Below are positions 1 to 64,000 of a DNA stretch of 64,000 nt, in pieces. Origin of the DNA: an uncultured Enterobacterales bacterium (GTDB lineage Bacteria > Myxococcota_A > UBA796 > JAFGLY01); contig CAYZVO010000002.1 in the NCBI GenBank assembly GCA_964481655.1, positions 21,746-85,745 on the forward strand. The letters are read 5' to 3'. A program made the position numbers and the translations under genes. Below the pieces are notes generated by a model that made no database searches, was not told the origin of the DNA, and saw nothing but the letters and a program-made list of their open reading frames with translations. How positions within the stretch are numbered: the stretch's first letter is position 1; the number at the start of each line of letters is the position of its first letter.

Positions 1-2
1 CC

Positions 3-431
3 CGGATGCCCTTCGACATCCACGCTGGGTTCCTGGAGACCAGCCTCTCGCTGCTGCTGGCACCGGAGACCGTGGGCGACCACCGCGGGGTGCCACCCTG
101 CCCGCTGCTCGAGCCCGCCCCTGGTCCGCTGCGGGGCGCGCGCCTCGCGTCTCGGCTCGGGCTCACCGGTCTGTCCCAGGAGCTCGCCTTCATGGCGAGG
201 GGGCTGGGCTGGTACGGCCTCCGGCCCTTCCCGGGCTACTCGGGGGCTCCCCACCTGGCGAGCGCCGAGGCGGGCCTGGCCTTGGTGGACCAACTCATGC
301 GGCTTATGGCCGACGCCGCGGTGGCCTGCCTGCTGGGCCGCGGGCCCAACCCGCCACCGGCCCTGGCCTGGGTGGGGCCCGCCACGCTCTGGGGACGCAT
401 CCCGCGCTCGAGCGCGGTGGTCGAGCCGTGA
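3..431 (+). CDS. Creatininase/creatinine amidohydrolase family protein, C-terminal part (5'-truncated by window edge)
   Basis: DIHAGFLETS matches the creatininase-family D-x-H-A-G-x-x-E-T-S motif. The frame is open from the window start. Confidence 0.6.
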   Translation, partial: RMPFDIHAGFLETSLSLLLAPETVGDHRGVPPCPLLEPAPGPLRGARLASRLGLTGLSQELAFMARGLGWYGLRPFPGYSGAPHLASAEAGLALVDQLMRLMADAAVACLLGRGPNPPPALAWVGPATLWGRIPRSSAVVEP

Positions 432-434
432 TCC

Positions 435-2168
435 TCAGTCCGCCTTGGGCAGGAACCAGACATTGCTGATGAGGCCACCCTCGACCTGGTAGATGGCCAC
501 CGCCCGCACCGGCTCGCCGCCGCGGATGCCTCGCACCAGCTCGAGGTCGATCACGAACTCCCCGATGACCGTGCGCTGCTCGATGTGGATCTTCAGCTCG
601 GGGCTCGCGGCGAACATGGTGCTGTAGGTCTCCCGCATGGCCTCCTGGCCCTCGGCGATGAGCTCGCCGCTGGGGTGACGCCAGAGCTTGGCGTCCGGGG
701 TGTAGGTGGCCAGGAACCCGTCGATGTCCCGGGCCCCGTAGGCCTCGACCTGGGCCTGGACCACGTCGGCGGCGGTGGGAGGCACCAGGTCGGCGGGGTC
801 GATGCTCTCGCCACCAAGCACCACCCGGTGGATGTGTCGCAGCTGTGTCAGGTCCTGCAGGGGGTCGCCGTCGAGGATCAACAGGTCGGCCAGCTTGCCG
901 CGCTCGAGGGTGCCGATCTCGGGTTCCTCGGCGAAGACCCGGGCCGCGTCGCGGGTGGCGGCGAGCAGCACCAGCTGGTTGTCCATGCCCTCGGACATCA
1001 GCTCGATCTCCCGGTGCACGCTGGGGCCGTGCAGGGTGCCGATGTTGCCGGCGTCGGTGCCCAGGGCCACGGGGACACCCGCCAGCGCCAGGTCGAAGAG
1101 GTTGACGGCCATGACGGGCTGGCGCTCCCGCAGGCGCGCGACGCGGGCCTCGTTGGTCGCGATGGCTCCGTCGTCCAGCGTGGCCAGGGCCAGCTCGTCC
1201 CAGCTGTGCATCACCCAGGGGTCGCCCAGGCTGTGCTCCATCGGGGAGAGATCGAGCCGATCACCCAGCACCTCGGCGTAGCCCTCGTAGACCACGATGG
1301 TGCCCGTGACGACGGTGCCCCGCTCCTTCAGCAGGGCGATGAACGCCTCGTCCACCACGGTGTCGTCGATGCTGTGCACCAGGATGTCGGCGCCGGCCTC
1401 GACCGCGGCGCGCGCGGTCTCGAGCTGGGTGGCGTGCACCGCCACGCGCACGCCCCCGCGGTGGGCCTCGTCCACCACGGCCTGGACGATGGGCAAGCCG
1501 GGGGCGATGCCTTCTTCGGGGTCGAGGATGAACCAGACCTTGATCAGATCCGGGCTCCGCGCCAGCTGTTCCTTCACGAGCTCACGGGCGTGGTCGGGGC
1601 TGTCGGCCTTGATGATCGGCGGGTCGCCGAGGTCCAGCTGGGGGCGGGAGACGGTGGAGATCAGGGGGCCCGCCACCGCCACCCGGGGCGCGTGCTCGCT
1701 CTGATGGGCCTGCTCCCGGGCCTCGAAGTTTCGGAATGGACCGCCCACATCCACCACGGCGGTCACACCGCTGGCGAGGGTGCGGGCGAAGGTGGCGTCG
1801 AGCTGTCCCCAGGCGTGCTCCTGGTCGCTCTCGTAGGACCGCATGGCGGTCAGATCGATGATGTCGGGGCGGGTGTACAGGCCGCCGGTCTGGAAGAAGT
1901 GAACGTGGGTGTCGATCAGCCCCGGCACGATGTAGCGCCCGCTGTGGTCCAGCACCGTGGCGCCCTTGGGGATCTTTACGGCGTCTCGTTGCCCCACACG
2001 GTGGATGCGGTCGTCCTTGATGAGCACGGTGGCGTCCGGGATGGGCTCGGAGCCCGTGCCATCCCACACGGTGGCCCCTACGATTGCGGTCCAGTCGGCG
2101 GCGGAGGCGGGGGAGGCCAGCAGCAGGGAGACGGCCGAGCCGATCAGCAGGGTGCGGACGGGGGACAT
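435..2168 (-). CDS. Secreted metal-dependent amidohydrolase with C-terminal SnoaL/NTF2-like domain
   Basis: Signal peptide after MSPVRTLL. Motifs PGLIDTHVH, IKVW, VAVHA, LVHS, GTDAG and GTLERGKLADLLILDG. Tail VVQAQVEAYGARDIDGFLATY...AIYQVEGGLISNVWF is SnoaL-like. Start re-called at ATG 2168. Confidence 0.85.
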   Translation of the reverse strand: MSPVRTLLIGSAVSLLLASPASAADWTAIVGATVWDGTGSEPIPDATVLIKDDRIHRVGQRDAVKIPKGATVLDHSGRYIVPGLIDTHVHFFQTGGLYTRPDIIDLTAMRSYESDQEHAWGQLDATFARTLASGVTAVVDVGGPFRNFEAREQAHQSEHAPRVAVAGPLISTVSRPQLDLGDPPIIKADSPDHARELVKEQLARSPDLIKVWFILDPEEGIAPGLPIVQAVVDEAHRGGVRVAVHATQLETARAAVEAGADILVHSIDDTVVDEAFIALLKERGTVVTGTIVVYEGYAEVLGDRLDLSPMEHSLGDPWVMHSWDELALATLDDGAIATNEARVARLRERQPVMAVNLFDLALAGVPVALGTDAGNIGTLHGPSVHREIELMSEGMDNQLVLLAATRDAARVFAEEPEIGTLERGKLADLLILDGDPLQDLTQLRHIHRVVLGGESIDPADLVPPTAADVVQAQVEAYGARDIDGFLATYTPDAKLWRHPSGELIAEGQEAMRETYSTMFAASPELKIHIEQRTVIGEFVIDLELVRGIRGGEPVRAVAIYQVEGGLISNVWFLPKAD

Positions 2169-2320
2169 GGGGACCTCGGGCAGGGGGGAGGGTCCGCTAA
2201 TGCGCTGGTGAGGCGCTGTCCGGGCGCCGAGTATCGACACGTACGCGTCGGCGCATCCGGCCTGGCGTGCGCGGGCCCGGTGCGCAGCTTCCCTGGGCAG
2301 CACATCGGTGGAGGAACGAC

Positions 2321-2917
2321 ATGAAGTCCATGTGGAACAAACGCTTTGGCGAGGAACCCGCCCTCTATGGCGAGGCTCCCAACGTCTTCCTCAGGTCGGT
2401 GGCCGATCGCTTCCCGGAGGGCGGGCGCCTGCTGGCACTCGCCGAAGGGCAGGGCCGCAACGCCATCTTCCTGGCTCGCCGGGGCCACCCGGTGGTCGCC
2501 GTGGACAGCGCCGGGGTCGCCATGGCGCAGCTGTCCGTGAGCGCCGAGCGCGAGGGATTGTCCATCGAGACCGTCGTGGCGGACCTCGGGGAGTTCGAGC
2601 CCGATCCGGGCTTCGCCGGCGCCTACGCCACCTTCGCCCACTTGGTGCCCGTCCTCCGAGACCGCGCCTACCGTCGAGCCTGGGACGCCCTGGCTCCCGG
2701 CGGCGTGTTCGTGGTGGAGGCATTCACCCCCGACCAGCTGGGCCGGGGAACGGGCGGGCCGCCGCGGCTGGACTTCCTCTTCGGCGCCGCCGAGCTCCGC
2801 GCGCTGCTGCCCGAGGCCCACTTCGCGCTGCTCGAGGAGGTCGAGGTCGAGCTGGACGAGGGCCCGCTGCATCGCGGCCTGGCCGCTGTGGTCCGGATGG
2901 TGGCGGTCAAGGACTGA
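2321..2917 (+). CDS. Class I SAM-dependent methyltransferase (TehB-like)
   Basis: GGAGGA RBS before ATG 2321. MWNKRF...YGEAPN, LLALAEGQGRNAIFLA and LAPGGVFVVEAF are typical of this family. Confidence 0.85.
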   Translation: MKSMWNKRFGEEPALYGEAPNVFLRSVADRFPEGGRLLALAEGQGRNAIFLARRGHPVVAVDSAGVAMAQLSVSAEREGLSIETVVADLGEFEPDPGFAGAYATFAHLVPVLRDRAYRRAWDALAPGGVFVVEAFTPDQLGRGTGGPPRLDFLFGAAELRALLPEAHFALLEEVEVELDEGPLHRGLAAVVRMVAVKD

Positions 2918-2993
2918 CCGGAACGCCGAATCCCGCGGGCGGGGGCCTGATGAGCGGATAGATCACCCGCCCCACCGTCCCTCGGATCCCGCG

Positions 2994-3722
2994 ATGACCA
3001 CCCTGCTGCCGCTGCTCTTGCTCGCCACGGCGGGCCTCGCCCAGGACGCCCCCCCGGCCCCCTTCGAGCCGCTCCCGCTGCTCGAGCCCCTGCCCCTGCA
3101 CGGCGAGCCCTGGGCCCTCGAGGTGCACAGCTACGTGCTGCCACCCCAGGACGTCTCTTGGCTCGAGAGCACCGATGCCTTCCGGTCCTGCGTGCTCGAC
3201 GGCGTGTTCGAGCCCGGCGGCTCCCCCAGCTACACCCTCGGCGCCTGCCCCCAGGCCATGGGGCCCGTCGCCCTCGAGGCCACCCGCACCTGGCGCATCG
3301 AGCCGGCCCCGGACGCCGAGCCCGACGGCCCCACCCGCTTCCAGGTCCGCTACGTGGTGCGCTACTCCGAGACCCTGGCGACCATGACCACCCACGCCAC
3401 CCTCGACCCGGGCGCCGAGGCCGCCTTCGACGGCTACGCAGGGGTCCCCGGGGTCAAGCTGGTTCACCCGGCGCAGCTCACCAAGCTCAAGCAGCCCAAG
3501 CTGCCCAAGGCCTCCAAGAAGGCCGGCATCACCCCGCCCATCTGCCAGGTCCAGCTCGATGTGGACCCCGGGGGAGAGCCCCACGACGTGGTGGTGCTCG
3601 ACTGCCCCGAGGGCCTGGTCGAGGCCGCCCGCAAGGCCGCCACCAAGGCCAGGTACACCCCCATGGTGGTCGATGGCATGACCCAGGTGGACGAGATCAC
3701 CATCGCGGTGCCCTTCCGCTGA
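2994..3722 (+). CDS. Secreted protein with TonB C-terminal-like domain(s)
   Basis: Signal peptide and Pro-rich linker. C-terminal CQVQLDVDPGGEPHDVVVLDCPEGLVEAARKAATKARYTP resembles TonB_C, and a similar segment occurs N-terminally. Confidence 0.5.
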   Translation: MTTLLPLLLLATAGLAQDAPPAPFEPLPLLEPLPLHGEPWALEVHSYVLPPQDVSWLESTDAFRSCVLDGVFEPGGSPSYTLGACPQAMGPVALEATRTWRIEPAPDAEPDGPTRFQVRYVVRYSETLATMTTHATLDPGAEAAFDGYAGVPGVKLVHPAQLTKLKQPKLPKASKKAGITPPICQVQLDVDPGGEPHDVVVLDCPEGLVEAARKAATKARYTPMVVDGMTQVDEITIAVPFR

Positions 3723-4648
3723 TGCGCGTCCTGCACCTGGCCGACACCCACCTGGGCACCTGGCTGCGGGCCCACGGCGCGCCGGAAGGCTGGTCCAGGG
3801 CCGACGAGCACGCCGAGGCCTTCGAGCGCGCGTTGGTGCCCGCCCTGCGGGGCGAGGTGGATCTGGTGGTGCACGCCGGTGACCTCTTCGACTCGCGCAC
3901 CCCCAGCCGCAAGCTGGTGCGCTGGACCAGCACCGTGCTCGAGCAGGTGGCCGCCCGGGTGCCGGTGGTGCTCATCCCGGGCAACCACGATCCGGCCTCA
4001 CTGCTGAGGCGCTTCCGGATGCCGCCGCCGGGCCTGCACATCATCGACGCACCCTCGCGCCTGCGCTTCGGCGATCTCACCATCGCCGCGCTGCCCTTCA
4101 AGCGCACCGTCGCGGGCTTCCAGCGCGCGGCGGCGGACGCCGTCGGCCCAGGCGCCGATGTGCTCCTGCTGCATCAGGCCGTGAGCGGATGCTCGGTGCC
4201 CCGCTTCGTCTTCCGCGTGGGCAAGCCCGCTGGCACAGTGGGCGAAGAGCACCTGCCGGTCGGCCCGCGCTGGGCCATGGGGGGCCACCTGCACCCCCGC
4301 CAGCGGGTGCGCATCGGTGACATCGAGCTGGTCTACCCGGGGGCCACCGTCCGCACCGCGGCGGCGGAAGGCCCCGCACCCAAGGGCTACGCCCTGTGGG
4401 AGTTCGGGCGCCGGGTGCGCTGGCGCTTCGTGGATCTGCCCGAGCGCCCCTTCCGCATCGTGCGGTCCATCGCCGACCTCGACGCGGTGGGGACCGACGA
4501 GCTGGTGCGCGTCAGCGACCGGGACCACTACGCGGAGCTGTTCCACGCCTGCCGGGCGCGGGGCGCCTGGGTGGTCGGTCGCGGCGCCCACGAGCGCCCC
4601 CGGGAGCGCCGCGAGCGTCCCCCACAGCAGAAGCTCTTCCGCGCTTAG
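3722..4648 (+). CDS. Metallophosphoesterase, SbcD/Mre11-like nuclease
   Basis: All five calcineurin-like motifs are present: ADTHLG, HAGDLFD, PGNHD, LLLHQ, GGHLH. ATG 3722 overlaps the upstream TGA. Confidence 0.85.
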   Translation: MRVLHLADTHLGTWLRAHGAPEGWSRADEHAEAFERALVPALRGEVDLVVHAGDLFDSRTPSRKLVRWTSTVLEQVAARVPVVLIPGNHDPASLLRRFRMPPPGLHIIDAPSRLRFGDLTIAALPFKRTVAGFQRAAADAVGPGADVLLLHQAVSGCSVPRFVFRVGKPAGTVGEEHLPVGPRWAMGGHLHPRQRVRIGDIELVYPGATVRTAAAEGPAPKGYALWEFGRRVRWRFVDLPERPFRIVRSIADLDAVGTDELVRVSDRDHYAELFHACRARGAWVVGRGAHERPRERRERPPQQKLFRA

Positions 4649-5274
4649 TCCTTCGCCAGCAGCTCGTAGGCCCCCAGCAGGTGGACCACGCCCAGCGCAC
4701 CCTCGCGCAGGTGGCGGCGGGTGCGGATCACGGCGACCTCGAGCCGACCGGCCCCGGGATCGGTGGGGGCGACGGCCTCGGCGGCCAGGCCCCAGGCGTC
4801 CATGCCCTGCTGGCGGGCCATCCACAGGGTGCGGGGGAGGTGGTAGCCCTGGGTGATGAACACCACCGGCTGCCAGCTCGGGGCCCGCACATTGGCGAGG
4901 GTGCTGTTGCCGAAGGGGTCCACGCGCACCCGGTCCGGCGCCACCCCCCGCGCCACCAGGGCGGCGGCCAGCTCGCGGGCCGCGGCGTTGGCGGGCTCGT
5001 GACCGCTGACCACGAACACCACGCCAGCTTGGGTCGCGGCCAGCGCCGCGGCGGCCTCCACCCTCTGCAGCGCCACCGGCGAGGGATCACCGGGACCGTA
5101 GACCCGGGCCCCCATCACGCATGCCTCCGCCATGGGGGGCAGCACCGCCGGGTCGGAGACGATGCGGTCGCCCACCGAGGCGTGCAGCCACGCGAGCATC
5201 GCCAGCGGCGAGGCCAGCAGGGCGGCGACGGTGAGGAGGGCGGCCTGGAGCAGGCGGCGGGGCAGGGGAGGCAT
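4645..5274 (-). CDS. SanA/YdcF/ElyC (DUF218) family membrane-anchored protein
   Basis: N-terminal TM helix, VMGA, FVVSG, NSTLAN and ITQGYHLPR motifs. It is the C-terminal part of the 1101-aa track ORF; start re-called at ATG 5274. Confidence 0.8.
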   Translation of the reverse strand: MPPLPRRLLQAALLTVAALLASPLAMLAWLHASVGDRIVSDPAVLPPMAEACVMGARVYGPGDPSPVALQRVEAAAALAATQAGVVFVVSGHEPANAAARELAAALVARGVAPDRVRVDPFGNSTLANVRAPSWQPVVFITQGYHLPRTLWMARQQGMDAWGLAAEAVAPTDPGAGRLEVAVIRTRRHLREGALGVVHLLGAYELLAKD

Positions 5275-5361
5275 GGGAGGGGGGGCGGGGCGGGGCGTTG
5301 AGGCTATGTTGCGGGCGGTGGGTGCTCCGTGTGAGATCGGGGCGTCGCACTCGGAGAACCC

Positions 5362-7395
5362 ATGAAGCGTGGCATCGGCATCCTCTGTATCCTTCAGGGC
5401 GCGGTCTACGTGGCCCTGGCCGTGTTCCTGGGCCCCCGCTGGCTGCCCCTGTACGGGGTGCTGGGCGTGGCCGCGGCGCTGCAGCTCGGCGCGGGCGCCA
5501 TGGTGCTGTTTGGCCGGCCAGCGGCCCCCTGGGTGCGCTACGCGGCCATCGGATCCCTGGTGGCGGTGACCATCGTGGTCGGGCTCTACCTGCAGGCCGG
5601 GTCCCACGCGATCCTGCACTTCGCCAAGGTGGGGGCCGGCATGGGCTGGGCCGTCGTCGGGGGTGTGGTGGCGGCGCTGCCCTGGCTCTTCTTCGTGCCT
5701 GTCTGGCAACTGGTGGAGGTGGGCCTGGGGCGACGATGGGGGGCGGCCAGCGCAGTAAGCCTGCTGGTCGCCCTGGTCCTGCCCACCGCGGTCCACATGG
5801 GCCACCAGGCTCCCATCGAACGCTACCCCGCCCATGACGGCGCCGCGGCGGCGGCGTGGCTGCACGCCCAGTGGCGGGGTGAACCTGCCACGGCGCCGAG
5901 CGGCGAGGGTCCAGCGCTGCTGGTCGTCTCGGTGGTGCAGGAGAGCCGCATCCTGGACAAACAGGTGCTCGAGGGGGACAGCCTGTCGTCGGCCCTCGAG
6001 AGCTGGCGCGTACCCAGCCTGCTCCCCGAGGCTGCGCTGTACGTCGATGTGGCCACGGCCGAGCACCGCCTCGGCACCCCCTGGATCTCCGCCTCGGGGG
6101 TCGCTCTGCTGCCCCTGGGGGAGCACGGGATCCGGGCCAAGGCTCGCACCGTCGGTACCCTCGAGCTGTGGCGCTCCAAGGCCGTTCGCCGCGCGGAGCT
6201 CACCCCAGAGCTGCGGGTCGGGGCCATCGATCTGCGCAAGGTGCCCGGCGGCGACGCCATCAGCGCGGTGCGCTTCTCCAGCTGGCTGGCGGGAGCCGAC
6301 GGCGTGATCGCGGTCCAGCGCACCTGGGCCGCCCCCCCGGAGCTCAGCGCCGACGCGGTGCTCGAGGCCGCGGTGGCGGGGGCCGAGATGGTCGTGCGCA
6401 ACCAGACCCCCGACGGCCGCTTCGCCTACATCGTCAAGGGGCCCAGCGGCGATCTGGGCAAGGGCTACAACTACCCGCGGCACGCGGGCACCGCCTGGTA
6501 CCTGGCCCGGGCCGCCAGCCGCACCGGGGACCCCGAGCTCGCCGCCGCCGCGCGGCTGTCCATCGACCACCTGGGGGAGCGCACCTTCGAGACCACCGAA
6601 GGCCGCGCCTACATCCTCGATCCCGCGCGCACCGACGGAAAGTCCTGGGTGGGCACCACCTCCCTGGCGCTGCTGGCGGCGCTGGAGCTGGACTACCGCC
6701 CGGACCTGCAGGCCTCCTGGAGCGCTCAGGTGCTGTCGGCGGTGAACGACGAGGGTGTCGTGGTGGCCAACTTCGACATCGACAGCGCCAGCTGGCCAGT
6801 CCAGAAGCGCATCTCCTACGCCCAGGGCCAGGGGACCCTCGCGGTGGCGGCGGCTGCGCGGGCGGGGCTGCCGGGGGCTCAGGACGCCCTCGAGCGCATC
6901 GGCGAAGGCTGGGAGGGCCACTATTGGCCGGTGCCGGCGGGCCGCATGTTCACCCTGGGTGAGCACTGGTCCTGCTCGGCGGCCCTGGTGGCCACCGAGG
7001 CCCTGGGGCGCCCGGTGGGTTGGAACATCTGCGAGGGCTACCTGAACCGCGACCGCTTCGCGGTGCCCGACCACCACGGCCCCGTGCAGGCGGTGGCCGG
7101 TGCCGCCGGTGGTGGCGCCGAGGCCGTGATCGCCCGGGCCGAGTACGACCGCCGCCGGGGAGTCCGCGGGCGCTGGTTCGACGACTCGATGGCCTACGCC
7201 CGGCTCTTCCTGGCCTCGGCCTATCGCCCCGGCGACAGCCCCCTGCTGGGCCGGCCCGGCCGCCTCATCGGCGGCTTCCGGGACAACCCGGTGAAGCTCG
7301 ACGTGCAGGTGGACGCCGTGCAGCACATCGGCTGCGCGCTGTTCGGCATCGAGCGGCTGCTGCGGGACCAGGATCTGCCCGGTGGGAGCCCGTGA
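5362..7395 (+). CDS. Membrane protein with C-terminal alpha/alpha-barrel (six-hairpin glycosidase/terpene-cyclase-like) domain
   Basis: About 5 N-terminal TM segments. GRFAY...YNYPRHAGTAWYL and a terminal VDAVQH motif. High GC3 in this frame. Confidence 0.65.
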   Translation: MKRGIGILCILQGAVYVALAVFLGPRWLPLYGVLGVAAALQLGAGAMVLFGRPAAPWVRYAAIGSLVAVTIVVGLYLQAGSHAILHFAKVGAGMGWAVVGGVVAALPWLFFVPVWQLVEVGLGRRWGAASAVSLLVALVLPTAVHMGHQAPIERYPAHDGAAAAAWLHAQWRGEPATAPSGEGPALLVVSVVQESRILDKQVLEGDSLSSALESWRVPSLLPEAALYVDVATAEHRLGTPWISASGVALLPLGEHGIRAKARTVGTLELWRSKAVRRAELTPELRVGAIDLRKVPGGDAISAVRFSSWLAGADGVIAVQRTWAAPPELSADAVLEAAVAGAEMVVRNQTPDGRFAYIVKGPSGDLGKGYNYPRHAGTAWYLARAASRTGDPELAAAARLSIDHLGERTFETTEGRAYILDPARTDGKSWVGTTSLALLAALELDYRPDLQASWSAQVLSAVNDEGVVVANFDIDSASWPVQKRISYAQGQGTLAVAAAARAGLPGAQDALERIGEGWEGHYWPVPAGRMFTLGEHWSCSAALVATEALGRPVGWNICEGYLNRDRFAVPDHHGPVQAVAGAAGGGAEAVIARAEYDRRRGVRGRWFDDSMAYARLFLASAYRPGDSPLLGRPGRLIGGFRDNPVKLDVQVDAVQHIGCALFGIERLLRDQDLPGGSP

Positions 7396-7464
7396 TCCGG
7401 GTCGAATGAAGCGGCCGGCCTCGCCGTCGGTGGGGGGCCCCGCAGGGAGGGGCAGGAGGTGTGC

Positions 7465-8166
7465 ATGTGGCCGATCTTGATGACCGCCCTCCTGGCGTCG
7501 TCGCCCCAGGCCGGTGAGCCGGACCTGGTGCTGCATGGTCCCGCGCGGGACACGGAGATGACCCTCGAGAAGGGCGACTGGCTGCGCATCGACCTGACCC
7601 GGCCCAGCTGCGACTGGGAGCTGACCGAGCTGTCCGGAGGGCTGGCGTTGGTGGAGCAGGCCGGCAATGTCTTCGACCTCGAGGCCACGCGGGTGGGTGC
7701 CGCCAGCTTCACGATGCTGCTGCACTGCGGAGAGCGCACGCTCACCCCCCAGCCCTGGAGCGTCACGGTCCTGAGCGCCCGGCAGGCGCGGGGGTCGGGC
7801 GCCAGCATCCGGGCCACCGAGCTGATCGGGAACTGCTCGCCCACCATCGAGCAGCCGGATCGCGAGCGGCGCCCTGGGCGGCCCATCGCGGCCCAGGTCC
7901 ACCTGTTCCATGGCGAGGTCGGTGTGATGGAGGCGCCGGATCCTGCCCACCCGGCCTTGCTCGAGGTCCTCGAGCTGGACGGCACGGCGCCGGCGGAGCT
8001 CGAGCTCGAGCCGGGCCGCTACACCGCCCTGCTGGTGCGCGACGGCGCCATCATCGAGGACGGCATCCGGTCGTCGGGGGGTGTGCGGAGCTACCGCAGC
8101 TTCGTGGTCTTTCCCGGCCGCACCACCGAGGTGGTGGTCCGCGACAAGCGGCGTGCCGAGTACTGA
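7465..8166 (+). CDS. Hypothetical secreted protein
   Basis: GGAGG RBS 5 nt before ATG 7465, signal-peptide-like N-terminus, beta-rich sequence. Confidence 0.6.
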   Translation: MWPILMTALLASSPQAGEPDLVLHGPARDTEMTLEKGDWLRIDLTRPSCDWELTELSGGLALVEQAGNVFDLEATRVGAASFTMLLHCGERTLTPQPWSVTVLSARQARGSGASIRATELIGNCSPTIEQPDRERRPGRPIAAQVHLFHGEVGVMEAPDPAHPALLEVLELDGTAPAELELEPGRYTALLVRDGAIIEDGIRSSGGVRSYRSFVVFPGRTTEVVVRDKRRAEY

Positions 8167-8225
8167 ACGGCCGGCGCATTGCGCGCGCGCTAAGGGGCCC
8201 GGGCATCACCCTACGGAGTGCCGCC

Positions 8226-8909
8226 ATGCTCGTCCTGCTCTCGCTGCTCGCCTGCACGATGGACCCGATCGACACCGAAGGGCCCGGCCTTCAGCACACG
8301 GCGGAGCCAGAGCCCGTCCTGGCCACCCTCGACCTGCGCAACGCGGTCACCGGGGCCGGGGCCCAGGGGCTCGAGGTCGGCTTCCCCGATGGCGCGGTGA
8401 CCACGGGGGCCGATGGCCTGGCAGCCGGCGAGATCCCGGCCTGGGGATCGTTCGAGCTGACGGTCTCCGGCGAGGGCTACGTGGACCACGTGGTCTTCGG
8501 TCCGGCGGGTGATGAGGACTTCGGCTTCATCACCTACGTGGCGTCCCAGGCCATCACCACCCAGGTCCTCGCCATGCTCGGCAGCTCCTGGGACGCGGGC
8601 ACGGGCTTCGTGGTGGTGGGTGTGGACTACGCAGCGGACCTGTCCCCGGTGGAGGGCGCCACCGTCAGCCTCTCGGCCGACCACGGCGAGCCCTTCGTGT
8701 TCGCGGGTTCGTCACCGGCGCTGGGTTCCACCATTCCATCCGGCGGCATGGGCTTCGTGTCCTTCCCCAGCGTGGCCCTGGGGGACAGCGAGGTCACGGT
8801 GGAACCCCCCAACGGCGTCAGCTGCGTGGCCCACCCCAGCGGTGGGGTGATGCCCCCGGTGCCGGTGCTGGCCGACACGGTGACCGTGCTGGCGTTCCAC
8901 TGCGACTAG
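8226..8909 (+). CDS. Hypothetical lipoprotein with prealbumin/carboxypeptidase-regulatory-like beta-sandwich segments
   Basis: Lipobox LLAC, GGAG RBS. Segments resemble carboxypeptidase regulatory-like domains (VTTGADG, PVEGATVSL). Confidence 0.65.
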   Translation: MLVLLSLLACTMDPIDTEGPGLQHTAEPEPVLATLDLRNAVTGAGAQGLEVGFPDGAVTTGADGLAAGEIPAWGSFELTVSGEGYVDHVVFGPAGDEDFGFITYVASQAITTQVLAMLGSSWDAGTGFVVVGVDYAADLSPVEGATVSLSADHGEPFVFAGSSPALGSTIPSGGMGFVSFPSVALGDSEVTVEPPNGVSCVAHPSGGVMPPVPVLADTVTVLAFHCD

Positions 8910-8981
8910 CGTCGAATCTTCGACGATCGGTTCGACACTTCGACGGTTGAGCGCCCGAAACACGGCGTTCGACCGTCCGCG

Positions 8982-9008
8982 AGCCCCGGCACGGGGTTTG
9001 CTTCTGTT
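8982..9008 (+). terminator. Possible intrinsic terminator upstream of the transposase
   Basis: Stem AGCCCCG-GCA-CGGGGTT followed by a T-rich tail (TGCTTCTGTT). Confidence 0.35.
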
Positions 9009-9036
9009 GAGGGAGATCCCCCAAACGGAGGTCTCC

Positions 9037-9849
9037 ATGCAAGAGCTGGCTTGGCACATGATGCTTCGCCTCGACGACGATCGAGTCCTCGCACCCAGCG
9101 TGCACGACCGTCGGCTGCTCGCCCGCACGGTCTACCGCATCGCCGATGAGCGAGGGCTGCTGTGCTTCGGCGCGGCTGACACCCACCTGCACCTGGTGGT
9201 GCTCTGCTCGCGGGAGAATGCGGGGCGCCTGGCCCAGCAGCTGGGCGTGGCGCTGCGGGCCCAGCTGCACATCCCGGTACCCTTCGCGCCGGCCCGCATC
9301 GTGGAGGTGCGCGACCAGCACCACCTGCGCAATGTGTTCCACTACGTGCTCGGGCAGCGGGGGCGCCACGGGCTCCACAGCGATCCGTTCCTGGACGCCT
9401 CCAGCCTGCCGGAGCTGCTGGGCCTGCGCGTGCTTCGCACGGACAGCGGGGACCTGGTGCGGGAGCTGCTCCCGCGGGTCTCGCGGCGGGACCTGCTGCG
9501 GCACCTGTCGCTGGAAGCGCTCGAGCCCTGCTCGGCCCTGGTCGCGCCGCTGGACGCAGCGGCTGGTGCCGTCGGGCTCGGTAGCCTCGACCAGAGCCGG
9601 GAGTTGGGGCGTCTGGGGCGCGCGGCGCTGGTGCAGCTGGGCACGCCGCAGCTGGCCAGTGGAGCGTTGGCGCAGCTGATCGGCAGGTCCGAGCCCACGG
9701 TGCGGCGCCTGAGGCAGGTCGAGGTCCCGCCGCGACTGATGCGCGCGGTGCGGCTGCAGCTGGCGCTGCGACAGGACCTGCTCGGGGCGGACGGAGAGCC
9801 CGGCGCGCTCACGAACGAGTGGGGTGCTGGGCACCGCAGGGCTTCGTGA
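9037..9849 (+). CDS. REP-associated tyrosine transposase (RAYT)/IS200-like HUH Y1 nuclease with C-terminal HTH-like region
   Basis: GGAGG RBS before ATG 9037. N-terminal WHMMLR, HUH motif DTHLHLVV, and a catalytic-Tyr-like helix LRNVFHYVLGQ. The C-terminal LAQLIGRSEPTVRRL is HTH-like. Confidence 0.7.
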   Translation: MQELAWHMMLRLDDDRVLAPSVHDRRLLARTVYRIADERGLLCFGAADTHLHLVVLCSRENAGRLAQQLGVALRAQLHIPVPFAPARIVEVRDQHHLRNVFHYVLGQRGRHGLHSDPFLDASSLPELLGLRVLRTDSGDLVRELLPRVSRRDLLRHLSLEALEPCSALVAPLDAAAGAVGLGSLDQSRELGRLGRAALVQLGTPQLASGALAQLIGRSEPTVRRLRQVEVPPRLMRAVRLQLALRQDLLGADGEPGALTNEWGAGHRRAS

Positions 9850-9978
9850 GCGTTGGGGTGGTCGGGTGCGCTCACGGACACCCGGGGTGTCTGTCACTCC
9901 GCGGGTTGGCGAGCGCTGGCGTGGTCCGTCGCGCTCACCAGTTGCGGGAGTGTCCGACACCCCCCCGGTTCGTGAGCG
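9805..9978. repeat. Three REP-like imperfect palindromes (~48 bp) at an exact 63-bp period
   Basis: Units start at 9805, 9868 and 9931. Shared pattern GCGCTCAC-N8-GG(G/A)GTG-N5-CAC-N11-G(T/C)GAGCG. Confidence 0.85.
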
Positions 9979-9995
9979 AGCCGGGACCGGCGGCG

Positions 9996-11624
9996 CTACT
10001 CGTCCACGACCCGATAGCGGAGCAGCCCTTCCCAGGTGCCCACCACCAGCCAGTGGCCGTCGGGGCTGGCGGCGATGGACTCCGACAGGCGCGCCGGGCC
10101 GCCCAGGCCGCCCAGCTCCTGGCCGTCCAGATCGATCACCAGCGGGCCGCGGTGGGTGGTGACCAGGAGCCGGTCGGCGCCCACCGCCGCCACGGCCAGG
10201 CCGATGCCGGGACCCTTGGCGCGCTCTCGTCCCTTGTCGTCGAGGATCACGGTGCCGCCGTCGGCCAGCGCGATGTGCCCGCCGGGGAGCCAGGCCGCGT
10301 CGAGGGCCAGGTCCGGGTAGGGTCCCAGGCGCCGCTCGGCGCCAGAGCTGGCGTCCAGGGTCGCGATCCGTTCGTAGCCCCACAGCAGCAGCAGCTCGTC
10401 ACCGCTGGGCGCGGAGGCCAGCAGGGTGACCTGGTCGAGCATGTCGCCATCATGCCCGGCGCTGCGGCGCTTGACCCCGCGGGAGGCGTCGAAGACCCAC
10501 AGGCCCTGTCGGGCGCCGACCGCGAACCAGCGGCCGTCGGCGGTGAACGCGCAGTGGTGCACGGACCAGCGGGTGTCCTCACCGAGGATGGCCCGCGGTT
10601 CGCCGTCGAGGGCCCACAGCTGGTAGGCGCCGCCGTCGGTGTCCAGGCCGACGGAACCCCAGACCACCCCCAGCCGGGAGCCGTCGGGGGCGACGCAGAT
10701 CTCGTCGATCTCGCGTCCCTGGCGGTGTCCTCCAAGCTCGACACGGCCGCGCTCGAGGCCGTCGTCGAGCCCGAACCAGACGAGGACGTCATCTTCGGCG
10801 GCGAAGAGGGTGTCGCCGGCGATGGCCAGGGCCTCGTTGGGGGCCTCGATGGGATCGCCGTGGGCGGCTACCCGATCCCAGGTCGGCCAGGGCTCGGGTG
10901 GGGGAGGGGGCTCGTAGCTGGCGATGGTGCCGCCGCCTCCGCCGCTCCGCATCCCACCGCCGCCGGTCGCGAGCCCCGCGTCGGGGCTGTTCAGGGCGAT
11001 CACGTCTTCGAAGGGGTCTTCGTAGCCCATCAGCTCGTCGCTGAACCCGCCGTAGGCCGCGGTGGACCCTGCGATGGCCTGCAGCAGCCCTGACTCGGCG
11101 ATGATGGCGTCCGACCGTGCGGTGAGGGCGGAGCCCTGCTCGAGCTTCAGGGTCAGCGCGCCGGCCATCAGGCAGCGGTCGATCCCATGGAACACCAGGT
11201 GCTGGTCCGCCCGCTGTTCGACCTGCAGGCGCGTCGCGCCGCAGCGGGCGCTCAGGGGGCCCTCGACCCCGGTGACCGGGGCGGTGCTGGTGCACTCGAT
11301 GTTGGCCTCGAGGCTCCAGCAGTCCCGATCTGCGGTGGCGTCGAGGCGGCAGTCGACATCGGGCCTCGCGGTGCACGAGGACACGCTGAATCCTCCGCCG
11401 AGCCCACCCACGGGCCACTGCAGCTGGTGCAGCCCAGCCTTGTCGAGCTCGAGGGCCATCCAGCCCTCGCCGTCGCCGCCCGCCAGGGCCACCTCCCGGG
11501 CGTCGCCCAGGGCCAGCTCGATGGTCTGCTGGGCGTAGGCGCCGTCGTTGGTCTTCACAGCGTCGATCAGGGCGGGCTCGCGGGCCGGGGCCGCGGCGAC
11601 CAGCAGCGCGAGCGCCAGCATCAC
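9996..11624 (-). CDS. Secreted protein with C-terminal WD40/YVTN-like beta-propeller
   Basis: Signal peptide, Gly-rich linker, repeated blades (ICVAPDGSRL, CAFTADGRWF, LASAPSGDEL, IAASPDGHWL). GTGA overlap with the MMPL stop. Confidence 0.75.
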   Translation of the reverse strand: MMLALALLVAAAPAREPALIDAVKTNDGAYAQQTIELALGDAREVALAGGDGEGWMALELDKAGLHQLQWPVGGLGGGFSVSSCTARPDVDCRLDATADRDCWSLEANIECTSTAPVTGVEGPLSARCGATRLQVEQRADQHLVFHGIDRCLMAGALTLKLEQGSALTARSDAIIAESGLLQAIAGSTAAYGGFSDELMGYEDPFEDVIALNSPDAGLATGGGGMRSGGGGGTIASYEPPPPPEPWPTWDRVAAHGDPIEAPNEALAIAGDTLFAAEDDVLVWFGLDDGLERGRVELGGHRQGREIDEICVAPDGSRLGVVWGSVGLDTDGGAYQLWALDGEPRAILGEDTRWSVHHCAFTADGRWFAVGARQGLWVFDASRGVKRRSAGHDGDMLDQVTLLASAPSGDELLLLWGYERIATLDASSGAERRLGPYPDLALDAAWLPGGHIALADGGTVILDDKGRERAKGPGIGLAVAAVGADRLLVTTHRGPLVIDLDGQELGGLGGPARLSESIAASPDGHWLVVGTWEGLLRYRVVDE

Positions 11625-13882
11625 ACGGCCCGGATCTTGGGCTTGAACAGCACGATCATGGCCGGGAGCATCAGCAGGTCGCCCACCAGGGCGCAGACCA
11701 TGGCCAGGGACATGAGCATGCCGAACCAGGACACAGAGCGGATCTGGGCCAGGCCCAGCACCAGGAAGCCGATGGAGAGCACCACGGTGGTGGACATCAG
11801 CGCGCGCCCCACGCCGTGGATGGCGGCCTCGACGGCCTTGGTGTGATCCCCCAGGCGCCCCATCTCGTAGCGGAAGCGGTACAGGAACTGGGTGGTGTCA
11901 TCGACGATCAAGCCCAGCATGATGGCCGAGACGGTCACCGTGGCCACGTCGAGGCGGATGCCCACCAGGCCCATGACGCCGAGGATGATGATGACCGGCA
12001 CCAGGTTGGCCGGCACGGCCAGGGCCGACAGCCGCAGGGAGCGGAAGAGCAGGGCCAGCATCACGAAGATGACCAGGAAGGCCAGGGCGAAGCTCGACAC
12101 CTGCGACGCCACGACCTCTTCCATGATCACCACGTACAGCGGCAGGTAGCCGCCGGGGGTGATGGTGGCGCCGTCGGGCAGCTCGGCCACCTCGAGCAGG
12201 TCGTCGAGGATGAGGCCGAAGGCCTTGGCGGAGACCATGGGGATGCCCGCGGTGACCCGCAGGGAGTCCTCGTCGGCGGAGACCAGGCTCGACAGGTCGC
12301 TGTCCGGATCGCTCTCGTACAGCAGCAGGGCCTGCTCGAGGGCCGAGGGATCCTCGGGCACCACGAAGCTCTCGGGCTCACCGTCGGAGAGCACCTGGTT
12401 GAGCTTGCGCACCGTGTCCGCGGCGGAGCGGGTCCAGTCGACGTCGGGGTGCTCCTCCATCGCGTCCTGCCAGCGAGCCACGGCGCCCAGCACGGCGGGG
12501 TCGCGCAGGGCGCCGTCGGAGGTGACCACCAGCTCGAGTGGCGTGTAGTTGCCGAAGCTGGCCTCGATGGCCTCCGAGTCCTGGCGCACGTGGTGGTGGG
12601 ACTTCAGGTAGTCGATGCTGTAGGTGTCCACCTCGAGCTGGGTGATGCCCAGGGCGCCGGTGAGGATCAGCACCAGGGCGCCCACCAGTACGGCGGCGGG
12701 CTTCTGGGTGGCCAGCGTGGCCATGCCCGAGACCATCCACATCAGCGGCTTGGGGGGCTCCGGCGCCGGGTCCATGCGCTTCCACAGCAGGCCCACGGCG
12801 CAGCCGATCAGGGCGGCGAGGAAGGCCCCCAGCACGCCGATGGCGGCGAACACGCCCAGGTCTCGCACCACCGGCATGCTCGCGGTCGCCAGCGCGGCGA
12901 AGCCCGCCGCGGTGGTCAGGGAGTTCATGAAGCAGGGCCAGAACATGAAGGCGATCGCGGCCCGCGCCCGCTCCCAGCGGGTGCCGCCGGGGGGCTGCTC
13001 GACGGATCGGTTCAGGAAGTGGATGCAGTCGCTGACCCCGATGATGAGCATCAGGGTGGGCAGCACCATGGTGACCATGTTGATGTCGTGGCCGGTGGCC
13101 CCGTACAGGCCCATCAGCCAGACGGCGGCCAGGCCCACCACCAGCAGGGTGAGCACCACCGGTCCGACCCGGCGGAAGAGCACCAGCAGCAGGCCCACGA
13201 TCACCAGGTAGCTGGCGGCGATGAAGATCTGGGAGTCCACGGTGCTGGCCTGGTTGAGCGCCGCGTAGACCACGCCCATGCCGGCGTAGTCGGGGTCCTC
13301 GCCGCTGGCCTCGATCTGCGCGCGCAGGTCGGCCAGGATGGCGTCGCGCTTGGCGTCGATGTCCCCCATTGACTCCATCCAGGCCAGCACCAGGGCGGTG
13401 TCGCCGCTGGCGTTGACCAGGGTGCCTACGAGCAGGGGGTCGTCGAGCACGGACTGGGCGAAGTCGGGGCTGATGGGAGGGGCGTACAGGGGGGCGACCT
13501 CGAGCCAGTCCTCGCCCGATCGGATCTGCTCGATGGTGGCCAGGGACAGCACCCGCTCGATGCCCTCGACGCCCTCGGCGATCTCGCCGATGGCCTTCAT
13601 CCGGGCGAGCCCGTCTTCGTCGAGGATGCCGCCCGGCTGGTGCAGGGACATCACCACGACCTCGTCGTTGCCGAAGGTCTCCTGGAAGGCGTCGTAGGCC
13701 TCGAGGGCCGGGTCGCCCTCGACGAACCAGATGTCCAGGGCGTTGTCCACGCCGAGCTTGGACAGCCCGAGCATGGACACGGCGGACAGCAGGCAGACCA
13801 GGCCGACCATCAGCCAGCGCAGGCGCAGCAGGCGGTCGATGAAGCCTTCGGTGGCGTTGGCGGGGGGGGAGTGGTCGGTCAT
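11621..13882 (-). CDS. MMPL/RND family lipid exporter
   Basis: Two-fold repeat of TM plus periplasmic domain plus 5 TM. Conserved GVSDCIH and GLIVDDTTQ motifs. Confidence 0.9.
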   Translation of the reverse strand: MTDHSPPANATEGFIDRLLRLRWLMVGLVCLLSAVSMLGLSKLGVDNALDIWFVEGDPALEAYDAFQETFGNDEVVVMSLHQPGGILDEDGLARMKAIGEIAEGVEGIERVLSLATIEQIRSGEDWLEVAPLYAPPISPDFAQSVLDDPLLVGTLVNASGDTALVLAWMESMGDIDAKRDAILADLRAQIEASGEDPDYAGMGVVYAALNQASTVDSQIFIAASYLVIVGLLLVLFRRVGPVVLTLLVVGLAAVWLMGLYGATGHDINMVTMVLPTLMLIIGVSDCIHFLNRSVEQPPGGTRWERARAAIAFMFWPCFMNSLTTAAGFAALATASMPVVRDLGVFAAIGVLGAFLAALIGCAVGLLWKRMDPAPEPPKPLMWMVSGMATLATQKPAAVLVGALVLILTGALGITQLEVDTYSIDYLKSHHHVRQDSEAIEASFGNYTPLELVVTSDGALRDPAVLGAVARWQDAMEEHPDVDWTRSAADTVRKLNQVLSDGEPESFVVPEDPSALEQALLLYESDPDSDLSSLVSADEDSLRVTAGIPMVSAKAFGLILDDLLEVAELPDGATITPGGYLPLYVVIMEEVVASQVSSFALAFLVIFVMLALLFRSLRLSALAVPANLVPVIIILGVMGLVGIRLDVATVTVSAIMLGLIVDDTTQFLYRFRYEMGRLGDHTKAVEAAIHGVGRALMSTTVVLSIGFLVLGLAQIRSVSWFGMLMSLAMVCALVGDLLMLPAMIVLFKPKIRAV

Positions 13883-14964
13883 CGCCGGGTCTCCAGCACG
13901 AATGCGCCGTAGAAGGGAACGCGGTCCTGGGCGAGCAGGGTGGCGGAGCGCTCGGGGTGGCGCTCGACTCGATCCGCGAGGGAGGCGGGGCAGCTGCGGG
14001 GCACGAACAGGTTCCAGTAGGCGAACCGGGCGCCAGGCGCCGACGCCTCGATCATGGCGCGGTAGAGCTGCTGCCAGACGTCGGTCGGCAGGTACTCACC
14101 GATGTTGCTCAGGTTGAACGCGGTGTAGTGGCCCGCGGGGCAGTCGGGCAGGTGGTCCTCGAGGCTGGCCTGGACCCACTCGATGCGATCGGCGGCGTCG
14201 CGCAGCTTCGCGTGGCCGCGCTTGGTGATGTAGGGGTGGGCGTGCTCGATGGAGCGCCACGCGCCCTCGAGGATCCACTGCACGTAGGGGTTGTCGTGCA
14301 GGGACTGGCCGCCGAGCACGTCGTCGCAGCGGGCCAGGATGCGCTCTGCCACGCTGCCCTCGACCTGGGCGAACTGCTCGGGGCTGCGCCCCAGCCTGGC
14401 CATGACCCGGCGGCTGAAGAAGACCCGGAACAGACCGCGCCAGCGCCGGGTGGACCAGTGGCGGTCGTGCCAGGCCCGCTGCTCGGCGGGGCTCTTGGCG
14501 TCGATGAGGGCTTCGATGGTCGATCTGCGGTGAATGAGGGGCAGCACCCGGCGGGTGAAGGTGCCCAGGTAGCGCTCGAACTTACCGGCGCTCAGGAGGC
14601 CGTCGCTGATGAGCTGGGGGTTGGCGTTCCACCAGGCCCGGGCCATGCGCGAGAGGCGGTGCTCGATCTCCCCGTACGCGTCCAGGGGGTCCCCCGGGCG
14701 CAGGCCGAGCAGCACCTGGAAGCGGCCGTAGGGCAGCCAGCCACCCGCCAGCTTCAGCTCGCACAGGGCGATCTGCTGGGGGGACAGGTCGATGCCCACC
14801 ACGCGGGCACCGCGCAGCGCCAGGGCGAGGCTGTTGCAGCCGGCGGACGCCACGCTCAGCACGCGATCATCGGGGCCCACATCCAGCGCGTCGACCAGCA
14901 CCCGCCAGTCCTCCCAGCACTGGGCATAGGAGAGGCGGGAGGCCAGGGGAGCGGCGGCGGTCAT
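13879..14964 (-). CDS. DUF3419/BtaA-like SAM-dependent 3-amino-3-carboxypropyl transferase family protein
   Basis: YAQCWED, VLSVASAGCN, DLSPQQIALCELK, GKFERY and FNLSNIGEY motifs. ATG 14964 overlaps the upstream TGA. Confidence 0.85.
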   Translation of the reverse strand: MTAAAPLASRLSYAQCWEDWRVLVDALDVGPDDRVLSVASAGCNSLALALRGARVVGIDLSPQQIALCELKLAGGWLPYGRFQVLLGLRPGDPLDAYGEIEHRLSRMARAWWNANPQLISDGLLSAGKFERYLGTFTRRVLPLIHRRSTIEALIDAKSPAEQRAWHDRHWSTRRWRGLFRVFFSRRVMARLGRSPEQFAQVEGSVAERILARCDDVLGGQSLHDNPYVQWILEGAWRSIEHAHPYITKRGHAKLRDAADRIEWVQASLEDHLPDCPAGHYTAFNLSNIGEYLPTDVWQQLYRAMIEASAPGARFAYWNLFVPRSCPASLADRVERHPERSATLLAQDRVPFYGAFVLETRR

Positions 14965-17525
14965 GCGTCGTCGTCCGCGGTGATGGCCGGCTTGGCGCGG
15001 TCCTGCAGCGGCTTGACCGTGCCGGCGCCGCCGTCCATGCGGACCCGGTCTCCGTCCTTGATCAAGGCGGTGAGCCCGCGCAGCCCGACGACGGTGGGGA
15101 TGCCCATCTCCCGGGCGACCACGGCGGAGTGGGACAGGGGGCTGCCCCGCTCGACGAGCAGGCCCGAGATGGACGGGAACAGCGGCACCCAGCCGGGGTC
15201 GGTGCGCGGGGTGACCAGGATGTCGCCGTCGAGCCGGGCGCCGCCGGTGGGGGCCACCAGCGACACCACCGGACCCTCGACCACGCCGGGGTAGCAGGGT
15301 GTGCCCCGCATGACGCCGTCGTCGTCCAGCGCCGCGGGGGCGCGCCTGGCCGTGAAGCGGTTGTGGCGGTGGACGGGGCCCCAGGTGTGGAAGCGCTCGG
15401 GGGGACCGGGCAGGGCGCGGTAGGCGTCGAACTCGACCTTGCGCAGGGCCACCAGGCCCTTCCAGGAGGTGCAGGGCGCGTTGCCCTCGACCCAACCGAA
15501 CAGCTCCGGCAGCTCGAGGTAGAAGACGTCGCGGGGGTCGTCGAGGGCGCCGCTGGCGGCCATGTGCCCGCCGATGGCCCGGAAGATGTCGCGCACCAGG
15601 CCGAAGATGCGGGTGCGCAGGAAGCGGAGATCCTCGCGGGTGGCCACGGTCTCGCGGGCGCGGCCGAGGATCCAGAGGAACAAGGCCCGGCGCCAGCCCT
15701 GCAGCTGCTGCCGCGCCTGCTGTTCGGCCAGCTCGCGGCGGCGGCGCTCGCCGGCGCCGAACTGGGCGGGATCCATGGGCTCGCCGCGCAGGTAGTTGCG
15801 CAGGGAGGAGATCACGAACTCGGGCTGCTCCCGCAGGGGGATGGTCTCGAGCTTCAGCTCGTCGATGCAGCGATCGCCGAAGCGCTCCATCCAGGCGTCG
15901 AGCCAGCGGGCGAAGGTGGGATCGCGCCTGGCGCCCTCGAGGACCTCGAGATCGGACGCGCTGGAGTCGAACAGCTCCATGGCCCAGGGGGCGGCCCGCA
16001 GCCGGGCGGCGCGCTCGAGCAGGGCCCTGGTGGGAGCGGTGGACTCGAGCCCACCCTGGCCGGCCAGCAGGGCGTTGGCCATGGCGGCGCCTCGAGACTC
16101 GTCGCCGTCGCAGAGCAGGGTGGCGCACTGCTTGCGCAGGGCCGAGTGGAAGATCATGCAGAAGAAGTCGTTGACCAGCGGCGGGGTCCAGCGCATCAGC
16201 AGCTTGCGCTGCAGATCGCCGTAGATGGCGATGAGCTCGTCCGGCGGGAGGGTGTCCAGCTCGCGCTTGCGGTGGCTGCCCACGGCGTCTTCGAACTCCC
16301 GCTGGAAGCGGCGGGTGTCCCGGCGCAGGAACAGCAGCCGCCAGACCAGGGTGACCATCAGCCAGACCATGCGCGGCTTGTGCACCAGGTTGCGCTGCCA
16401 GATGGAGGCGGGGGCCTCGGCGTCCTCGTCGGCGGCGACCTCGGAGACCCCCATCATCTGCTGCATGGCGACCCGGTTGTACTGGTAGGCGGGCAGCAGG
16501 GTCAGGATCCGGAACCAGGCGTTGAGGTTGTAGTAGACCCGGCCCTGGATGAGCCCGATGAGCCGCTCGAAGATGTCGTTGTTGGCGTCGACGCTGGCCT
16601 GGGACACGCCCATCACCCGACAGAACAGTCGGTAGACGGTGTTGTAGGCGCCCCGGGCGAAGCTGTAGGTGAGGGGGGTGGTGACCCCGCTGTAGGACTC
16701 GACGATGTTCGAGTTGTCCCACAGCAGCTTGCGGCCGAAGGGCACCGGGGTGGTGATGGGGCGGGTCTGCACCAGCCACATCTGGTCGGCGTCGCGGGTG
16801 AACTCGACGTCCTGGGGGCCGCCGCCGATCTGCTCGAGCTGCCGACCCCAGGCCACCAGCTGGCAGACCTCGGTGTCGGAGAGCACGGGCTGATCCTGCT
16901 TGGCCTTGGGCACCGGGCGCTCGGCGGGTTCTTCGCCCACCAGCTTGACGTGGACCTGCTTGTCCTGGATCTCGGGCTCGATGGCGCCGCTGGGCCCCAC
17001 GCGGAAGGCGTCGCAGTCGGCGGAGCCCTGGACCACGCCTTCGCCCAGGCCCCAGGCGGCGGAGATCAGGGTGTGCTCGGGCATGTCGGGGTCGCGGGTG
17101 AACATCACGCCCGAGGCCTCGCCGCGGATCATGCGCTGCACCACCACGGCCACGGGCCCCGGCTCGATGCCGTGGGTGGCGCAGTAGGCCCGGACCCGCT
17201 CGGAGTCGCCGGACGCGCGGCAGGTGGTGATGGCGGCCTCGATGCGGGTGATGGCCTTGACCCCCAGCACGCTCTCGAGCTGACCGGCGAAGCTGTGCTG
17301 GGCGCCGTCCTCGGCCAGGGCCGAGGATCGCACGGCGTAGGGGCCGGGGCCGAGCTGCTCGAGGGCGGCCTTGAGCGCCTTGCGGTCGAGCTCGAGATCC
17401 GCGGGGATCACGAAGAAGGGCGGCACCGGCAGACCGTTGCGGACCAGCAAGCCCAGCCCTCCGGCCTTGCCCCCCACCCGATCGGCGCCTTCGCCCGCTG
17501 CCACCTGCTTGTCGAACAGAACCAT
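14961..17525 (-). CDS. PEP/pyruvate-binding-domain phosphotransferase with rifamycin phosphotransferase (RPH)/PigC-like architecture
   Basis: N-terminal ATP-grasp (VGGKA, YAVRSSA...EDG...SFAGQ, GLGEGVVQG, QTRPIT), long central helical domain, C-terminal phospho-His swivel (TDPGWVPLF, GSPLSHSAVVAREMGIP). Start re-called at ATG 17525 with GAGG RBS. Confidence 0.85.
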   Translation of the reverse strand: MVLFDKQVAAGEGADRVGGKAGGLGLLVRNGLPVPPFFVIPADLELDRKALKAALEQLGPGPYAVRSSALAEDGAQHSFAGQLESVLGVKAITRIEAAITTCRASGDSERVRAYCATHGIEPGPVAVVVQRMIRGEASGVMFTRDPDMPEHTLISAAWGLGEGVVQGSADCDAFRVGPSGAIEPEIQDKQVHVKLVGEEPAERPVPKAKQDQPVLSDTEVCQLVAWGRQLEQIGGGPQDVEFTRDADQMWLVQTRPITTPVPFGRKLLWDNSNIVESYSGVTTPLTYSFARGAYNTVYRLFCRVMGVSQASVDANNDIFERLIGLIQGRVYYNLNAWFRILTLLPAYQYNRVAMQQMMGVSEVAADEDAEAPASIWQRNLVHKPRMVWLMVTLVWRLLFLRRDTRRFQREFEDAVGSHRKRELDTLPPDELIAIYGDLQRKLLMRWTPPLVNDFFCMIFHSALRKQCATLLCDGDESRGAAMANALLAGQGGLESTAPTRALLERAARLRAAPWAMELFDSSASDLEVLEGARRDPTFARWLDAWMERFGDRCIDELKLETIPLREQPEFVISSLRNYLRGEPMDPAQFGAGERRRRELAEQQARQQLQGWRRALFLWILGRARETVATREDLRFLRTRIFGLVRDIFRAIGGHMAASGALDDPRDVFYLELPELFGWVEGNAPCTSWKGLVALRKVEFDAYRALPGPPERFHTWGPVHRHNRFTARRAPAALDDDGVMRGTPCYPGVVEGPVVSLVAPTGGARLDGDILVTPRTDPGWVPLFPSISGLLVERGSPLSHSAVVAREMGIPTVVGLRGLTALIKDGDRVRMDGGAGTVKPLQDRAKPAITADDDA

Positions 17526-17619
17526 TGCAACCTCGATCCGCCCTGCTCGCGTGGGCAGCGGCGAAGGGGTAGCCCTATCCCGAAACCACGGTGATCTCCT
17601 GTGTTCAACCTCGCTCCGG

Positions 17620-17934
17620 TTCACCACGGAGAACGCGGAGGACACGGAGGCTGCCGCTCGGCGGGTTGGGGTGGTTGGAGATTGGCGTCGAGAAGGGCGC
17701 GGTGGTCCCTGTGGCCGAGTCTGCGAGCTGCCGCTCCTTTGGTGCGATGAACGTGGTCGCGGGAGAGAATCCCGGTGCGCGTGTTGGTCGCGTCGCTTCT
17801 GGTCAGGGTGTCGCGCCGACGGAGCGGCAGCGCATCCCAGACCTGCGACCAGCGCCGCTCCCCCTCTGCGCCTGCCTCCACCCCCATCTCGAACCGAGCG
17901 GAGCCTCCGCGTTCTCCGCGATCTCCCTGTGGGT
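17620..17934. repeat. ~315-bp imperfect inverted repeat (MITE/REPIN-like) in a divergent intergenic region
   Basis: The outer arm GGAGAACGCGGAGGACACGGAGG matches the reverse complement of CCTCCGCGTTCTCCGCGATCTCC at 20/23. Inner matched blocks: CGCTCGG (17655)/CCGAGCG (17894) and GCTGCCGCTCC (17727)/GGAGCGGCAGC (17821). Confidence 0.7.
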
Positions 17935-17970
17935 TTCTACGGCGGCCACCTTTGCAGTACCATCGGAGCG

Positions 17971-18564
17971 ATGCTGTCCCTCCTGCTCGCGTTGACCTGC
18001 CTGGCCGAGGTGCCGCCCACCTTCGAGGCGCTGCACGAGGAGGGCGGGTGCGCCTACGCGCGCAGCGCGCCGCAGGCCGATGGGTTCCCGGTTCTTCGGG
18101 CGGAGTGCCGCTGGCCGGACGTCCCGGCCGTGGCGGTCCACGCGCTGCTGGGCGACTGGGGGCGCCACGAGGCCATCTGGTCCATGGTGGCCAGCTCCGT
18201 GGTCGTCGAGGACCGTGAGGCGGACGCCCTTGTGGTGCATGTGCACACCGCGCCCTTGATGACCGACCGTGAGATCCTGCTGCGCATGTGGGCCGAGGAC
18301 GTCGATGGTGGGCGGATCTACCGCTGGGCCCGGGCGTACCCCCAGCCAGCGCCGGCCGAAGGGCGCGTGGGGGTCGAGCGCGACGACGGCATGTACGCCA
18401 TCACCGCCGACGGCCAGGGGGTCCACTTGATCTCCACCCTGCACTACGACCCGGGGGGCGTCATCCCCACGTCCCTGGTGGCTTGGTTCCAGGTGCTCGG
18501 AATGCCGCGCTTCCTGGACGAGTTGAAGCTCGCGGCGCTGTCGGTGGATGACCCCGCCGATTGA
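17971..18564 (+). CDS. Secreted START/SRPBCC (helix-grip) lipid-binding-like protein
   Basis: Signal peptide. PLMTDREILLRMW, HLISTLHYDPGGVIPTSLVAW and a terminal helix are typical of START folds. Confidence 0.7.
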   Translation: MLSLLLALTCLAEVPPTFEALHEEGGCAYARSAPQADGFPVLRAECRWPDVPAVAVHALLGDWGRHEAIWSMVASSVVVEDREADALVVHVHTAPLMTDREILLRMWAEDVDGGRIYRWARAYPQPAPAEGRVGVERDDGMYAITADGQGVHLISTLHYDPGGVIPTSLVAWFQVLGMPRFLDELKLAALSVDDPAD

Positions 18565-18595
18565 CCAACGCCCTGGAAACATGGAAGATCCCGCC

Positions 18596-19324
18596 ATGCT
18601 CACGCTCTCGACCTCCGCCCTCCTCCTGTTCGCCTCCACCTCGTTCGCCGCCACCGGCGCCGAGTGGCTCGCCCAGGTCGACGCCGCGGCGTCCCCGGCC
18701 GACGACACCCACGTGGTGATGCAGGTGGCCATGAAGGACGCCAAGGGCCGCGAGGTGAGCCGGACCCTCGAGATCTGGCAGAAGGGTGGCGACCGGCGCA
18801 TGGTGCGCCTCACCGACCCGCCCCGCCTGGCCGGAGTCGGGATGCTCGTGGGCGCGGACGACGTGGTCCACCTGTACCTGCCCTCCTACGACCGCACCCG
18901 TCGCATCATCGGCGATCAGCGCGGCGACGCCTTCATGGGCACCGACATCGCCATGGAGGACCTGGCGCGCACCAGCTTCGCCGACGAGTACACCGCCGAG
19001 GTGGTGAGCGAGGGCGAGGTGCTGGTGGAGCTGATGCTCACGCCCAAGGACCCCAAGGCCCACAGCCACGCGCGCTCGCGCCTGAAGCTGCGCAGCGCGG
19101 ATCAGCTCTGGACCTCCCTCGAGCACCTCGACGCCGAGGGCGCGGTCATTCGCCGCGTCGTCCTGTCCGACTTCCGAGAGGTGGACGGCTACCAGTTCGC
19201 CCACACCATGGCTGTCGAAGACATGGAGCGGGAGCGCACCACCACCGCCACCGCCTCCGAGGTGGCGTTCGACCGCGGTTTGGACGACGAGCTGTTCACG
19301 GTTACCAGCCTTTCACGACCCTGA
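18596..19324 (+). CDS. Outer membrane lipoprotein-sorting protein (LolA-like)
   Basis: Signal peptide, VRLTDPPRLAGVGML, GDAFMGTDIAMEDL and GLDDELFT are characteristic of the LolA-like family found with MMPL transporters. Confidence 0.85.
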   Translation: MLTLSTSALLLFASTSFAATGAEWLAQVDAAASPADDTHVVMQVAMKDAKGREVSRTLEIWQKGGDRRMVRLTDPPRLAGVGMLVGADDVVHLYLPSYDRTRRIIGDQRGDAFMGTDIAMEDLARTSFADEYTAEVVSEGEVLVELMLTPKDPKAHSHARSRLKLRSADQLWTSLEHLDAEGAVIRRVVLSDFREVDGYQFAHTMAVEDMERERTTTATASEVAFDRGLDDELFTVTSLSRP

Positions 19325-19683
19325 CCCCCAACGACTGGGCCACCACCACCGAGCTGCCCTCCTGGGCCGACCTGCCGGCCTCCTACGAGCTGGCCCTGCC
19401 CGCGCCCTTCCTGGCCATGGACGTCACCGTCGAGGACGGCGGCGAGGCCCTGATGGTCCTCTCCCCCACCGCCCAGCCCGACAACGTGGCCCTGGACGAG
19501 GACAACTTCCCCAACTGCATGGTGTCGATCACCATCTCGGCGGACCTCTCCATCACCGGCGCGGACACCATCACCGGCTCCGCCACGCTCGAGACGGAAG
19601 GCTTCGAGGCCGACCCGGACAACTGCCCGGTGGTCACCTCCGATCCCTGCGAGATCACCCTGGACATCACCGCGGCCCGCTAG
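19321..19683 (+). CDS. Acidic ~120-aa ORF lacking a canonical start (CTG-initiated or 5'-truncated remnant)
   Basis: Strong GC3 coding pattern from ~19318 to TAG 19683. The only start at the boundary is a CTG overlapping the upstream TGA (CTGA). Confidence 0.5.
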   Translation: MTPNDWATTTELPSWADLPASYELALPAPFLAMDVTVEDGGEALMVLSPTAQPDNVALDEDNFPNCMVSITISADLSITGADTITGSATLETEGFEADPDNCPVVTSDPCEITLDITAAR

Positions 19684-19696
19684 GGCGCCGCACATC

Positions 19697-21091
19697 TTGA
19701 TCGCCTCCACGATCCTCGCCGCCCTGATCGCGCCCGCGGTCGGGGCGGCCGACGTCGACGTGGGCGGTCACGTGGGCAGCCACCTGCGGCTGGGGCTGCA
19801 GGACTGCGGTGATGGGCCCTGGGACTGCCCGCTGCTCGACTACGGCGACACGGCGGTGGTGGGTGGTTGGGCCCGGGCGAAGCTGAACCCGCGGGCCCAC
19901 GCGGCCCTGGCGGTGGACCTGCGCCTGCACCACGCGGTGCAGGCCGAGATCATGGACGAGACCACCGATCCCATGGCCGTGCTGGGGGCCTCCTGGCGGG
20001 TGCAGCGGGCGGTGGTGGACCTGCGCGAGGTGGGCCTGAAGGCCCTGGACCTCGAGCTCGGCGTCCAGAAGGTGCCCTGGGGCACCGCCGATGGGCTCCA
20101 CGTCGTGGACCGCGTCAACCCCTGGGATCTCGAGAACCCCCTGGCGCTGGACGCCCGCCTGCCCGTACCGGTCGCTCGCGCGCTGTTGCACCGTGGGCCG
20201 GTGCAGCTCGAGGGAGTCTGGGTGCCCATCGCCTGGCCCGCGGTGCTGCCGCGACAAGGCGTGGAGCTGCTTCCCGGCGCCGAGGACATGGTGGGCGAAG
20301 GCTCCGACTTCGGCGACACCTTCGATGGGGTCTCGGTCAACGAGATCGAGGCCCGCGTGGAGCCCCCGGATCGGACCCTCGACAACATGGGCGGGGGTGC
20401 CCGCCTCAGCTGGGCCGCGGCCCGGGGCGACCTCGCCGCCAGCTACTGGCACGGCCGCGACAGCCTGCCCCAGGCCGACGGGGAGATGATCCTCACCGGC
20501 TTCCAGACCTCCGACTCCCGGGTCGATGTGGCCGTGCCCCTGCGCTACCCCGTGGTGGACGTGGTGGGCCTCGAGGCCCGCGGCGAGCTGTTCGCGGACA
20601 TCGGCGGCTGGGTCGAGGCGGCGGTGGTCTTCCCGGAGCGGACCGTGGCCAAGGCCAGCCAGACCCAGCTCGAGGCCCTCGAGCGCCTGGGCACCATCGA
20701 CGAGGTGCCCGACCCCGTCCCGAACGTCGTCACCCAGGATGGCGAGCCCTACCCCACCTGGGTGCTGGGCATCGACCGCGGCTTCGGCCGGGTCTACCTC
20801 AACCTGCAGTGGCTGCACGGCTTCCCCACCGAGCGGCAGCGTGAGGATCTGCAGGACTACGCCAGCGTCGCGGCGCGCGTCACCCTCGCCGACACCGTGA
20901 TCCTGTCCCTGCGGGCCCTGGGCGATGTCCGCGGGGCCGGCGTGCTGGGCGTGGCGGATCTCGAGCTTCTGCACGCGGACGCCGCCAGCATCGTCATCGG
21001 GGGCGCCTGGGTCCAGGCGGTGGAGGGCAGCTCCCTGTACAGCTTCCGGGGGGCGAGCCAGGCCCACGGCGGGGTGACGCTGGAGTTCTGA
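19697..21091 (+). CDS. DUF1302-like outer membrane beta-barrel protein
   Basis: TTG start, signal peptide, LGVQKVPWGTADGLHVVDRVNP motif, terminal aromatic residue (LEF). Typical partner of MMPL and LolA-like genes. Confidence 0.75.
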   Translation: MIASTILAALIAPAVGAADVDVGGHVGSHLRLGLQDCGDGPWDCPLLDYGDTAVVGGWARAKLNPRAHAALAVDLRLHHAVQAEIMDETTDPMAVLGASWRVQRAVVDLREVGLKALDLELGVQKVPWGTADGLHVVDRVNPWDLENPLALDARLPVPVARALLHRGPVQLEGVWVPIAWPAVLPRQGVELLPGAEDMVGEGSDFGDTFDGVSVNEIEARVEPPDRTLDNMGGGARLSWAAARGDLAASYWHGRDSLPQADGEMILTGFQTSDSRVDVAVPLRYPVVDVVGLEARGELFADIGGWVEAAVVFPERTVAKASQTQLEALERLGTIDEVPDPVPNVVTQDGEPYPTWVLGIDRGFGRVYLNLQWLHGFPTERQREDLQDYASVAARVTLADTVILSLRALGDVRGAGVLGVADLELLHADAASIVIGGAWVQAVEGSSLYSFRGASQAHGGVTLEF

Positions 21092-21150
21092 GTATCGGGG
21101 GCCACGAGGCGGCGTTGGCGATCGCGGGTTCGAGGCCGATAGAAGCCCGT

Positions 21151-22320
21151 GTGAGCCACGACCGCTTCTACGACGACCTGCCTCCCCGACGCTCCTTCCT
21201 GGAGGCGCTCGAGGACCGTGGGTTCCGGGCGGTGCCCGATAACTGGACGGTGTTCGTCGCCGACATCCGCGGCTCCCGTGAGGCCATGGCCGCGGGGCGC
21301 TACAAGGACGTCAACACCGTCGGTGTGGCGGTGATCGCGGCCGCGCGCAACGCGGTGCCCGGGCAGGAGCTGCCCTTCGTCTTCGGTGGTGATGGCGCCA
21401 CGCTGCTGGCGCCGCCGTCGGCCTGCGAAGCGGTGGAACTCGCCCTGGACGCCGTGCGCACCCTCGCGCGGGAGCGCTTCGGGCTCGAGCTGCGGGTCGG
21501 CGCGGTGCTGGTCGCCGAGCTGTACGCCGACGGCCTGGCGGTCGAGGTGGCCAAGCACGAGCTGGCGGCCGGTCGCTGCGTCGCGGTGTTCCGCGGCGGC
21601 GGGGTGAGCGCCGCGGACGCCCGCGTGAAGCGGCACTACGACCGCTACGAGCTCCCCCGGGAAGAACGCGCGGAGCCCGACCTGTCAGGCCTGTCCTGCC
21701 GCTGGCAGCCGGTCCCGTCCGCGCAGGGTTGCATCCTGACGCTGCTGGTCCACGCGCGGGTGGATGACGCCACCGCCGTGTACCGCGGGTTCCTCGGCTG
21801 GCTGGATGACAGCCTGCCCGGCGGGCTCGCTGCCGCCAACCCCGTGGGGATCGATGGCCTGGCCTACCGCGACCTCCGCACCAACCTGGCGGATGAGCGT
21901 CGCTACCACCTGCGCGGGTGGAGCGTGTCGTTTCTGTGGAGGGCGCTCGAGATGTTCATCGCGGGCCTGATCTTCCGTTGGCGGATCCCGACCCCCTTCG
22001 TCGCGACCGCCCGCTACGAGGCCGCCATCGCCGGCCACTCCGACTATCGCAAGCTCGACGACATCCTGCGCATGGTGATCGACTGCAGCCCCGATCAGGC
22101 CGAGGCCATCCAGAGCTGGCTCGATCGCGGGGTGGAGGCCGGGGCGTTGCACTACGGGCTCCACCGGTCGGACGCGGCGTTGATGACCTGCCTGGTCGGC
22201 TCGACCCGGGACGGGGGCCACATCCACTTCATCGATGGCGGGGACGGTGGTTACGCGGTGGCCGCGACGGCCCTGGGGCAGCAGCGCGACGCGGCGCGGA
22301 CGCCCACCCCGGGGGGCTGA
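21151..22320 (+). CDS. DUF3095 family protein
   Basis: FYDDLP, VPDNWTVFVADIRGS...GRYKDVN, FVFGGDGAT, DLSGLSCRW, DYRKLDDILRMVID and HIHFIDGGDGGYA. Confidence 0.85.
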   Translation: MSHDRFYDDLPPRRSFLEALEDRGFRAVPDNWTVFVADIRGSREAMAAGRYKDVNTVGVAVIAAARNAVPGQELPFVFGGDGATLLAPPSACEAVELALDAVRTLARERFGLELRVGAVLVAELYADGLAVEVAKHELAAGRCVAVFRGGGVSAADARVKRHYDRYELPREERAEPDLSGLSCRWQPVPSAQGCILTLLVHARVDDATAVYRGFLGWLDDSLPGGLAAANPVGIDGLAYRDLRTNLADERRYHLRGWSVSFLWRALEMFIAGLIFRWRIPTPFVATARYEAAIAGHSDYRKLDDILRMVIDCSPDQAEAIQSWLDRGVEAGALHYGLHRSDAALMTCLVGSTRDGGHIHFIDGGDGGYAVAATALGQQRDAARTPTPGG

Positions 22321-22361
22321 ACCGGCGCCCTGGGGCGACGCGATGTCAGCCCTTGGACAAG

Positions 22362-22389
22362 CCCTGATCCGCCTCAGGGGTTTTCCTTT
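22362..22389 (+). terminator. Possible intrinsic terminator after DUF3095
   Basis: CCCTGA-TCCGCC-TCAGGG hairpin followed by GTTTTCCTTT. Confidence 0.45.
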
Positions 22390-22433
22390 GACGTTCGGGG
22401 CATTGACCGGGTACAAGCGGCGCGCAAGGAGGT
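22388..22433 (+). promoter_or_regulatory. Candidate sigma70-type promoter and strong Shine-Dalgarno for 22437
   Basis: TTGACG-N18-TACAAG, then AAGGAGGT 3 nt before ATG 22437. Confidence 0.35.
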
Positions 22434-22436
22434 CCG

Positions 22437-23138
22437 ATGCTCGCTCTCCCGATGGTGTTGCTGGTTGGCTGCGGAACGATGGGCCTCTCTTTCCTCACAG
22501 GGGGCAAGGACAAGGAGGTCGAGGACAGCTCGGTCTTCGACACCGGCCCCGAGCAGCTCCCGCCCGTGGACGCCAACGTGGAGGGTCGCACCTGGAAGGC
22601 CGATCTGATGGAGGCCACCATCACCGAGCCCGAGGCCCTGGGTGGCTTCCTGGCCTTGATGGACTCCACCGAGGTGCTCTTCCACGTCGAGGCCGAGTAC
22701 GACGACAAGCTCGACCTGGTCTTCGCCTTGACCGACGCCGACGGCAAGCAGGACGTCTGCCAGCCGATCTTCGACTTCTCCGGCGCCGACTTCTCGGGCA
22801 ACCCCTGGGTCTTCGTGGACAAGACCGACCTCGACCTGCGCATCAACGGTGTCGATGTCGAGCTGATGGACGCCCAGCTGGAGCTGCGCATCCAGACCTA
22901 CGGCCAGGGCTTCCAGGAGGGCTGGTTGGTCACCGAGATCGACGGCCGGGAGCTGGACGAGGCCCTGGGCGATCGCATCGACTCCACCGTCTGCGATCTG
23001 CTCGACGCCATGGGCACCGAGTGCCACGCCTGCGGTGACGGCGACGAGAGCTGCTTCTACGTGCGCATCGAGGACCTCGAGGGCTCCGACTACGGCGGCG
23101 CCTTCGACGCCGAGGTGGACCCCACCGACTGCGGCTGA
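22437..23138 (+). CDS. Hypothetical acidic lipoprotein
   Basis: Lipobox LVGC, strong RBS, Cys-rich C-terminus. Confidence 0.75.
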   Translation: MLALPMVLLVGCGTMGLSFLTGGKDKEVEDSSVFDTGPEQLPPVDANVEGRTWKADLMEATITEPEALGGFLALMDSTEVLFHVEAEYDDKLDLVFALTDADGKQDVCQPIFDFSGADFSGNPWVFVDKTDLDLRINGVDVELMDAQLELRIQTYGQGFQEGWLVTEIDGRELDEALGDRIDSTVCDLLDAMGTECHACGDGDESCFYVRIEDLEGSDYGGAFDAEVDPTDCG

Positions 23139-23144
23139 TCCCCG

Positions 23145-24104
23145 CTAGGGCGCGGTTTCGCCGTCGGCCTCGCTGTCGAGCTCCGGATCGAGGCTGGTCC
23201 CGTCATCGGGATCGGCCGTGTTCGCGTCGTCCGCCGTGATCTCTTCGCTGGCTTCGGCCTCCTGGGCCGCGGCGAGCTCATCGGCGCTGGGCCAGGTGCC
23301 GGACGGGTAGACGATCGCGCCGCTCAGCCAGTCGAACTCGGACAGCGGAGTGCTGGTGATGACGTCGCGGCTCGACGCGCTGGCCAGCCAATGGACCTCG
23401 TAGACCTGTCCGTTGACCAACACCGCCATGTGCTTGCCACCGCGGGCGGCGAGGATGGCGAAGGGGAGCTGCTCCAGGGCCTCGATGCCGGTGGTGTCCT
23501 GCTCGGTGTCGCTGTTCCACGACGGGCGGTAGTTGAGCACCGCGTGCTCGGGGTCGACGTCGATCCCGTAGTAGCTGCCCTTGGACGCGAGGTATGCGGA
23601 GTAGGGGTGCTCGTCGTCGGCGTCGGACGGGTGGGCCACGTCCGGGTTCCAGTAGGCACCATCCCAGGCGAAGCGCTCCTGCATCAGCTGCATCAGGTCG
23701 ATGCCCTTGAGGGCACCGCCGCCGTTCGCGGCCGCGTCGCTGATGAGGTCCCGGATCTCGTCTCCCAGGTCCGCGGCGTCGAACGCCGCCTTCAGCACCG
23801 TCACCAGATAGGTCGTGCAGTCGTGGGCCTCGATCTCGGACCAGGAATCCAGGGGAGAGCGGTAGGCGCCGTAGTACAGGCCCAGCCCGGTGGCGTCGAT
23901 GGCCGCATCGTGCGCTTCGTCCATGCGCTTGGCGGCCTCGGCCGCGGCGTGGCCGATGAAGGCCTGCAGGCCGTCGCTGAACGAGTCGATGGCCTCACGC
24001 AGGTCCATCACGCACTCGGGCACGCCGGTGCACAGGTCCTGGGCCTGGGCACTGAGCACGCCGAAGCTGGAGACGAGCGCGAGAATCAAAGTGCGCTTCT
24101 TCAT
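23145..24104 (-). CDS. Secreted protein with putative NlpC/P60 (papain-like) Cys-His catalytic motifs
   Basis: Signal peptide MKKRTLILALV, GGAG RBS, HDCTTYLVTVL, GGKHMAVLV and YEVHW. Confidence 0.6.
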   Translation of the reverse strand: MKKRTLILALVSSFGVLSAQAQDLCTGVPECVMDLREAIDSFSDGLQAFIGHAAAEAAKRMDEAHDAAIDATGLGLYYGAYRSPLDSWSEIEAHDCTTYLVTVLKAAFDAADLGDEIRDLISDAAANGGGALKGIDLMQLMQERFAWDGAYWNPDVAHPSDADDEHPYSAYLASKGSYYGIDVDPEHAVLNYRPSWNSDTEQDTTGIEALEQLPFAILAARGGKHMAVLVNGQVYEVHWLASASSRDVITSTPLSEFDWLSGAIVYPSGTWPSADELAAAQEAEASEEITADDANTADPDDGTSLDPELDSEADGETAP

Positions 24105-24173
24105 AATTCTCCTAATACCCTAGGAGTCGAGCCCGTGATAGCACGCAGGAAGTCGATTGTCCTGGAAGATCGT

Positions 24174-24692
24174 ATGAACATGCTGCTGATCGCTCTCGCG
24201 CTGCCCGTCGTCGCCCAGACCGCGGAGCAGGCTCCCCTCCAGCGGGTCCTCGAGGTCGAGGCCGGTGGCGTCACCGCGGTGTTCCAGGGTGAACCCGTCC
24301 CCCCGGGGATCGAACCCACTTTGGGAATCCGACGCCTGGTGTTCCGCTTCGCCGACGGCAGCGAGTTCCCCTTCGCTCCCCGCGGCACCCTGTACTTCAG
24401 CGACTGGTTCACCGACATCTTCAGCCCGGACGGCCGCTTCGTGCTGCTGCCCCAGGACCACTACGGCCCCTTCCACGTCGTCGAGGTCACGGCCCTGGAC
24501 GCCTACCTGGGCGGCGGCCCCCCCTTCGCGGTGGTCGGCCAGAATCCCGGTGTGGATGCGGGCGCCTGGGTCCACGCCGATGCCCGCTGGGTGGGCGACA
24601 CCACCGTGGTCTACGAGGCCGGCCTCGAGGACCTGCGCTCCTTCACCTTCGAGCTGCCGGTGGAGCAGAGCGCGGAGGGCGCTGGCGGTTAG
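24174..24692 (+). CDS. Hypothetical secreted protein
   Basis: Signal peptide and one propeller-blade-like segment (DIFSPDGRFVLL). It is the C-terminal part of track ORF 23391-24692. Confidence 0.6.
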   Translation: MNMLLIALALPVVAQTAEQAPLQRVLEVEAGGVTAVFQGEPVPPGIEPTLGIRRLVFRFADGSEFPFAPRGTLYFSDWFTDIFSPDGRFVLLPQDHYGPFHVVEVTALDAYLGGGPPFAVVGQNPGVDAGAWVHADARWVGDTTVVYEAGLEDLRSFTFELPVEQSAEGAGG

Positions 24693-25597
24693 CCCCCGAA
24701 GCGGTCCAGCAGCAGCCCGTGGCGCAGGCCGCGATCGCAGACCGTGAGGCTGGAGGCGTCCAGGGTGTGGAGGACCGCCCGGGCGATGGCGATCCCGGCC
24801 AGGATGGTGTCGGCGCGCTTGGCTGGGATGCCGGGCAGGCCGCGCCGCGTCGCCATGGGGACCGCCGCAAGGGAGGCGAGCAGCGCGGCGAGGGTCGGGC
24901 GGTCCAGCACGGTGCCGTGCACCAGGTCGGGGTCGTAGCGCTCCAGCCCGTGGTGGTGGGCGGCGAGGCTGCAGAGGGTGCCGCCGAGGGCGATCACGCC
25001 GCCCGATGCGTCCAGGCCGGGGGTGCGCAGGGCCCCCTGGAGGTGGTCCTCGAGGCGGCTCAGCTCGGCGGGGAGTGGAGGGTCGCTCGCCAGGAAGCCA
25101 GCCGTGGGCCCGATGGTCCCCACGGGCAGGCTGGTGCGGCTCGCGATGGCGTCGCCCCGGCCCTGGATGAGCTCGGTGGAGCCGCCGCCCACGTCGAAGA
25201 CCACGAACGGCGCGTCGCTCCGCGGCAGCGCGGCGCGGGCCGCGAGGAAGGAGAGTCGGGCCTCCTCGTCGCCGGGGATGACCTCGATCTGGAGGCCCAG
25301 CTCGGCGCGCGCCCGGTCCAGGATGGTCTGGGCGTTGCGGGCCTGGCGCAGGGCCATGGTGCCCACGGCGGCGATGGCCTCGGCCCGATGCGCCCGCGCC
25401 ACGGCCAGCAGCTCACCGAGGGCCTCGAGGGTCCGGTCCATGGCGGCGGGGGCGAGGACACCGCGGTCTGTCAGGCCGTCGCCCAGGCGGGTGATGATGG
25501 CGCGGTCCGCCAGCGCTGTGAAGCCGCCGTCGGGGGCCCGCTCTGCCACGTGCACCAGCACCGAGCCCGAGCCCACGTCGATGGTGGCGACGCGCAT
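24689..25597 (-). CDS. ppx: Ppx/GppA family exopolyphosphatase (short form, no HD domain)
   Basis: ATIDVGSGSV, AVGTMALRQA, GDEEARLS, FDVGGGSTE, RADTILAG and GLRHGLL. TGATG coupling with the upstream gene. Confidence 0.9.
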   Translation of the reverse strand: MRVATIDVGSGSVLVHVAERAPDGGFTALADRAIITRLGDGLTDRGVLAPAAMDRTLEALGELLAVARAHRAEAIAAVGTMALRQARNAQTILDRARAELGLQIEVIPGDEEARLSFLAARAALPRSDAPFVVFDVGGGSTELIQGRGDAIASRTSLPVGTIGPTAGFLASDPPLPAELSRLEDHLQGALRTPGLDASGGVIALGGTLCSLAAHHHGLERYDPDLVHGTVLDRPTLAALLASLAAVPMATRRGLPGIPAKRADTILAGIAIARAVLHTLDASSLTVCDRGLRHGLLLDRFGG

Positions 25598-26412
25598 CAG
25601 TCCAGATCCGCGCAGCAGCGGAAGCCGGTGCTGTAGTCGTGGTAGCTGCGGGCGTGGGCGGTGGTCACGTACAGGCAGCCCGATCCATTGATGGCGGCGT
25701 CGGCGTAGAAGCCGCCGCGGAAGGTGCCGTCGGCGTCGTTCACCCACTCGTGCAGGTTGCCGTGCAGGTCGAAGACCCCCCAGGCGCTCTCGCAGGCCTC
25801 GAAGAAGCCCCCGGTGCTGACGGTGCCGGCCTGCTGGTTGATGCCCGGGTCGTTCATGTGCTCGCTGTCCCAGATGCCGTGGGAGGTGCCGAAGTAGTCC
25901 ACCAGGGGGTGGGAGCCGGCGTAGTCGTCGTTGCAGGCGCCGTCGATGTGGCTGTCGCCGTAGGGGTAGCTGTGGCCCTGGGGCCCCTGGCATGCGGCCA
26001 GCCACTCGTCGCTGGTGCACAGGCGCTTGCCGGCGCGGTGGCAGGCGGTGTCGGCCTGATCGCCGCTGATGTAGCCCTGGGGTACGGCGCCGGAGCGCAC
26101 CGCGGCGCGGACGTCCTCGTCGCTGTCCAGCTGCTCATAGGGCGAACGGGCGACCCAGGAGCCCGCGCTGTGCTCCTCGAGGAACGCCTCGTAGCGGTCG
26201 ATGCAGAACCTGCTCTGCACGGGAGCCATCCCGGTCGGGCAGGGCCCGGGGTCGGTGTCGGCGTCGCTGTCGGCGTCGGCGTCCGTGTCGGCGTCGGCGT
26301 CGGTGTCCGCGTCCGAGTCGCCCGGCCTGCCGCTGTCGTCCCGGCCCGGCCAGTCCGGATCGTGGCGCTCGGGGGCCTGGGTGCAGGCGATGAGCAGGAG
26401 CAAGGTGAGCAA
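25597..26412 (-). CDS. SUMF1/EgtB/PvdO (formylglycine-generating enzyme-like) lipoprotein
   Basis: Lipobox LIAC, DADT linker, FCIDRYE, GKRLCTSDEWLAACQG, YPYG, GVFDLHGNLHEW and STGFRCC. Confidence 0.85.
   Translation of the reverse strand: MLTLLLLIACTQAPERHDPDWPGRDDSGRPGDSDADTDADADTDADADSDADTDPGPCPTGMAPVQSRFCIDRYEAFLEEHSAGSWVARSPYEQLDSDEDVRAAVRSGAVPQGYISGDQADTACHRAGKRLCTSDEWLAACQGPQGHSYPYGDSHIDGACNDDYAGSHPLVDYFGTSHGIWDSEHMNDPGINQQAGTVSTGGFFEACESAWGVFDLHGNLHEWVNDADGTFRGGFYADAAINGSGCLYVTTAHARSYHDYSTGFRCCADLD
26251..26319. repeat. 6-bp-period tandem repeat encoding an acidic D-[ATS] linker
   Basis: (GTC-NNN)n encoding DSDADTDADADTDADADSDADTD. Confidence 0.85.
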
Positions 26413-26472
26413 CGGCGCCTCCTGTGAACAGTCCCCTATTCCACCGGTGCTCGCTGCGATAGAGGCGGCCCC

Positions 26473-27210
26473 ATGCGCGCCCTGCCCACCATCCTGCTCG
26501 CCGTCATCGCCCTGTCGGGCTGGGGCCTGGCTTCATGGTGGGCGGACAGCCCCACGCTGCCTGGGCCGTGGGCCGTGGCGGCCGCGGGCTGGGTGCTGGC
26601 CCAGGAGGGGCCGCTGCTGGCCGACATCGGCGCCAGCCTCGGCCGCGTGGTCGTCGGGTTCACCGGCGCGGCGATCGCCGGGGTGCTGCTCGGCGCGGCC
26701 TCCGCCGCCATCGGGCGCTGGGGCCGGGCCCTGCGGCGCCTGCTCGAGCTGCTGCGGCCCATCCCCCCCATCGCGTGGGTGCCCCTGGCGATCCTGTGGT
26801 TCGGGCTGGGGGACCCCTCGGCTTGGTTCATCGTCTTCCTGGGGGCCTTCTTCCCCATCTACATCCAGGTCACCCTGGCCCTGGCCGACTGCCCGCCCCG
26901 CTACCTCGAGCTGGCCCGCAGCCTCGGTGCGCGCTCGGGGCTGGTGCTGTGGAAGGTGCGCCTGCCCGCGGCCATGCCCCAGGTGGTGGCCGGGCTGCGC
27001 ACGGGCCTGGGCCTGGCCTGGACCAGCCTGATCGCCGCCGAGCTGGTGGGTGCCCAGAGCGGCCTGGGCTACCGCATCCAGATGCACCGCCTGGTGCTCG
27101 AGACCGAGGGCGTGATGGTGGGCATGCTCTGCATCGGCCTGCTGGGGGCCGCCATGGCCCTGCTGGCCAGAGGGCTCGAGCGCTGGCTCGTGCCGTGGAG
27201 CGCGTCGTGA
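26473..27210 (+). CDS. ABC transporter permease, nitrate/sulfonate/taurine family
   Basis: LRPIPPIAWVPLAILWFG, EAA-like loop and WTSLIAAELVGAQSGLG. Confidence 0.9.
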   Translation: MRALPTILLAVIALSGWGLASWWADSPTLPGPWAVAAAGWVLAQEGPLLADIGASLGRVVVGFTGAAIAGVLLGAASAAIGRWGRALRRLLELLRPIPPIAWVPLAILWFGLGDPSAWFIVFLGAFFPIYIQVTLALADCPPRYLELARSLGARSGLVLWKVRLPAAMPQVVAGLRTGLGLAWTSLIAAELVGAQSGLGYRIQMHRLVLETEGVMVGMLCIGLLGAAMALLARGLERWLVPWSAS

Positions 27211-27959
27211 TCCGGGCCTCCCAGCTGGCCTACGCCTTCGGTGAACGGGCGGTGTTCGCCGGGGTGGAGCTGGCCGTCGAGGCCGGCGCGGTCTGCGCTG
27301 TGGTGGGCCCCTCCGGCTGCGGCAAGACCACCCTGTTGCGGGTGCTGGCCGGGCTGCTGGAGCCCAGCGTCGGCGAGCTGTCCATGCCCGCGGCGGACAC
27401 CGCGCTGGATGGAAGCCCACGCCCGGCGGTGGGCATGGCCTTCCAGGACCCCCGCCTGCTGCCCTGGATGAGCCTGCGGGCCAACCTCGACTTCGCCCTC
27501 GAGGCAACCGGCTGTCCCCGCGCGCTGTGGGAGGCGCGCACCGCGCCGCTGCTGGAGCGCGTGGGCCTGGCCGAGGCCGTGGAGCTGATGCCCAGCGAGC
27601 TGTCCGGAGGCATGGCCCAGCGGGCGGCCCTGGTCCGGGCCCTGGCCATTCGGCCCCGGGTGCTGCTGCTGGACGAGCCCTTCTCGGCGGTGGACCCCCT
27701 CCTGCGCGAGGCCCTGCAGGACGATCTGCTCGACCTGCTGCGGGAGACCGGCACCACCGCGGTGCTGGTGACCCACGACGTGGGCGAGGCCCTGTATCTG
27801 GCCGATCAGGTGCTGGTGCTGGCCTGCGACAACGGAGGGCCCGCGACGGTCAGGGAGCGAGTGACTGTGGAGCTGCCCCGACCGCGGACGCCGGCGCTGC
27901 GGCACGACCCGCGGCTGGTGGAGCTGTCGCTGCGGGTGCGGGGGGCGCTGGGGGCGTAG
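27207..27959 (+). CDS. ABC transporter ATP-binding protein, nitrate/sulfonate family
   Basis: GTG overlapping TGA. GPSGCGKT, AFQDPRLLPW, LSGGMAQR, LLLDEPF and VTHD. Confidence 0.92.
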   Translation: MIRASQLAYAFGERAVFAGVELAVEAGAVCAVVGPSGCGKTTLLRVLAGLLEPSVGELSMPAADTALDGSPRPAVGMAFQDPRLLPWMSLRANLDFALEATGCPRALWEARTAPLLERVGLAEAVELMPSELSGGMAQRAALVRALAIRPRVLLLDEPFSAVDPLLREALQDDLLDLLRETGTTAVLVTHDVGEALYLADQVLVLACDNGGPATVRERVTVELPRPRTPALRHDPRLVELSLRVRGALGA

Positions 27960-28253
27960 CGGGTGCACCGAGCGGCGAGCCAGCGCACCATGCCCCCTGG
28001 AACTTGCCATACGAGCGACTATGCCCTGGGAATGTTGCCATTCGGCGCCTCTCGCCGTTGGCCCGATGCCGAAAACCGGCGTTGTATGGTTGGGAGCACG
28101 ACGCGAACGTCCCGACGCAGGCCGCGTGGCAAGAAAGGGGAGGCTTGGTCGCGGTCATGGCAGGTTTGGGGCCCCTTGGTCGCTGGAGAGCAGGCCGTGG
28201 TCTGTCGGCTGTCGGCCCCAGCGCGATAGATCCCGGGTCATCACGGAGGCCCC

Positions 28254-29306
28254 ATGCTCTTGCTCTCTCTCGCGCTGCTCGCCTGCACCACCCCGGAGCC
28301 CGTCGAGGCGCCGAGCCCGGCACCTGCCGAGGCCGCCCCCGCCCTCGACCCGGTGCGCATCGGATGGCAGACCACCTGGGCCACCCAGGGGCAGCTGGCG
28401 CAGATCCTGGCACGGACCGATCTGCTGCAGGCCCAGGGCATGGACCCCACCCTGGTGGGCTTCACCTACGGCGGGCCCCTCAACGAGGGCGCCCTGGCCG
28501 GTGAGGTGGACGTGGTGCTCACCGCGGATCAGCCCGCCATCATGCTCTGCGCGAAGAGCCCGGACTGGGCCATCGTCGGCCGGCTGATGTACAACCGCGT
28601 CGGCACCTTCGTGCCCGCCGACTCCCCGGTCCAGGACGTGGCTGGCCTCGAGGGCAGCACCATCGCCATCCCCTACGGCGCCGCGGCCCAGCGCGAGACC
28701 CTGGCGGCCCTGCGGGAGGCGGGGCTCGAGCCCGCCGAGGACGTGACCACGGTGAACCTGGGCATCCAGGAGCAGGTGGCCCTGGTGGGCGCGGGCTCGA
28801 AGGACGGACGCTGGGGCACCATCGACGCCGGCTCGGCCTGGGACCCCACCTTCGCCGAGCTCGAGCACAGCGGCGCGGTGCGGGTGCTGGACCAGGGCGT
28901 GGTGACCTCGGTGGTCGTGATGCACAAGGACTACATCACCACCCACCCGGGCGCCGACGCCCGCTTCATGGCGGCGCTCGAGCAGGCCTACGGCGTGTAC
29001 CGGAACGACGTGGCCCAGGCCGACGCCTGGTTCGTCGAGGCCGCGGGGGTGGCCTTCGATCCGGCCGTGCTGGCCCTGGCGGCCTCGGTCGAGCCCAACC
29101 TCGAGGCCGACGCCGAGATCTCCACCCGCCTGTCCGGCTACGACATCGCCGGGATGGAGCGGGCCGCCGCCTTCATGCTGGAGGTCGAGCTGCTGAGACA
29201 GCCCGCTGATGTGGCGGCCATGATCGCCCAGCCGGGATCAGCCGAACAGCCGGTCCAGGAAGATGCCCAGGGTGATCAGGGGCAGGTAGATCACGGTCAG
29301 CCGTAG
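28254..29306 (+). CDS. ABC transporter substrate-binding lipoprotein (SsuA/TauA-like)
   Basis: Lipobox LLAC. FTYGGPLNEGALAGEVDV, LEGSTIAIPYG and DAGSAWDP. Confidence 0.85.
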   Translation: MLLLSLALLACTTPEPVEAPSPAPAEAAPALDPVRIGWQTTWATQGQLAQILARTDLLQAQGMDPTLVGFTYGGPLNEGALAGEVDVVLTADQPAIMLCAKSPDWAIVGRLMYNRVGTFVPADSPVQDVAGLEGSTIAIPYGAAAQRETLAALREAGLEPAEDVTTVNLGIQEQVALVGAGSKDGRWGTIDAGSAWDPTFAELEHSGAVRVLDQGVVTSVVVMHKDYITTHPGADARFMAALEQAYGVYRNDVAQADAWFVEAAGVAFDPAVLALAASVEPNLEADAEISTRLSGYDIAGMERAAAFMLEVELLRQPADVAAMIAQPGSAEQPVQEDAQGDQGQVDHGQP

Positions 29307-30128
29307 CATCCAGCGCGGCCAGCGGGGGGCCACGTCGCGCTCGAGGCCCATCAGGGCCACCACCATCATGGCGCCGGCCGCGGCGGCCGCGAAGCCCAGG
29401 TAGAGCTCGCCCACCAGGCCCAGGACACCCAGGAAGAGGCTGGCCGAGACCGTGGCCGAGGCGGTGACGAAGATCCAGAAGCGGGTGCGCTCGGGGCCCA
29501 GCGCCATGCTCGGGACCCTCAAGCCGGCCTTGGCGTACTCGTCCTGGCGCAGCAGGGCGATGGCCATCACATGGGGAAGCTGCCAGGCCAGCAGGAGCAC
29601 GAACAGGGCGATCCCGGGCAGCTCGATGCGCCCGGTGGCGGCCGTCCAGCCCATCAGGGGGGGCAGGGCGCCGGCGATGGCGCCGGGCACTGCGGCCAGG
29701 GCGGAGCGGGCCTTCATGGGGGTGTATACCGCCACGTAGAGCACCAGGGCCAGCAGACCCAGCAGGGCGGTGAGGGGGTTGGCCAGCCAGGTGAGCAGGG
29801 CCAGCCCGACGGCGGCCTGCAGCAGGGCCACGGTGGTGGCGCCGGTCGGAGAGATGGAGCCGGTGACCAGCGGCCGCGCGGCGGTGCGGGTCATCAGGGC
29901 GTCGCTGTGGCGCTCGAGCACCATGTTGAGGCCGTTGGCCGCGGCCACCACGAGGGTGGTGCCGGCGACGGTGCCCAGCCAGGTCTCGGTGCTGCTGGCG
30001 ACGGTGGCCAGGCCCAGGCCGCCGGCGGTCATCAGCACGTTCCAGGCGGTGACCCCGGGCTTGGCCAGGCCCAGGCTGATGCGCAGCCAGCGCAGGGGCG
30101 CGTGGATGGCGGGAGCGAGGGTGGTCAT
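29238..30128 (-). CDS. ctaB: Heme o synthase (protoheme IX farnesyltransferase)
   Basis: LAKPGV, NMVLERHSDALMTRTAARPL, YTPMK, PGAIAGALPPLMGW and WQLPH...Y. Confidence 0.92.
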   Translation of the reverse strand: MTTLAPAIHAPLRWLRISLGLAKPGVTAWNVLMTAGGLGLATVASSTETWLGTVAGTTLVVAAANGLNMVLERHSDALMTRTAARPLVTGSISPTGATTVALLQAAVGLALLTWLANPLTALLGLLALVLYVAVYTPMKARSALAAVPGAIAGALPPLMGWTAATGRIELPGIALFVLLLAWQLPHVMAIALLRQDEYAKAGLRVPSMALGPERTRFWIFVTASATVSASLFLGVLGLVGELYLGFAAAAAGAMMVVALMGLERDVAPRWPRWMLRLTVIYLPLITLGIFLDRLFG

Positions 30129-31048
30129 GCGGCCTTCCGGGGGGCGACGGCGTCGGCGCCCGCGAGGGGTCGGTAGCGCAGGCTCGCGGCGAGCCAGGCC
30201 GTGGACAGCCATGCACCTATCGCGGCGACCAGGTGGATGACCTGTGCCCAGGCGGGAGCCTGCAGGGCGGCGTCGAGCACGCCCAGGATCAGGCTGGCGC
30301 AGAGGAACGCCAGCAGGGACGCTCCCGGGGCCTTCATGCGCGGCCCACCACGGCGGATGGAGAACACCGCCCCGGCGCCCAGGAAGCTGGCCAGCAGCAG
30401 GGCGGTGAGGGGGTGCACGGCGCGCAGCTGCACGAGGTAGTGGCCCTCGGCGCCGACCGCGGCCAGGGCGGCCTCCGGCACGGTGTCACCCAGGGCCATG
30501 ATGGTGCCGGACACGCCGATGAGCAGCAGCGCCACCACGGACAGCAGCGCCGGAACCGCGGCCCCCAGGCGGGTCTGCCAGCCGTCCTCGCCGTGGCTCC
30601 AGTAGGCCGTGAGCAGGATGGCGCCGGACAGCAGGGAGGTGTTGAGGAAGTGGATGGCCATGGCGATCGCGCGGCTGACCGAGGCGTCGTCTTCCACCAG
30701 GCCGAAGATCACCAGCCCGGCCCCCAGCAGGGACTCGGTGATCAGCAGCACCAGGGACAACCAGGCGCCCCGCCGGACCAGGTGGCCCTTGGGGAAGGCG
30801 CGCACCGCCCAGACCAGCATGGCGATGACCAGCAGCACCAGCACGCCGCTGGTGAGCCGGTGGGACAGCTCCACCACGGTGTGGCCTGACGAGAGATCCG
30901 GCAGCACCGTTCCGTGGCACAGGGGCCAGTCCTCGCCACAGCCCGCGCCCGAGTAGGAGATCCGCACCCAGGCACCCCACAGGATGACGAGCACGGTGTA
31001 GCCGAGCACGCCCATGGCGTAGCGGGTGAAGGCGCTGCTGCGTTCCAT
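30125..31048 (-). CDS. ctaA: Heme A synthase (COX15/CtaA)
   Basis: WGAWVRISYSGAGCGEDWPLCHG, ELSHRL, AIHFL and VIHL (conserved His ligands). Strong AGGAGG RBS. Confidence 0.88.
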   Translation of the reverse strand: MERSSAFTRYAMGVLGYTVLVILWGAWVRISYSGAGCGEDWPLCHGTVLPDLSSGHTVVELSHRLTSGVLVLLVIAMLVWAVRAFPKGHLVRRGAWLSLVLLITESLLGAGLVIFGLVEDDASVSRAIAMAIHFLNTSLLSGAILLTAYWSHGEDGWQTRLGAAVPALLSVVALLLIGVSGTIMALGDTVPEAALAAVGAEGHYLVQLRAVHPLTALLLASFLGAGAVFSIRRGGPRMKAPGASLLAFLCASLILGVLDAALQAPAWAQVIHLVAAIGAWLSTAWLAASLRYRPLAGADAVAPRKAA

Positions 31049-31134
31049 GACTCCTCCTGTGGGAGCCTCATCACCTGCATTCGCTCGCGCGCAAGCGAGG
31101 GCCCGCGGGGAGGTGGTGGAACTTACCGCGGCGC

Positions 31135-32880
31135 TCAGTTGGCGCTGTACTCACCCTTCATGACCAGCCAGCCGCTGCTGGTGACGTGGGCCTGTGGGTC
31201 CTGGAACTGCAGGCTCACTCCCTGGAGCGCGGGCAGGTCGCTGAACTCGGAGAACTCCAGCGCCGGCACCGCCACGCCGGGCATGAAGTCCGAGCTGCGG
31301 CCCAGCAGGGGCGGGACGATCAGGCGGACCAGGGCGGCGAGATCGCCGGGGTCGAGGGCCTCGTCGTACTCGATGGTGCCCACCTCGACCTGCACGTAGG
31401 CGGGGCGGGAGTCCAGGGCCATGACGATCTGCTGCTCGCCGTCCACCGGCTCGATGCTCACCGTGGTGCCTGTGCTGGCGTTGACGGAGAAGTCGTGGTT
31501 GACGCCGTCTTCCCGCAGGAACGCCAGGCGCAGCTCGCCGATGCCGAGGTTGAAGTCCTGGTCGTCCTGGACGGGGGGCTGCATCACGGGGGGCAGGCGG
31601 AAGTCGATGGTCACGGTCTCCACGGGGCCCAGGGGCGGGTCCATCTGCTCGCCCATCAGCACCGCCAGCTCCAGGTTGCCGATCTGCAGGCGGGTGAGCT
31701 GGCCCGAGGTCCAGAAGGCGAAGAGCAGCTGGTTGACCAGGTCGTCGTCGATGAGCAGGGCGAAGCTGCCGCCGCTGCCCTCGGACCAGGCGGGCGGGTC
31801 TTCCGTGGTGTCGATGGACCCGGCGCCGCTGGGCAGATCGATGCCCACATCGGACCAGGCCGCGACGTCCATCTCCATGCGGATGCCGCCGGAGGTGCAC
31901 TCGAGGCCCGAGACGTCGGCGGAGAAGTGGATCGGGTTGGTGTCGCCGTAGGAGAAGTCCATGGCCAGGCCGCTCAGGTATTCCGGCAGGAGCTCCTCGA
32001 GCATGGCCCCGACCTCTTCTTCGAGGGACTCGGCCACGTAGTCGGCGGCCCAGTCGGCCAGCCATTCCTCGGCCCAGCTGGGCACCCAGTCGACCTCCAT
32101 GCCGAAGCCCTCGAGCGAGGCGTTCACGTAGGAGGCGTTGGCCTGGACCTGGCCGTTGCGGATGGACAGCTCGATGGTGGCGTCCAGGTCGAGGCTGGAC
32201 ATCCACGCCGAGCCATCGACCTCGAACCAGCCGTAGATGTCGGCGGTGAAGTCCATCCACACGTCGTACAGGGTGAAGCTGCCCTCGACGGCGCCGTTGG
32301 TGGGGGACATGGAGACGTCGGCCCCGGACCAGGAGAAGCTGGTGGGGGTGATGTCGGCGTAGTCGGTCTCCAGGGTGGTGCCGACGAAGTCCTGGGCGAT
32401 GGAGCTGTCGGCCAGCACCAGCTCGACGATGTTGGACAGCTCGCTCAGGTCGGGGCCCAGCAGCAGCCGCAGGGCGCCGGGAAGGGAGGTGCCGACCTCG
32501 TGGGTGGGGCCCCACATGAACGCGCGGCCATCCACGGCGCGCTCGCCGTCGATGTCCTCGAGGCGGGAGCCGAGGATGTTGAGGCCCGGCTCGGGGCTCC
32601 AGCCCTGGTTGACCATGCCCGAGGGGCCCCAGCTCACGTCGGTGTCCGAGATCACCAGGGTGTCCAGCTCGGCGCTTCCGGTGGTCACCTGGCCCTGGAG
32701 CACGACGTCTCGCTCCCCCATGAAGGACGCCCGGGCGGGGCTGTCGATGCTCAGGGTCGGCAGGACCGTGGGGGCGTCCTCGATGATGGTGTCATCGGGC
32801 TTGGTGTCCTGGTCTTTCTTGCAGCCGCACAGCGCCAGCAGGAGCGCGACGGGGAGCAGGCGGGGCAGGCCGCGGTGCAT
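31135..32880 (-). CDS. Acidic lipoprotein with Ig-like domain and putative BPI/LBP/CETP (TULIP)-like lipid-binding region
   Basis: Lipobox LCGC, then LSIDSP-type Ig-like domain. Long beta-strand/helix pattern with ALLIDDDLVNQLLFAFW resembling BPI/LBP folds. Confidence 0.6.
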   Translation of the reverse strand: MHRGLPRLLPVALLLALCGCKKDQDTKPDDTIIEDAPTVLPTLSIDSPARASFMGERDVVLQGQVTTGSAELDTLVISDTDVSWGPSGMVNQGWSPEPGLNILGSRLEDIDGERAVDGRAFMWGPTHEVGTSLPGALRLLLGPDLSELSNIVELVLADSSIAQDFVGTTLETDYADITPTSFSWSGADVSMSPTNGAVEGSFTLYDVWMDFTADIYGWFEVDGSAWMSSLDLDATIELSIRNGQVQANASYVNASLEGFGMEVDWVPSWAEEWLADWAADYVAESLEEEVGAMLEELLPEYLSGLAMDFSYGDTNPIHFSADVSGLECTSGGIRMEMDVAAWSDVGIDLPSGAGSIDTTEDPPAWSEGSGGSFALLIDDDLVNQLLFAFWTSGQLTRLQIGNLELAVLMGEQMDPPLGPVETVTIDFRLPPVMQPPVQDDQDFNLGIGELRLAFLREDGVNHDFSVNASTGTTVSIEPVDGEQQIVMALDSRPAYVQVEVGTIEYDEALDPGDLAALVRLIVPPLLGRSSDFMPGVAVPALEFSEFSDLPALQGVSLQFQDPQAHVTSSGWLVMKGEYSAN

Positions 32881-32945
32881 GGGCCCTCCGGTGGGGCGGC
32901 GAGGCGTTAGGCTTCGTGAAACCCCAGGATAGCGGATCGCCCCGG

Positions 32946-34205
32946 ATGTTGCAGTCCATCGTCGAAGCCCTGCTCACGGACCTCCGGGGGGTGCTGGTGG
33001 TGGGCGTCGCGATCTTTGCGCTGCTGGTCTGCAACGAGCTGCTGTCGCGGGTGGTCAAGCTGCCCAGCGAGCTGACCCGCAAGATCAGCCACATCGGCTC
33101 CGGCTTCATCGTCATCTCGTTCCCCTGGCTGCTGAGTTCGGCCTGGTCCGTGGCGGTGCTCACCCTGTCGTTCCTGATCATCCTGGGGGGTGGCAAGAAG
33201 ACCGGCCTGCTGATGTCCATCCACGGGGTCAGCCGTCGCACCGGCGGTGCGTACTTCTACCCGGTGGCGGTGCTGGGCATCTGGCTGCTGTCCGGGGGCG
33301 ACAAGGCCCTGTTCGCCATCCCCATCGCCATCATGGCCATCGCCGACACCGGCGCTGCGCTGGTGGGCAAAGCGCGGGGCGAGACCGTGTTTCAGGTGCT
33401 CGATGGACAGCGCAGCTTCGAGGGCACCGGCACCTTCTTCGGGTTGGCGTTCGCCATCGTGCTGGGGGGCCTGGCCCTGGCCGGTCGGCCCGGGTGGCCG
33501 GATCTGCTGCTGGTGAGCCTGGTGGCGGCCCTGCTGACCTCGGCGGTCGAGGCGGTCTCCGTGCGGGGGAGCGACAACATCCTGATCCCCTACGCGGCCT
33601 GGCTGGTGCTGGAGCGCACCCTGCGGCTGGGGCTGGACGAGCTCTCCACCTGGCTGGGGGGCATGCTCGTGGCGGTGCTGGTGGTGTTGGCGGCCTACAA
33701 GCCGGCGCGCCTGTCACCGGCCGCGGCCTTGCTGAGCTTCATCCTGGCCACCCTGGCCTACGCCCTGGGGGGCTGGGCCTGGCTGGTGCCCCTGTTGGTG
33801 CTCTACGGCCTGTACATGCTGGGGCGCCCGGCGGGGCTCGAGACCGACCTGACCGACATCTTCGCGGCGTCGGTGGGCTCCATGTTGGTGGTGCTGCTCT
33901 TCGCCCACACCGACGACCCCGGGCTGTTCCTGCCCTTCCTGGTCACCGTCTCCGCCAACGCGGCGGTGGCCTGCTGGATGGCCCTGCGCTCCCGGCCCTG
34001 GCTGCGGGTGTTCACCCCGGTCGCGGCGGCGGCCCTGCCTCCGGCGATCCCCCTGCTGATGGGGCACGAGGTGCCCGTGCTGGCCCTGGCGGCAGGCGGG
34101 CTGGGCGGGCTGTTGCTGTTCCTGCTGCTGGCCCGGACCCGGCTGGTGGGGCGTCGGCTGGTGGCCTCGGTGGTGGTGGCCCTGATCGCGTGGCTGCTGG
34201 CCTGA
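32946..34205 (+). CDS. CTP-dependent polyprenol (phytol/dolichol) kinase-like membrane protein with extended C-terminal TM region
   Basis: ELTRKISHIGSG, ADTGAALVG, RSFEGT and GSDNILIP motifs, ~13 TM helices. Confidence 0.8.
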   Translation: MLQSIVEALLTDLRGVLVVGVAIFALLVCNELLSRVVKLPSELTRKISHIGSGFIVISFPWLLSSAWSVAVLTLSFLIILGGGKKTGLLMSIHGVSRRTGGAYFYPVAVLGIWLLSGGDKALFAIPIAIMAIADTGAALVGKARGETVFQVLDGQRSFEGTGTFFGLAFAIVLGGLALAGRPGWPDLLLVSLVAALLTSAVEAVSVRGSDNILIPYAAWLVLERTLRLGLDELSTWLGGMLVAVLVVLAAYKPARLSPAAALLSFILATLAYALGGWAWLVPLLVLYGLYMLGRPAGLETDLTDIFAASVGSMLVVLLFAHTDDPGLFLPFLVTVSANAAVACWMALRSRPWLRVFTPVAAAALPPAIPLLMGHEVPVLALAAGGLGGLLLFLLLARTRLVGRRLVASVVVALIAWLLA

Positions 34206-34217
34206 TAGGTGGTGGGC

Positions 34218-35096
34218 ATGGATCCCGCACGCCTCCCTCTGTACCGAAGCCTCGCGCCTCTGGAGATCCTCGAGATCGACGGCGCCTCCATCCTCGCCGC
34301 CGCGCACCCTGGCCTGGCGCCCGCGGGAACGCTGTCGCAGCCCTGGGGTGAGCCCAGGGGATTCTCCGCCGCCATCGAGGCGGGTGAGGCCTGGCTGCGG
34401 GACCGCGGCCTGACCCGGGCGCTGGGGCCGATGGAGCTCTGCACCTGGTTCACCTACCGGGTGCGGCTGGGGCCGGATCGCTTCCCCGGCTTCCCCCTCG
34501 AGGTCGACGCCGATCCGGCGCCGTGGCGCGCCGCTGGCTATCGCATCGTCGCCGACTACAACTCCATCCTGGTGCCCCACGACAGCCTGCTCGCGCGCTT
34601 CGGCGGCACCCAGGAGCGCCTCGAGGCCGCCGGCTACAGCTTCCGCCCCCTGGACCTCGAGCGCTTCGACCAGGATCTCGAGCTGGGCTGGCGGCTGTCC
34701 TGCGCGGCCTTCGCCGAGGCCTACGCCTACGTGGAGCTGCCCTGGCCGGCCTTCCGGGCGCTGTACCACGGCTACCGGGCCTACCTGGATCCCCGCCTCA
34801 GCTGCCTGGCCTTCGATCCCGACGGCGAGCCTGTGGGCTACTACTTCAACTTCCCCGGGCCGGTCTTCGAGGGCCAGCCCACCGCCATCTACAAGACCGT
34901 GGCCGTGCACCCCCGGGCCCGCGGGCAGCGGGTGGCCGCGGCGCTGCTCGAGCGCGCCCACCGGCAGAGTGTGGCCCTGGGCATGACCGGCGGCATGGTG
35001 CACGCCCTGATGTGGTACGACGCTGGCTCCCAGTTCCTGGGTGCCCACGGTGAGCGGGTGATCCGGGAGTACGCCCTGATGGGCAAGGAGCTGTGA
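34218..35096 (+). CDS. GNAT-family N-acyltransferase-like protein
   Basis: Acyl-CoA binding motif AVHPRARGQRVAAALL. N-terminal GPMELCTWFTYR segment. Confidence 0.7.
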   Translation: MDPARLPLYRSLAPLEILEIDGASILAAAHPGLAPAGTLSQPWGEPRGFSAAIEAGEAWLRDRGLTRALGPMELCTWFTYRVRLGPDRFPGFPLEVDADPAPWRAAGYRIVADYNSILVPHDSLLARFGGTQERLEAAGYSFRPLDLERFDQDLELGWRLSCAAFAEAYAYVELPWPAFRALYHGYRAYLDPRLSCLAFDPDGEPVGYYFNFPGPVFEGQPTAIYKTVAVHPRARGQRVAAALLERAHRQSVALGMTGGMVHALMWYDAGSQFLGAHGERVIREYALMGKEL

Positions 35097-36613
35097 TGCT
35101 GGACCAGCATGGGACCGACGCCAACGTCGTCCGTCACCTGGTGCGCCTGGCCGCGGACCAGGGTGATCAGCTCGCCGTGGTGGAGCCCGGCGGCGACCGG
35201 GTGACCTTCGCGGGGCTCGACGCCCTCACGGCGCGCTTCGCCGGCGGGCTGAGGGAGCGTGGGGTGCCGGCTGGGGCGCGGCTGCTGGTGCTCGCCCCCA
35301 TGGGCATCGCCCTGTACGTGGCGCTGCTGGGCGTCTTCAGGGCGGGCTGCACCGCGGTGCTCGTCGATCCGTCCGCCCCCCGCGCCTTGCTGCGGGCGAC
35401 CCTGGCCAAGCTCGATCTGCACGGCTTCGTGGGCAGCCCCAAGGCCCACCTGCTGCGGCTGATGATTCCCGAGCTGCGGGGGCTGCGGCTCTACATCTCC
35501 ACCGGCGGCTTCCTGCCGCTGCCTCACACCCGGATCACCTCGGTGGTCGGCGAGTCCTACGGCCCCCACCCGGTGGACTGCCCGGCGCTGGTCACCTTCA
35601 CCACCGGCACCTCCGGCCGCGCCCGGGCCATGGCCCGGCGCCACAGCTTCCTGGACGCCCAGCGGGTGGCCCTGACCGAGCACATGGGGCTGGGCTCCGA
35701 CGACATCGACCTGGCCACCCTGCCGGTGTTCCTGCTCAACTCGCTGTCGGCGGGTTCCACCTGCGTGCTGGCGGACGCTGACCTGTCGAAGGTCGGCTCG
35801 GCCGACCCCGAGCGCATCGCCGCCCAGCTGCGCGAGTGGAAGGTGACCACCACCTCTGGCTCCCCCAGCTTCTTCGCACCGCTGGCCCGCACCATGGAGG
35901 CCCGCGGCGAGCAGCTCCCTCACCTGCGCAAGCTCTTCGTGGGGGGCGGACGCGTGCCCTCCAGGCTGCTGGCCCAGCTGAAGGCCATCGCCCCTGACGC
36001 GAACGTATACGTGCACTACGGCTCCACCGAGGCCGATCCCATCGCCAGCATCGAGGCCGCCGAGGTGCTGGCCATGGGCGGCGACGGCGCGGGCCGCGGC
36101 TCCTGCGTGGGGCCGGCGTCCCCCGGCCTCGAGCTGCAGCTGTGGCAGCCCGGGACCACCGAACAGGCCCCCGAGGGTGAGCCTGGCGAGGTCGTGGTCT
36201 CCGGCGACCACGTCAACCGCTCCTACCTGGACAACCCCGAGGCCGACGCGAAGTACAAGGTCCACAAGGGCGAGGCGGTCTGGCATCGCACCGGTGATGT
36301 GGCCCGCCTCGACGAGCAGGGCCGGGTCTGGCTCATCGGCCGGGTGGGGGAGGCCATCGCCGGGCGCTGGCCCCTGACCGTCGAGGCCCTGGCCGAGAGC
36401 CTGCCCTGGGTCCGCCGGGTCGGGTATGGCGCGCGCGGGGATGAACCCGTGCTGGTGGTGGAGCGCTTCGAGGGGCAGGGCCCCGAGGACTGGGAGGCTC
36501 AGCTGCGGGAGCGTTGCGGGGTCGAGACGATCCTCGAGGGCACGGTCCCCGTGGACCACCGGCACAACGCCAAGGTCGATCGGGTGGCGCTGGCGCGGGA
36601 GCTCGCTGGCTAG
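35093..36613 (+). CDS. AMP-binding (ANL superfamily) ligase, OleC-like
   Basis: FTTGTSG, YGSTEA, WHRTGD and terminal PVDHRHNAKVDR resembling the OleC C-terminal motif. Confidence 0.85.
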   Translation: MMLDQHGTDANVVRHLVRLAADQGDQLAVVEPGGDRVTFAGLDALTARFAGGLRERGVPAGARLLVLAPMGIALYVALLGVFRAGCTAVLVDPSAPRALLRATLAKLDLHGFVGSPKAHLLRLMIPELRGLRLYISTGGFLPLPHTRITSVVGESYGPHPVDCPALVTFTTGTSGRARAMARRHSFLDAQRVALTEHMGLGSDDIDLATLPVFLLNSLSAGSTCVLADADLSKVGSADPERIAAQLREWKVTTTSGSPSFFAPLARTMEARGEQLPHLRKLFVGGGRVPSRLLAQLKAIAPDANVYVHYGSTEADPIASIEAAEVLAMGGDGAGRGSCVGPASPGLELQLWQPGTTEQAPEGEPGEVVVSGDHVNRSYLDNPEADAKYKVHKGEAVWHRTGDVARLDEQGRVWLIGRVGEAIAGRWPLTVEALAESLPWVRRVGYGARGDEPVLVVERFEGQGPEDWEAQLRERCGVETILEGTVPVDHRHNAKVDRVALARELAG

Positions 36614-38920
<2,307 letters not shown>

Positions 38921-39047
38921 GGCACGTCTCCCACGGTGGTGTCAGGGGTCCCACGAGGGAGTATGTCACAGCACCGCGGTTCCGTCCTGGAACCCGCGCG
39001 GACCGGCCTGATGGACGTTATCCTGGGGGGCCGCCACGAGGTGAACG

Positions 39048-41999
39048 ATGATCCGCCGGCTCTCGGCTCCATTCCTTGCATTCGCGGCCCTGACCCTCCC
39101 CGTGGTCGCGGGCGCGCCCGGCTGCCAGTGCCGCTACTCTGCCGACCCCTCCGCCAACGTGGAGATCGACGGCTCCCTCGACTTCGGCCCCGTGCCGGAC
39201 GGGTTCGCCGGCACGGCGACGGTGCTGGTCCACGGCACCTCCATCGCGCCGGCCATCAGCGTGGACGCCGAGGGCATGGACGCCACCTGGATCCGTGGGA
39301 CCGTGGGCTCCGCGGCCCGGCTCGTCGCCAGCTGTGATCCCAGCCTGAACGACGGCGACTCCGGCTCCATCGAGCTCGACTTCGGGGGTGCGGAGCCCTT
39401 CGCGGTGGACTGGAGCTGCAGCGCTGGCGAGCGCCCCGCGCGGCTGCCCGATCCCCTGCTCGAGCCCATCGACCTCCAGGCCTTCGCCTCTGTGCCCGGC
39501 TCCGAGCTGGGCGACGCCGCCATCGCCGCCAGCGACGGCGCCCGCTTCGTGCTCAACCCGCCCACCGGCGACGTCTTCGTCTCCGACCCGGTCGCCGGCC
39601 GGCTCTGGCGCCAGGGCTTCGGCTACAAGGTGCCGGGCTGGGGTGCCTGGCTGCCCCAGGACATGGAGCTGTACGAGAACTGGGACCCGTACCCCCCCTG
39701 CATCGCCGAAGGCATGTGGAACCGCCAGGACGGCAGCTGCACCGGCGCCGAACGCAGCGGCGACGGCGACATCCCAGAGAACTGGATCTACGTGCACTCG
39801 GGCTTCGTGGGCGACGACGACTACGACCTGACGGGTGTGCGCGCGGGCGTGGCCCTCGAGGACCAGCAGCTCATCGCGGTGGTGGGCGATCGTGACGACG
39901 AAGGCTTCGTGGCCGTCGTGGATGCCGGCCTGGCCGTGGAGCTGGGCGACGAGAGCCCCTACAGCTACCTGCAGCTGGTGCGCGACGCCGACTCCGAGCA
40001 GACCCTGCCCGCTGGCCTCGAGATCACCGCCTCCGAGTCCGGCGCCTGGCTGGTGGAGCCCAACACCGGCGTGGTCTGGCAACTGCAGGAGGTGGACGAG
40101 CTGTCCCCCATCGTGGTTCGGGCCGACTTCGAGATCGGTCCCGTGAGCGCCACCGCCAACATCGACGACGCCCTGGTGCTGCGGCGGGACGACGGCAGCT
40201 GGGCCAAGCTCGACGCCGCCGGCCTGGCCGAGCTCGCCGTGCCTGTGACCGCCTGGAGCGGCCTGGTGGACCTCGCGCCGACCTTCGTGGCTGGCGATCG
40301 CCAGGCCGTCTGGGCCTGGTACGCCGACCCCGGCGTGCTGGCCTGGTGGGACACCGGCAGCGGCCTGGCGGGCCTGGTCGCGGTGCCGAGCAGCGTCCAG
40401 ACCGTGCACCACCTGGCGGCCGACCGCATCTTCGGCGGCAGCGCCGAGACCTCGTCCATGGCCTGGATCGTGGCCGAGGACGCCGACGGCGCCATCGCGC
40501 TGCTGGGCGCCCAGGCAGAAGAAGCCGTGCTCGAGCGGGGCGGCGTCGCCCTGCCGGCGCTGCCCATGGCCATGGCCATCGACGGTGCGCCCCACGACCT
40601 CTACCTCGCCTACCCCGCGGGCGCGGACGGCTGCGACGGCGATCTGGCCGCGCTGTGCAGCGACGGCGAGCACCCGGCGGCCATCGCCAGCTACTACGCC
40701 CCCTACGGGCTGGTGCCCCCCACCTCCACGGGGCACCCCCTCAACATGTTCATCAACCCGATCCTGGAGACCCCCAAGGATCACCAGGTCAACTCGGACT
40801 TCTCCAAGGGCGAGGCCCGCTGCGACGACGCCCCCGCGGACTTCGACGAGCGGCTCTACGACGGCTGCTGCGCCCTGTCCTGGGCTGTGCGCGAGCGCGT
40901 GGCGCCCAGCATGGACTACGTGGCCGAGGCCTGGCTCACCATCGGATCCGACACCGAGTCCACCGACGACGACGTGGCGGTGACCATCGGGCTGAACCCC
41001 ACCTGGCTGCGCCAGGCCCGGGACTGCTACGGCGAGCTGTTGACGGCCCCCCAGGGCTACGAGGCCCTCGAGATCCTGGACTACTACGGCGACATGGGCA
41101 TGGGCTACACCCACTGGACCCACACCTCCATGGCCGACCAGGACGCCACCGAGCCCATGGACTGGTTCATGGGGCTGTTGTACGAGTCGGGCGTGGACTT
41201 CAGCTTCCCCATGGCGTCGCAGGCCGAGTACCAGATGCTGCACGACGGCATGTACGCGGCGTCCCGCTACGACGACCTGCCCGACTTCGACGACATGGGC
41301 ACCGACGTGGTCATGACCACCCTCGAGGTCCCCCTGCAGGGCATCTCGGGCAACCACTTCGACGGCCCGGTGATGCTGTCGGACGAAGGCTGGCCCGATG
41401 ACGACCCGTCCTGGAACCGTGCCGGCCGCGACGGCCCCCTGGCCCTCGGCGACGATCCGTTCCAGGCCTACTACTTCGCCTCGGCGGGCACGGACCCGGC
41501 CGTGGGGCTCGATGGCTTCCGCAAGAAGGAGCTGTTCCCGCTGGACATCCGCACCCGGGCCGCGGCCTTCGAGATGGGCGAGGACCCCCAGGACTGGTTC
41601 CTGGGCGGCGACTCTGGCGTGCTCTACCTGCCGGGGCACTCCTGGGCGCTGAACACCCAGGGCGACCTGCACGAGGCGGGGCTGTTCCGCGAGAGCCAGG
41701 TCTGGGGCACCGAGACCGAAGAGCGCGACTGGGAGCAGGTCATCCGCTACCTGCGCCGCATCATCGCCTCGTCGCAGCCTGACGACGTCAAGGTCTGGTA
41801 CCTGCACATCTTCGACTTCACCAACACCGGTGGCATCATCGAGGACAACTCCGGCGTCACGCCGCAGGTCGACATCAACGTCGACGCCCTCGAGGCCATC
41901 AACGCCCTGCTGGTGCACCCGGGCCACGCCCGCTGGGCCCAGCCCGATGCCGTGGTGGACGAGTGGCTCGCCACCAGCGGCGACGGAGGCTCCCGATGA
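39048..41999 (+). CDS. Large hypothetical exported/lipoprotein (983 aa)
   Basis: GAGGTG RBS, signal peptide with Cys (APGC), high GC3, ATGA coupling to the next gene. Confidence 0.75.
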   Translation: MIRRLSAPFLAFAALTLPVVAGAPGCQCRYSADPSANVEIDGSLDFGPVPDGFAGTATVLVHGTSIAPAISVDAEGMDATWIRGTVGSAARLVASCDPSLNDGDSGSIELDFGGAEPFAVDWSCSAGERPARLPDPLLEPIDLQAFASVPGSELGDAAIAASDGARFVLNPPTGDVFVSDPVAGRLWRQGFGYKVPGWGAWLPQDMELYENWDPYPPCIAEGMWNRQDGSCTGAERSGDGDIPENWIYVHSGFVGDDDYDLTGVRAGVALEDQQLIAVVGDRDDEGFVAVVDAGLAVELGDESPYSYLQLVRDADSEQTLPAGLEITASESGAWLVEPNTGVVWQLQEVDELSPIVVRADFEIGPVSATANIDDALVLRRDDGSWAKLDAAGLAELAVPVTAWSGLVDLAPTFVAGDRQAVWAWYADPGVLAWWDTGSGLAGLVAVPSSVQTVHHLAADRIFGGSAETSSMAWIVAEDADGAIALLGAQAEEAVLERGGVALPALPMAMAIDGAPHDLYLAYPAGADGCDGDLAALCSDGEHPAAIASYYAPYGLVPPTSTGHPLNMFINPILETPKDHQVNSDFSKGEARCDDAPADFDERLYDGCCALSWAVRERVAPSMDYVAEAWLTIGSDTESTDDDVAVTIGLNPTWLRQARDCYGELLTAPQGYEALEILDYYGDMGMGYTHWTHTSMADQDATEPMDWFMGLLYESGVDFSFPMASQAEYQMLHDGMYAASRYDDLPDFDDMGTDVVMTTLEVPLQGISGNHFDGPVMLSDEGWPDDDPSWNRAGRDGPLALGDDPFQAYYFASAGTDPAVGLDGFRKKELFPLDIRTRAAAFEMGEDPQDWFLGGDSGVLYLPGHSWALNTQGDLHEAGLFRESQVWGTETEERDWEQVIRYLRRIIASSQPDDVKVWYLHIFDFTNTGGIIEDNSGVTPQVDINVDALEAINALLVHPGHARWAQPDAVVDEWLATSGDGGSR

Positions 42000-43651
42000 C
42001 CCCCTCCCGCTCCTGGCTCCTGGCCCTGCTGCTGGTGGGCTGCGGCCCGTGCCGCAGCACGGCCGACGACACCCAGGTCCCCGACGACACTCAGGACAGC
42101 GATCCGGGTGACACCCACCCGGAGACCGACGACACGGATCCCGGCTACCGGGACCTGGACGGCGACGGCTACTACGAGTTCTACGACTGCGACGACGAGG
42201 ACCCCGACGTCCACCCCGGGGCCGAAGAGATCTGCGACGACATCGACAACGACTGCGATGGCCAGGTCGACGAGGACCGGGTCTGCGCCACCGCCCTCGA
42301 GCTGGGCCCGAGCGACGCCACCGCGGTGTTCTACGGCGCTAGCGCCGACGATCAGGCCGGCCAGCACCTGGCCTCTGTGGGTGACCTCGACGGCGACGGC
42401 TACGGCGATCTGCTGCTGCCATCCTTCGCCCACGACGGCAACGGCGAGGACGCCGGGGCGGCCTACCTGTTCCTGGGCCCGGTGAGCGCCGAGCAGAGCA
42501 TGGACGCCGCCTGGGCCTGGTACCTGGGCGAGGCCGAGGGCGACAACGCTGGCCGCACCGTGGCCGACGCCGGGGACGTCAACGGCGACGGCGTGCCCGA
42601 CCTGCTCATCGGGGCCCCCGCGGCCGACCACAGCTTCATGAACGCGGGCACCATCTACCTGGTGTACGGCCCGCAGACCGAAGGCGAGCACCAGCTGGCC
42701 GACGCGGACGCTCGCATCTTCGGCGAGGCCGACGGCGACTGGCTCGGTGATGCCGAGAGCCTGGGAGACATGAACGGCGACGGCTACGACGACCTCGTCG
42801 TGGCCAGCCAGTACGACAACACCCTCGGCGAAGACGCCGGTGTCGCGTACGTGATCTACGGCCCCGTCTCGGGGGACCAGACCCTCGGCGAAGACGTCAT
42901 CCAGCTGTCGGGCGTCGAAGAGGAAGACCAGGCCGGCTCCACCGCCATCGGCCCGGGCGACGTCAACGCCGACGGCATCCCCGACCTCATCGTCGGCGCG
43001 CGCTTGTCGGACATGGGCGGCCGGGACTCCGGCGCCCTGTACCTGTTCATGGGCCCGGTCGAGGCCTCGGCCCCCCTGGATTCCGCCGACGAGATCATCC
43101 CCGGCCCGGAGCCCGACGCTCTGCTCGGCGCGGGCTGGAGCATCGACGGCGTGGGCGACCACGACGGCGACGGCCGCCAGGACTTCCTGGTGGGCGCCCG
43201 CGGCGCGAGTGGCGGCGGCGGCGCCTGGCTGGTGTTGGCCACCGACCTGCGGGATCTCGACGTCCTGGACGAGGCCAGCGCGAGCTTCTCGGCGGAATCC
43301 CAGGGTGATCTGGCTGGCACCGCGGTCTGTGGCCTCCACGACGTCAACGGCGATCTGCGCCCCGACATCGCCATCGGCGCCTCGGGCGCTACCGGGGTCG
43401 GTGGCGCCGACAGCGCCGGTGCGGCCTACATCTTCTACGGCCTGGCCCTGGGCAGCTACGACCTGGGTGACGCCGACGTGATCGCCAGGGGCGAAGCCAC
43501 CGACGACATGGCTGGCTGGTCCATCGGCGACGCCGGTGACGTCAACGGCGTGGGACGCACCAGCCTGCTGATGGGCGCGCTGGGCAACGACGCCGCGGCC
43601 GAGGACGCCGGCGCCATCTACCTCTTCACCCTCGAGGAGGAAGGCCGATGA
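41996..43651 (+). CDS. Lipoprotein with MopE-type putative metal-binding motif and integrin-alpha-like FG-GAP propeller
   Basis: Lipobox LVGC, YRDLDGDGY...DCDDEDPDVHPGAEEICDDIDNDCDGQVDE, seven GDxxGDGxxDLxxGA...GAxY blades. Confidence 0.88.
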   Translation: MTPSRSWLLALLLVGCGPCRSTADDTQVPDDTQDSDPGDTHPETDDTDPGYRDLDGDGYYEFYDCDDEDPDVHPGAEEICDDIDNDCDGQVDEDRVCATALELGPSDATAVFYGASADDQAGQHLASVGDLDGDGYGDLLLPSFAHDGNGEDAGAAYLFLGPVSAEQSMDAAWAWYLGEAEGDNAGRTVADAGDVNGDGVPDLLIGAPAADHSFMNAGTIYLVYGPQTEGEHQLADADARIFGEADGDWLGDAESLGDMNGDGYDDLVVASQYDNTLGEDAGVAYVIYGPVSGDQTLGEDVIQLSGVEEEDQAGSTAIGPGDVNADGIPDLIVGARLSDMGGRDSGALYLFMGPVEASAPLDSADEIIPGPEPDALLGAGWSIDGVGDHDGDGRQDFLVGARGASGGGGAWLVLATDLRDLDVLDEASASFSAESQGDLAGTAVCGLHDVNGDLRPDIAIGASGATGVGGADSAGAAYIFYGLALGSYDLGDADVIARGEATDDMAGWSIGDAGDVNGVGRTSLLMGALGNDAAAEDAGAIYLFTLEEEGR

Positions 43652-45057
43652 CCCGCATCCTGCCGCTCTTCCTGCTGCTGCTGGGCTGTCCTCCGGACCC
43701 GCCCGATGACACGGACACCAAGACCGAGCCCACCCCGGAAGCGGGCGACGTGGTCATCCTGACCAACACCGCCCACGGCTGCGTGCGCTTCCTGGACTAC
43801 AACGGCGCCCGGCTACGAGCCGAGATCTGCTTCGACGATCTGCTCCCCGACCAGTGCGGGGGCACCATGGACAACGGCTGGGGCATCTGCCAGGCCTTCT
43901 CGGTGATCTACGACCGCGAGACGGACCCGGAGTCCCTGATCATGGTCTTCGCGCGCCAGGCGGAAGACGACGACGACATCCGCCCCGGCGGCGTGGTCGC
44001 GCTGGACCTGAGCTGGCCTCTGGAGCCCACCTGGCGCGTCCAGGAGGTCTCGCTGCCCCCGGGCCACGCGCTTCACGAGACCTGCCTGTCCGTTCACGAG
44101 GAGCTGGGCGACGACCCCGCGCCGCCCGTCCACTCCGAGCAGGCCAACTGCTACTCCATCTTCCCCCACGAGATCGGCTGGATGCCCGGCCGCGAGCTGC
44201 TGGCCCTGTCCGACACCACCCTGAACCGGGTGATGTGGTTCGCGCCGCCAGAGGACGGGAGCACCGTGGCCGAGGCCGTGGCCGTGCTCGAGCCCGAGAA
44301 CCGGCCCGAGTCCGAGGACGACCGCACCCTCAACTGCCTCGAGGTCGTGGAGCACGGTGACCAGACCTTCCTGCTCAACTCCTACAAGACCTCCGTGGCC
44401 CCCGAGGCCGCGGGTGAGGACATCGGGCGCCTGATGCTGTGGGACGTCACCGACCTGGACGACATCCAGCACGTCTGGAGCTACCCCGAGGACGGCTGGC
44501 TCGCGGCGGTCCACGGTCCCAGCATGTGGGAGACCAACGTCGGCCTGCTGCTCACCTACGCCCACAGCGGTGGCGCCTCCACCGCCACGATGGACGAGCT
44601 GGGCACCGTGGGCGTGGCCCTGGCCCACTGGGACCACCCCCCGGTCTACCTGGGCGATCTGATGCCCATGGAGGGCGAGCTGGCCGAGCCCATGGGCTTC
44701 GTGCGCGACGTCAAGCTGGTGCACGGCGGGCTCAACCGCATGCTGGTGCTCGACTCCGGCTGCGAGACCCCGTTCCCCAACGGCTGTGACCGCGAGGCCC
44801 GCTTGCTCGAGATGGACGTGGTCTTGCCGGAGATCCCCGGCCTGGGTGGCGTGTTCTCGGACATGCACGAGGATCAGACCTTCGTCCGCACCCCGGTGGT
44901 GCGCACGCTGATGAAGAATGACCTGCTGTTCCCCTTCGAGACCCAGCACATCCCCCTCGAGGACGTGGGCCCAGGGCTGCGCAGCTTCCTGAACGAAGGC
45001 CGCGACTGGCTCGACGACGACGGCCCGCCCCCCGAGGACAGCGGAGTCACCGAATGA
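43648..45057 (+). CDS. Hypothetical lipoprotein, probable beta-propeller
   Basis: Lipobox LLGC, ATGA coupling on both sides, beta-rich repeats. Confidence 0.7.
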   Translation: MTRILPLFLLLLGCPPDPPDDTDTKTEPTPEAGDVVILTNTAHGCVRFLDYNGARLRAEICFDDLLPDQCGGTMDNGWGICQAFSVIYDRETDPESLIMVFARQAEDDDDIRPGGVVALDLSWPLEPTWRVQEVSLPPGHALHETCLSVHEELGDDPAPPVHSEQANCYSIFPHEIGWMPGRELLALSDTTLNRVMWFAPPEDGSTVAEAVAVLEPENRPESEDDRTLNCLEVVEHGDQTFLLNSYKTSVAPEAAGEDIGRLMLWDVTDLDDIQHVWSYPEDGWLAAVHGPSMWETNVGLLLTYAHSGGASTATMDELGTVGVALAHWDHPPVYLGDLMPMEGELAEPMGFVRDVKLVHGGLNRMLVLDSGCETPFPNGCDREARLLEMDVVLPEIPGLGGVFSDMHEDQTFVRTPVVRTLMKNDLLFPFETQHIPLEDVGPGLRSFLNEGRDWLDDDGPPPEDSGVTE

Positions 45058-46670
45058 CACATCGACACATCTCACCGCTGTTGCTCGCGCTCTGCGTGGG
45101 CTGCGGAGACGGCTGCCGCGGCGACGACACCGCCCCTGTGGATGACAGCTCCGAAGAGACGGGCGACCCCACCGTCGACGCCGACAACGACGGCTACCCC
45201 GCCTCCGAGGACTGCGACGACGAGGACCCCGACGTCAACCCCGGCGCCGAGGAGATCTGCGGCAACGGCGTGGACGACGACTGCGACGGCACCGCCAACG
45301 ACTGCGGCCTGTCCGGGCTGGTCCCCCTGAGCGAAGCCGACGTGGCCATCACGGGAGCCGCCGAGAGCGACTGGGCCGGCCGCTCCTTCGACCTGGCCGG
45401 TGACCACGACGGCGACGGGTCCCTGGATCTGGTCGTCGGTGGCCGCCACCACACCAGCGACGACGGCGAGGTCGGCGCGGTCTTCGTGATGTCCGGCCCC
45501 TTCGAGGCCGACGGCTCGATGGCCGACGCCACCGCGACCTGGCTCGGCAGCAGCGACATGGGCGAGGCCGGCGACTCGGTGGCCAACGGCTGCGACCTGT
45601 CCGGCGACGGCGCCGCGGACATCATCGTCGGCGCCCGCTCCCACGACGCCGTGGGCGAAGCCGCGGGCGCGGTCTACCTCATCTTCGACCCCGGCAGCGG
45701 CGAGCAGATCCTGGACGACGCCGCGGTCACCATCTTCCCCACCGACGCCCAGCACCGCCTCGGCGACGCGGTGGGCTGCGCCGGTGATCCCAACGACGAC
45801 GGCGTGGCCGACCTGGTGGTCGCCGCACCCGGCGCCCAGAACTCCGACGAGGACGTCTCGGGCATGGCCTACCTGTTCGAGGGGCCCATCGCCGAGGGCG
45901 AGCTCACCACCGCGGACGCCGACGCGACCTTCCGCGGCGTGGCCCACGGCGACTACCTGGGTCGCTGGGTCGACGGCGGCCACGACCTCGACGGTGACGG
46001 GCTCACCGACCTGGTGCTGACCGCCTTCAAGGCCGGCGTGGCCGGCGTGGACGCCGGTGAGGTCTACGGAGTGCTCGCACCCTTCGACGGTGAGATCGAT
46101 CTGATGGAGGCCGACTGGGTCATCAGCGGCGAGCGCCCCGGCGACTGGCTGGGCACCCGCGCCGAGGTGGCGGGGGACATCGACGGTGACGGCACCCCGG
46201 ACCTGCTCATCGGCGCCGACGGCCACGACCAGGGCGGCAACAACGCCGGCGCCGGCTACTTCGTGCCCGGCCCCCCCGCGGGCCAGGCCCTGGTGCAGCA
46301 CGCCGCGGCGGCCACCATCACGGGGATGGCGGCCGAGGACTACACCGGCCTGACCGTCACCGGCACCGGTGACCTGGATGGCGACGGCAGCGACGACTTC
46401 GCCGTCGGCGCCTTCCGCTCCGACGCGGGCCAGCTCAACGCCGGGCTGCTGGCGGTGTTCTACGACGCCATCGAAGGCGTGGTCGGCATCGACACCGCCG
46501 ATGTGGAGATCATCGGCACCCAGGCCGACGACCAGGCCGGCTTCCACGCCATGGCGACCGGCGACATCAGCGGCGACGGCTGGCCCGACATCGCCTTGAG
46601 CGCCCCCGCAGAGGACACGGGCGGGCGCGACTCCGGGGCTATCTACCTGGTGTTCGGCTCGGGCTGGTAG
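45054..46670 (+). CDS. Lipoprotein with MopE-type motif and integrin-alpha-like FG-GAP propeller (paralog of 41996)
   Basis: Lipobox CVGC, DADNDGY...DCDDEDPDVNPGAEEICGNGVDDDCDG, seven FG-GAP blades. Confidence 0.88.
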   Translation: MTHRHISPLLLALCVGCGDGCRGDDTAPVDDSSEETGDPTVDADNDGYPASEDCDDEDPDVNPGAEEICGNGVDDDCDGTANDCGLSGLVPLSEADVAITGAAESDWAGRSFDLAGDHDGDGSLDLVVGGRHHTSDDGEVGAVFVMSGPFEADGSMADATATWLGSSDMGEAGDSVANGCDLSGDGAADIIVGARSHDAVGEAAGAVYLIFDPGSGEQILDDAAVTIFPTDAQHRLGDAVGCAGDPNDDGVADLVVAAPGAQNSDEDVSGMAYLFEGPIAEGELTTADADATFRGVAHGDYLGRWVDGGHDLDGDGLTDLVLTAFKAGVAGVDAGEVYGVLAPFDGEIDLMEADWVISGERPGDWLGTRAEVAGDIDGDGTPDLLIGADGHDQGGNNAGAGYFVPGPPAGQALVQHAAAATITGMAAEDYTGLTVTGTGDLDGDGSDDFAVGAFRSDAGQLNAGLLAVFYDAIEGVVGIDTADVEIIGTQADDQAGFHAMATGDISGDGWPDIALSAPAEDTGGRDSGAIYLVFGSGW

Positions 46671-47256
46671 CGGGCTGGTCGCCCACGCGCCTGAAGCGCA
46701 GCTCGAAGCTGAAGGGCACCGGCAGGTACTCGCTCTCGTAGGTGACCCTGGAGATGATGGTGACCCCGTCGGGCTGCAGCTGGAAGGTCTGGGTTCGATC
46801 GCCCAGCTCGTTGGCGAAGGTCTGCACCAGCTCATCGTCGGTCACCAGGGCCTGGCTGACCGTGTAGGTCGCGTCTCCCTGCAGGGCGTCCCAGCTGAAG
46901 GGGCTGCCGTCGAGGCTGGCGGTGAACAGGTGGGTGCTCCCGCAGGAGTAGCGCAGCCCCTGCTCTTCGAGCTCGAACACCGGCAGCGGACAGTAGACCG
47001 TCACGCTGCGCAGCACCGGCCGCATGACCGGTCGGAGCATGGGGTTCATGGCCTGGGCGACCCGCTCGATGCCTTCCTCGATGCTGGCGACGTCGGACTC
47101 CTTGTCCACCTGCACGAAGCGCCCCTGGATGGGCGCCCCGTCGCCGGCGGAGCCGGTCTGGGCCTCGGCGTGACCCGCCGCGACGGCGGCCAGCACCAGC
47201 GCCGTACAGACGCGGGCGGTGGTCACGGGGCGATGGCGGCGGGTGCGCATGTCCAT
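46639..47256 (-). CDS. Hypothetical secreted protein
   Basis: Signal peptide and coding-like composition. Its 3' end overlaps the FG-GAP gene end by 32 bp. Confidence 0.65.
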   Translation of the reverse strand: MDMRTRRHRPVTTARVCTALVLAAVAAGHAEAQTGSAGDGAPIQGRFVQVDKESDVASIEEGIERVAQAMNPMLRPVMRPVLRSVTVYCPLPVFELEEQGLRYSCGSTHLFTASLDGSPFSWDALQGDATYTVSQALVTDDELVQTFANELGDRTQTFQLQPDGVTIISRVTYESEYLPVPFSFELRFRRVGDQPATSPSRTPGR

Positions 47257-47336
47257 ATGCTTGCATCGGTCGTTTCCACCGTCCTGTTGAGGAGGCCGAT
47301 GGTGACGACTCGAGACAGCAGGCCCTCAGCGGGGCG

Positions 47337-48686
47337 TCAGGCCAGCAGCTCGTCCAGCTCCCGGACCGTGATGTCCAGCTCCCGCGCGGTGCGCAGCTTG
47401 TCGCCGTCGTAGTACTTGAGCGCCCGCTGCACGTGGTCCCGCTCGACCTCGCGCAGGGGCTCGGGGGCGTCGAGGGGGTCGGGCGAGCCGGTCTCGATGC
47501 GGTCCCGGATCCACTGGGGCAGGGCGTCCACGGTGATCCAGTCGCCGTCGTCGGTGGCCACCAGCGAGGCCTTCACGATGCTGCGCAGCTCCTGGACGTT
47601 GTCGGGGAAGTCGTAGTGAGACAACGCCTCGAGGTAGCCTGTGTCGAAGCCTTGGACCTTGCGACCGAAGCGCTTGCTGTACCTGGCCAGGAAGTGGTCC
47701 GACAGCAGGGGGATGTCGCCGCGCCGCTCCCGCAGGGGCGGGATCACGATGTTGTTCACCATCAGGTGATACAACAGGTCCCGATCGAAGCGCCCTTTGT
47801 ATTCCTTGGCGGTCAGCTCCTTGGTGGACGACACGACGAAGCGGGCTTCGGAGGTGCGGATCTCGGTGCTCGCCTCGCGGTAGTACTCTCCCTCCTGAAG
47901 CACGCGACGCAGTCTCACCTGCATCGGCATCGTGAGCTTGTCGATGTTGTCCAGGAACAGGGTGCCGTCGCCGGCGTGCTCGAGGAAGCCGGGGCGCTCC
48001 TCGTCGCGGCCACCCCAGCGGCGGGCCTGGCCGAAGAAGTCGGCCGGGAACTGGCCCGGGTCCGCGGCGGCGGCGTCCACGGTGATACATGCTTCGCGGC
48101 AGCGGGGGCTGGCCTTGTGGATCGCGCGGGCCAGGGCCTCCTTGCCCGTGCCGCGCTCCCCGGAGATGAACACGGCCATGTCCGAGCGCGCCATGCGCTC
48201 GGCGGTGTGCAGCACCCGGATCATCGCGGCGTCCTGGGTGGGCACGTGCTCGAAGGCCGCCGGGTCGGCCAGGTCCTCGCGCTTGAGCTCCGTGGGCAGC
48301 TGCTGGATGGAGCGGTTCATGGCGTGGTGCTGCAGGGCGCTCTCGAGCACCTCGACCAGCTGCTCGTCCTCCACCGGCTTCACCAGGTAGTCGAAGGCGC
48401 CGAGCTTCATGGCCTTGACCGCCAGCTCCACGTCGGGCACGCCGGTGAGGACCACCACGGGGATGTCCATGTCCTGGGCCCGCAGGCTGCGCAGGATGTC
48501 CATGCCGCTGACGTCGGGCATGTCCATGTCCAGCAGCATGATGTCGTTGGGGCTGCGGTCGAGGGTCTCGAGCACGCGGCGCGAGTCGTTGATGACCGTC
48601 ACCTCGAAGCGGTCGGTCTGCATCAGGGCGACCATCAGGTAGTTGGTCACCGCGACGTCGTCGTCCACGATAAGGATGCGCTTCAT
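47337..48686 (-). CDS. NtrC-family response regulator (REC-AAA-Fis HTH) with degenerate sigma54-activator motifs
   Basis: REC domain ILIVDDD...LLDMDMP...KP; GERGTGKE; PPLRERRGDIP; terminal HTH. GAFTGA is absent. Confidence 0.9.
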   Translation of the reverse strand: MKRILIVDDDVAVTNYLMVALMQTDRFEVTVINDSRRVLETLDRSPNDIMLLDMDMPDVSGMDILRSLRAQDMDIPVVVLTGVPDVELAVKAMKLGAFDYLVKPVEDEQLVEVLESALQHHAMNRSIQQLPTELKREDLADPAAFEHVPTQDAAMIRVLHTAERMARSDMAVFISGERGTGKEALARAIHKASPRCREACITVDAAAADPGQFPADFFGQARRWGGRDEERPGFLEHAGDGTLFLDNIDKLTMPMQVRLRRVLQEGEYYREASTEIRTSEARFVVSSTKELTAKEYKGRFDRDLLYHLMVNNIVIPPLRERRGDIPLLSDHFLARYSKRFGRKVQGFDTGYLEALSHYDFPDNVQELRSIVKASLVATDDGDWITVDALPQWIRDRIETGSPDPLDAPEPLREVERDHVQRALKYYDGDKLRTARELDITVRELDELLA

Positions 48687-50707
48687 CGGGTCCTCCTCCC
48701 GTTCCGTTCACGGCCGTCGTCCAGGGGCAGGCGCACGGTGAAGGCCGTGCCCACGCCGACGGTGCTGTCCACGTCGATGCTGCCGCCGTGCTCTTCGATG
48801 ATCCGGTGGGTGATGGCCAGCCCCAGGCCCGTGCCACCGCGGGCCCGCTTGGTGGTGTAGAAGGGGTCGAAGATCTGACGCAGGGTCTGGGGCGTCATGC
48901 CCTTGCCGTCGTCGCGGACCTCCAGCACGGCGTGGCCGTCCTGGACCCGGGTGCGCACCAGGATGGTGCCCCGGCGCTCGTCGGGCATGGCCTGGCTGGC
49001 GTTGACCACCAGGTTGACCAGGATCTGTTCGATCTTCTGGGAGTTCCCGGTGAAGGACGGGATGTCGGGCTCGAGATCCAGCTCCAGATCGGCCCGCATG
49101 TGGACCTCGTTGTGGACCAGGCGGGTGCAGGCCTCGATCAGCGTGTTGATGTCCACGCAGTCGATGAGCTCACCCTCGTCCCGCCGGGCGAAGCGCTTGA
49201 GCCCCTCGACGATGCCCTTGATGCGCTCGGACCCGTGCGCCATGTCCTGGACCAGGGTCATGATGTGGTCCCGGAAGAACGTGTAGGGCAGCCGTGCCAC
49301 GCGGAAGTCGGGGTTGGCCGCGGCGTGGGCGTCGACGATGGGGAGCATGTCCTCGAGCGCCTGACGCATGATCTTGATGTTTCCCCGGATGAACTGGTTG
49401 GGGTTGTTGATCTCGTGGCCGATGCCGCTGACCAGCTGACCCAGGGAGGCGAGCTGATCGGCCTGGCGCAGCTGCTTCTCGTAGGTGCGCTCCAGGGTCA
49501 CGTCCCTGAAGAACTCCATGATGCCGCTGACGGCGTGGTTCTCGTCGTAGATGGGCAGGGCGTGGATCTCGAGGTAGCGGCCGTCTCGACGCAGCTCGTG
49601 GGTCACCGGCGCCTTGGTCTCCAGCACCATGGCCAGCCGGCAGTCCTCACAGGGGGCGGCGCGATCGAAGAACACCCGGTGACACACATCGCCCTCGACG
49701 CAGCCTTGCTTGTTGCTGGCCACGACGCGGCAGGACCTGTCGATCAGGGCGACGTCCTCGGGGATGCCTTGCATGATGGGTTCGATCCAGGACTTGGAGC
49801 GCTCCCAGCTCTTGCCCAGGCCCTCGATGTAGTTGTTGACGGTGTCCAGGCGATCCCGCAGCTCGGCCAGCTCCTGGGTGCGGCCCTGGATGACACCCTC
49901 CAGCTCGTTCAGGCGCTCTCGGTAGATCGACTCTTCTTTCTGCTTCGATTCCAGCCGGACGGACAGCTCCTTGCGCTCCAGCGCCAGGCTCACCAGCCGG
50001 CCGATCTGGTCGAGCATCTTCTGCTCTTCCGGCAGCCACTCGAGCTCCGGTGACACGTAGCTGACCCGGATCTCGCCACAGACCTGCCCGTTGACCACCA
50101 GCTCGGTCTGGATGCCGCAGCGGCCCTCACAGCAGTGGGGTTCCCGTCCGAAGTTCTCCCTCAGGTAGCGGCTGCACACCACGGCCTGGCCGGGGTGGCG
50201 CACACCGCGCGCCAGGATCGGTGGGAGCTTGTGGAAGAACTCGTCGATGCTGGTGGAGCGATCGGTCCAGTCGGCCACGGCGTACAGGCAGGACAGCTCG
50301 CGGATGCGGTCGCTCTGTTCGGAGGCCTCGAAGCCCTCGAGGGCGTCGGCCTGCGTGCCGTAGAACAGACACAGGCGTGTGTCACCCGCCTGGATCTCGT
50401 TGCAGCGCAGCGGCACGCGCACCCGCGGGGCGACCTGCGGGGAGAACACCACCACGACCTGATCGCCCTGCCTGGCCTGGCAGCGCCCCTGCTCGATGGT
50501 CTGCAGGCTCTGCTCGGTCAACACCTCTTCCAGCGGCCGCTCCATCAGGCCGAGGCGGTGGCGGCCGGCAACCCGCTGCAGGGGGAGGCTGGCGTGGACC
50601 ACCCGCTCGTCTTCGTCGAGGACGAGCAGGAAGTCGTAGTTCAGCTCGATCAGGTCGAAGACCTGTTGGGTGGTGACGCTCTCCTGGGCTGGGGTCGCCG
50701 CGCCCAT
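48683..50707 (-). CDS. Cytoplasmic PAS/GAF sensor histidine kinase (NtrB-like)
   Basis: GIGHEINNP, QILVNLVVNASQAM, DDGKGM, FDPFYTTK and GTGLGL. No TM segments. Confidence 0.92.
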   Translation of the reverse strand: MGAATPAQESVTTQQVFDLIELNYDFLLVLDEDERVVHASLPLQRVAGRHRLGLMERPLEEVLTEQSLQTIEQGRCQARQGDQVVVVFSPQVAPRVRVPLRCNEIQAGDTRLCLFYGTQADALEGFEASEQSDRIRELSCLYAVADWTDRSTSIDEFFHKLPPILARGVRHPGQAVVCSRYLRENFGREPHCCEGRCGIQTELVVNGQVCGEIRVSYVSPELEWLPEEQKMLDQIGRLVSLALERKELSVRLESKQKEESIYRERLNELEGVIQGRTQELAELRDRLDTVNNYIEGLGKSWERSKSWIEPIMQGIPEDVALIDRSCRVVASNKQGCVEGDVCHRVFFDRAAPCEDCRLAMVLETKAPVTHELRRDGRYLEIHALPIYDENHAVSGIMEFFRDVTLERTYEKQLRQADQLASLGQLVSGIGHEINNPNQFIRGNIKIMRQALEDMLPIVDAHAAANPDFRVARLPYTFFRDHIMTLVQDMAHGSERIKGIVEGLKRFARRDEGELIDCVDINTLIEACTRLVHNEVHMRADLELDLEPDIPSFTGNSQKIEQILVNLVVNASQAMPDERRGTILVRTRVQDGHAVLEVRDDGKGMTPQTLRQIFDPFYTTKRARGGTGLGLAITHRIIEEHGGSIDVDSTVGVGTAFTVRLPLDDGRERNGRRTR

Positions 50708-50710
50708 GGC

Positions 50711-53700
50711 CTAGCGCCCTCCGGGGCGCAGGTGGCCGATGCCGCGCTCGCGCATGGCGCGCTTGTAGCGGGCCGTGTGGGTGAGGGGCGGTGGGATCCG
50801 GCCGTGGCCAGGGCGGCCCTCGACCTCCACCGGGGTAGCGGGGGGAGGGGCGGGGCGCGCCTCGCCGCGGGTCCAGTACCAGGGCAGGTCCTCGCCCAGG
50901 ATCCGGCGGACCCGGGCGTCGATGGCGGCGTGCAGGCCGGCCCAGTCTTCAGGGAGATCGTCGATGCCCAGGGACGCGGCCAGACCCGCCAGCACCTGCC
51001 AGCCAGCCCGCCGCGCGGGCGGCGGGACCACGGGCGCGTAGTCCAGCAGCCGGCCCTCGAAGGAGCAGCGGGTGCCCTGGGACTCGAGCCAGGTGGAGCC
51101 TGGCAGCAGCACGTGGGCGAAGCGGGTGGTCTCGGTGTGGGTCCAGTCCATGGCCACCAGCAGCTCGAGGCCCTCGAGGCCCTTCGCGGTGCTGGGATGG
51201 GCGAGGGGATCCTCGCCGAGCACCACCGCCGCGCGCAGGCTGCCGCCCTCGATGCGTGAGCGCAGCTCGTCCATGCTGACGCCCTCGGCCGCGGGCTGGC
51301 GGCCCGGCAGGAACGAGGGGTGCACGCCGCACAGCTCGAGGCCTGCGGCGTTGGCGTGGACACGGGGCAGCAGCAGCTCGGCCTCGCGGCCCATGGCCCG
51401 CACCAGCGCCACCAGGTTGCCGATGGTCTCGAGATCGCCGGTGGCCTGGTCCTGAACCCGGTCGGGGGCGTGCACGAACACGGTGCGGTCGGCCTCGAAG
51501 ATCAGCTCGGCGATCTCGCGGATGTCGGCCTCTTCGACGCCGGCGAGCATGGCCGCGCCGGCGGCGCCGCCCTCGAGGCTGTCGAGCAGGGGCCTCAAGC
51601 CGTCCAGATCGGCGCCGTCGCGGTCGAGCCAGGCGTCCTCGAGCAGGGCCTGGGTGACCCCGCGCCACAGCTGCGTGGCCCGGCCGCGCATGGGATCGAC
51701 GGCCTTGGACGCCAGGGCCCGATCGGCCTGGTCGAGGGTGGAGTTGACCACCACCAGCTTGGCCCCCCGCTCACGCACGGCGGCGAGCACGCGGGTGGCC
51801 AGGACCAGGTGGTCGGTCTCGAGGGCCGTGTTGGTGCAGACGATGAGCTGTGCGTCGTCCAGGGAGCCGCGGTCGGCGGTGGAGGCGGTGTGCCCCAGGA
51901 TGGCGTCGAGCCGGTGGCTCTCCTGGCCGGTGGCCAGCATGGACAGGGAGCCCACATTGGCGGTGCCCAGGCCTTCTCGGGCGATGCGCGAGGCCAGCAG
52001 CAGCTCCTCGTTGGACAGCTCCGGGGAGGCGAAGACCGCCACCGAGTCGGGTCCGTGGCGCTCGACGATCTCGCCGAGGGCGCGGGCGGCGTGGGCCCAG
52101 GCCAGCTTGTGGTCGGCTCGGGTCCGGCTGTGGCCGACGCGGATCTCGGGGTGCACCACCCGCCGGGAGCGGTGGAAGAGCTCGTGGCCGAAGCGGCCGT
52201 ACTGACACAGCTTCGCCCCCGGCTCGGCGGGCGCGGCCAGCTCGTAGCGGCCGGGGCCGTAGATCTTCGCCTCGATGGCGCAACCCACCGAGCAGGCGCC
52301 GCAGTGGGTGCGGGCGGTGGTCTCGGGCAGGGACGCGCGGCCGGGGAAGGGGTGCTTCACGGTGAGCGCCGCGGTGGGGCAGGCGTCCACGCAGTTGCCG
52401 CAGGAGACGCAGTTGGTCTCGATGAGCGGGTCGTTCATGGCCGGCCGCATCTCGGTGCGGAAGCCGCGGTTGACCAGGCCCAGGGCCGCGATGGGCAGGA
52501 CCTTGGCGCAGGTGCGGATGCACTTGGAGCACAGCACGCACTTGTTGGGGTCGTAGACGATCCAGGGGTGGCGCTCGTCGATCTTGTGCTTGCGCACGGT
52601 GCCCTGGATGCCGCGGTGGTCGGCGCCGTAGACGTCGGCCCAGTGGCGCAGCTCGCAGTCGTGGGCGCGCACGCAGCCGCACTCGAGGCAGCGGCCACAC
52701 TCGTGCACGGCGTCCTCGGGCTCGAAGCCGGTGACGACCTCGTCGAAGCTGCCGGCGCGCTCGGCCACGCTGATGTGTTGCAGGTCCCGGCGGCGGGTCT
52801 CGGGGACTTCGCCCAGCTCCTGCTTGCCCGGGGGCGCCCAGTCGGCCTTGCGGGCGACGAAGCGGTCGGCGGGCACCGCGCCGCCCTCGATGTGGGCGAC
52901 GATGGCGGCGGCGGCCCGGCGGCCCTCGGCGATGGCGTCGATGACCACCGTCGGGCCTTCGTTGGTGGCGTCGCCACCCGCGAAGACGCCCGGCACGTTG
53001 GTGGCGCAGCTCTGCTCGTTCACCGCGATGGTGCCCCAGCGGGTCTGCTCGAGGGCCACGTCGCCCACGGTGTCCACGCCGTCGAGCACGGGGTTCTGGC
53101 CGATGGCCGAGACCGCGAGCTGGCAGGGGATGTCGAACTCGGAGCCCTCGATGGTGATGGGCCGCCGGCGGCCGGAGCCGTCGGGTTCACCCAGCTTCAT
53201 GCGCACGCAGCGCACGGCGGCGAGCAGCCCGTCCTCGTCCTTGCGGATGCCCACGGGGGCGACCAGCTCCATGATCTCGATGCCCTCGTCGATGCAGTCC
53301 TGGATCTCCAGGGGATCGGCGGGCATCTCGGCCTTGGTGCGCCGGTAGATCAGCAGCACCTTCTCGGCGCCGCAGCGCCAGGCGGTGCGGGCCACGTCCA
53401 TGGCGGTGTTGCCGCCACCCACCACCACCACGGTGCCCTGGACCGGGCTGGGGTCGGCGGCCTTGGCCTGCAGGAACTCGACGCCGCTCTCCACCCCGGG
53501 GGTGTCCAGCTCGCCCTCGACCCGCATGGGCTTGCCCGTCCAGGCGCCCACCGCCAGGAACACGGCGGCGTGCTGCTCGCGCAGGGTGTCCAGGCGGATG
53601 TCCCAGCCCACGCGCACGCCGGTGCGCAGCTCCGCGCCGACCTTGCAGATGTGATCGACCTCGAGGTCCAGCACATCGTCAGGCAGGCGGTAGGCGGGGA

Positions 53701-54403
53701 TGCCGTAGCGCAGCATGCCGCCGGGCTTGGGCATGGCCTCGTACAGCACCGAGCGGTAGCCGGCGCGGCCCAGGAACCAGGCGGCGGTCAAGCCAGCGGG
53801 ACCGGCGCCCACGATGCCGACCGTGGGGCCACCTTCCGGGGCGGCCTGCACCGGCAGGTCGTAGACCCCGGGCACGTCGGTGGCGTAGCGCTTGACGTGG
53901 TTGATGGCCACGGCCTCGTCCACGTCGGCGCGGCGGCACTCGAGCTCGCACTTGCGCACGCAGACCCTGCCGCAGACGGCGGGCATGGGGTTGGCGTCGC
54001 GGATGAGATCGACGGCCTGCTGGTCCAGGCCCATGTTCACCAGGGCCAGGTAGCCCTGGATGTCCACGTGGGCGGGGCAGGCGTCCATGCAGGGCGAGAC
54101 GCAGTCGGCGTAGTGGTTGGACAGCAGCAGTTCGAGGGCGGCCTTGCGGGACCGCAGCACCGTGTCGCTGCGGGTGTGCACGGACATGCCCTCGTTGACG
54201 CGGGTCGCGCAGGCGGGGACGAGGTTCCCGCGGCCTTCGAGCTCCACCACGCAGACGAAGCAGGAGCCGTAGGGCTCGAGGTCGGGGCTGTGACAGAGCG
54301 TGGGGATCGTGTCGAGCCCCTGGGCGTGCACGACCTCGAGGATGGTCTGGCCGCGCTCGGCCTGCACCGGCTGTCCGTTGATGGTCAGTGAGACGGTGTC
54401 CAT
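50711..54403 (-). CDS. Multidomain Fe-S flavoprotein: [2Fe-2S] + GltD-like FAD/NADP(H) module + 2x[4Fe-4S] + NuoG/Mo-bisPGD-like domain apparently lacking the cofactor ligand (NfnA/BfuA-like)
   Basis: CHSPDLEPYGSCFVC...C; PCMDACP...CGRVC; VGAGPAG; YGIPAYRL; VGGGNTAMD; YRRTKAEMP; CVLCSKC...CVSCGNC; HCGACSVGC...C; LLPGSTWLESQGT. Confidence 0.88.
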   Translation of the reverse strand: MDTVSLTINGQPVQAERGQTILEVVHAQGLDTIPTLCHSPDLEPYGSCFVCVVELEGRGNLVPACATRVNEGMSVHTRSDTVLRSRKAALELLLSNHYADCVSPCMDACPAHVDIQGYLALVNMGLDQQAVDLIRDANPMPAVCGRVCVRKCELECRRADVDEAVAINHVKRYATDVPGVYDLPVQAAPEGGPTVGIVGAGPAGLTAAWFLGRAGYRSVLYEAMPKPGGMLRYGIPAYRLPDDVLDLEVDHICKVGAELRTGVRVGWDIRLDTLREQHAAVFLAVGAWTGKPMRVEGELDTPGVESGVEFLQAKAADPSPVQGTVVVVGGGNTAMDVARTAWRCGAEKVLLIYRRTKAEMPADPLEIQDCIDEGIEIMELVAPVGIRKDEDGLLAAVRCVRMKLGEPDGSGRRRPITIEGSEFDIPCQLAVSAIGQNPVLDGVDTVGDVALEQTRWGTIAVNEQSCATNVPGVFAGGDATNEGPTVVIDAIAEGRRAAAAIVAHIEGGAVPADRFVARKADWAPPGKQELGEVPETRRRDLQHISVAERAGSFDEVVTGFEPEDAVHECGRCLECGCVRAHDCELRHWADVYGADHRGIQGTVRKHKIDERHPWIVYDPNKCVLCSKCIRTCAKVLPIAALGLVNRGFRTEMRPAMNDPLIETNCVSCGNCVDACPTAALTVKHPFPGRASLPETTARTHCGACSVGCAIEAKIYGPGRYELAAPAEPGAKLCQYGRFGHELFHRSRRVVHPEIRVGHSRTRADHKLAWAHAARALGEIVERHGPDSVAVFASPELSNEELLLASRIAREGLGTANVGSLSMLATGQESHRLDAILGHTASTADRGSLDDAQLIVCTNTALETDHLVLATRVLAAVRERGAKLVVVNSTLDQADRALASKAVDPMRGRATQLWRGVTQALLEDAWLDRDGADLDGLRPLLDSLEGGAAGAAMLAGVEEADIREIAELIFEADRTVFVHAPDRVQDQATGDLETIGNLVALVRAMGREAELLLPRVHANAAGLELCGVHPSFLPGRQPAAEGVSMDELRSRIEGGSLRAAVVLGEDPLAHPSTAKGLEGLELLVAMDWTHTETTRFAHVLLPGSTWLESQGTRCSFEGRLLDYAPVVPPPARRAGWQVLAGLAASLGIDDLPEDWAGLHAAIDARVRRILGEDLPWYWTRGEARPAPPPATPVEVEGRPGHGRIPPPLTHTARYKRAMRERGIGHLRPGGR

Positions 54404-54412
54404 GGCGGGCTC

Positions 54413-56191
54413 CTAGCGCTTGATGATGGCGCCGAAGTTGCAGCTGGAGATGCAGCGTCCGCACTGGACGCAGGTGTCGATGTCGATGACGTGGGCCTGC
54501 TTGCGATCGCCGGCGATGGCGTCCACGGGGCAGGCCCGGGCGCAGAGGGTGCAGCCGGTGCACAGCTCGGGCACCACCACGAAGTCCACCAGGGCCTCGC
54601 AGACCCCCGCGGGGCAGCGCTTCTCCACGATGTGGGCCCGGTAGTGGTCCTCGTAGTAGCGCAGGGTGGTCAGCACCGGGTTGGGCGCGGACTGCCCGAG
54701 GCCGCAGAGGCTCGCTTCTTTGATGCGATGGGCCAGCTCCGAGAGCCGCTCCAGGTCCTCGAGCTCACCCTCGCCGCGGCAGATGCGCTCCAGGATCTCG
54801 AGCATGCGCAGGGTGCCCACCCGGCAGAAGGTGCACTTCCCGCAGCTCTCGTCCTGGGTGAAGTTCAGGAAGAAGCGCGCGATGTCGACCATGCAGGTGG
54901 AGTCGTCCACCACCACCATGCCGCCGGAGCCCATGATGGCGCCGGTGGCCGGGATGTGCTCGAAGTCCACCGGGGTGTCCTGCTGGGCGGCGGGGATGCA
55001 GCCGCCGCTGGGGCCGCCCATCTGCACCGCCTCGAAGCGGCCGCCGTCCTTGATGCCGCCGCCGATCTCGAAGACCAACTCCTGGATCGTGGTGCCCATG
55101 GGGACCTCGGCCAGGCCACCGCGGGTCACCTTGCCGGCGAGGGCGAAGACCTTGGTGCCCTTGCTCTTCTCGGAGCCGATGGCGGCGTAGGCCTGCGGGC
55201 CGTTGCGCACGATCCAGGGGACGTTGGCGTAGGTCTCGACGTTGTTGTTGTTGGTGGGCTTGGCCCACAGCCCGGCCTCGGCGGGGAAGGGGGGCCGGAT
55301 GCGGGGCATGCCGCGCTCGCCCTCGATGGAGGCGAACAGGGCGGTCTCCTCGCCGCAGACGAAGGCGCCGGCGCCCTGCTTGATCTTGATGTCGAAGTGC
55401 TTGCCAGAGCCGAAGACGTCCCGGCCGAGGTAGCCCTTGTCCCGGGCGGCCGCGATGGCCAGCTCGAGGCGGTGGATGGCCAGGGGGTACTCGGCGCGGC
55501 AGTAGATGTAGCCGTACTCCGCACGGATGGCGTGACCGCAGATGATCATGCCCTCGAGCACGGCGTGGGGGTCGCCCTCGAGCACCGAGCGGTCCATGAA
55601 CGCGCCCGGGTCGCCCTCGTCGGCGTTGCAGACCACGTACTTCTTGTCGGCGTCGTAGCCGGCGCAGAAGCTCCACTTGAGCCCGGTGGGGAAGCCGGCG
55701 CCGCCGCGGCCGCGCAGGCCCGAGGCCTTCATGATGTCGATGACCTCGCCGGGCTCCAGCTCCCGCAGGGACCGCCGGGCGGCCTGGTAGCCGCCGCGGG
55801 CTTCGTAGTCACCGATGCACTCGGGATCGATCAGGCCGCAGTTGGCGAGCACGATGCGCTGCTGGGGATCCAGGAACGCGGCCTCGCTGCCGCCGGTGCG
55901 GCCTCGGGTGTCGATGCTCCAGGCCACGCGGTCTTCGAGGACCACATCGCCCATGACGTGGCGGGCGAAGATCTCGCCGGCCAGGTCGGGATCGACGTCG
56001 CCGTAGAGGGTGCGGGCGTCGCCCTGACGGATCTCCACCAGGGGCTCGCGGTAGCACATGCCGATGCAGCCGGTGATGCGCAGCCGGCAGCGCTCGGGGT
56101 GGGCCGCCGCGAGCGCCTCGAGGGCCTCGTAGGTGGCCTTGGCGCCCGCGGACAGGCCGCAGGTCCCCATTCCGACCAGGATGTCGATCAT
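54413..56191 (-). CDS. NADH-binding FMN subunit, HydB/NuoF-like with N-terminal thioredoxin-like and C-terminal 2x[4Fe-4S] domains
   Basis: SGLRGRGGAGFPTG, NADEGDPGAFMDR, GAGAFVCGEETAL, GGPSGGC, ESCGKCTFCRVG and CTGCTLC...CVQCGRC. ATG 56191 overlaps the upstream TGA. Confidence 0.92.
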   Translation of the reverse strand: MIDILVGMGTCGLSAGAKATYEALEALAAAHPERCRLRITGCIGMCYREPLVEIRQGDARTLYGDVDPDLAGEIFARHVMGDVVLEDRVAWSIDTRGRTGGSEAAFLDPQQRIVLANCGLIDPECIGDYEARGGYQAARRSLRELEPGEVIDIMKASGLRGRGGAGFPTGLKWSFCAGYDADKKYVVCNADEGDPGAFMDRSVLEGDPHAVLEGMIICGHAIRAEYGYIYCRAEYPLAIHRLELAIAAARDKGYLGRDVFGSGKHFDIKIKQGAGAFVCGEETALFASIEGERGMPRIRPPFPAEAGLWAKPTNNNNVETYANVPWIVRNGPQAYAAIGSEKSKGTKVFALAGKVTRGGLAEVPMGTTIQELVFEIGGGIKDGGRFEAVQMGGPSGGCIPAAQQDTPVDFEHIPATGAIMGSGGMVVVDDSTCMVDIARFFLNFTQDESCGKCTFCRVGTLRMLEILERICRGEGELEDLERLSELAHRIKEASLCGLGQSAPNPVLTTLRYYEDHYRAHIVEKRCPAGVCEALVDFVVVPELCTGCTLCARACPVDAIAGDRKQAHVIDIDTCVQCGRCISSCNFGAIIKR

Positions 56192-56682
56192 GACTGCACC
56201 TCGTGGGCGGCCTCGCGCTTGGCGGCTCGCCGAACCTTCTTGAGCAGCTTGCGCGCTGCGGCCGGGGTCAGGCGTCCGTGGGTCTCGTCGTCGATCATCA
56301 TCGCCGGCGCCAGCGAGCAGCAGCCCAGGCAGGCCACCGTGAACAGCGTGAAGAGGCCGTCCTCGCTGGTGCCACCCACCTCGATGCCCAGCTCGTCCTG
56401 GATGGCGTCCACCAGCGTGGAGGCCCCCTGGACGTGACAGGCGGTCCCGGTGCAGACCCGGATCTGGTGGCGACCCATGGGCTGCAGGCGGAACTGGCTG
56501 TAGAAGGTGATGACACCGTAGATGGTGCTCTCGGGGATGCTGGTCACCCCGGCGATGGTCTCGATGGCCCGCCGCGGGATGTAGCCGAAGTGGTCCTGGG
56601 CGGACTGCAGCAGGGGGATCAGCTCCCCCGGGCTGCCGTCGTAGCGCCAGAGTTCGAAGGGGAAGGACTCGGAGCCGCGCAT
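56188..56682 (-). CDS. [2Fe-2S] subunit, HydC/NuoE-like
   Basis: LIPLLQSAQDHFGY, VITFYSQF, VCTGTACH and ACLGCCSLAP. GGAGG RBS before ATG 56682. Confidence 0.92.
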   Translation of the reverse strand: MRGSESFPFELWRYDGSPGELIPLLQSAQDHFGYIPRRAIETIAGVTSIPESTIYGVITFYSQFRLQPMGRHQIRVCTGTACHVQGASTLVDAIQDELGIEVGGTSEDGLFTLFTVACLGCCSLAPAMMIDDETHGRLTPAAARKLLKKVRRAAKREAAHEVQS

Positions 56683-56737
56683 GGGCACCCTCCATTCGAA
56701 CCCGGCTCACGCCGGGTTCGACGCGGACTGTCGTGGT

Positions 56738-57730
56738 CTAGTCGTCGAGGAACTGGATGATGCGGGCCTGGCGGACGCGGAGCACGCCGTCGATCTCGTC
56801 GATCTTGCGCAGCACCTCGGGCACGCGGCCGACCGCACCCTGGCCGGTGACCATGGCCACCAGGCGGCCGCCGTCGTCGATGACGTCGCAGAAGATGACG
56901 TCGTCGATGAAGAACACCGTGGTGAAGACCTGCTGGATGGCCGACGGGTCGATGTCCACCATCAGGTAGCTGGCGGTGCCGCGCTGGCTGGTGCCCGTGA
57001 CGGCCTCGCCGCCGCGGATGGCGTCCCGGTAGCTCTTGACGAAGTCCTCGATGTCCCGGTCCAGCTTCGGGCGCTCCACCGACGAGACGGAGACCACCTC
57101 GATGCCGGCCATGGAGCCGACGGTCTGGAAGATCGTCTCGATGCCGGTGGCCGCGGGGGCCTGGACCAGGAGGATGACGTCCACGTCGCCGTGGACCGCG
57201 TGGCAGGAGTGCACGCCCGGCAGCTCCTGCAGCTCCCGGAAGATCTGGGCGCTGCGGGCTTCGTTGGTGATGCGGACCGTGAGGTAGGCGCTCATGGTCT
57301 CGGTGACGCTGGGGGCAGCCGCGCGCCGGGTGGTGGTGGTGGCCTCGCCGCGGGGCAGGCCCTCGAGGGCCTCGACCAGCTCGTGGACCTCGAAGGGCTT
57401 GTCCAGGAAGGCGGTGTTGGGCTCGGCCAGGGCGGTGGTCTCGAGGGTCTCGTCGCCGAAGCCGGTGATGACCACGGCCGGGAGGTCGGGGAAGTGGCTC
57501 TTGATGACCTTGAGGATCTTCAGGCCGTCGATGTCGGGCATGAAGATGTCGGTGACCAGGAAGTCGTACCCGTTGCCCTCGGCGCCGGCGCGCTCGAGCT
57601 CGTGCACGGCGGAGATGCCGTCCGGGCAGGCGACGACCTCGAAGCCGTGCTGGGTCAGACCGAAGATGAGGTTGCGGCGAATCTCGGGTTCGTCATCGAT
57701 GACGAGAACGCGGCCCTTGGTGTCTTCCAT
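56738..57730 (-). CDS. Response regulator with two C-terminal Lrp/AsnC ligand-binding (RAM)-like domains
   Basis: REC: VLVIDDE, LVTDIFMP, ITG, LDKPF. Then AYLTVRI...LPGVHSCHAVHGDVDVILLV and SYLMVDI...VLRKIDEIDGVLRV. GGAGG RBS. Confidence 0.8.
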   Translation of the reverse strand: MEDTKGRVLVIDDEPEIRRNLIFGLTQHGFEVVACPDGISAVHELERAGAEGNGYDFLVTDIFMPDIDGLKILKVIKSHFPDLPAVVITGFGDETLETTALAEPNTAFLDKPFEVHELVEALEGLPRGEATTTTRRAAAPSVTETMSAYLTVRITNEARSAQIFRELQELPGVHSCHAVHGDVDVILLVQAPAATGIETIFQTVGSMAGIEVVSVSSVERPKLDRDIEDFVKSYRDAIRGGEAVTGTSQRGTASYLMVDIDPSAIQQVFTTVFFIDDVIFCDVIDDGGRLVAMVTGQGAVGRVPEVLRKIDEIDGVLRVRQARIIQFLDD

Positions 57731-58045
57731 GGTGTCCTCCGAACGAGGGAGTGAGTGGGAGCCCCAATTGAACCGGTCCAGAGGGGACGCACCCATGCGA
57801 TCCGTCAGGTTGCGCCGGCCCTTTTGGGTGGTTCACAGGGCCCGTGAGAGGGGTCAGGGAGCCTGCCGGAAAGCCGCCTGTCGAAGATCTGTACACCCCC
57901 CTCGTCGCCCCGCGGTCCGTGAGCATCGAGGGACTCTTTCGGGGGTCGGCGCCCCGCCTGTGGTGGGCTCCCGGGCTCTCGGGGCCCACGCGCCATGACC
58001 TGTGCGACATGGCATCCGTCATGGTTCGCGGACTATGCTCGGCCC

Positions 58046-60964
58046 ATGCGTCCCCTGCGACCCTGGATCCCGACGGCGCTGTTGCTCGTCCTGCTGCTCG
58101 CGCTGACCGGTGGGAGCGTCTGGTTGCATCCCGCGACCCGGCAGCTCGGTAGCGGCGCCAGCGAGGGCCCGATCCACCTGTGGTCGCTGTGGGTGGCCGC
58201 CGAGGGCCTGTTCAGCTCCGGCCCGCTGCTGCGGATCGCGCCGGAGGTGGCCTTCCCGGATGGCTTCGCCGCCCACCTGATGGATCCAGTCAGCCTGCTG
58301 CTGTTCCTGCCCGGCTTCCTGCTCGGTGGCGGTGGTGCGGCCGGGGCCTCCCTCGGCTGGAACCTGCTGCACGCCGGCGCGGTGCTCATCGCGGGGCTGG
58401 GCGCCTACCGCCTGGCGCGGGTGCTGGACCCGGATCCCGACAGCTCACCCTGGACCGCGGCGCTGATGGTCGCCGGGGTGGCCGGCGGCAGCTTCCTGCT
58501 CTCCCATCCCTGGTTCGGGCGCACCGAGCTGCTGGCCCTGGTGCTCATGCCCCTCCACCTCGCGCTGCTGCTGCCCTGGGTGCGCGGCGACGGGGGCTGG
58601 CGGACGGGCCTGGGGGCCGGCCTGCTGCTCGGCGGTGTGGCCCTGGGGGGCGGCTACGCGGGGGTCTTCGCCCTGCTGCTCGAGCTGCCCCTGGGGCTGT
58701 GGCTGCTGGCTGTGTCCCGGCAGCGGCGGCGGGTCCTGGGGCGGCTGGCGCTGGTGGCCGGGATCGCGCTGCTGCTGGCTTCACCGGCGGTGCTGGCGCT
58801 GCTGGCCTATCCGCCCCTGTCCTTCGGCTCCTTGAGCGATCCTGCCCAGTTCACCGTGCCGTCGCTCACGCCGGGGCAGCTGGCCTGGGTCCTGCGCCTC
58901 GAGCGCCCTGGGGCGGGGGCGCTGTTGATGGACCAGCCGGTCTACCCGGGGGTGGTGCTGCTGGCCCTGGCGGGGATCGGCGCGGCGCTGCGGCCCCGCC
59001 GAGCGCTGCTGTGGCTGTTGCTGGGGCTGTGGCTGCTGGTGTTGGCCCTGGGGCGGGAGCTGGAGCTGGGTGGTGGCGAGGCCCTGCCCCTGCCCGCCGC
59101 CCTGCTGGCCTGGCTCGTGCCGGCGCTGGCCTACATCAAGTTCTGGAGCCGGCTGGGGATCCTCGTGCCCCTGCCCCTGGCGGTGGCCGCCGGCCTGGGC
59201 CTGGCCGCGATGCTGAGGCGCTGTCCCTCGCGGCTGCGGCCGGTGCTGGGGCTCGTGCTGGTGGCCGCGGTGCTGGCGGACCAGGCGACCTGGCCCCGGC
59301 CGTGGGCGCCGCGCCCGGCCTTCGAGGCGGCCATGCCGGCGGAGCTCGGCGCCACCATCGACGCGCTGCCTCCAGGCGCGCTGATGCACCTGCCCCTCGA
59401 GGTCCCCACGGCCGAGGGGCAGCTGCTCGAGACCGGCTTCTCGATCCTCTGGTCCCGGCAGCACGACCGGGCGGTGACCGCCACGCCGGCGGAGCATGGA
59501 GATCAGCTGCTCCAGCGCAGCAACCTGGCCCGCTTCGCGGTGAACCTCCAGGCGGGGCTCGCCAGCGGGGTGGCCACCAGCCCTGGGGATCTGGTGCGGC
59601 CGGGGGCCGACGGCGAGGCCAGCGCGCGGGAGGCCGGCTGCCTGCGCCGGGACGCCGCTGTGCTGGCCGAGCTGGGTCTGGGCGGGCTGGTGCTCCACAT
59701 CGACCGCCCTGGCGGGCCGGCGCTCGCGGCCGTCCTCGAGGACGCCCTGGGGGGCCCGACGGTCCGCGGTGACCGCCTGCTGGCCTGGGACCCCGCCGCG
59801 GTGACCCTGCGGGAGGGCGACGGGGCCTGCAGCCTGTTCGGCCTGCACCCGGTGGCCTCCGCTCGCCTCGCGGGCCTCGAAGAGGCCAGCACCCCCAGCG
59901 TGCTGCTGCTGGTGGTCCCCGACCCCGACGCCGGGGCCCTCGACGCCCTGCGCCGCCTCGCGGCACGCGGTGTGCGCTTCGAGGGGGCGCTGCGCAGCGA
60001 GGTCGACCTCGAGGCCGACCTGGAGGCGGTGCTGGACGGCGGCGGGCATCCCCTGCAGCGATCCCTGGCGGAGGCCGGCTACCTCGTTGCGGAGCCCGGT
60101 CGCTCCCGGGACAGCGGTGACACACCGGAGCCCGCCCAGATCATCTCCTGGTTGGCGGCCGCGCCCGACGGACCCTGGCTGGCCGCGGCGACGCTGCGGG
60201 GTGGAGGCGCCGAGCTGCCGGCCGTGCTGGACGCCGTGGACGCCATGGGCTCCGACGCGCCCATCACGGTCGTCGTGGCTGGCGCTCGGGGTGGCGGGCT
60301 GCCCGCCGCGGAGGCGCTGCGGGATCCCCAGCTGGCGGTGGAGCTCGTGGTCGCCGACCCGGGCCTGGGGGGCGGCTGGGTCGTGGACCGGCCCGTGCAG
60401 CTGTCGGACCTGGGGCCTACCCTCCGCGAGCGCGCGGGCCTCGAGCCCGGCAACGGCGCCCGCGCCCGCTCCCTGGTGCCCCAGCTGCGGGGGGACACGC
60501 CGCTGGTCAGCGGCCGGCCCATGCTCGTCGAGGCCCCGGACGGGGTGGCGCTGCGCACCCCCGGTCACAAGCTCATCGTCACCGACGAGGGGAGCCTGCT
60601 GTTCGACCTCGAGGCGGATCCCGGCGAGCTCCACGACCTCGCCGCCGAGCAGCCCGCGCTCCTGCAGCGGCTCACCCGTCAGCTCGAGGCGCTGCGCGAA
60701 CCGGCGGCGCTGCCCTCATCGCCGTCGGCCCCTGCGCCGGGCTCCGCCGGGCCCGCGCACCCCCTGGCGCGCCTCGCCGCCCTCGAGGACGAGCGCGCCG
60801 CGCTGCTGGCCGACATCGCCCAGCTCGAGGGGGCGGAGGGAGCCAGCGAGACGCAGGAGCTCGAGCGGCTTCGGAAGCGGCTGCATGCGCTGGACATCAA
60901 GATTCGCCCGCTGCTGAAGGCCCGCGAGGACGCGGGCGGGGGCGGGGCGCCGGGCCGGCGCTAG
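58046..60964 (+). CDS. Polytopic membrane protein (GT-C-like) fused to a degenerate sulfatase/alkaline-phosphatase-fold domain and coiled-coil tail
   Basis: About 12 TM helices, then ALRRLAARGVRFEGA, RPVQLSDLGPTL and LFDLEADPGELHDLA (sulfatase-like framework). Confidence 0.7.
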   Translation: MRPLRPWIPTALLLVLLLALTGGSVWLHPATRQLGSGASEGPIHLWSLWVAAEGLFSSGPLLRIAPEVAFPDGFAAHLMDPVSLLLFLPGFLLGGGGAAGASLGWNLLHAGAVLIAGLGAYRLARVLDPDPDSSPWTAALMVAGVAGGSFLLSHPWFGRTELLALVLMPLHLALLLPWVRGDGGWRTGLGAGLLLGGVALGGGYAGVFALLLELPLGLWLLAVSRQRRRVLGRLALVAGIALLLASPAVLALLAYPPLSFGSLSDPAQFTVPSLTPGQLAWVLRLERPGAGALLMDQPVYPGVVLLALAGIGAALRPRRALLWLLLGLWLLVLALGRELELGGGEALPLPAALLAWLVPALAYIKFWSRLGILVPLPLAVAAGLGLAAMLRRCPSRLRPVLGLVLVAAVLADQATWPRPWAPRPAFEAAMPAELGATIDALPPGALMHLPLEVPTAEGQLLETGFSILWSRQHDRAVTATPAEHGDQLLQRSNLARFAVNLQAGLASGVATSPGDLVRPGADGEASAREAGCLRRDAAVLAELGLGGLVLHIDRPGGPALAAVLEDALGGPTVRGDRLLAWDPAAVTLREGDGACSLFGLHPVASARLAGLEEASTPSVLLLVVPDPDAGALDALRRLAARGVRFEGALRSEVDLEADLEAVLDGGGHPLQRSLAEAGYLVAEPGRSRDSGDTPEPAQIISWLAAAPDGPWLAAATLRGGGAELPAVLDAVDAMGSDAPITVVVAGARGGGLPAAEALRDPQLAVELVVADPGLGGGWVVDRPVQLSDLGPTLRERAGLEPGNGARARSLVPQLRGDTPLVSGRPMLVEAPDGVALRTPGHKLIVTDEGSLLFDLEADPGELHDLAAEQPALLQRLTRQLEALREPAALPSSPSAPAPGSAGPAHPLARLAALEDERAALLADIAQLEGAEGASETQELERLRKRLHALDIKIRPLLKAREDAGGGGAPGRR

Positions 60965-61779
60965 CGCCAGGGACGGTGGCGGGCGAGCTGGGCCTGGGCG
61001 TGGCGCAGGCTGTCGGCGGCGCCGCCCTCGGCGGGCGCGAAGCGGGATGTGCCGAACAGGTCGCGCAGGGCCAGGGCCCCCGCGTCGTCGGCCATCAGCG
61101 CCTCGAAGGCCGCCACCATGTCGGCCCGGAGGCGTCGCGAGGTCCCAGGCCAGGCACAGACCACGTCCGTGGGGGAGGGGTCCGTGACCATCAGGGGGCG
61201 CATGGCGGTGCCGGGGGTGGGGGGCGCGGAGTGCCAGCCGGCGTCGGCGATGGTGGCTGGGTCGTCGGGGTCGGAGAGGGAGGCGAAGGTGGCGCCCGCG
61301 TCGATCTTGCCGTCGGCCACCGCCTGGACCACGGCGCCCTGGGAGCCCACGAAGCGGGGGGGCGCCGCGATTGTGGCCCCCACCACGGCCAGCTCGGCCG
61401 CTCGCAGCACCTAGCCCGCGGCCGAGCGCCGGTGCACGAAGCCCACGGTGCGGCCCGCGAGCTCCTTGGCGTCGCTCACGGCCGCGTCGTCCCGCACGAA
61501 CAGGACGCCGTGGTACTGGTCCCGGCCGGCCCGCTCGGCCTGCAGCAGGCAGTGCACGCCGGCGTGCTCGGCGAGCTGCCAGCCCTCGACCGGCGGCAGC
61601 CAGCCGAAGTCCAGCCGCCCGTCGGCCAGGCCGTCGGCGAGCTCGCTGTAGCTCTGGTGAACCCGGGGCTCCACGGGGGCCTGCAGCTGGCCTTCGAGGA
61701 GCAGGGTGAGTCGGCGGGCGGCACCCGCGCTGGCGCTCGAGGACACCATCGGGACGCCGAAGGTGATCAGTGGGGCCAT
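60961..61779 (-). pseudogene. PhnD/phosphate-phosphonate-type substrate-binding protein interrupted by an in-frame TAG (61411-61413)
   Basis: The two track ORFs are in the same frame and join as LAGRTVGFVHRRSAAG*VLRAAEL...FVGSQGAVVQAVADGKIDAGA. N-half has SYSELADGLADGRLDFGWLPP. GGAG RBS before ATG 61779. Confidence 0.8.
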
Positions 61780-61870
61780 CGTCTCGCTCCTGATTCGAGC
61801 GATCAACATACCGCCGCTCGGCGGTGGCTGACCACTGTGCTCAGCGCCTGCGGCCAGGTAAGCTCGATGG

Positions 61871-64000
61871 ATGGCCCCCCGCCGCCCCGTCCACCCGACC
61901 CACATCGGTCCCTACCCGGTCCTTCGACCCCTGGGAGAAGGGGGCATGGCCCGGGTCTACGCCGTGGAGGACCCCGCCACCGGGCGGCACCGGGCGGTGA
62001 AGCTGCTGACCCAGCGCGGCATGGCCTGGACCCGGTTCGGCCGGGAGTACCGCGCCCTGGCGCGGCTGGACCACCCGAACATCGTGAAGGTCTACCGCTA
62101 CGGTGTGGACGAGCACCTGCAGGCCTACCTGGTCATGGAGCTGCTCGACGGGGATCCCATCCAGGTCTGGGCCGCCCGCTACGGCGAGCCTGGGGCGCCG
62201 GAGCGCAGCGCCGCGGTGGTCCATGCCCTCATCGGCCTCGCCGAGGCTCTGGGCTACCTGCACGCCCGGCGCTACATCCACCGGGATCTCAAGTCCAACA
62301 ACGTGCTGGTGCTCGACGACGGCACCGCCAAGCTGCTGGACTTCGGCGCGACCCGCGGCATCGGCCCGGACGCCTCGAGCATCACGCGGCTGGGTGAGTT
62401 CGTGGGCACCTTCACCTACGCCTCGCCGGAGCAGATCGACGGCGACGACCTGGACGAGCGCAGCGACCTGTACTCCCTGGGCGTGCTGGCCTACCGCCTG
62501 CTCTGCGGCCGCCCGCCGTTCGAGGCCGACAGCGCGGCGGCCATCTCGCGGATGCACTTCGAGCGCAGCCCCGAGCCCCCCCACCAACGGGTGCCGGGCA
62601 TCCCCGAGCCCCTCTCGCAGCTGGTGCTGACCCTGCTGGCGAAGCGCCCGGAGGACCGGGTGCAGTCGGCCCCGGAGCTGGCGGACGCCCTGCGCCTGCT
62701 GGCCGGCGATGGTGCCACCGGCCGCTGGGGGGCTGGCCGCGATCCCGGCGCCCCGCCGCGGCTCACGGGGCGCCGCGGCGCGCGCCAGGCCCTCGAGGCG
62801 ATGGTCGAGCGGGCTCGCCCGGGGCGTATGGCCCTGATCGTGGGGCGTCCCGGCTCGGGGCGGGATCGGATGCTGGCCGAGGCCCGGGACGTCGCCGAGG
62901 CGGCGGGCTTCGAGCCCTGGAAGGTGCGGATCGCCGATGACGGCGGCCTCGAGCTGCGGCTCTGGGGCCCCTCCAGCGCCGCCCCCCAGGGCCTGGAGGC
63001 CTTCGTCGACGCCATCGACGCCGGCGGGCGGGCGGTGGCCCTGTGCGTGCGCCACATCGAGCGCGCGCCGGCCGCCGGGATCGAGGCCTTGAAGCGCCTG
63101 CGGGAGCTGGCGGTGCAGCGCTCGCTGCCACTGCTCGTGTTCGCCTCGGTGCTGGACCGGGCGGACAGCGGGTTGCTGCGGCTGGCGTTCATGGACGCCG
63201 CGCGCATCGCGCTGCGGCCCCTGACCCGCGGTGAGGTGACCGCCCTGGTCGACGCCATGGTGGGGGCTGGCGTGGCCTCGCGGCGCACAGCCGGGGCCAT
63301 CTTCGGCGCCACGGGCGCCCAGCCTGGCTTCGTGGTGCAGGTGGTCCAGGCGATGGTCGCCGGCTCCCTGTTCGCTCCGGAGCGCACCCCTGTGGGGATC
63401 GAGCGGATGCGCGACCGTTCCGAGGGCCGGGTCGTCGTGCCCAAGCCCGTGCGGCGGGCCCTGGCCCACCAGCTCGGCGCGCTGCCCCAGGCCTCGACCC
63501 GCCTGCTCGTGGCCGTCGCCCTGGCAGAGGATGCCGCGGCGCCCGAGGTCGTCCAGCGGGCCCTGGGCCTCTCCCCGGATCAGCTGCAGGCCACCGTCGG
63601 CGCGCTGATCAGGCAGGGCATCCTGGCGGAGCCGGGACCCACCGGGGTGCTCGAGCTGGCCGTGAAGCTCGCCGCGCCGGCGCTGCTGGACAGGGTCGGG
63701 GAGCGCGATCGCGCGCACCTGCTGGAGCGCCTGGCCGAGGCCCTCCCCGGTCCGGGGCCCAGCCTCGCCGCGGTGGGCATCTTCGCGGCTGCCCGCCGAC
63801 ACGACGAGGCCCAGGACGAGCTGGTGCGCTGCTACCAGGCCAGCCGCACCGGCTTCGACCTGGCGCAGCAGAGCGTGCTGGTGGGCGAGGTCGTGGGCCG
63901 CGCCACCCGGCAGCAGCTGGCCCACCCCACCACCCTGGCCCGGCTGGAGGCCTGCTGGGCGCGCACCGTGGCGGCGGTGGATCTGGACGACCCCAGGGTC
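61871..64000 (+). CDS. Serine/threonine protein kinase with downstream AAA/STAND-like region (3'-truncated; absent from the ORF track)
   Basis: Manual translation from ATG 61871: IGPYPVLRPLGEGGMARVY, AVKLL, HPNIV, YLVMELL, IHRDLKSNNVL, LLDFG, GTFTYASPEQ and DLYSLG. No in-frame stop was seen before the window end. Confidence 0.92.
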   Translation, partial: MAPRRPVHPTHIGPYPVLRPLGEGGMARVYAVEDPATGRHRAVKLLTQRGMAWTRFGREYRALARLDHPNIVKVYRYGVDEHLQAYLVMELLDGDPIQVWAARYGEPGAPERSAAVVHALIGLAEALGYLHARRYIHRDLKSNNVLVLDDGTAKLLDFGATRGIGPDASSITRLGEFVGTFTYASPEQIDGDDLDERSDLYSLGVLAYRLLCGRPPFEADSAAAISRMHFERSPEPPHQRVPGIPEPLSQLVLTLLAKRPEDRVQSAPELADALRLLAGDGATGRWGAGRDPGAPPRLTGRRGARQALEAMVERARPGRMALIVGRPGSGRDRMLAEARDVAEAAGFEPWKVRIADDGGLELRLWGPSSAAPQGLEAFVDAIDAGGRAVALCVRHIERAPAAGIEALKRLRELAVQRSLPLLVFASVLDRADSGLLRLAFMDAARIALRPLTRGEVTALVDAMVGAGVASRRTAGAIFGATGAQPGFVVQVVQAMVAGSLFAPERTPVGIERMRDRSEGRVVVPKPVRRALAHQLGALPQASTRLLVAVALAEDAAAPEVVQRALGLSPDQLQATVGALIRQGILAEPGPTGVLELAVKLAAPALLDRVGERDRAHLLERLAEALPGPGPSLAAVGIFAAARRHDEAQDELVRCYQASRTGFDLAQQSVLVGEVVGRATRQQLAHPTTLARLEACWARTVAAVDLDDPRV

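Follow-up and report, generated by a model that had tools for sequence, protein, structure and literature searches.

Gene content and organization of the locus

A three-gene operon for a HydABC-like complex that was predicted to have neither a hydrogenase nor a formate site raises the question of which reaction its product would catalyse, and of how such an enzyme fits a bacterium with heme A synthesis. We analysed a stretch of 64,000 nucleotides containing this operon (the window), in which the following features are relevant:

56738-57730, minus strand: REC+RAM response regulator, first gene of the cassette, 330 aa (Pfam Response_reg 8.8e-21, AsnC_trans_reg 1.2e-7)
56188-56682, minus strand: NfnC/BfuC (StnA), NuoE-like, 164 aa (Pfam 2Fe-2S_thioredx 8.6e-51)
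54413-56191, minus strand: NfnB/BfuB (StnB), NuoF/HydB-like bifurcating core, 592 aa
50711-54403, minus strand: NfnA/BfuA (StnC), fusion subunit, 1230 aa
48683-50707, minus strand: soluble PAS-PAS histidine kinase, 674 aa (Pfam HATPase_c 1.3e-28, PAS_4 6.4e-8)
47337-48686, minus strand: NtrC-family regulator, REC-AAA+-HTH_8, 449 aa (Pfam Sigma54_activat 7.5e-36, Response_reg 2e-25, HTH_8 1.9e-5)
46639-47256, minus strand: protein of 205 aa whose N-terminus is hydrophobic and resembles a signal peptide, last gene on the strand
30125-31048, minus strand: COX15/CtaA, heme A synthesis gene on the same contig
29238-30212, minus strand: UbiA-family gene, probable CtaB, heme O synthesis, on the same contig

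The enzyme genes nfnCBA span 50711-56682, exactly as originally delimited, and are tightly packed on one strand. The nfnC ATG at 56682 lies just downstream of a GGAGG, and the nfnB ATG overlaps the nfnC stop codon (ATGA); this overlap and the 9-nt gap that follows nfnB suggest translational coupling, which indicates that the three genes encode one complex. From the REC+RAM regulator through nfnC, nfnB, nfnA and the kinase to the NtrC-like gene, the intergenic gaps are 55, -4, 9, 3 and -4 nt, the last being an overlap of the NtrC-like start with the kinase stop. On an independent contig, NfnA, NfnB and NfnC as called by JGI have these same lengths, and the regulator, whose ATG at 57730 is preceded by a Shine-Dalgarno sequence, likewise has 330 aa. 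The 205-aa protein lies outside the conserved cassette; it had no Pfam or NCBIfam match, and tblastn found no match to it in any of 80 related loci.

The three subunits match structurally solved Nfn-Bfu enzymes

For both NfnA and NfnB the best PDB match is the corresponding subunit of an Nfn-Bfu enzyme, and each of the three subunits matches all three characterised enzymes: NfnA with 9bov_A (3.7e-219 over residues 4-1147), 8oh5_C (2.5e-193) and 9n5u_A (4.6e-160), NfnB with 9bov_B (2e-240), 9n5u_B (9.4e-239) and 8oh5_B (2.1e-236), and NfnC with 9n5u_C (1.5e-49, its first match), 8oh5_A (1.3e-45) and 9bov_C (1.2e-43), all within its best four. The features by which Nfn-Bfu enzymes are recognized were found together: co-encoded NuoE-like, NuoF/HydB-like and large NuoG-type subunits, an NfnL/GltD-like FAD and NADPH insert in which one of two [4Fe-4S] clusters is ligated by three Cys and a Lys, a C-terminal Fdh/NuoG-like domain with neither pterin site nor catalytic Sec/Cys, and an intact BfuBC core (FMN/NADH, B1, C1, B3, B4, B2 and B5 sites). 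These subunit-wise matches and complete motifs, with formate dehydrogenase and H-cluster sites absent, place the complex in a known, structurally solved kind of enzyme, and by sequence NfnA, NfnB and NfnC are close relatives of the solved proteins. We therefore consider it very probable that nfnCBA encodes a soluble flavin-based electron-bifurcating transhydrogenase of the NfnABC/StnABC type, and the original assignment to the NfnABC type of the Bfu family is borne out for every subunit and domain. Such enzymes form tetramers of heterotrimers held by the large subunit, and their reduction of NAD+ and of ferredoxin by NADPH is mutually dependent.

In the core, NfnB carries Complex1_51K (1.3e-46) and NADH_4Fe-4S (2.3e-32) domains, and its alignments to 9bov_B, 9n5u_B and 8oh5_B also locate an FMN/NAD(H) site and the B1 [4Fe-4S] site. 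The motifs already read from this subunit are all present: the N-terminal thioredoxin-like Cys motif GTCG/TGCIGMC at 9-52 (B5 site), EGDPGAFM at 192-199, MGGPSGGC at 391-398, and two CxxCxxCxxxC motifs at 544-584, the B3/B4 2x[4Fe-4S] ferredoxin-docking domain. The H...CPAGVC motif is there as well (AHIVEKRCPAGVC at 519-531), but its earlier reading as an extra cluster did not stand, since the NfnB structures from Csac and Tsib have zinc and no Fe-S cluster at this 3Cys+His site B2 (PMC11829005). The B5 site holds a [2Fe-2S] cluster in Sporomusa, whereas the Caldicellulosiruptor and Thermococcus enzymes have zinc there; at both B2 and B5 the window NfnB conserves the ligands, which do not by themselves tell one metal from another. 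Its two NADH-contact loops, GLRGRGGAGFP and TGAIMGSGG, match Csac NfnB letter for letter (cf. PMC11829005). The B1, B3 and B4 cysteines and the Cys/His ligands of B2 are invariant across 70-74 clade members, as are the C1 [2Fe-2S] ligands of NfnC (C77, C82, C118 and C122) in 70; NfnC was aligned residue by residue to 9n5u_C and 8oh5_A. NfnB is 59-61% identical to characterised NfnB/StnB proteins (60.6% to Csac, 58.9% to T. sibiricus, 58.7% to StnB) versus 56% to the NiFe-hydrogenase HydB of A. mobile, and the B subunit alone thus leaves the third substrate unfixed.

The large subunit combines a predicted NADPH module with a scaffold lacking a pterin site

That substrate would be set by NfnA, which consists of an N-terminal [2Fe-2S] domain (residues 1-79), an NfnL/GltD-like module with two [4Fe-4S] clusters, FAD and an NADPH site (~100-510), a 4-Cys cluster (572-583), a 2x[4Fe-4S] segment (622-675), an Fdh/NuoG-like domain with one [4Fe-4S] cluster (701-733) and no pterin site (~700-1150), and an 80-aa tail. 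The GltD-like FAD module that had been proposed is supported by Fer4_20 (1.7e-17) and Pyr_redox_2 (1.3e-29) matches and by the NADPH-type IYRRT motif at 352-356. In 74 sequences C101, C105, C109, C148, C152, C156, K171, YRR353-355 and GGGNTAMD are invariant; the R239 equivalent and all cysteines of the one [2Fe-2S] and six [4Fe-4S] clusters are likewise invariant in 70-74 clade members. The top NCBIfam model for residues 1-634 is PRK12814, a putative NADPH-dependent glutamate synthase small subunit, which we take to represent the SfrB type.

Both missing sites of the original prediction were verified. Alignment to E. coli FdhH places Ala-Thr at the Sec140-His141 position and shows a degenerate RGQNNVQG motif with the FS0-type 4-Cys cluster retained; the C-terminal pterin-cap domain (FdhH ~540-715, domain IV) is missing, with no Pfam match to PF01568. 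A motif search of NfnA found no H-cluster motifs (L1-L3) and there was no match to Fe_hyd_lg_C/PF02906, which rules out an [FeFe]-hydrogenase HydA; NCBIfam hydrogenase models reach only residues 4-105. The cofactor-less NuoG/Mo-bisPGD scaffold suspected earlier thus agrees with the alignment, and by analogy with the solved enzymes this domain probably serves in assembly.

Relation to characterised systems and proposed mechanism

The complex is nearest to Nfn-Bfu enzymes and falls in a monophyletic clade apart from all characterised members. Csac NfnABC (PDB 9BOV/9BP5; PMC11829005), the top PDB match for A and B, likewise has three subunits, the same NfnA order (N-terminal domain, NfnL-like FAD/NADPH module, pterin-less Fdh/NuoG-like domain), a Lys-ligated [4Fe-4S] cluster beside FAD, the 3Cys+His B2 site and a 3Cys+Glu B5 site. 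The window NfnA is, however, 52 aa longer and has Ile115 for Csac C114 and an invariant Cys144 for Csac Ile143; its operon, unlike that of Csac, lies between signalling genes (three in all), and its host is marine, with 72% GC and ctaA/ctaB, whereas Csac is a thermophilic strict anaerobe. Sporomusa ovata StnABC (PDB 8OH5/8OH9; PMC7483475, PMC10482914) shares architecture, StnC domain order and cofactor motifs, with K170 (essential in Sov, K171 here), R239 and YRR conserved. In Sov, mutation of C114 halves activity; the window has Ile at this second-sphere position, where variation has been noted before (PMC10482914). The stn genes adjoin the Wood-Ljungdahl cluster of that acetogen (PMC7483475), a context that the window locus lacks. 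The Thermococcus sibiricus NfnABC and T. litoralis NsoABC (PDB 9N5U; PMC9304861, PMC12018979) share the BfuBC core and NfnL-like module, and T. sibiricus NfnC is the top match for NfnC; their archaeal A subunits have 955-963 aa, a partial Fdh-like domain and one cluster fewer, while the window NfnA is of the longer, bacterial type and keeps all seven clusters.

The HydABC(SL) [FeFe] and [NiFe] hydrogenases (e.g. 7Q4V, 8A6T, 7P5H, 7T2R) are homologous in BfuB, BfuC and the N-terminal cluster domain of BfuA, but the window complex has no H-cluster domain or NiFe subunits and its third site is the NADP(H)/FAD module. Geobacter sulfurreducens SfrAB also combines a GltD-like NADPH/FAD protein with a pterin-less NuoG/Fdh-like protein, but the two are not fused and have no NuoE/NuoF-like partners (PMC7483475, Fig. 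4 legend). An SfrAB-type NADPH oxidoreductase is ruled out here, where both modules are fused in 1230 aa and co-encoded with a complete BfuBC core.

Judged by its solved homologues, the enzyme would catalyse 2 NADPH + NAD+ + 2 Fd(ox) <-> 2 NADP+ + NADH + 2 Fd(red). NADP(H) would bind at the FAD of the NfnA insert, and electrons would pass through the adjacent Lys-ligated [4Fe-4S] cluster (C109, C148, C152, K171) and a chain of predicted clusters to the B1-FMN-C1 'flavobicluster' of NfnB/NfnC. There the electron path would fork, or its two branches would join in the reverse direction; one branch would lead to NAD(H), which stacks on FMN, and the other to ferredoxin, which docks at the NfnB C-terminal 2x[4Fe-4S] domain. 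We infer that the likely direction in vivo is from NADH and reduced ferredoxin to NADPH, for biosynthesis in low-oxygen or fermentative phases. No gene for ferredoxin or a ferredoxin-reducing enzyme was found within the window.

Alternative readings of the operon

The same architecture could belong to a non-bifurcating NADPH-linked oxidoreductase acting on polysulfide/sulfur, Fe(III)/dyes or another acceptor, with NAD(H) only as alternative donor. Homologues were indeed first described by such activities, T. litoralis NsoABC by polysulfide/sulfur and SfrAB by Fe(III)/dye reduction (PMC7483475), the clade stands apart from all proven bifurcators, and the dead-end clusters of the Fdh-like domain are kept and invariant, in line with the speculation of Li et al. 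that they form an electron overflow pool (PMC11829005). Against this, the bifurcating BfuBC core is complete (2x[4Fe-4S] C-terminus, B2, N-terminal domain and C1), Kremp et al. suggest that Nso itself may work as a transhydrogenase (PMC7483475), and the Nso-like enzyme of T. sibiricus proved to be a true Nfn-Bfu (PMC9304861), so we regard this option as improbable.

Less probable still is a reading in which an aerobic host acquired the operon horizontally and keeps it only as a decaying or silent remnant from which no enzyme is made. The absence of nfnCBA transcripts from three metatranscriptome runs of one study would fit, although runs this small (123-175 Mb) are uninformative, and so would the heme A synthesis genes; but all frames are intact with a GC3 of 0.93-0.96 as across the contig, every ligand residue is conserved, and relatives at 73-81% identity retain the whole cassette. 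The public annotation of NfnA, which on many JGI entries reads 'formate dehydrogenase major subunit', and partial Pfam Molybdopterin (6.4e-20) and TIGR01591 Fdh-alpha matches would point to an NAD(P)+-dependent formate dehydrogenase. This reading can practically be discarded, given the replaced Sec/Cys-His pair, degenerate motif and lost cap described above, a TIGR01591 score of 166 bits where the cut-off is 666, and the lack of pterin in the Csac and Sov structures (PMC11829005, PMC10482914).

A conserved set of regulators accompanies the probable transhydrogenase

The putative bifurcating transhydrogenase had been described as embedded in its own signalling operon; signalling genes do flank it, but they are not specific to this organism, the cassette being conserved across many phyla. 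The first regulator comprises a REC domain and two beta-alpha-beta-beta-alpha-beta units like RAM/AsnC ligand-binding domains, with no DNA-binding domain found, a topology also given by AF2 from a 35-sequence alignment (pLDDT 66.5). Its family has 793 matches, all of ~328-330 aa and none named, and an orthologue lies upstream of nfnC in 66/66 testable genomes of the clade. Downstream of nfnCBA, the PAS kinase and the NtrC-like regulator recur in 39/51 loci from at least eight phyla. The kinase, in which a search for hydrophobic segments was negative, has an invariant C342-x10-C353-x2-C356 in its second PAS domain (49 sequences) and C140 in 96%, making it a candidate metal or Fe-S redox sensor. 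The NtrC-like regulator lacks GAFTGA ('ARRWGG' in the window), as do 42/42 cassette homologues, and is thus probably not a sigma-54 activator; neither the window operon nor the 80 related loci showed a conserved sigma-54 promoter (TGGCAC-N5-TTGC, -24/-12).

Tentatively, then, the six genes (REC+2xRAM regulator, nfnC, nfnB, nfnA, Cys-PAS kinase and GAFTGA-less AAA+ regulator) might form a horizontally spread 'self-regulated transhydrogenase cassette', a possibility that we hold to be rather less than even. In it, the tri-cysteine PAS domain would bind an Fe-S cluster or metal and read oxygen or redox state, the RAM domains would read a metabolite, and the regulators together would turn on the oxygen-sensitive bifurcating enzyme only when needed, and the cluster beside FAD would be retuned by the clade-specific replacement of C114 by Ala/Val/Ile that is paired with the new Cys144.

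Enzymes of the NfnABC/StnABC type balance NADH, NADPH and ferredoxin, and what is new here is only the marine, probably oxygen-respiring host and the set of regulators that accompanies the enzyme across many phyla. COX15/CtaA and the probable CtaB confirm the heme A synthesis originally noted, with which an oxygen-sensitive enzyme fits poorly unless it is tightly regulated; if the cassette reading is true, on-demand switching would explain its persistence in a heme-A-making marine bacterium.

Gene organisation and identity of the enzyme

With a GC content of 70-76% throughout the window, codon-position GC delimited a single run of minus-strand genes from 57730 to 46639 (GC3 0.86-0.96). Within it, the three enzyme genes lie exactly where the original prediction of a bifurcating NADH/ferredoxin:NADP+ oxidoreductase had placed them, and JGI gene calls from an independent metagenome contig gave the same lengths:

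56188-56682, minus strand: nfnC, NuoE-like C subunit, 164 aa
54413-56191, minus strand: nfnB, NuoF/HydB-like B subunit, 592 aa
50711-54403, minus strand: nfnA, A subunit, 1230 aa

A longer, GTG-started frame for the B subunit (54413-56710) was discarded as an artefact of high GC; the true start codon, an ATG at 56191, overlaps with the stop codon of the C subunit (ATGA), and a gap of 9 nt separates the B gene from the A gene. Searches of Pfam and NCBIfam returned, with very strong scores, a thioredoxin-like [2Fe-2S] domain for the C subunit, Nuo51 FMN, SLBB, NADH_4Fe-4S and C-terminal 2x[4Fe-4S] domains for the B subunit, and Fer2_4, Fer4_20, Pyr_redox_2, Fer4_Nqo3 and Molybdopterin domains for the A subunit.

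Comparison with the PDB gave chain A of 9BOV/9BP5 as the best match of the A subunit (residues 4-1147, E = 3.7e-219), followed by 8OH5 chain C (2.5e-193) and the NfnA of 9N5U (4.6e-160). The matches of the B subunit to 9BOV_B, 9N5U_B and 8OH5_B (2e-240 to 2e-236) outrank the HydB chains of bifurcating hydrogenases, and those of the C subunit are, in rank order, 9N5U_C, 8OH5_A, 7T2R_C (HydC of a NiFe-hydrogenase) and 9BOV_C. These matches settle the identity of the locus as Nfn-Bfu type, and the NfnABC-type assignment made in the original prediction is further supported by domain order and ligand residues. Three cryo-EM structures and mutational work already exist for this enzyme type, represented by NfnABC of Caldicellulosiruptor saccharolyticus (Csac; PMC11829005), StnABC of Sporomusa ovata (Sov; PMC10482914, earliest description in PMC7483475) and NfnABC of Thermococcus sibiricus (Tsib; PMC12018979, PMC9304861). 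In the description of Li et al. (PMC11829005), Csac NfnA begins with an N-terminal domain, followed by an NfnL-like FAD domain and then an Fdh/NuoG-like domain with an incomplete, empty pterin site, and the NfnA of the window shares this architecture. Judged from its sequence, the window enzyme is a further member of a known and structurally defined kind.

Window NfnB is closer to the characterised enzymes (Csac, 60.6% identity; Sov, 58.7%; Tsib, 58.9%) than to a NiFe-hydrogenase HydB (56.4%), and against 71 relatives from GTDB genomes the median identity is 70.8%. Neighbour-joining grouped these 71 relatives with the window sequence in one clade that excludes all four references.

Conservation of cofactor ligands

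Invariance was judged from the window protein together with aligned sets of 70-74 clade members. In the A subunit, the invariant residues comprise the [2Fe-2S] cysteines (C37, C48, C51, C65), the GltD-type cluster (C101, C105, C109, C148, C152, C156), K171, equivalent to the essential lysine K170 of Sov, a 4-Cys cluster (C572, C575, C577, C583), the eight cysteines of a 2x[4Fe-4S] region (622-675) and the FS0-type cluster (C701, C704, C708, C733). YRR353-355 is likewise invariant, which bears out the predicted GltD-like FAD module with an NADPH-type motif. In the B subunit, invariance extends to the sites B1 (C450, C453, C456, C496) and B3/B4 (eight cysteines), as it does to the four cysteines of C1 in the C subunit, and the window protein has the NADH-contact loops GLRGRGGAGFP and TGAIMGSGG in exactly the form found in Csac NfnB.

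All the motifs quoted in the original prediction were found where it had placed them, although two of its readings required revision. The H...CPAGVC motif is present, but it had been read as binding an extra cluster, whereas in the NfnB structures of Csac and Tsib it binds zinc through 3Cys+His (PMC11829005, PMC12018979); in this B2 site, H520, C526 and C531 are invariant, and C433 is presumably a further residue of it. The N-terminal thioredoxin-like cysteine site (B5) is also present and its C11, C42, C46 and E49 are invariant, but its occupant varies among homologues: Sporomusa has [2Fe-2S] there, and both Caldicellulosiruptor and Thermococcus have zinc on 3Cys+Glu (PMC11829005, PMC12018979). 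The window protein has the 3Cys+Glu residues plus C35, conserved in just 51% of the clade; given this partial conservation and the difference between homologues, the B5 occupant may be either of the two.

A search of the A subunit for hydrogenase H-cluster motifs found none, as had been predicted. Its C-terminal domain was then aligned with E. coli FdhH (from NC_000913): the FS0 cysteines of the two proteins align, but Sec140-His141 of FdhH is replaced by Ala-Thr, in line with the predicted lack of a formate-dehydrogenase Sec/Cys, the RGQNNVQG motif has degenerated, and nothing remains of the pterin cap domain (FdhH ~540-715). With the catalytic pair and the cap domain gone, the name "formate dehydrogenase major subunit", carried by many A homologues in databases, is wrong for the family.

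The clade also differs from the characterised enzymes in the NfnL-like module of NfnA. C114 of Sov and Csac lies in the second sphere of the FAD-proximal cluster, and its mutation halves activity. The window has Ile115 at this position; 68 of the 74 clade members have Ala, Val or Ile there, and 3 have Cys. Conversely, Ile143 of Csac corresponds to Cys144 in the window, which is invariant in the clade. Val or Ile at C114 was earlier noted in some homologues by Kumar et al. (PMC10482914), so that the clade's change represents variation within the family. Both swapped positions (A residues 115 and 144; gene 50711-54403, minus strand) adjoin the FAD-proximal [4Fe-4S].

By homology, NADP(H) would react at the FAD of the NfnL-like module, and the Lys-ligated cluster and the NfnA cluster chain would carry electrons to the B1-FMN-C1 flavobicluster, which would split or merge them between NAD(H) at the FMN and ferredoxin at the B3/B4 domain. 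Together with its two side-branch clusters, the Fdh-like domain is probably a structural remnant required for assembly (PMC10482914). The physiological role of the characterised enzymes is the formation of NADPH from NADH and reduced ferredoxin (PMC12018979), and by analogy this is the likely direction in the window enzyme.

A conserved cassette of enzyme and signalling genes

The enzyme genes are accompanied by three signalling genes:

56738-57730, minus strand: response regulator, 330 aa, receiver (REC) and AsnC/RAM-type ligand-binding domain, 55 nt upstream of nfnC
48683-50707, minus strand: soluble PAS-PAS histidine kinase, 3 nt past nfnA
47337-48686, minus strand: NtrC-family REC-AAA+-HTH regulator, its start overlapping the kinase by 4 nt

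The original prediction spoke of an own signalling operon. The genes are indeed there, but the arrangement is not peculiar to this organism: tblastn of the six cassette proteins against 80 related loci of GTDB species genomes found the complete cassette in Eisenbacteria; Krumholzibacteriota; Fermentibacteria, Aegiribacteria and Sabulitectum; Planctomycetota and Brocadiia; Verrucomicrobiota; Spirochaetales; Acidobacteriota; Elusimicrobia; and "Deltaproteobacteria". The nearest GTDB genome has the same cassette, with an NfnA 79% identical. The kinase and NtrC-like regulator occur in 39 of 51 loci, directly adjoining in 30; some loci carry an M48 peptidase, IS200 transposase, ABC transporter, flotillin or radical SAM gene between nfnA and the kinase, and no shared functional clue was found among these inserted genes. 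In published surveys, most Stn/Nfn-Bfu enzymes come from Firmicutes, and some from Proteobacteria, Synergistetes and Euryarchaeota (PMC7483475, PMC9304861). A database search returned about 8000 homologues with the A-subunit architecture, which makes the Nfn-Bfu family large and mostly unannotated.

The upstream regulator was present in all loci with enough flank (66/66), and its family appears strictly linked to nfnCBA in the clade. This is a tight family of ~330 aa proteins (REC plus tandem RAM/NapD-like units; 793 database matches) without a functional name. In the alignment-based AlphaFold (AF2) model, of moderate confidence (pLDDT 66.5), two beta-alpha-beta-beta-alpha-beta units follow the REC domain, while a single-sequence model was poor (pLDDT 59). 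Foldseek searches of the PDB matched receiver domains only, and by BLASTP the two C-terminal units showed no similarity to each other.

The second PAS domain of the kinase (PAS_4) contains an invariant C-x10-C-x2-C pattern (C342-x10-C353-x2-C356), and C140, within the kept segment ERIKELxCLYxVAEWIE, is 96% conserved. Fe-S-binding PAS domains of NreB kinases carry CX2CX11CX2C or CX2CX11C motifs (PMC13478379), and from the cysteine pattern and these precedents the kinase is a plausible candidate sensor of redox state, oxygen or Fe-S/metal. Comparison of its PAS segment with the PDB gave no informative relative.

The NtrC-like regulator retains Walker A/B and HTH_8 and lacks GAFTGA in all 43 sequences, those of the window and its 42 homologues, with FFGQARxWSG in its place. 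It is thus probably not a sigma-54 activator and looks like a member of a sigma-54-independent AAA+ regulator family. A window scan for TGGCAC-N5-TTGCW with up to 2 mismatches gave 15 matches against 24 expected, none upstream of the operon, and GG-N10-GC scans of the upstream and internal regions of the 80 related loci found no conserved -24/-12 site; we attribute this result to the missing GAFTGA. In one related locus (L010), which has no kinase/regulator pair within its flank, a perfect TGGCAC-N5-TTGCA sigma-54 consensus lies just downstream of nfnA (11882-11897). Scanning 46400-58100 for sigma-70 promoters and terminators gave nothing above shuffled expectation, and three metatranscriptome runs of the same study contained 0% of the k-mers and are uninformative on expression.

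Host and genomic surroundings

Genes for the heme A synthesis noted in the original prediction lie on the same strand, ~20 kb from the enzyme genes:

30125-31048, minus strand: COX15/CtaA heme A synthase
29238-30212, minus strand: UbiA-family prenyltransferase, probable heme O synthase CtaB, directly adjoining COX15/CtaA

This pairing implies a heme-A-containing terminal oxidase in the organism. Since just 6.9 kb of the JGI contig (54,874 nt) lie on the regulator side of nfnA, the contig extends ~44 kb toward ctaA, and its gene order is that of the window over the first 10 kb; together with short assembly pieces from two runs, which tile 29,000-58,500 at an even 8-12x, it supports the nfn-ctaA linkage. 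Contigs from two marine metagenome runs are nearly identical to the sequence, and weak signals of it occur in runs from estuary and seawater. The Ser/Thr kinases, the FG-GAP/MopE repeat proteins and a GC content of 72% point to a Myxococcota-like organism.

Large FG-GAP repeat proteins, two with MopE-type metal-binding motifs, cluster at 36614-46670 with 983-aa and 469-aa proteins lacking a family match. Assembly depth rises 50- to 200-fold at 38.3-39.0, 41.6-42.3 and 44.9-45.6 kb, indicating repeats common to many other sequences in the sample. Frames at 45072-46835 and 46832-47266 (both minus strand), considered as downstream genes, were rejected as spurious antisense frames of FG-GAP genes. 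Divergent from the cassette lies a 989-aa ORF (57995-60964, plus strand; in a region of 76% GC and strong AT skew, -0.37) with no Pfam family and, as sole NCBIfam match, a choline-sulfatase model far below threshold (E 9.6e-5, 21 bits, cut-off 433). An in-frame TAG at 61411-61413 divides a PhnD-like periplasmic binding protein gene (60961-61905, minus strand) into halves matching PF12974 positions 4-118 and 137-238, and this marks either a pseudogene or an error of sequencing. A full-length DUF3095 protein is encoded at 21115-22320 (plus strand; E = 2.8e-106).

Significance

As the enzyme type is known in detail from structures and mutants, the locus brings no new chemistry; what it adds is modest and lies in its context. 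A widespread misannotation of a large clade ("formate dehydrogenase major subunit", "NuoF") is corrected, and the Nfn-Bfu range now extends well past the Firmicutes, Synergistetes and Euryarchaeota of the published lists, to Eisenbacteria, Krumholzibacteriota, Fermentibacteria, Planctomycetota, Verrucomicrobiota, Spirochaetales, Acidobacteriota, Elusimicrobia and a marine high-GC lineage. In one genome, an enzyme that by homology would be ferredoxin-linked and bifurcating co-occurs with heme A synthesis. The regulatory trio and the clade's cysteine swap are not described in the Nfn/Stn papers examined and are offered as leads; the conserved trio would provide a handle on the cellular control of a bifurcating transhydrogenase.
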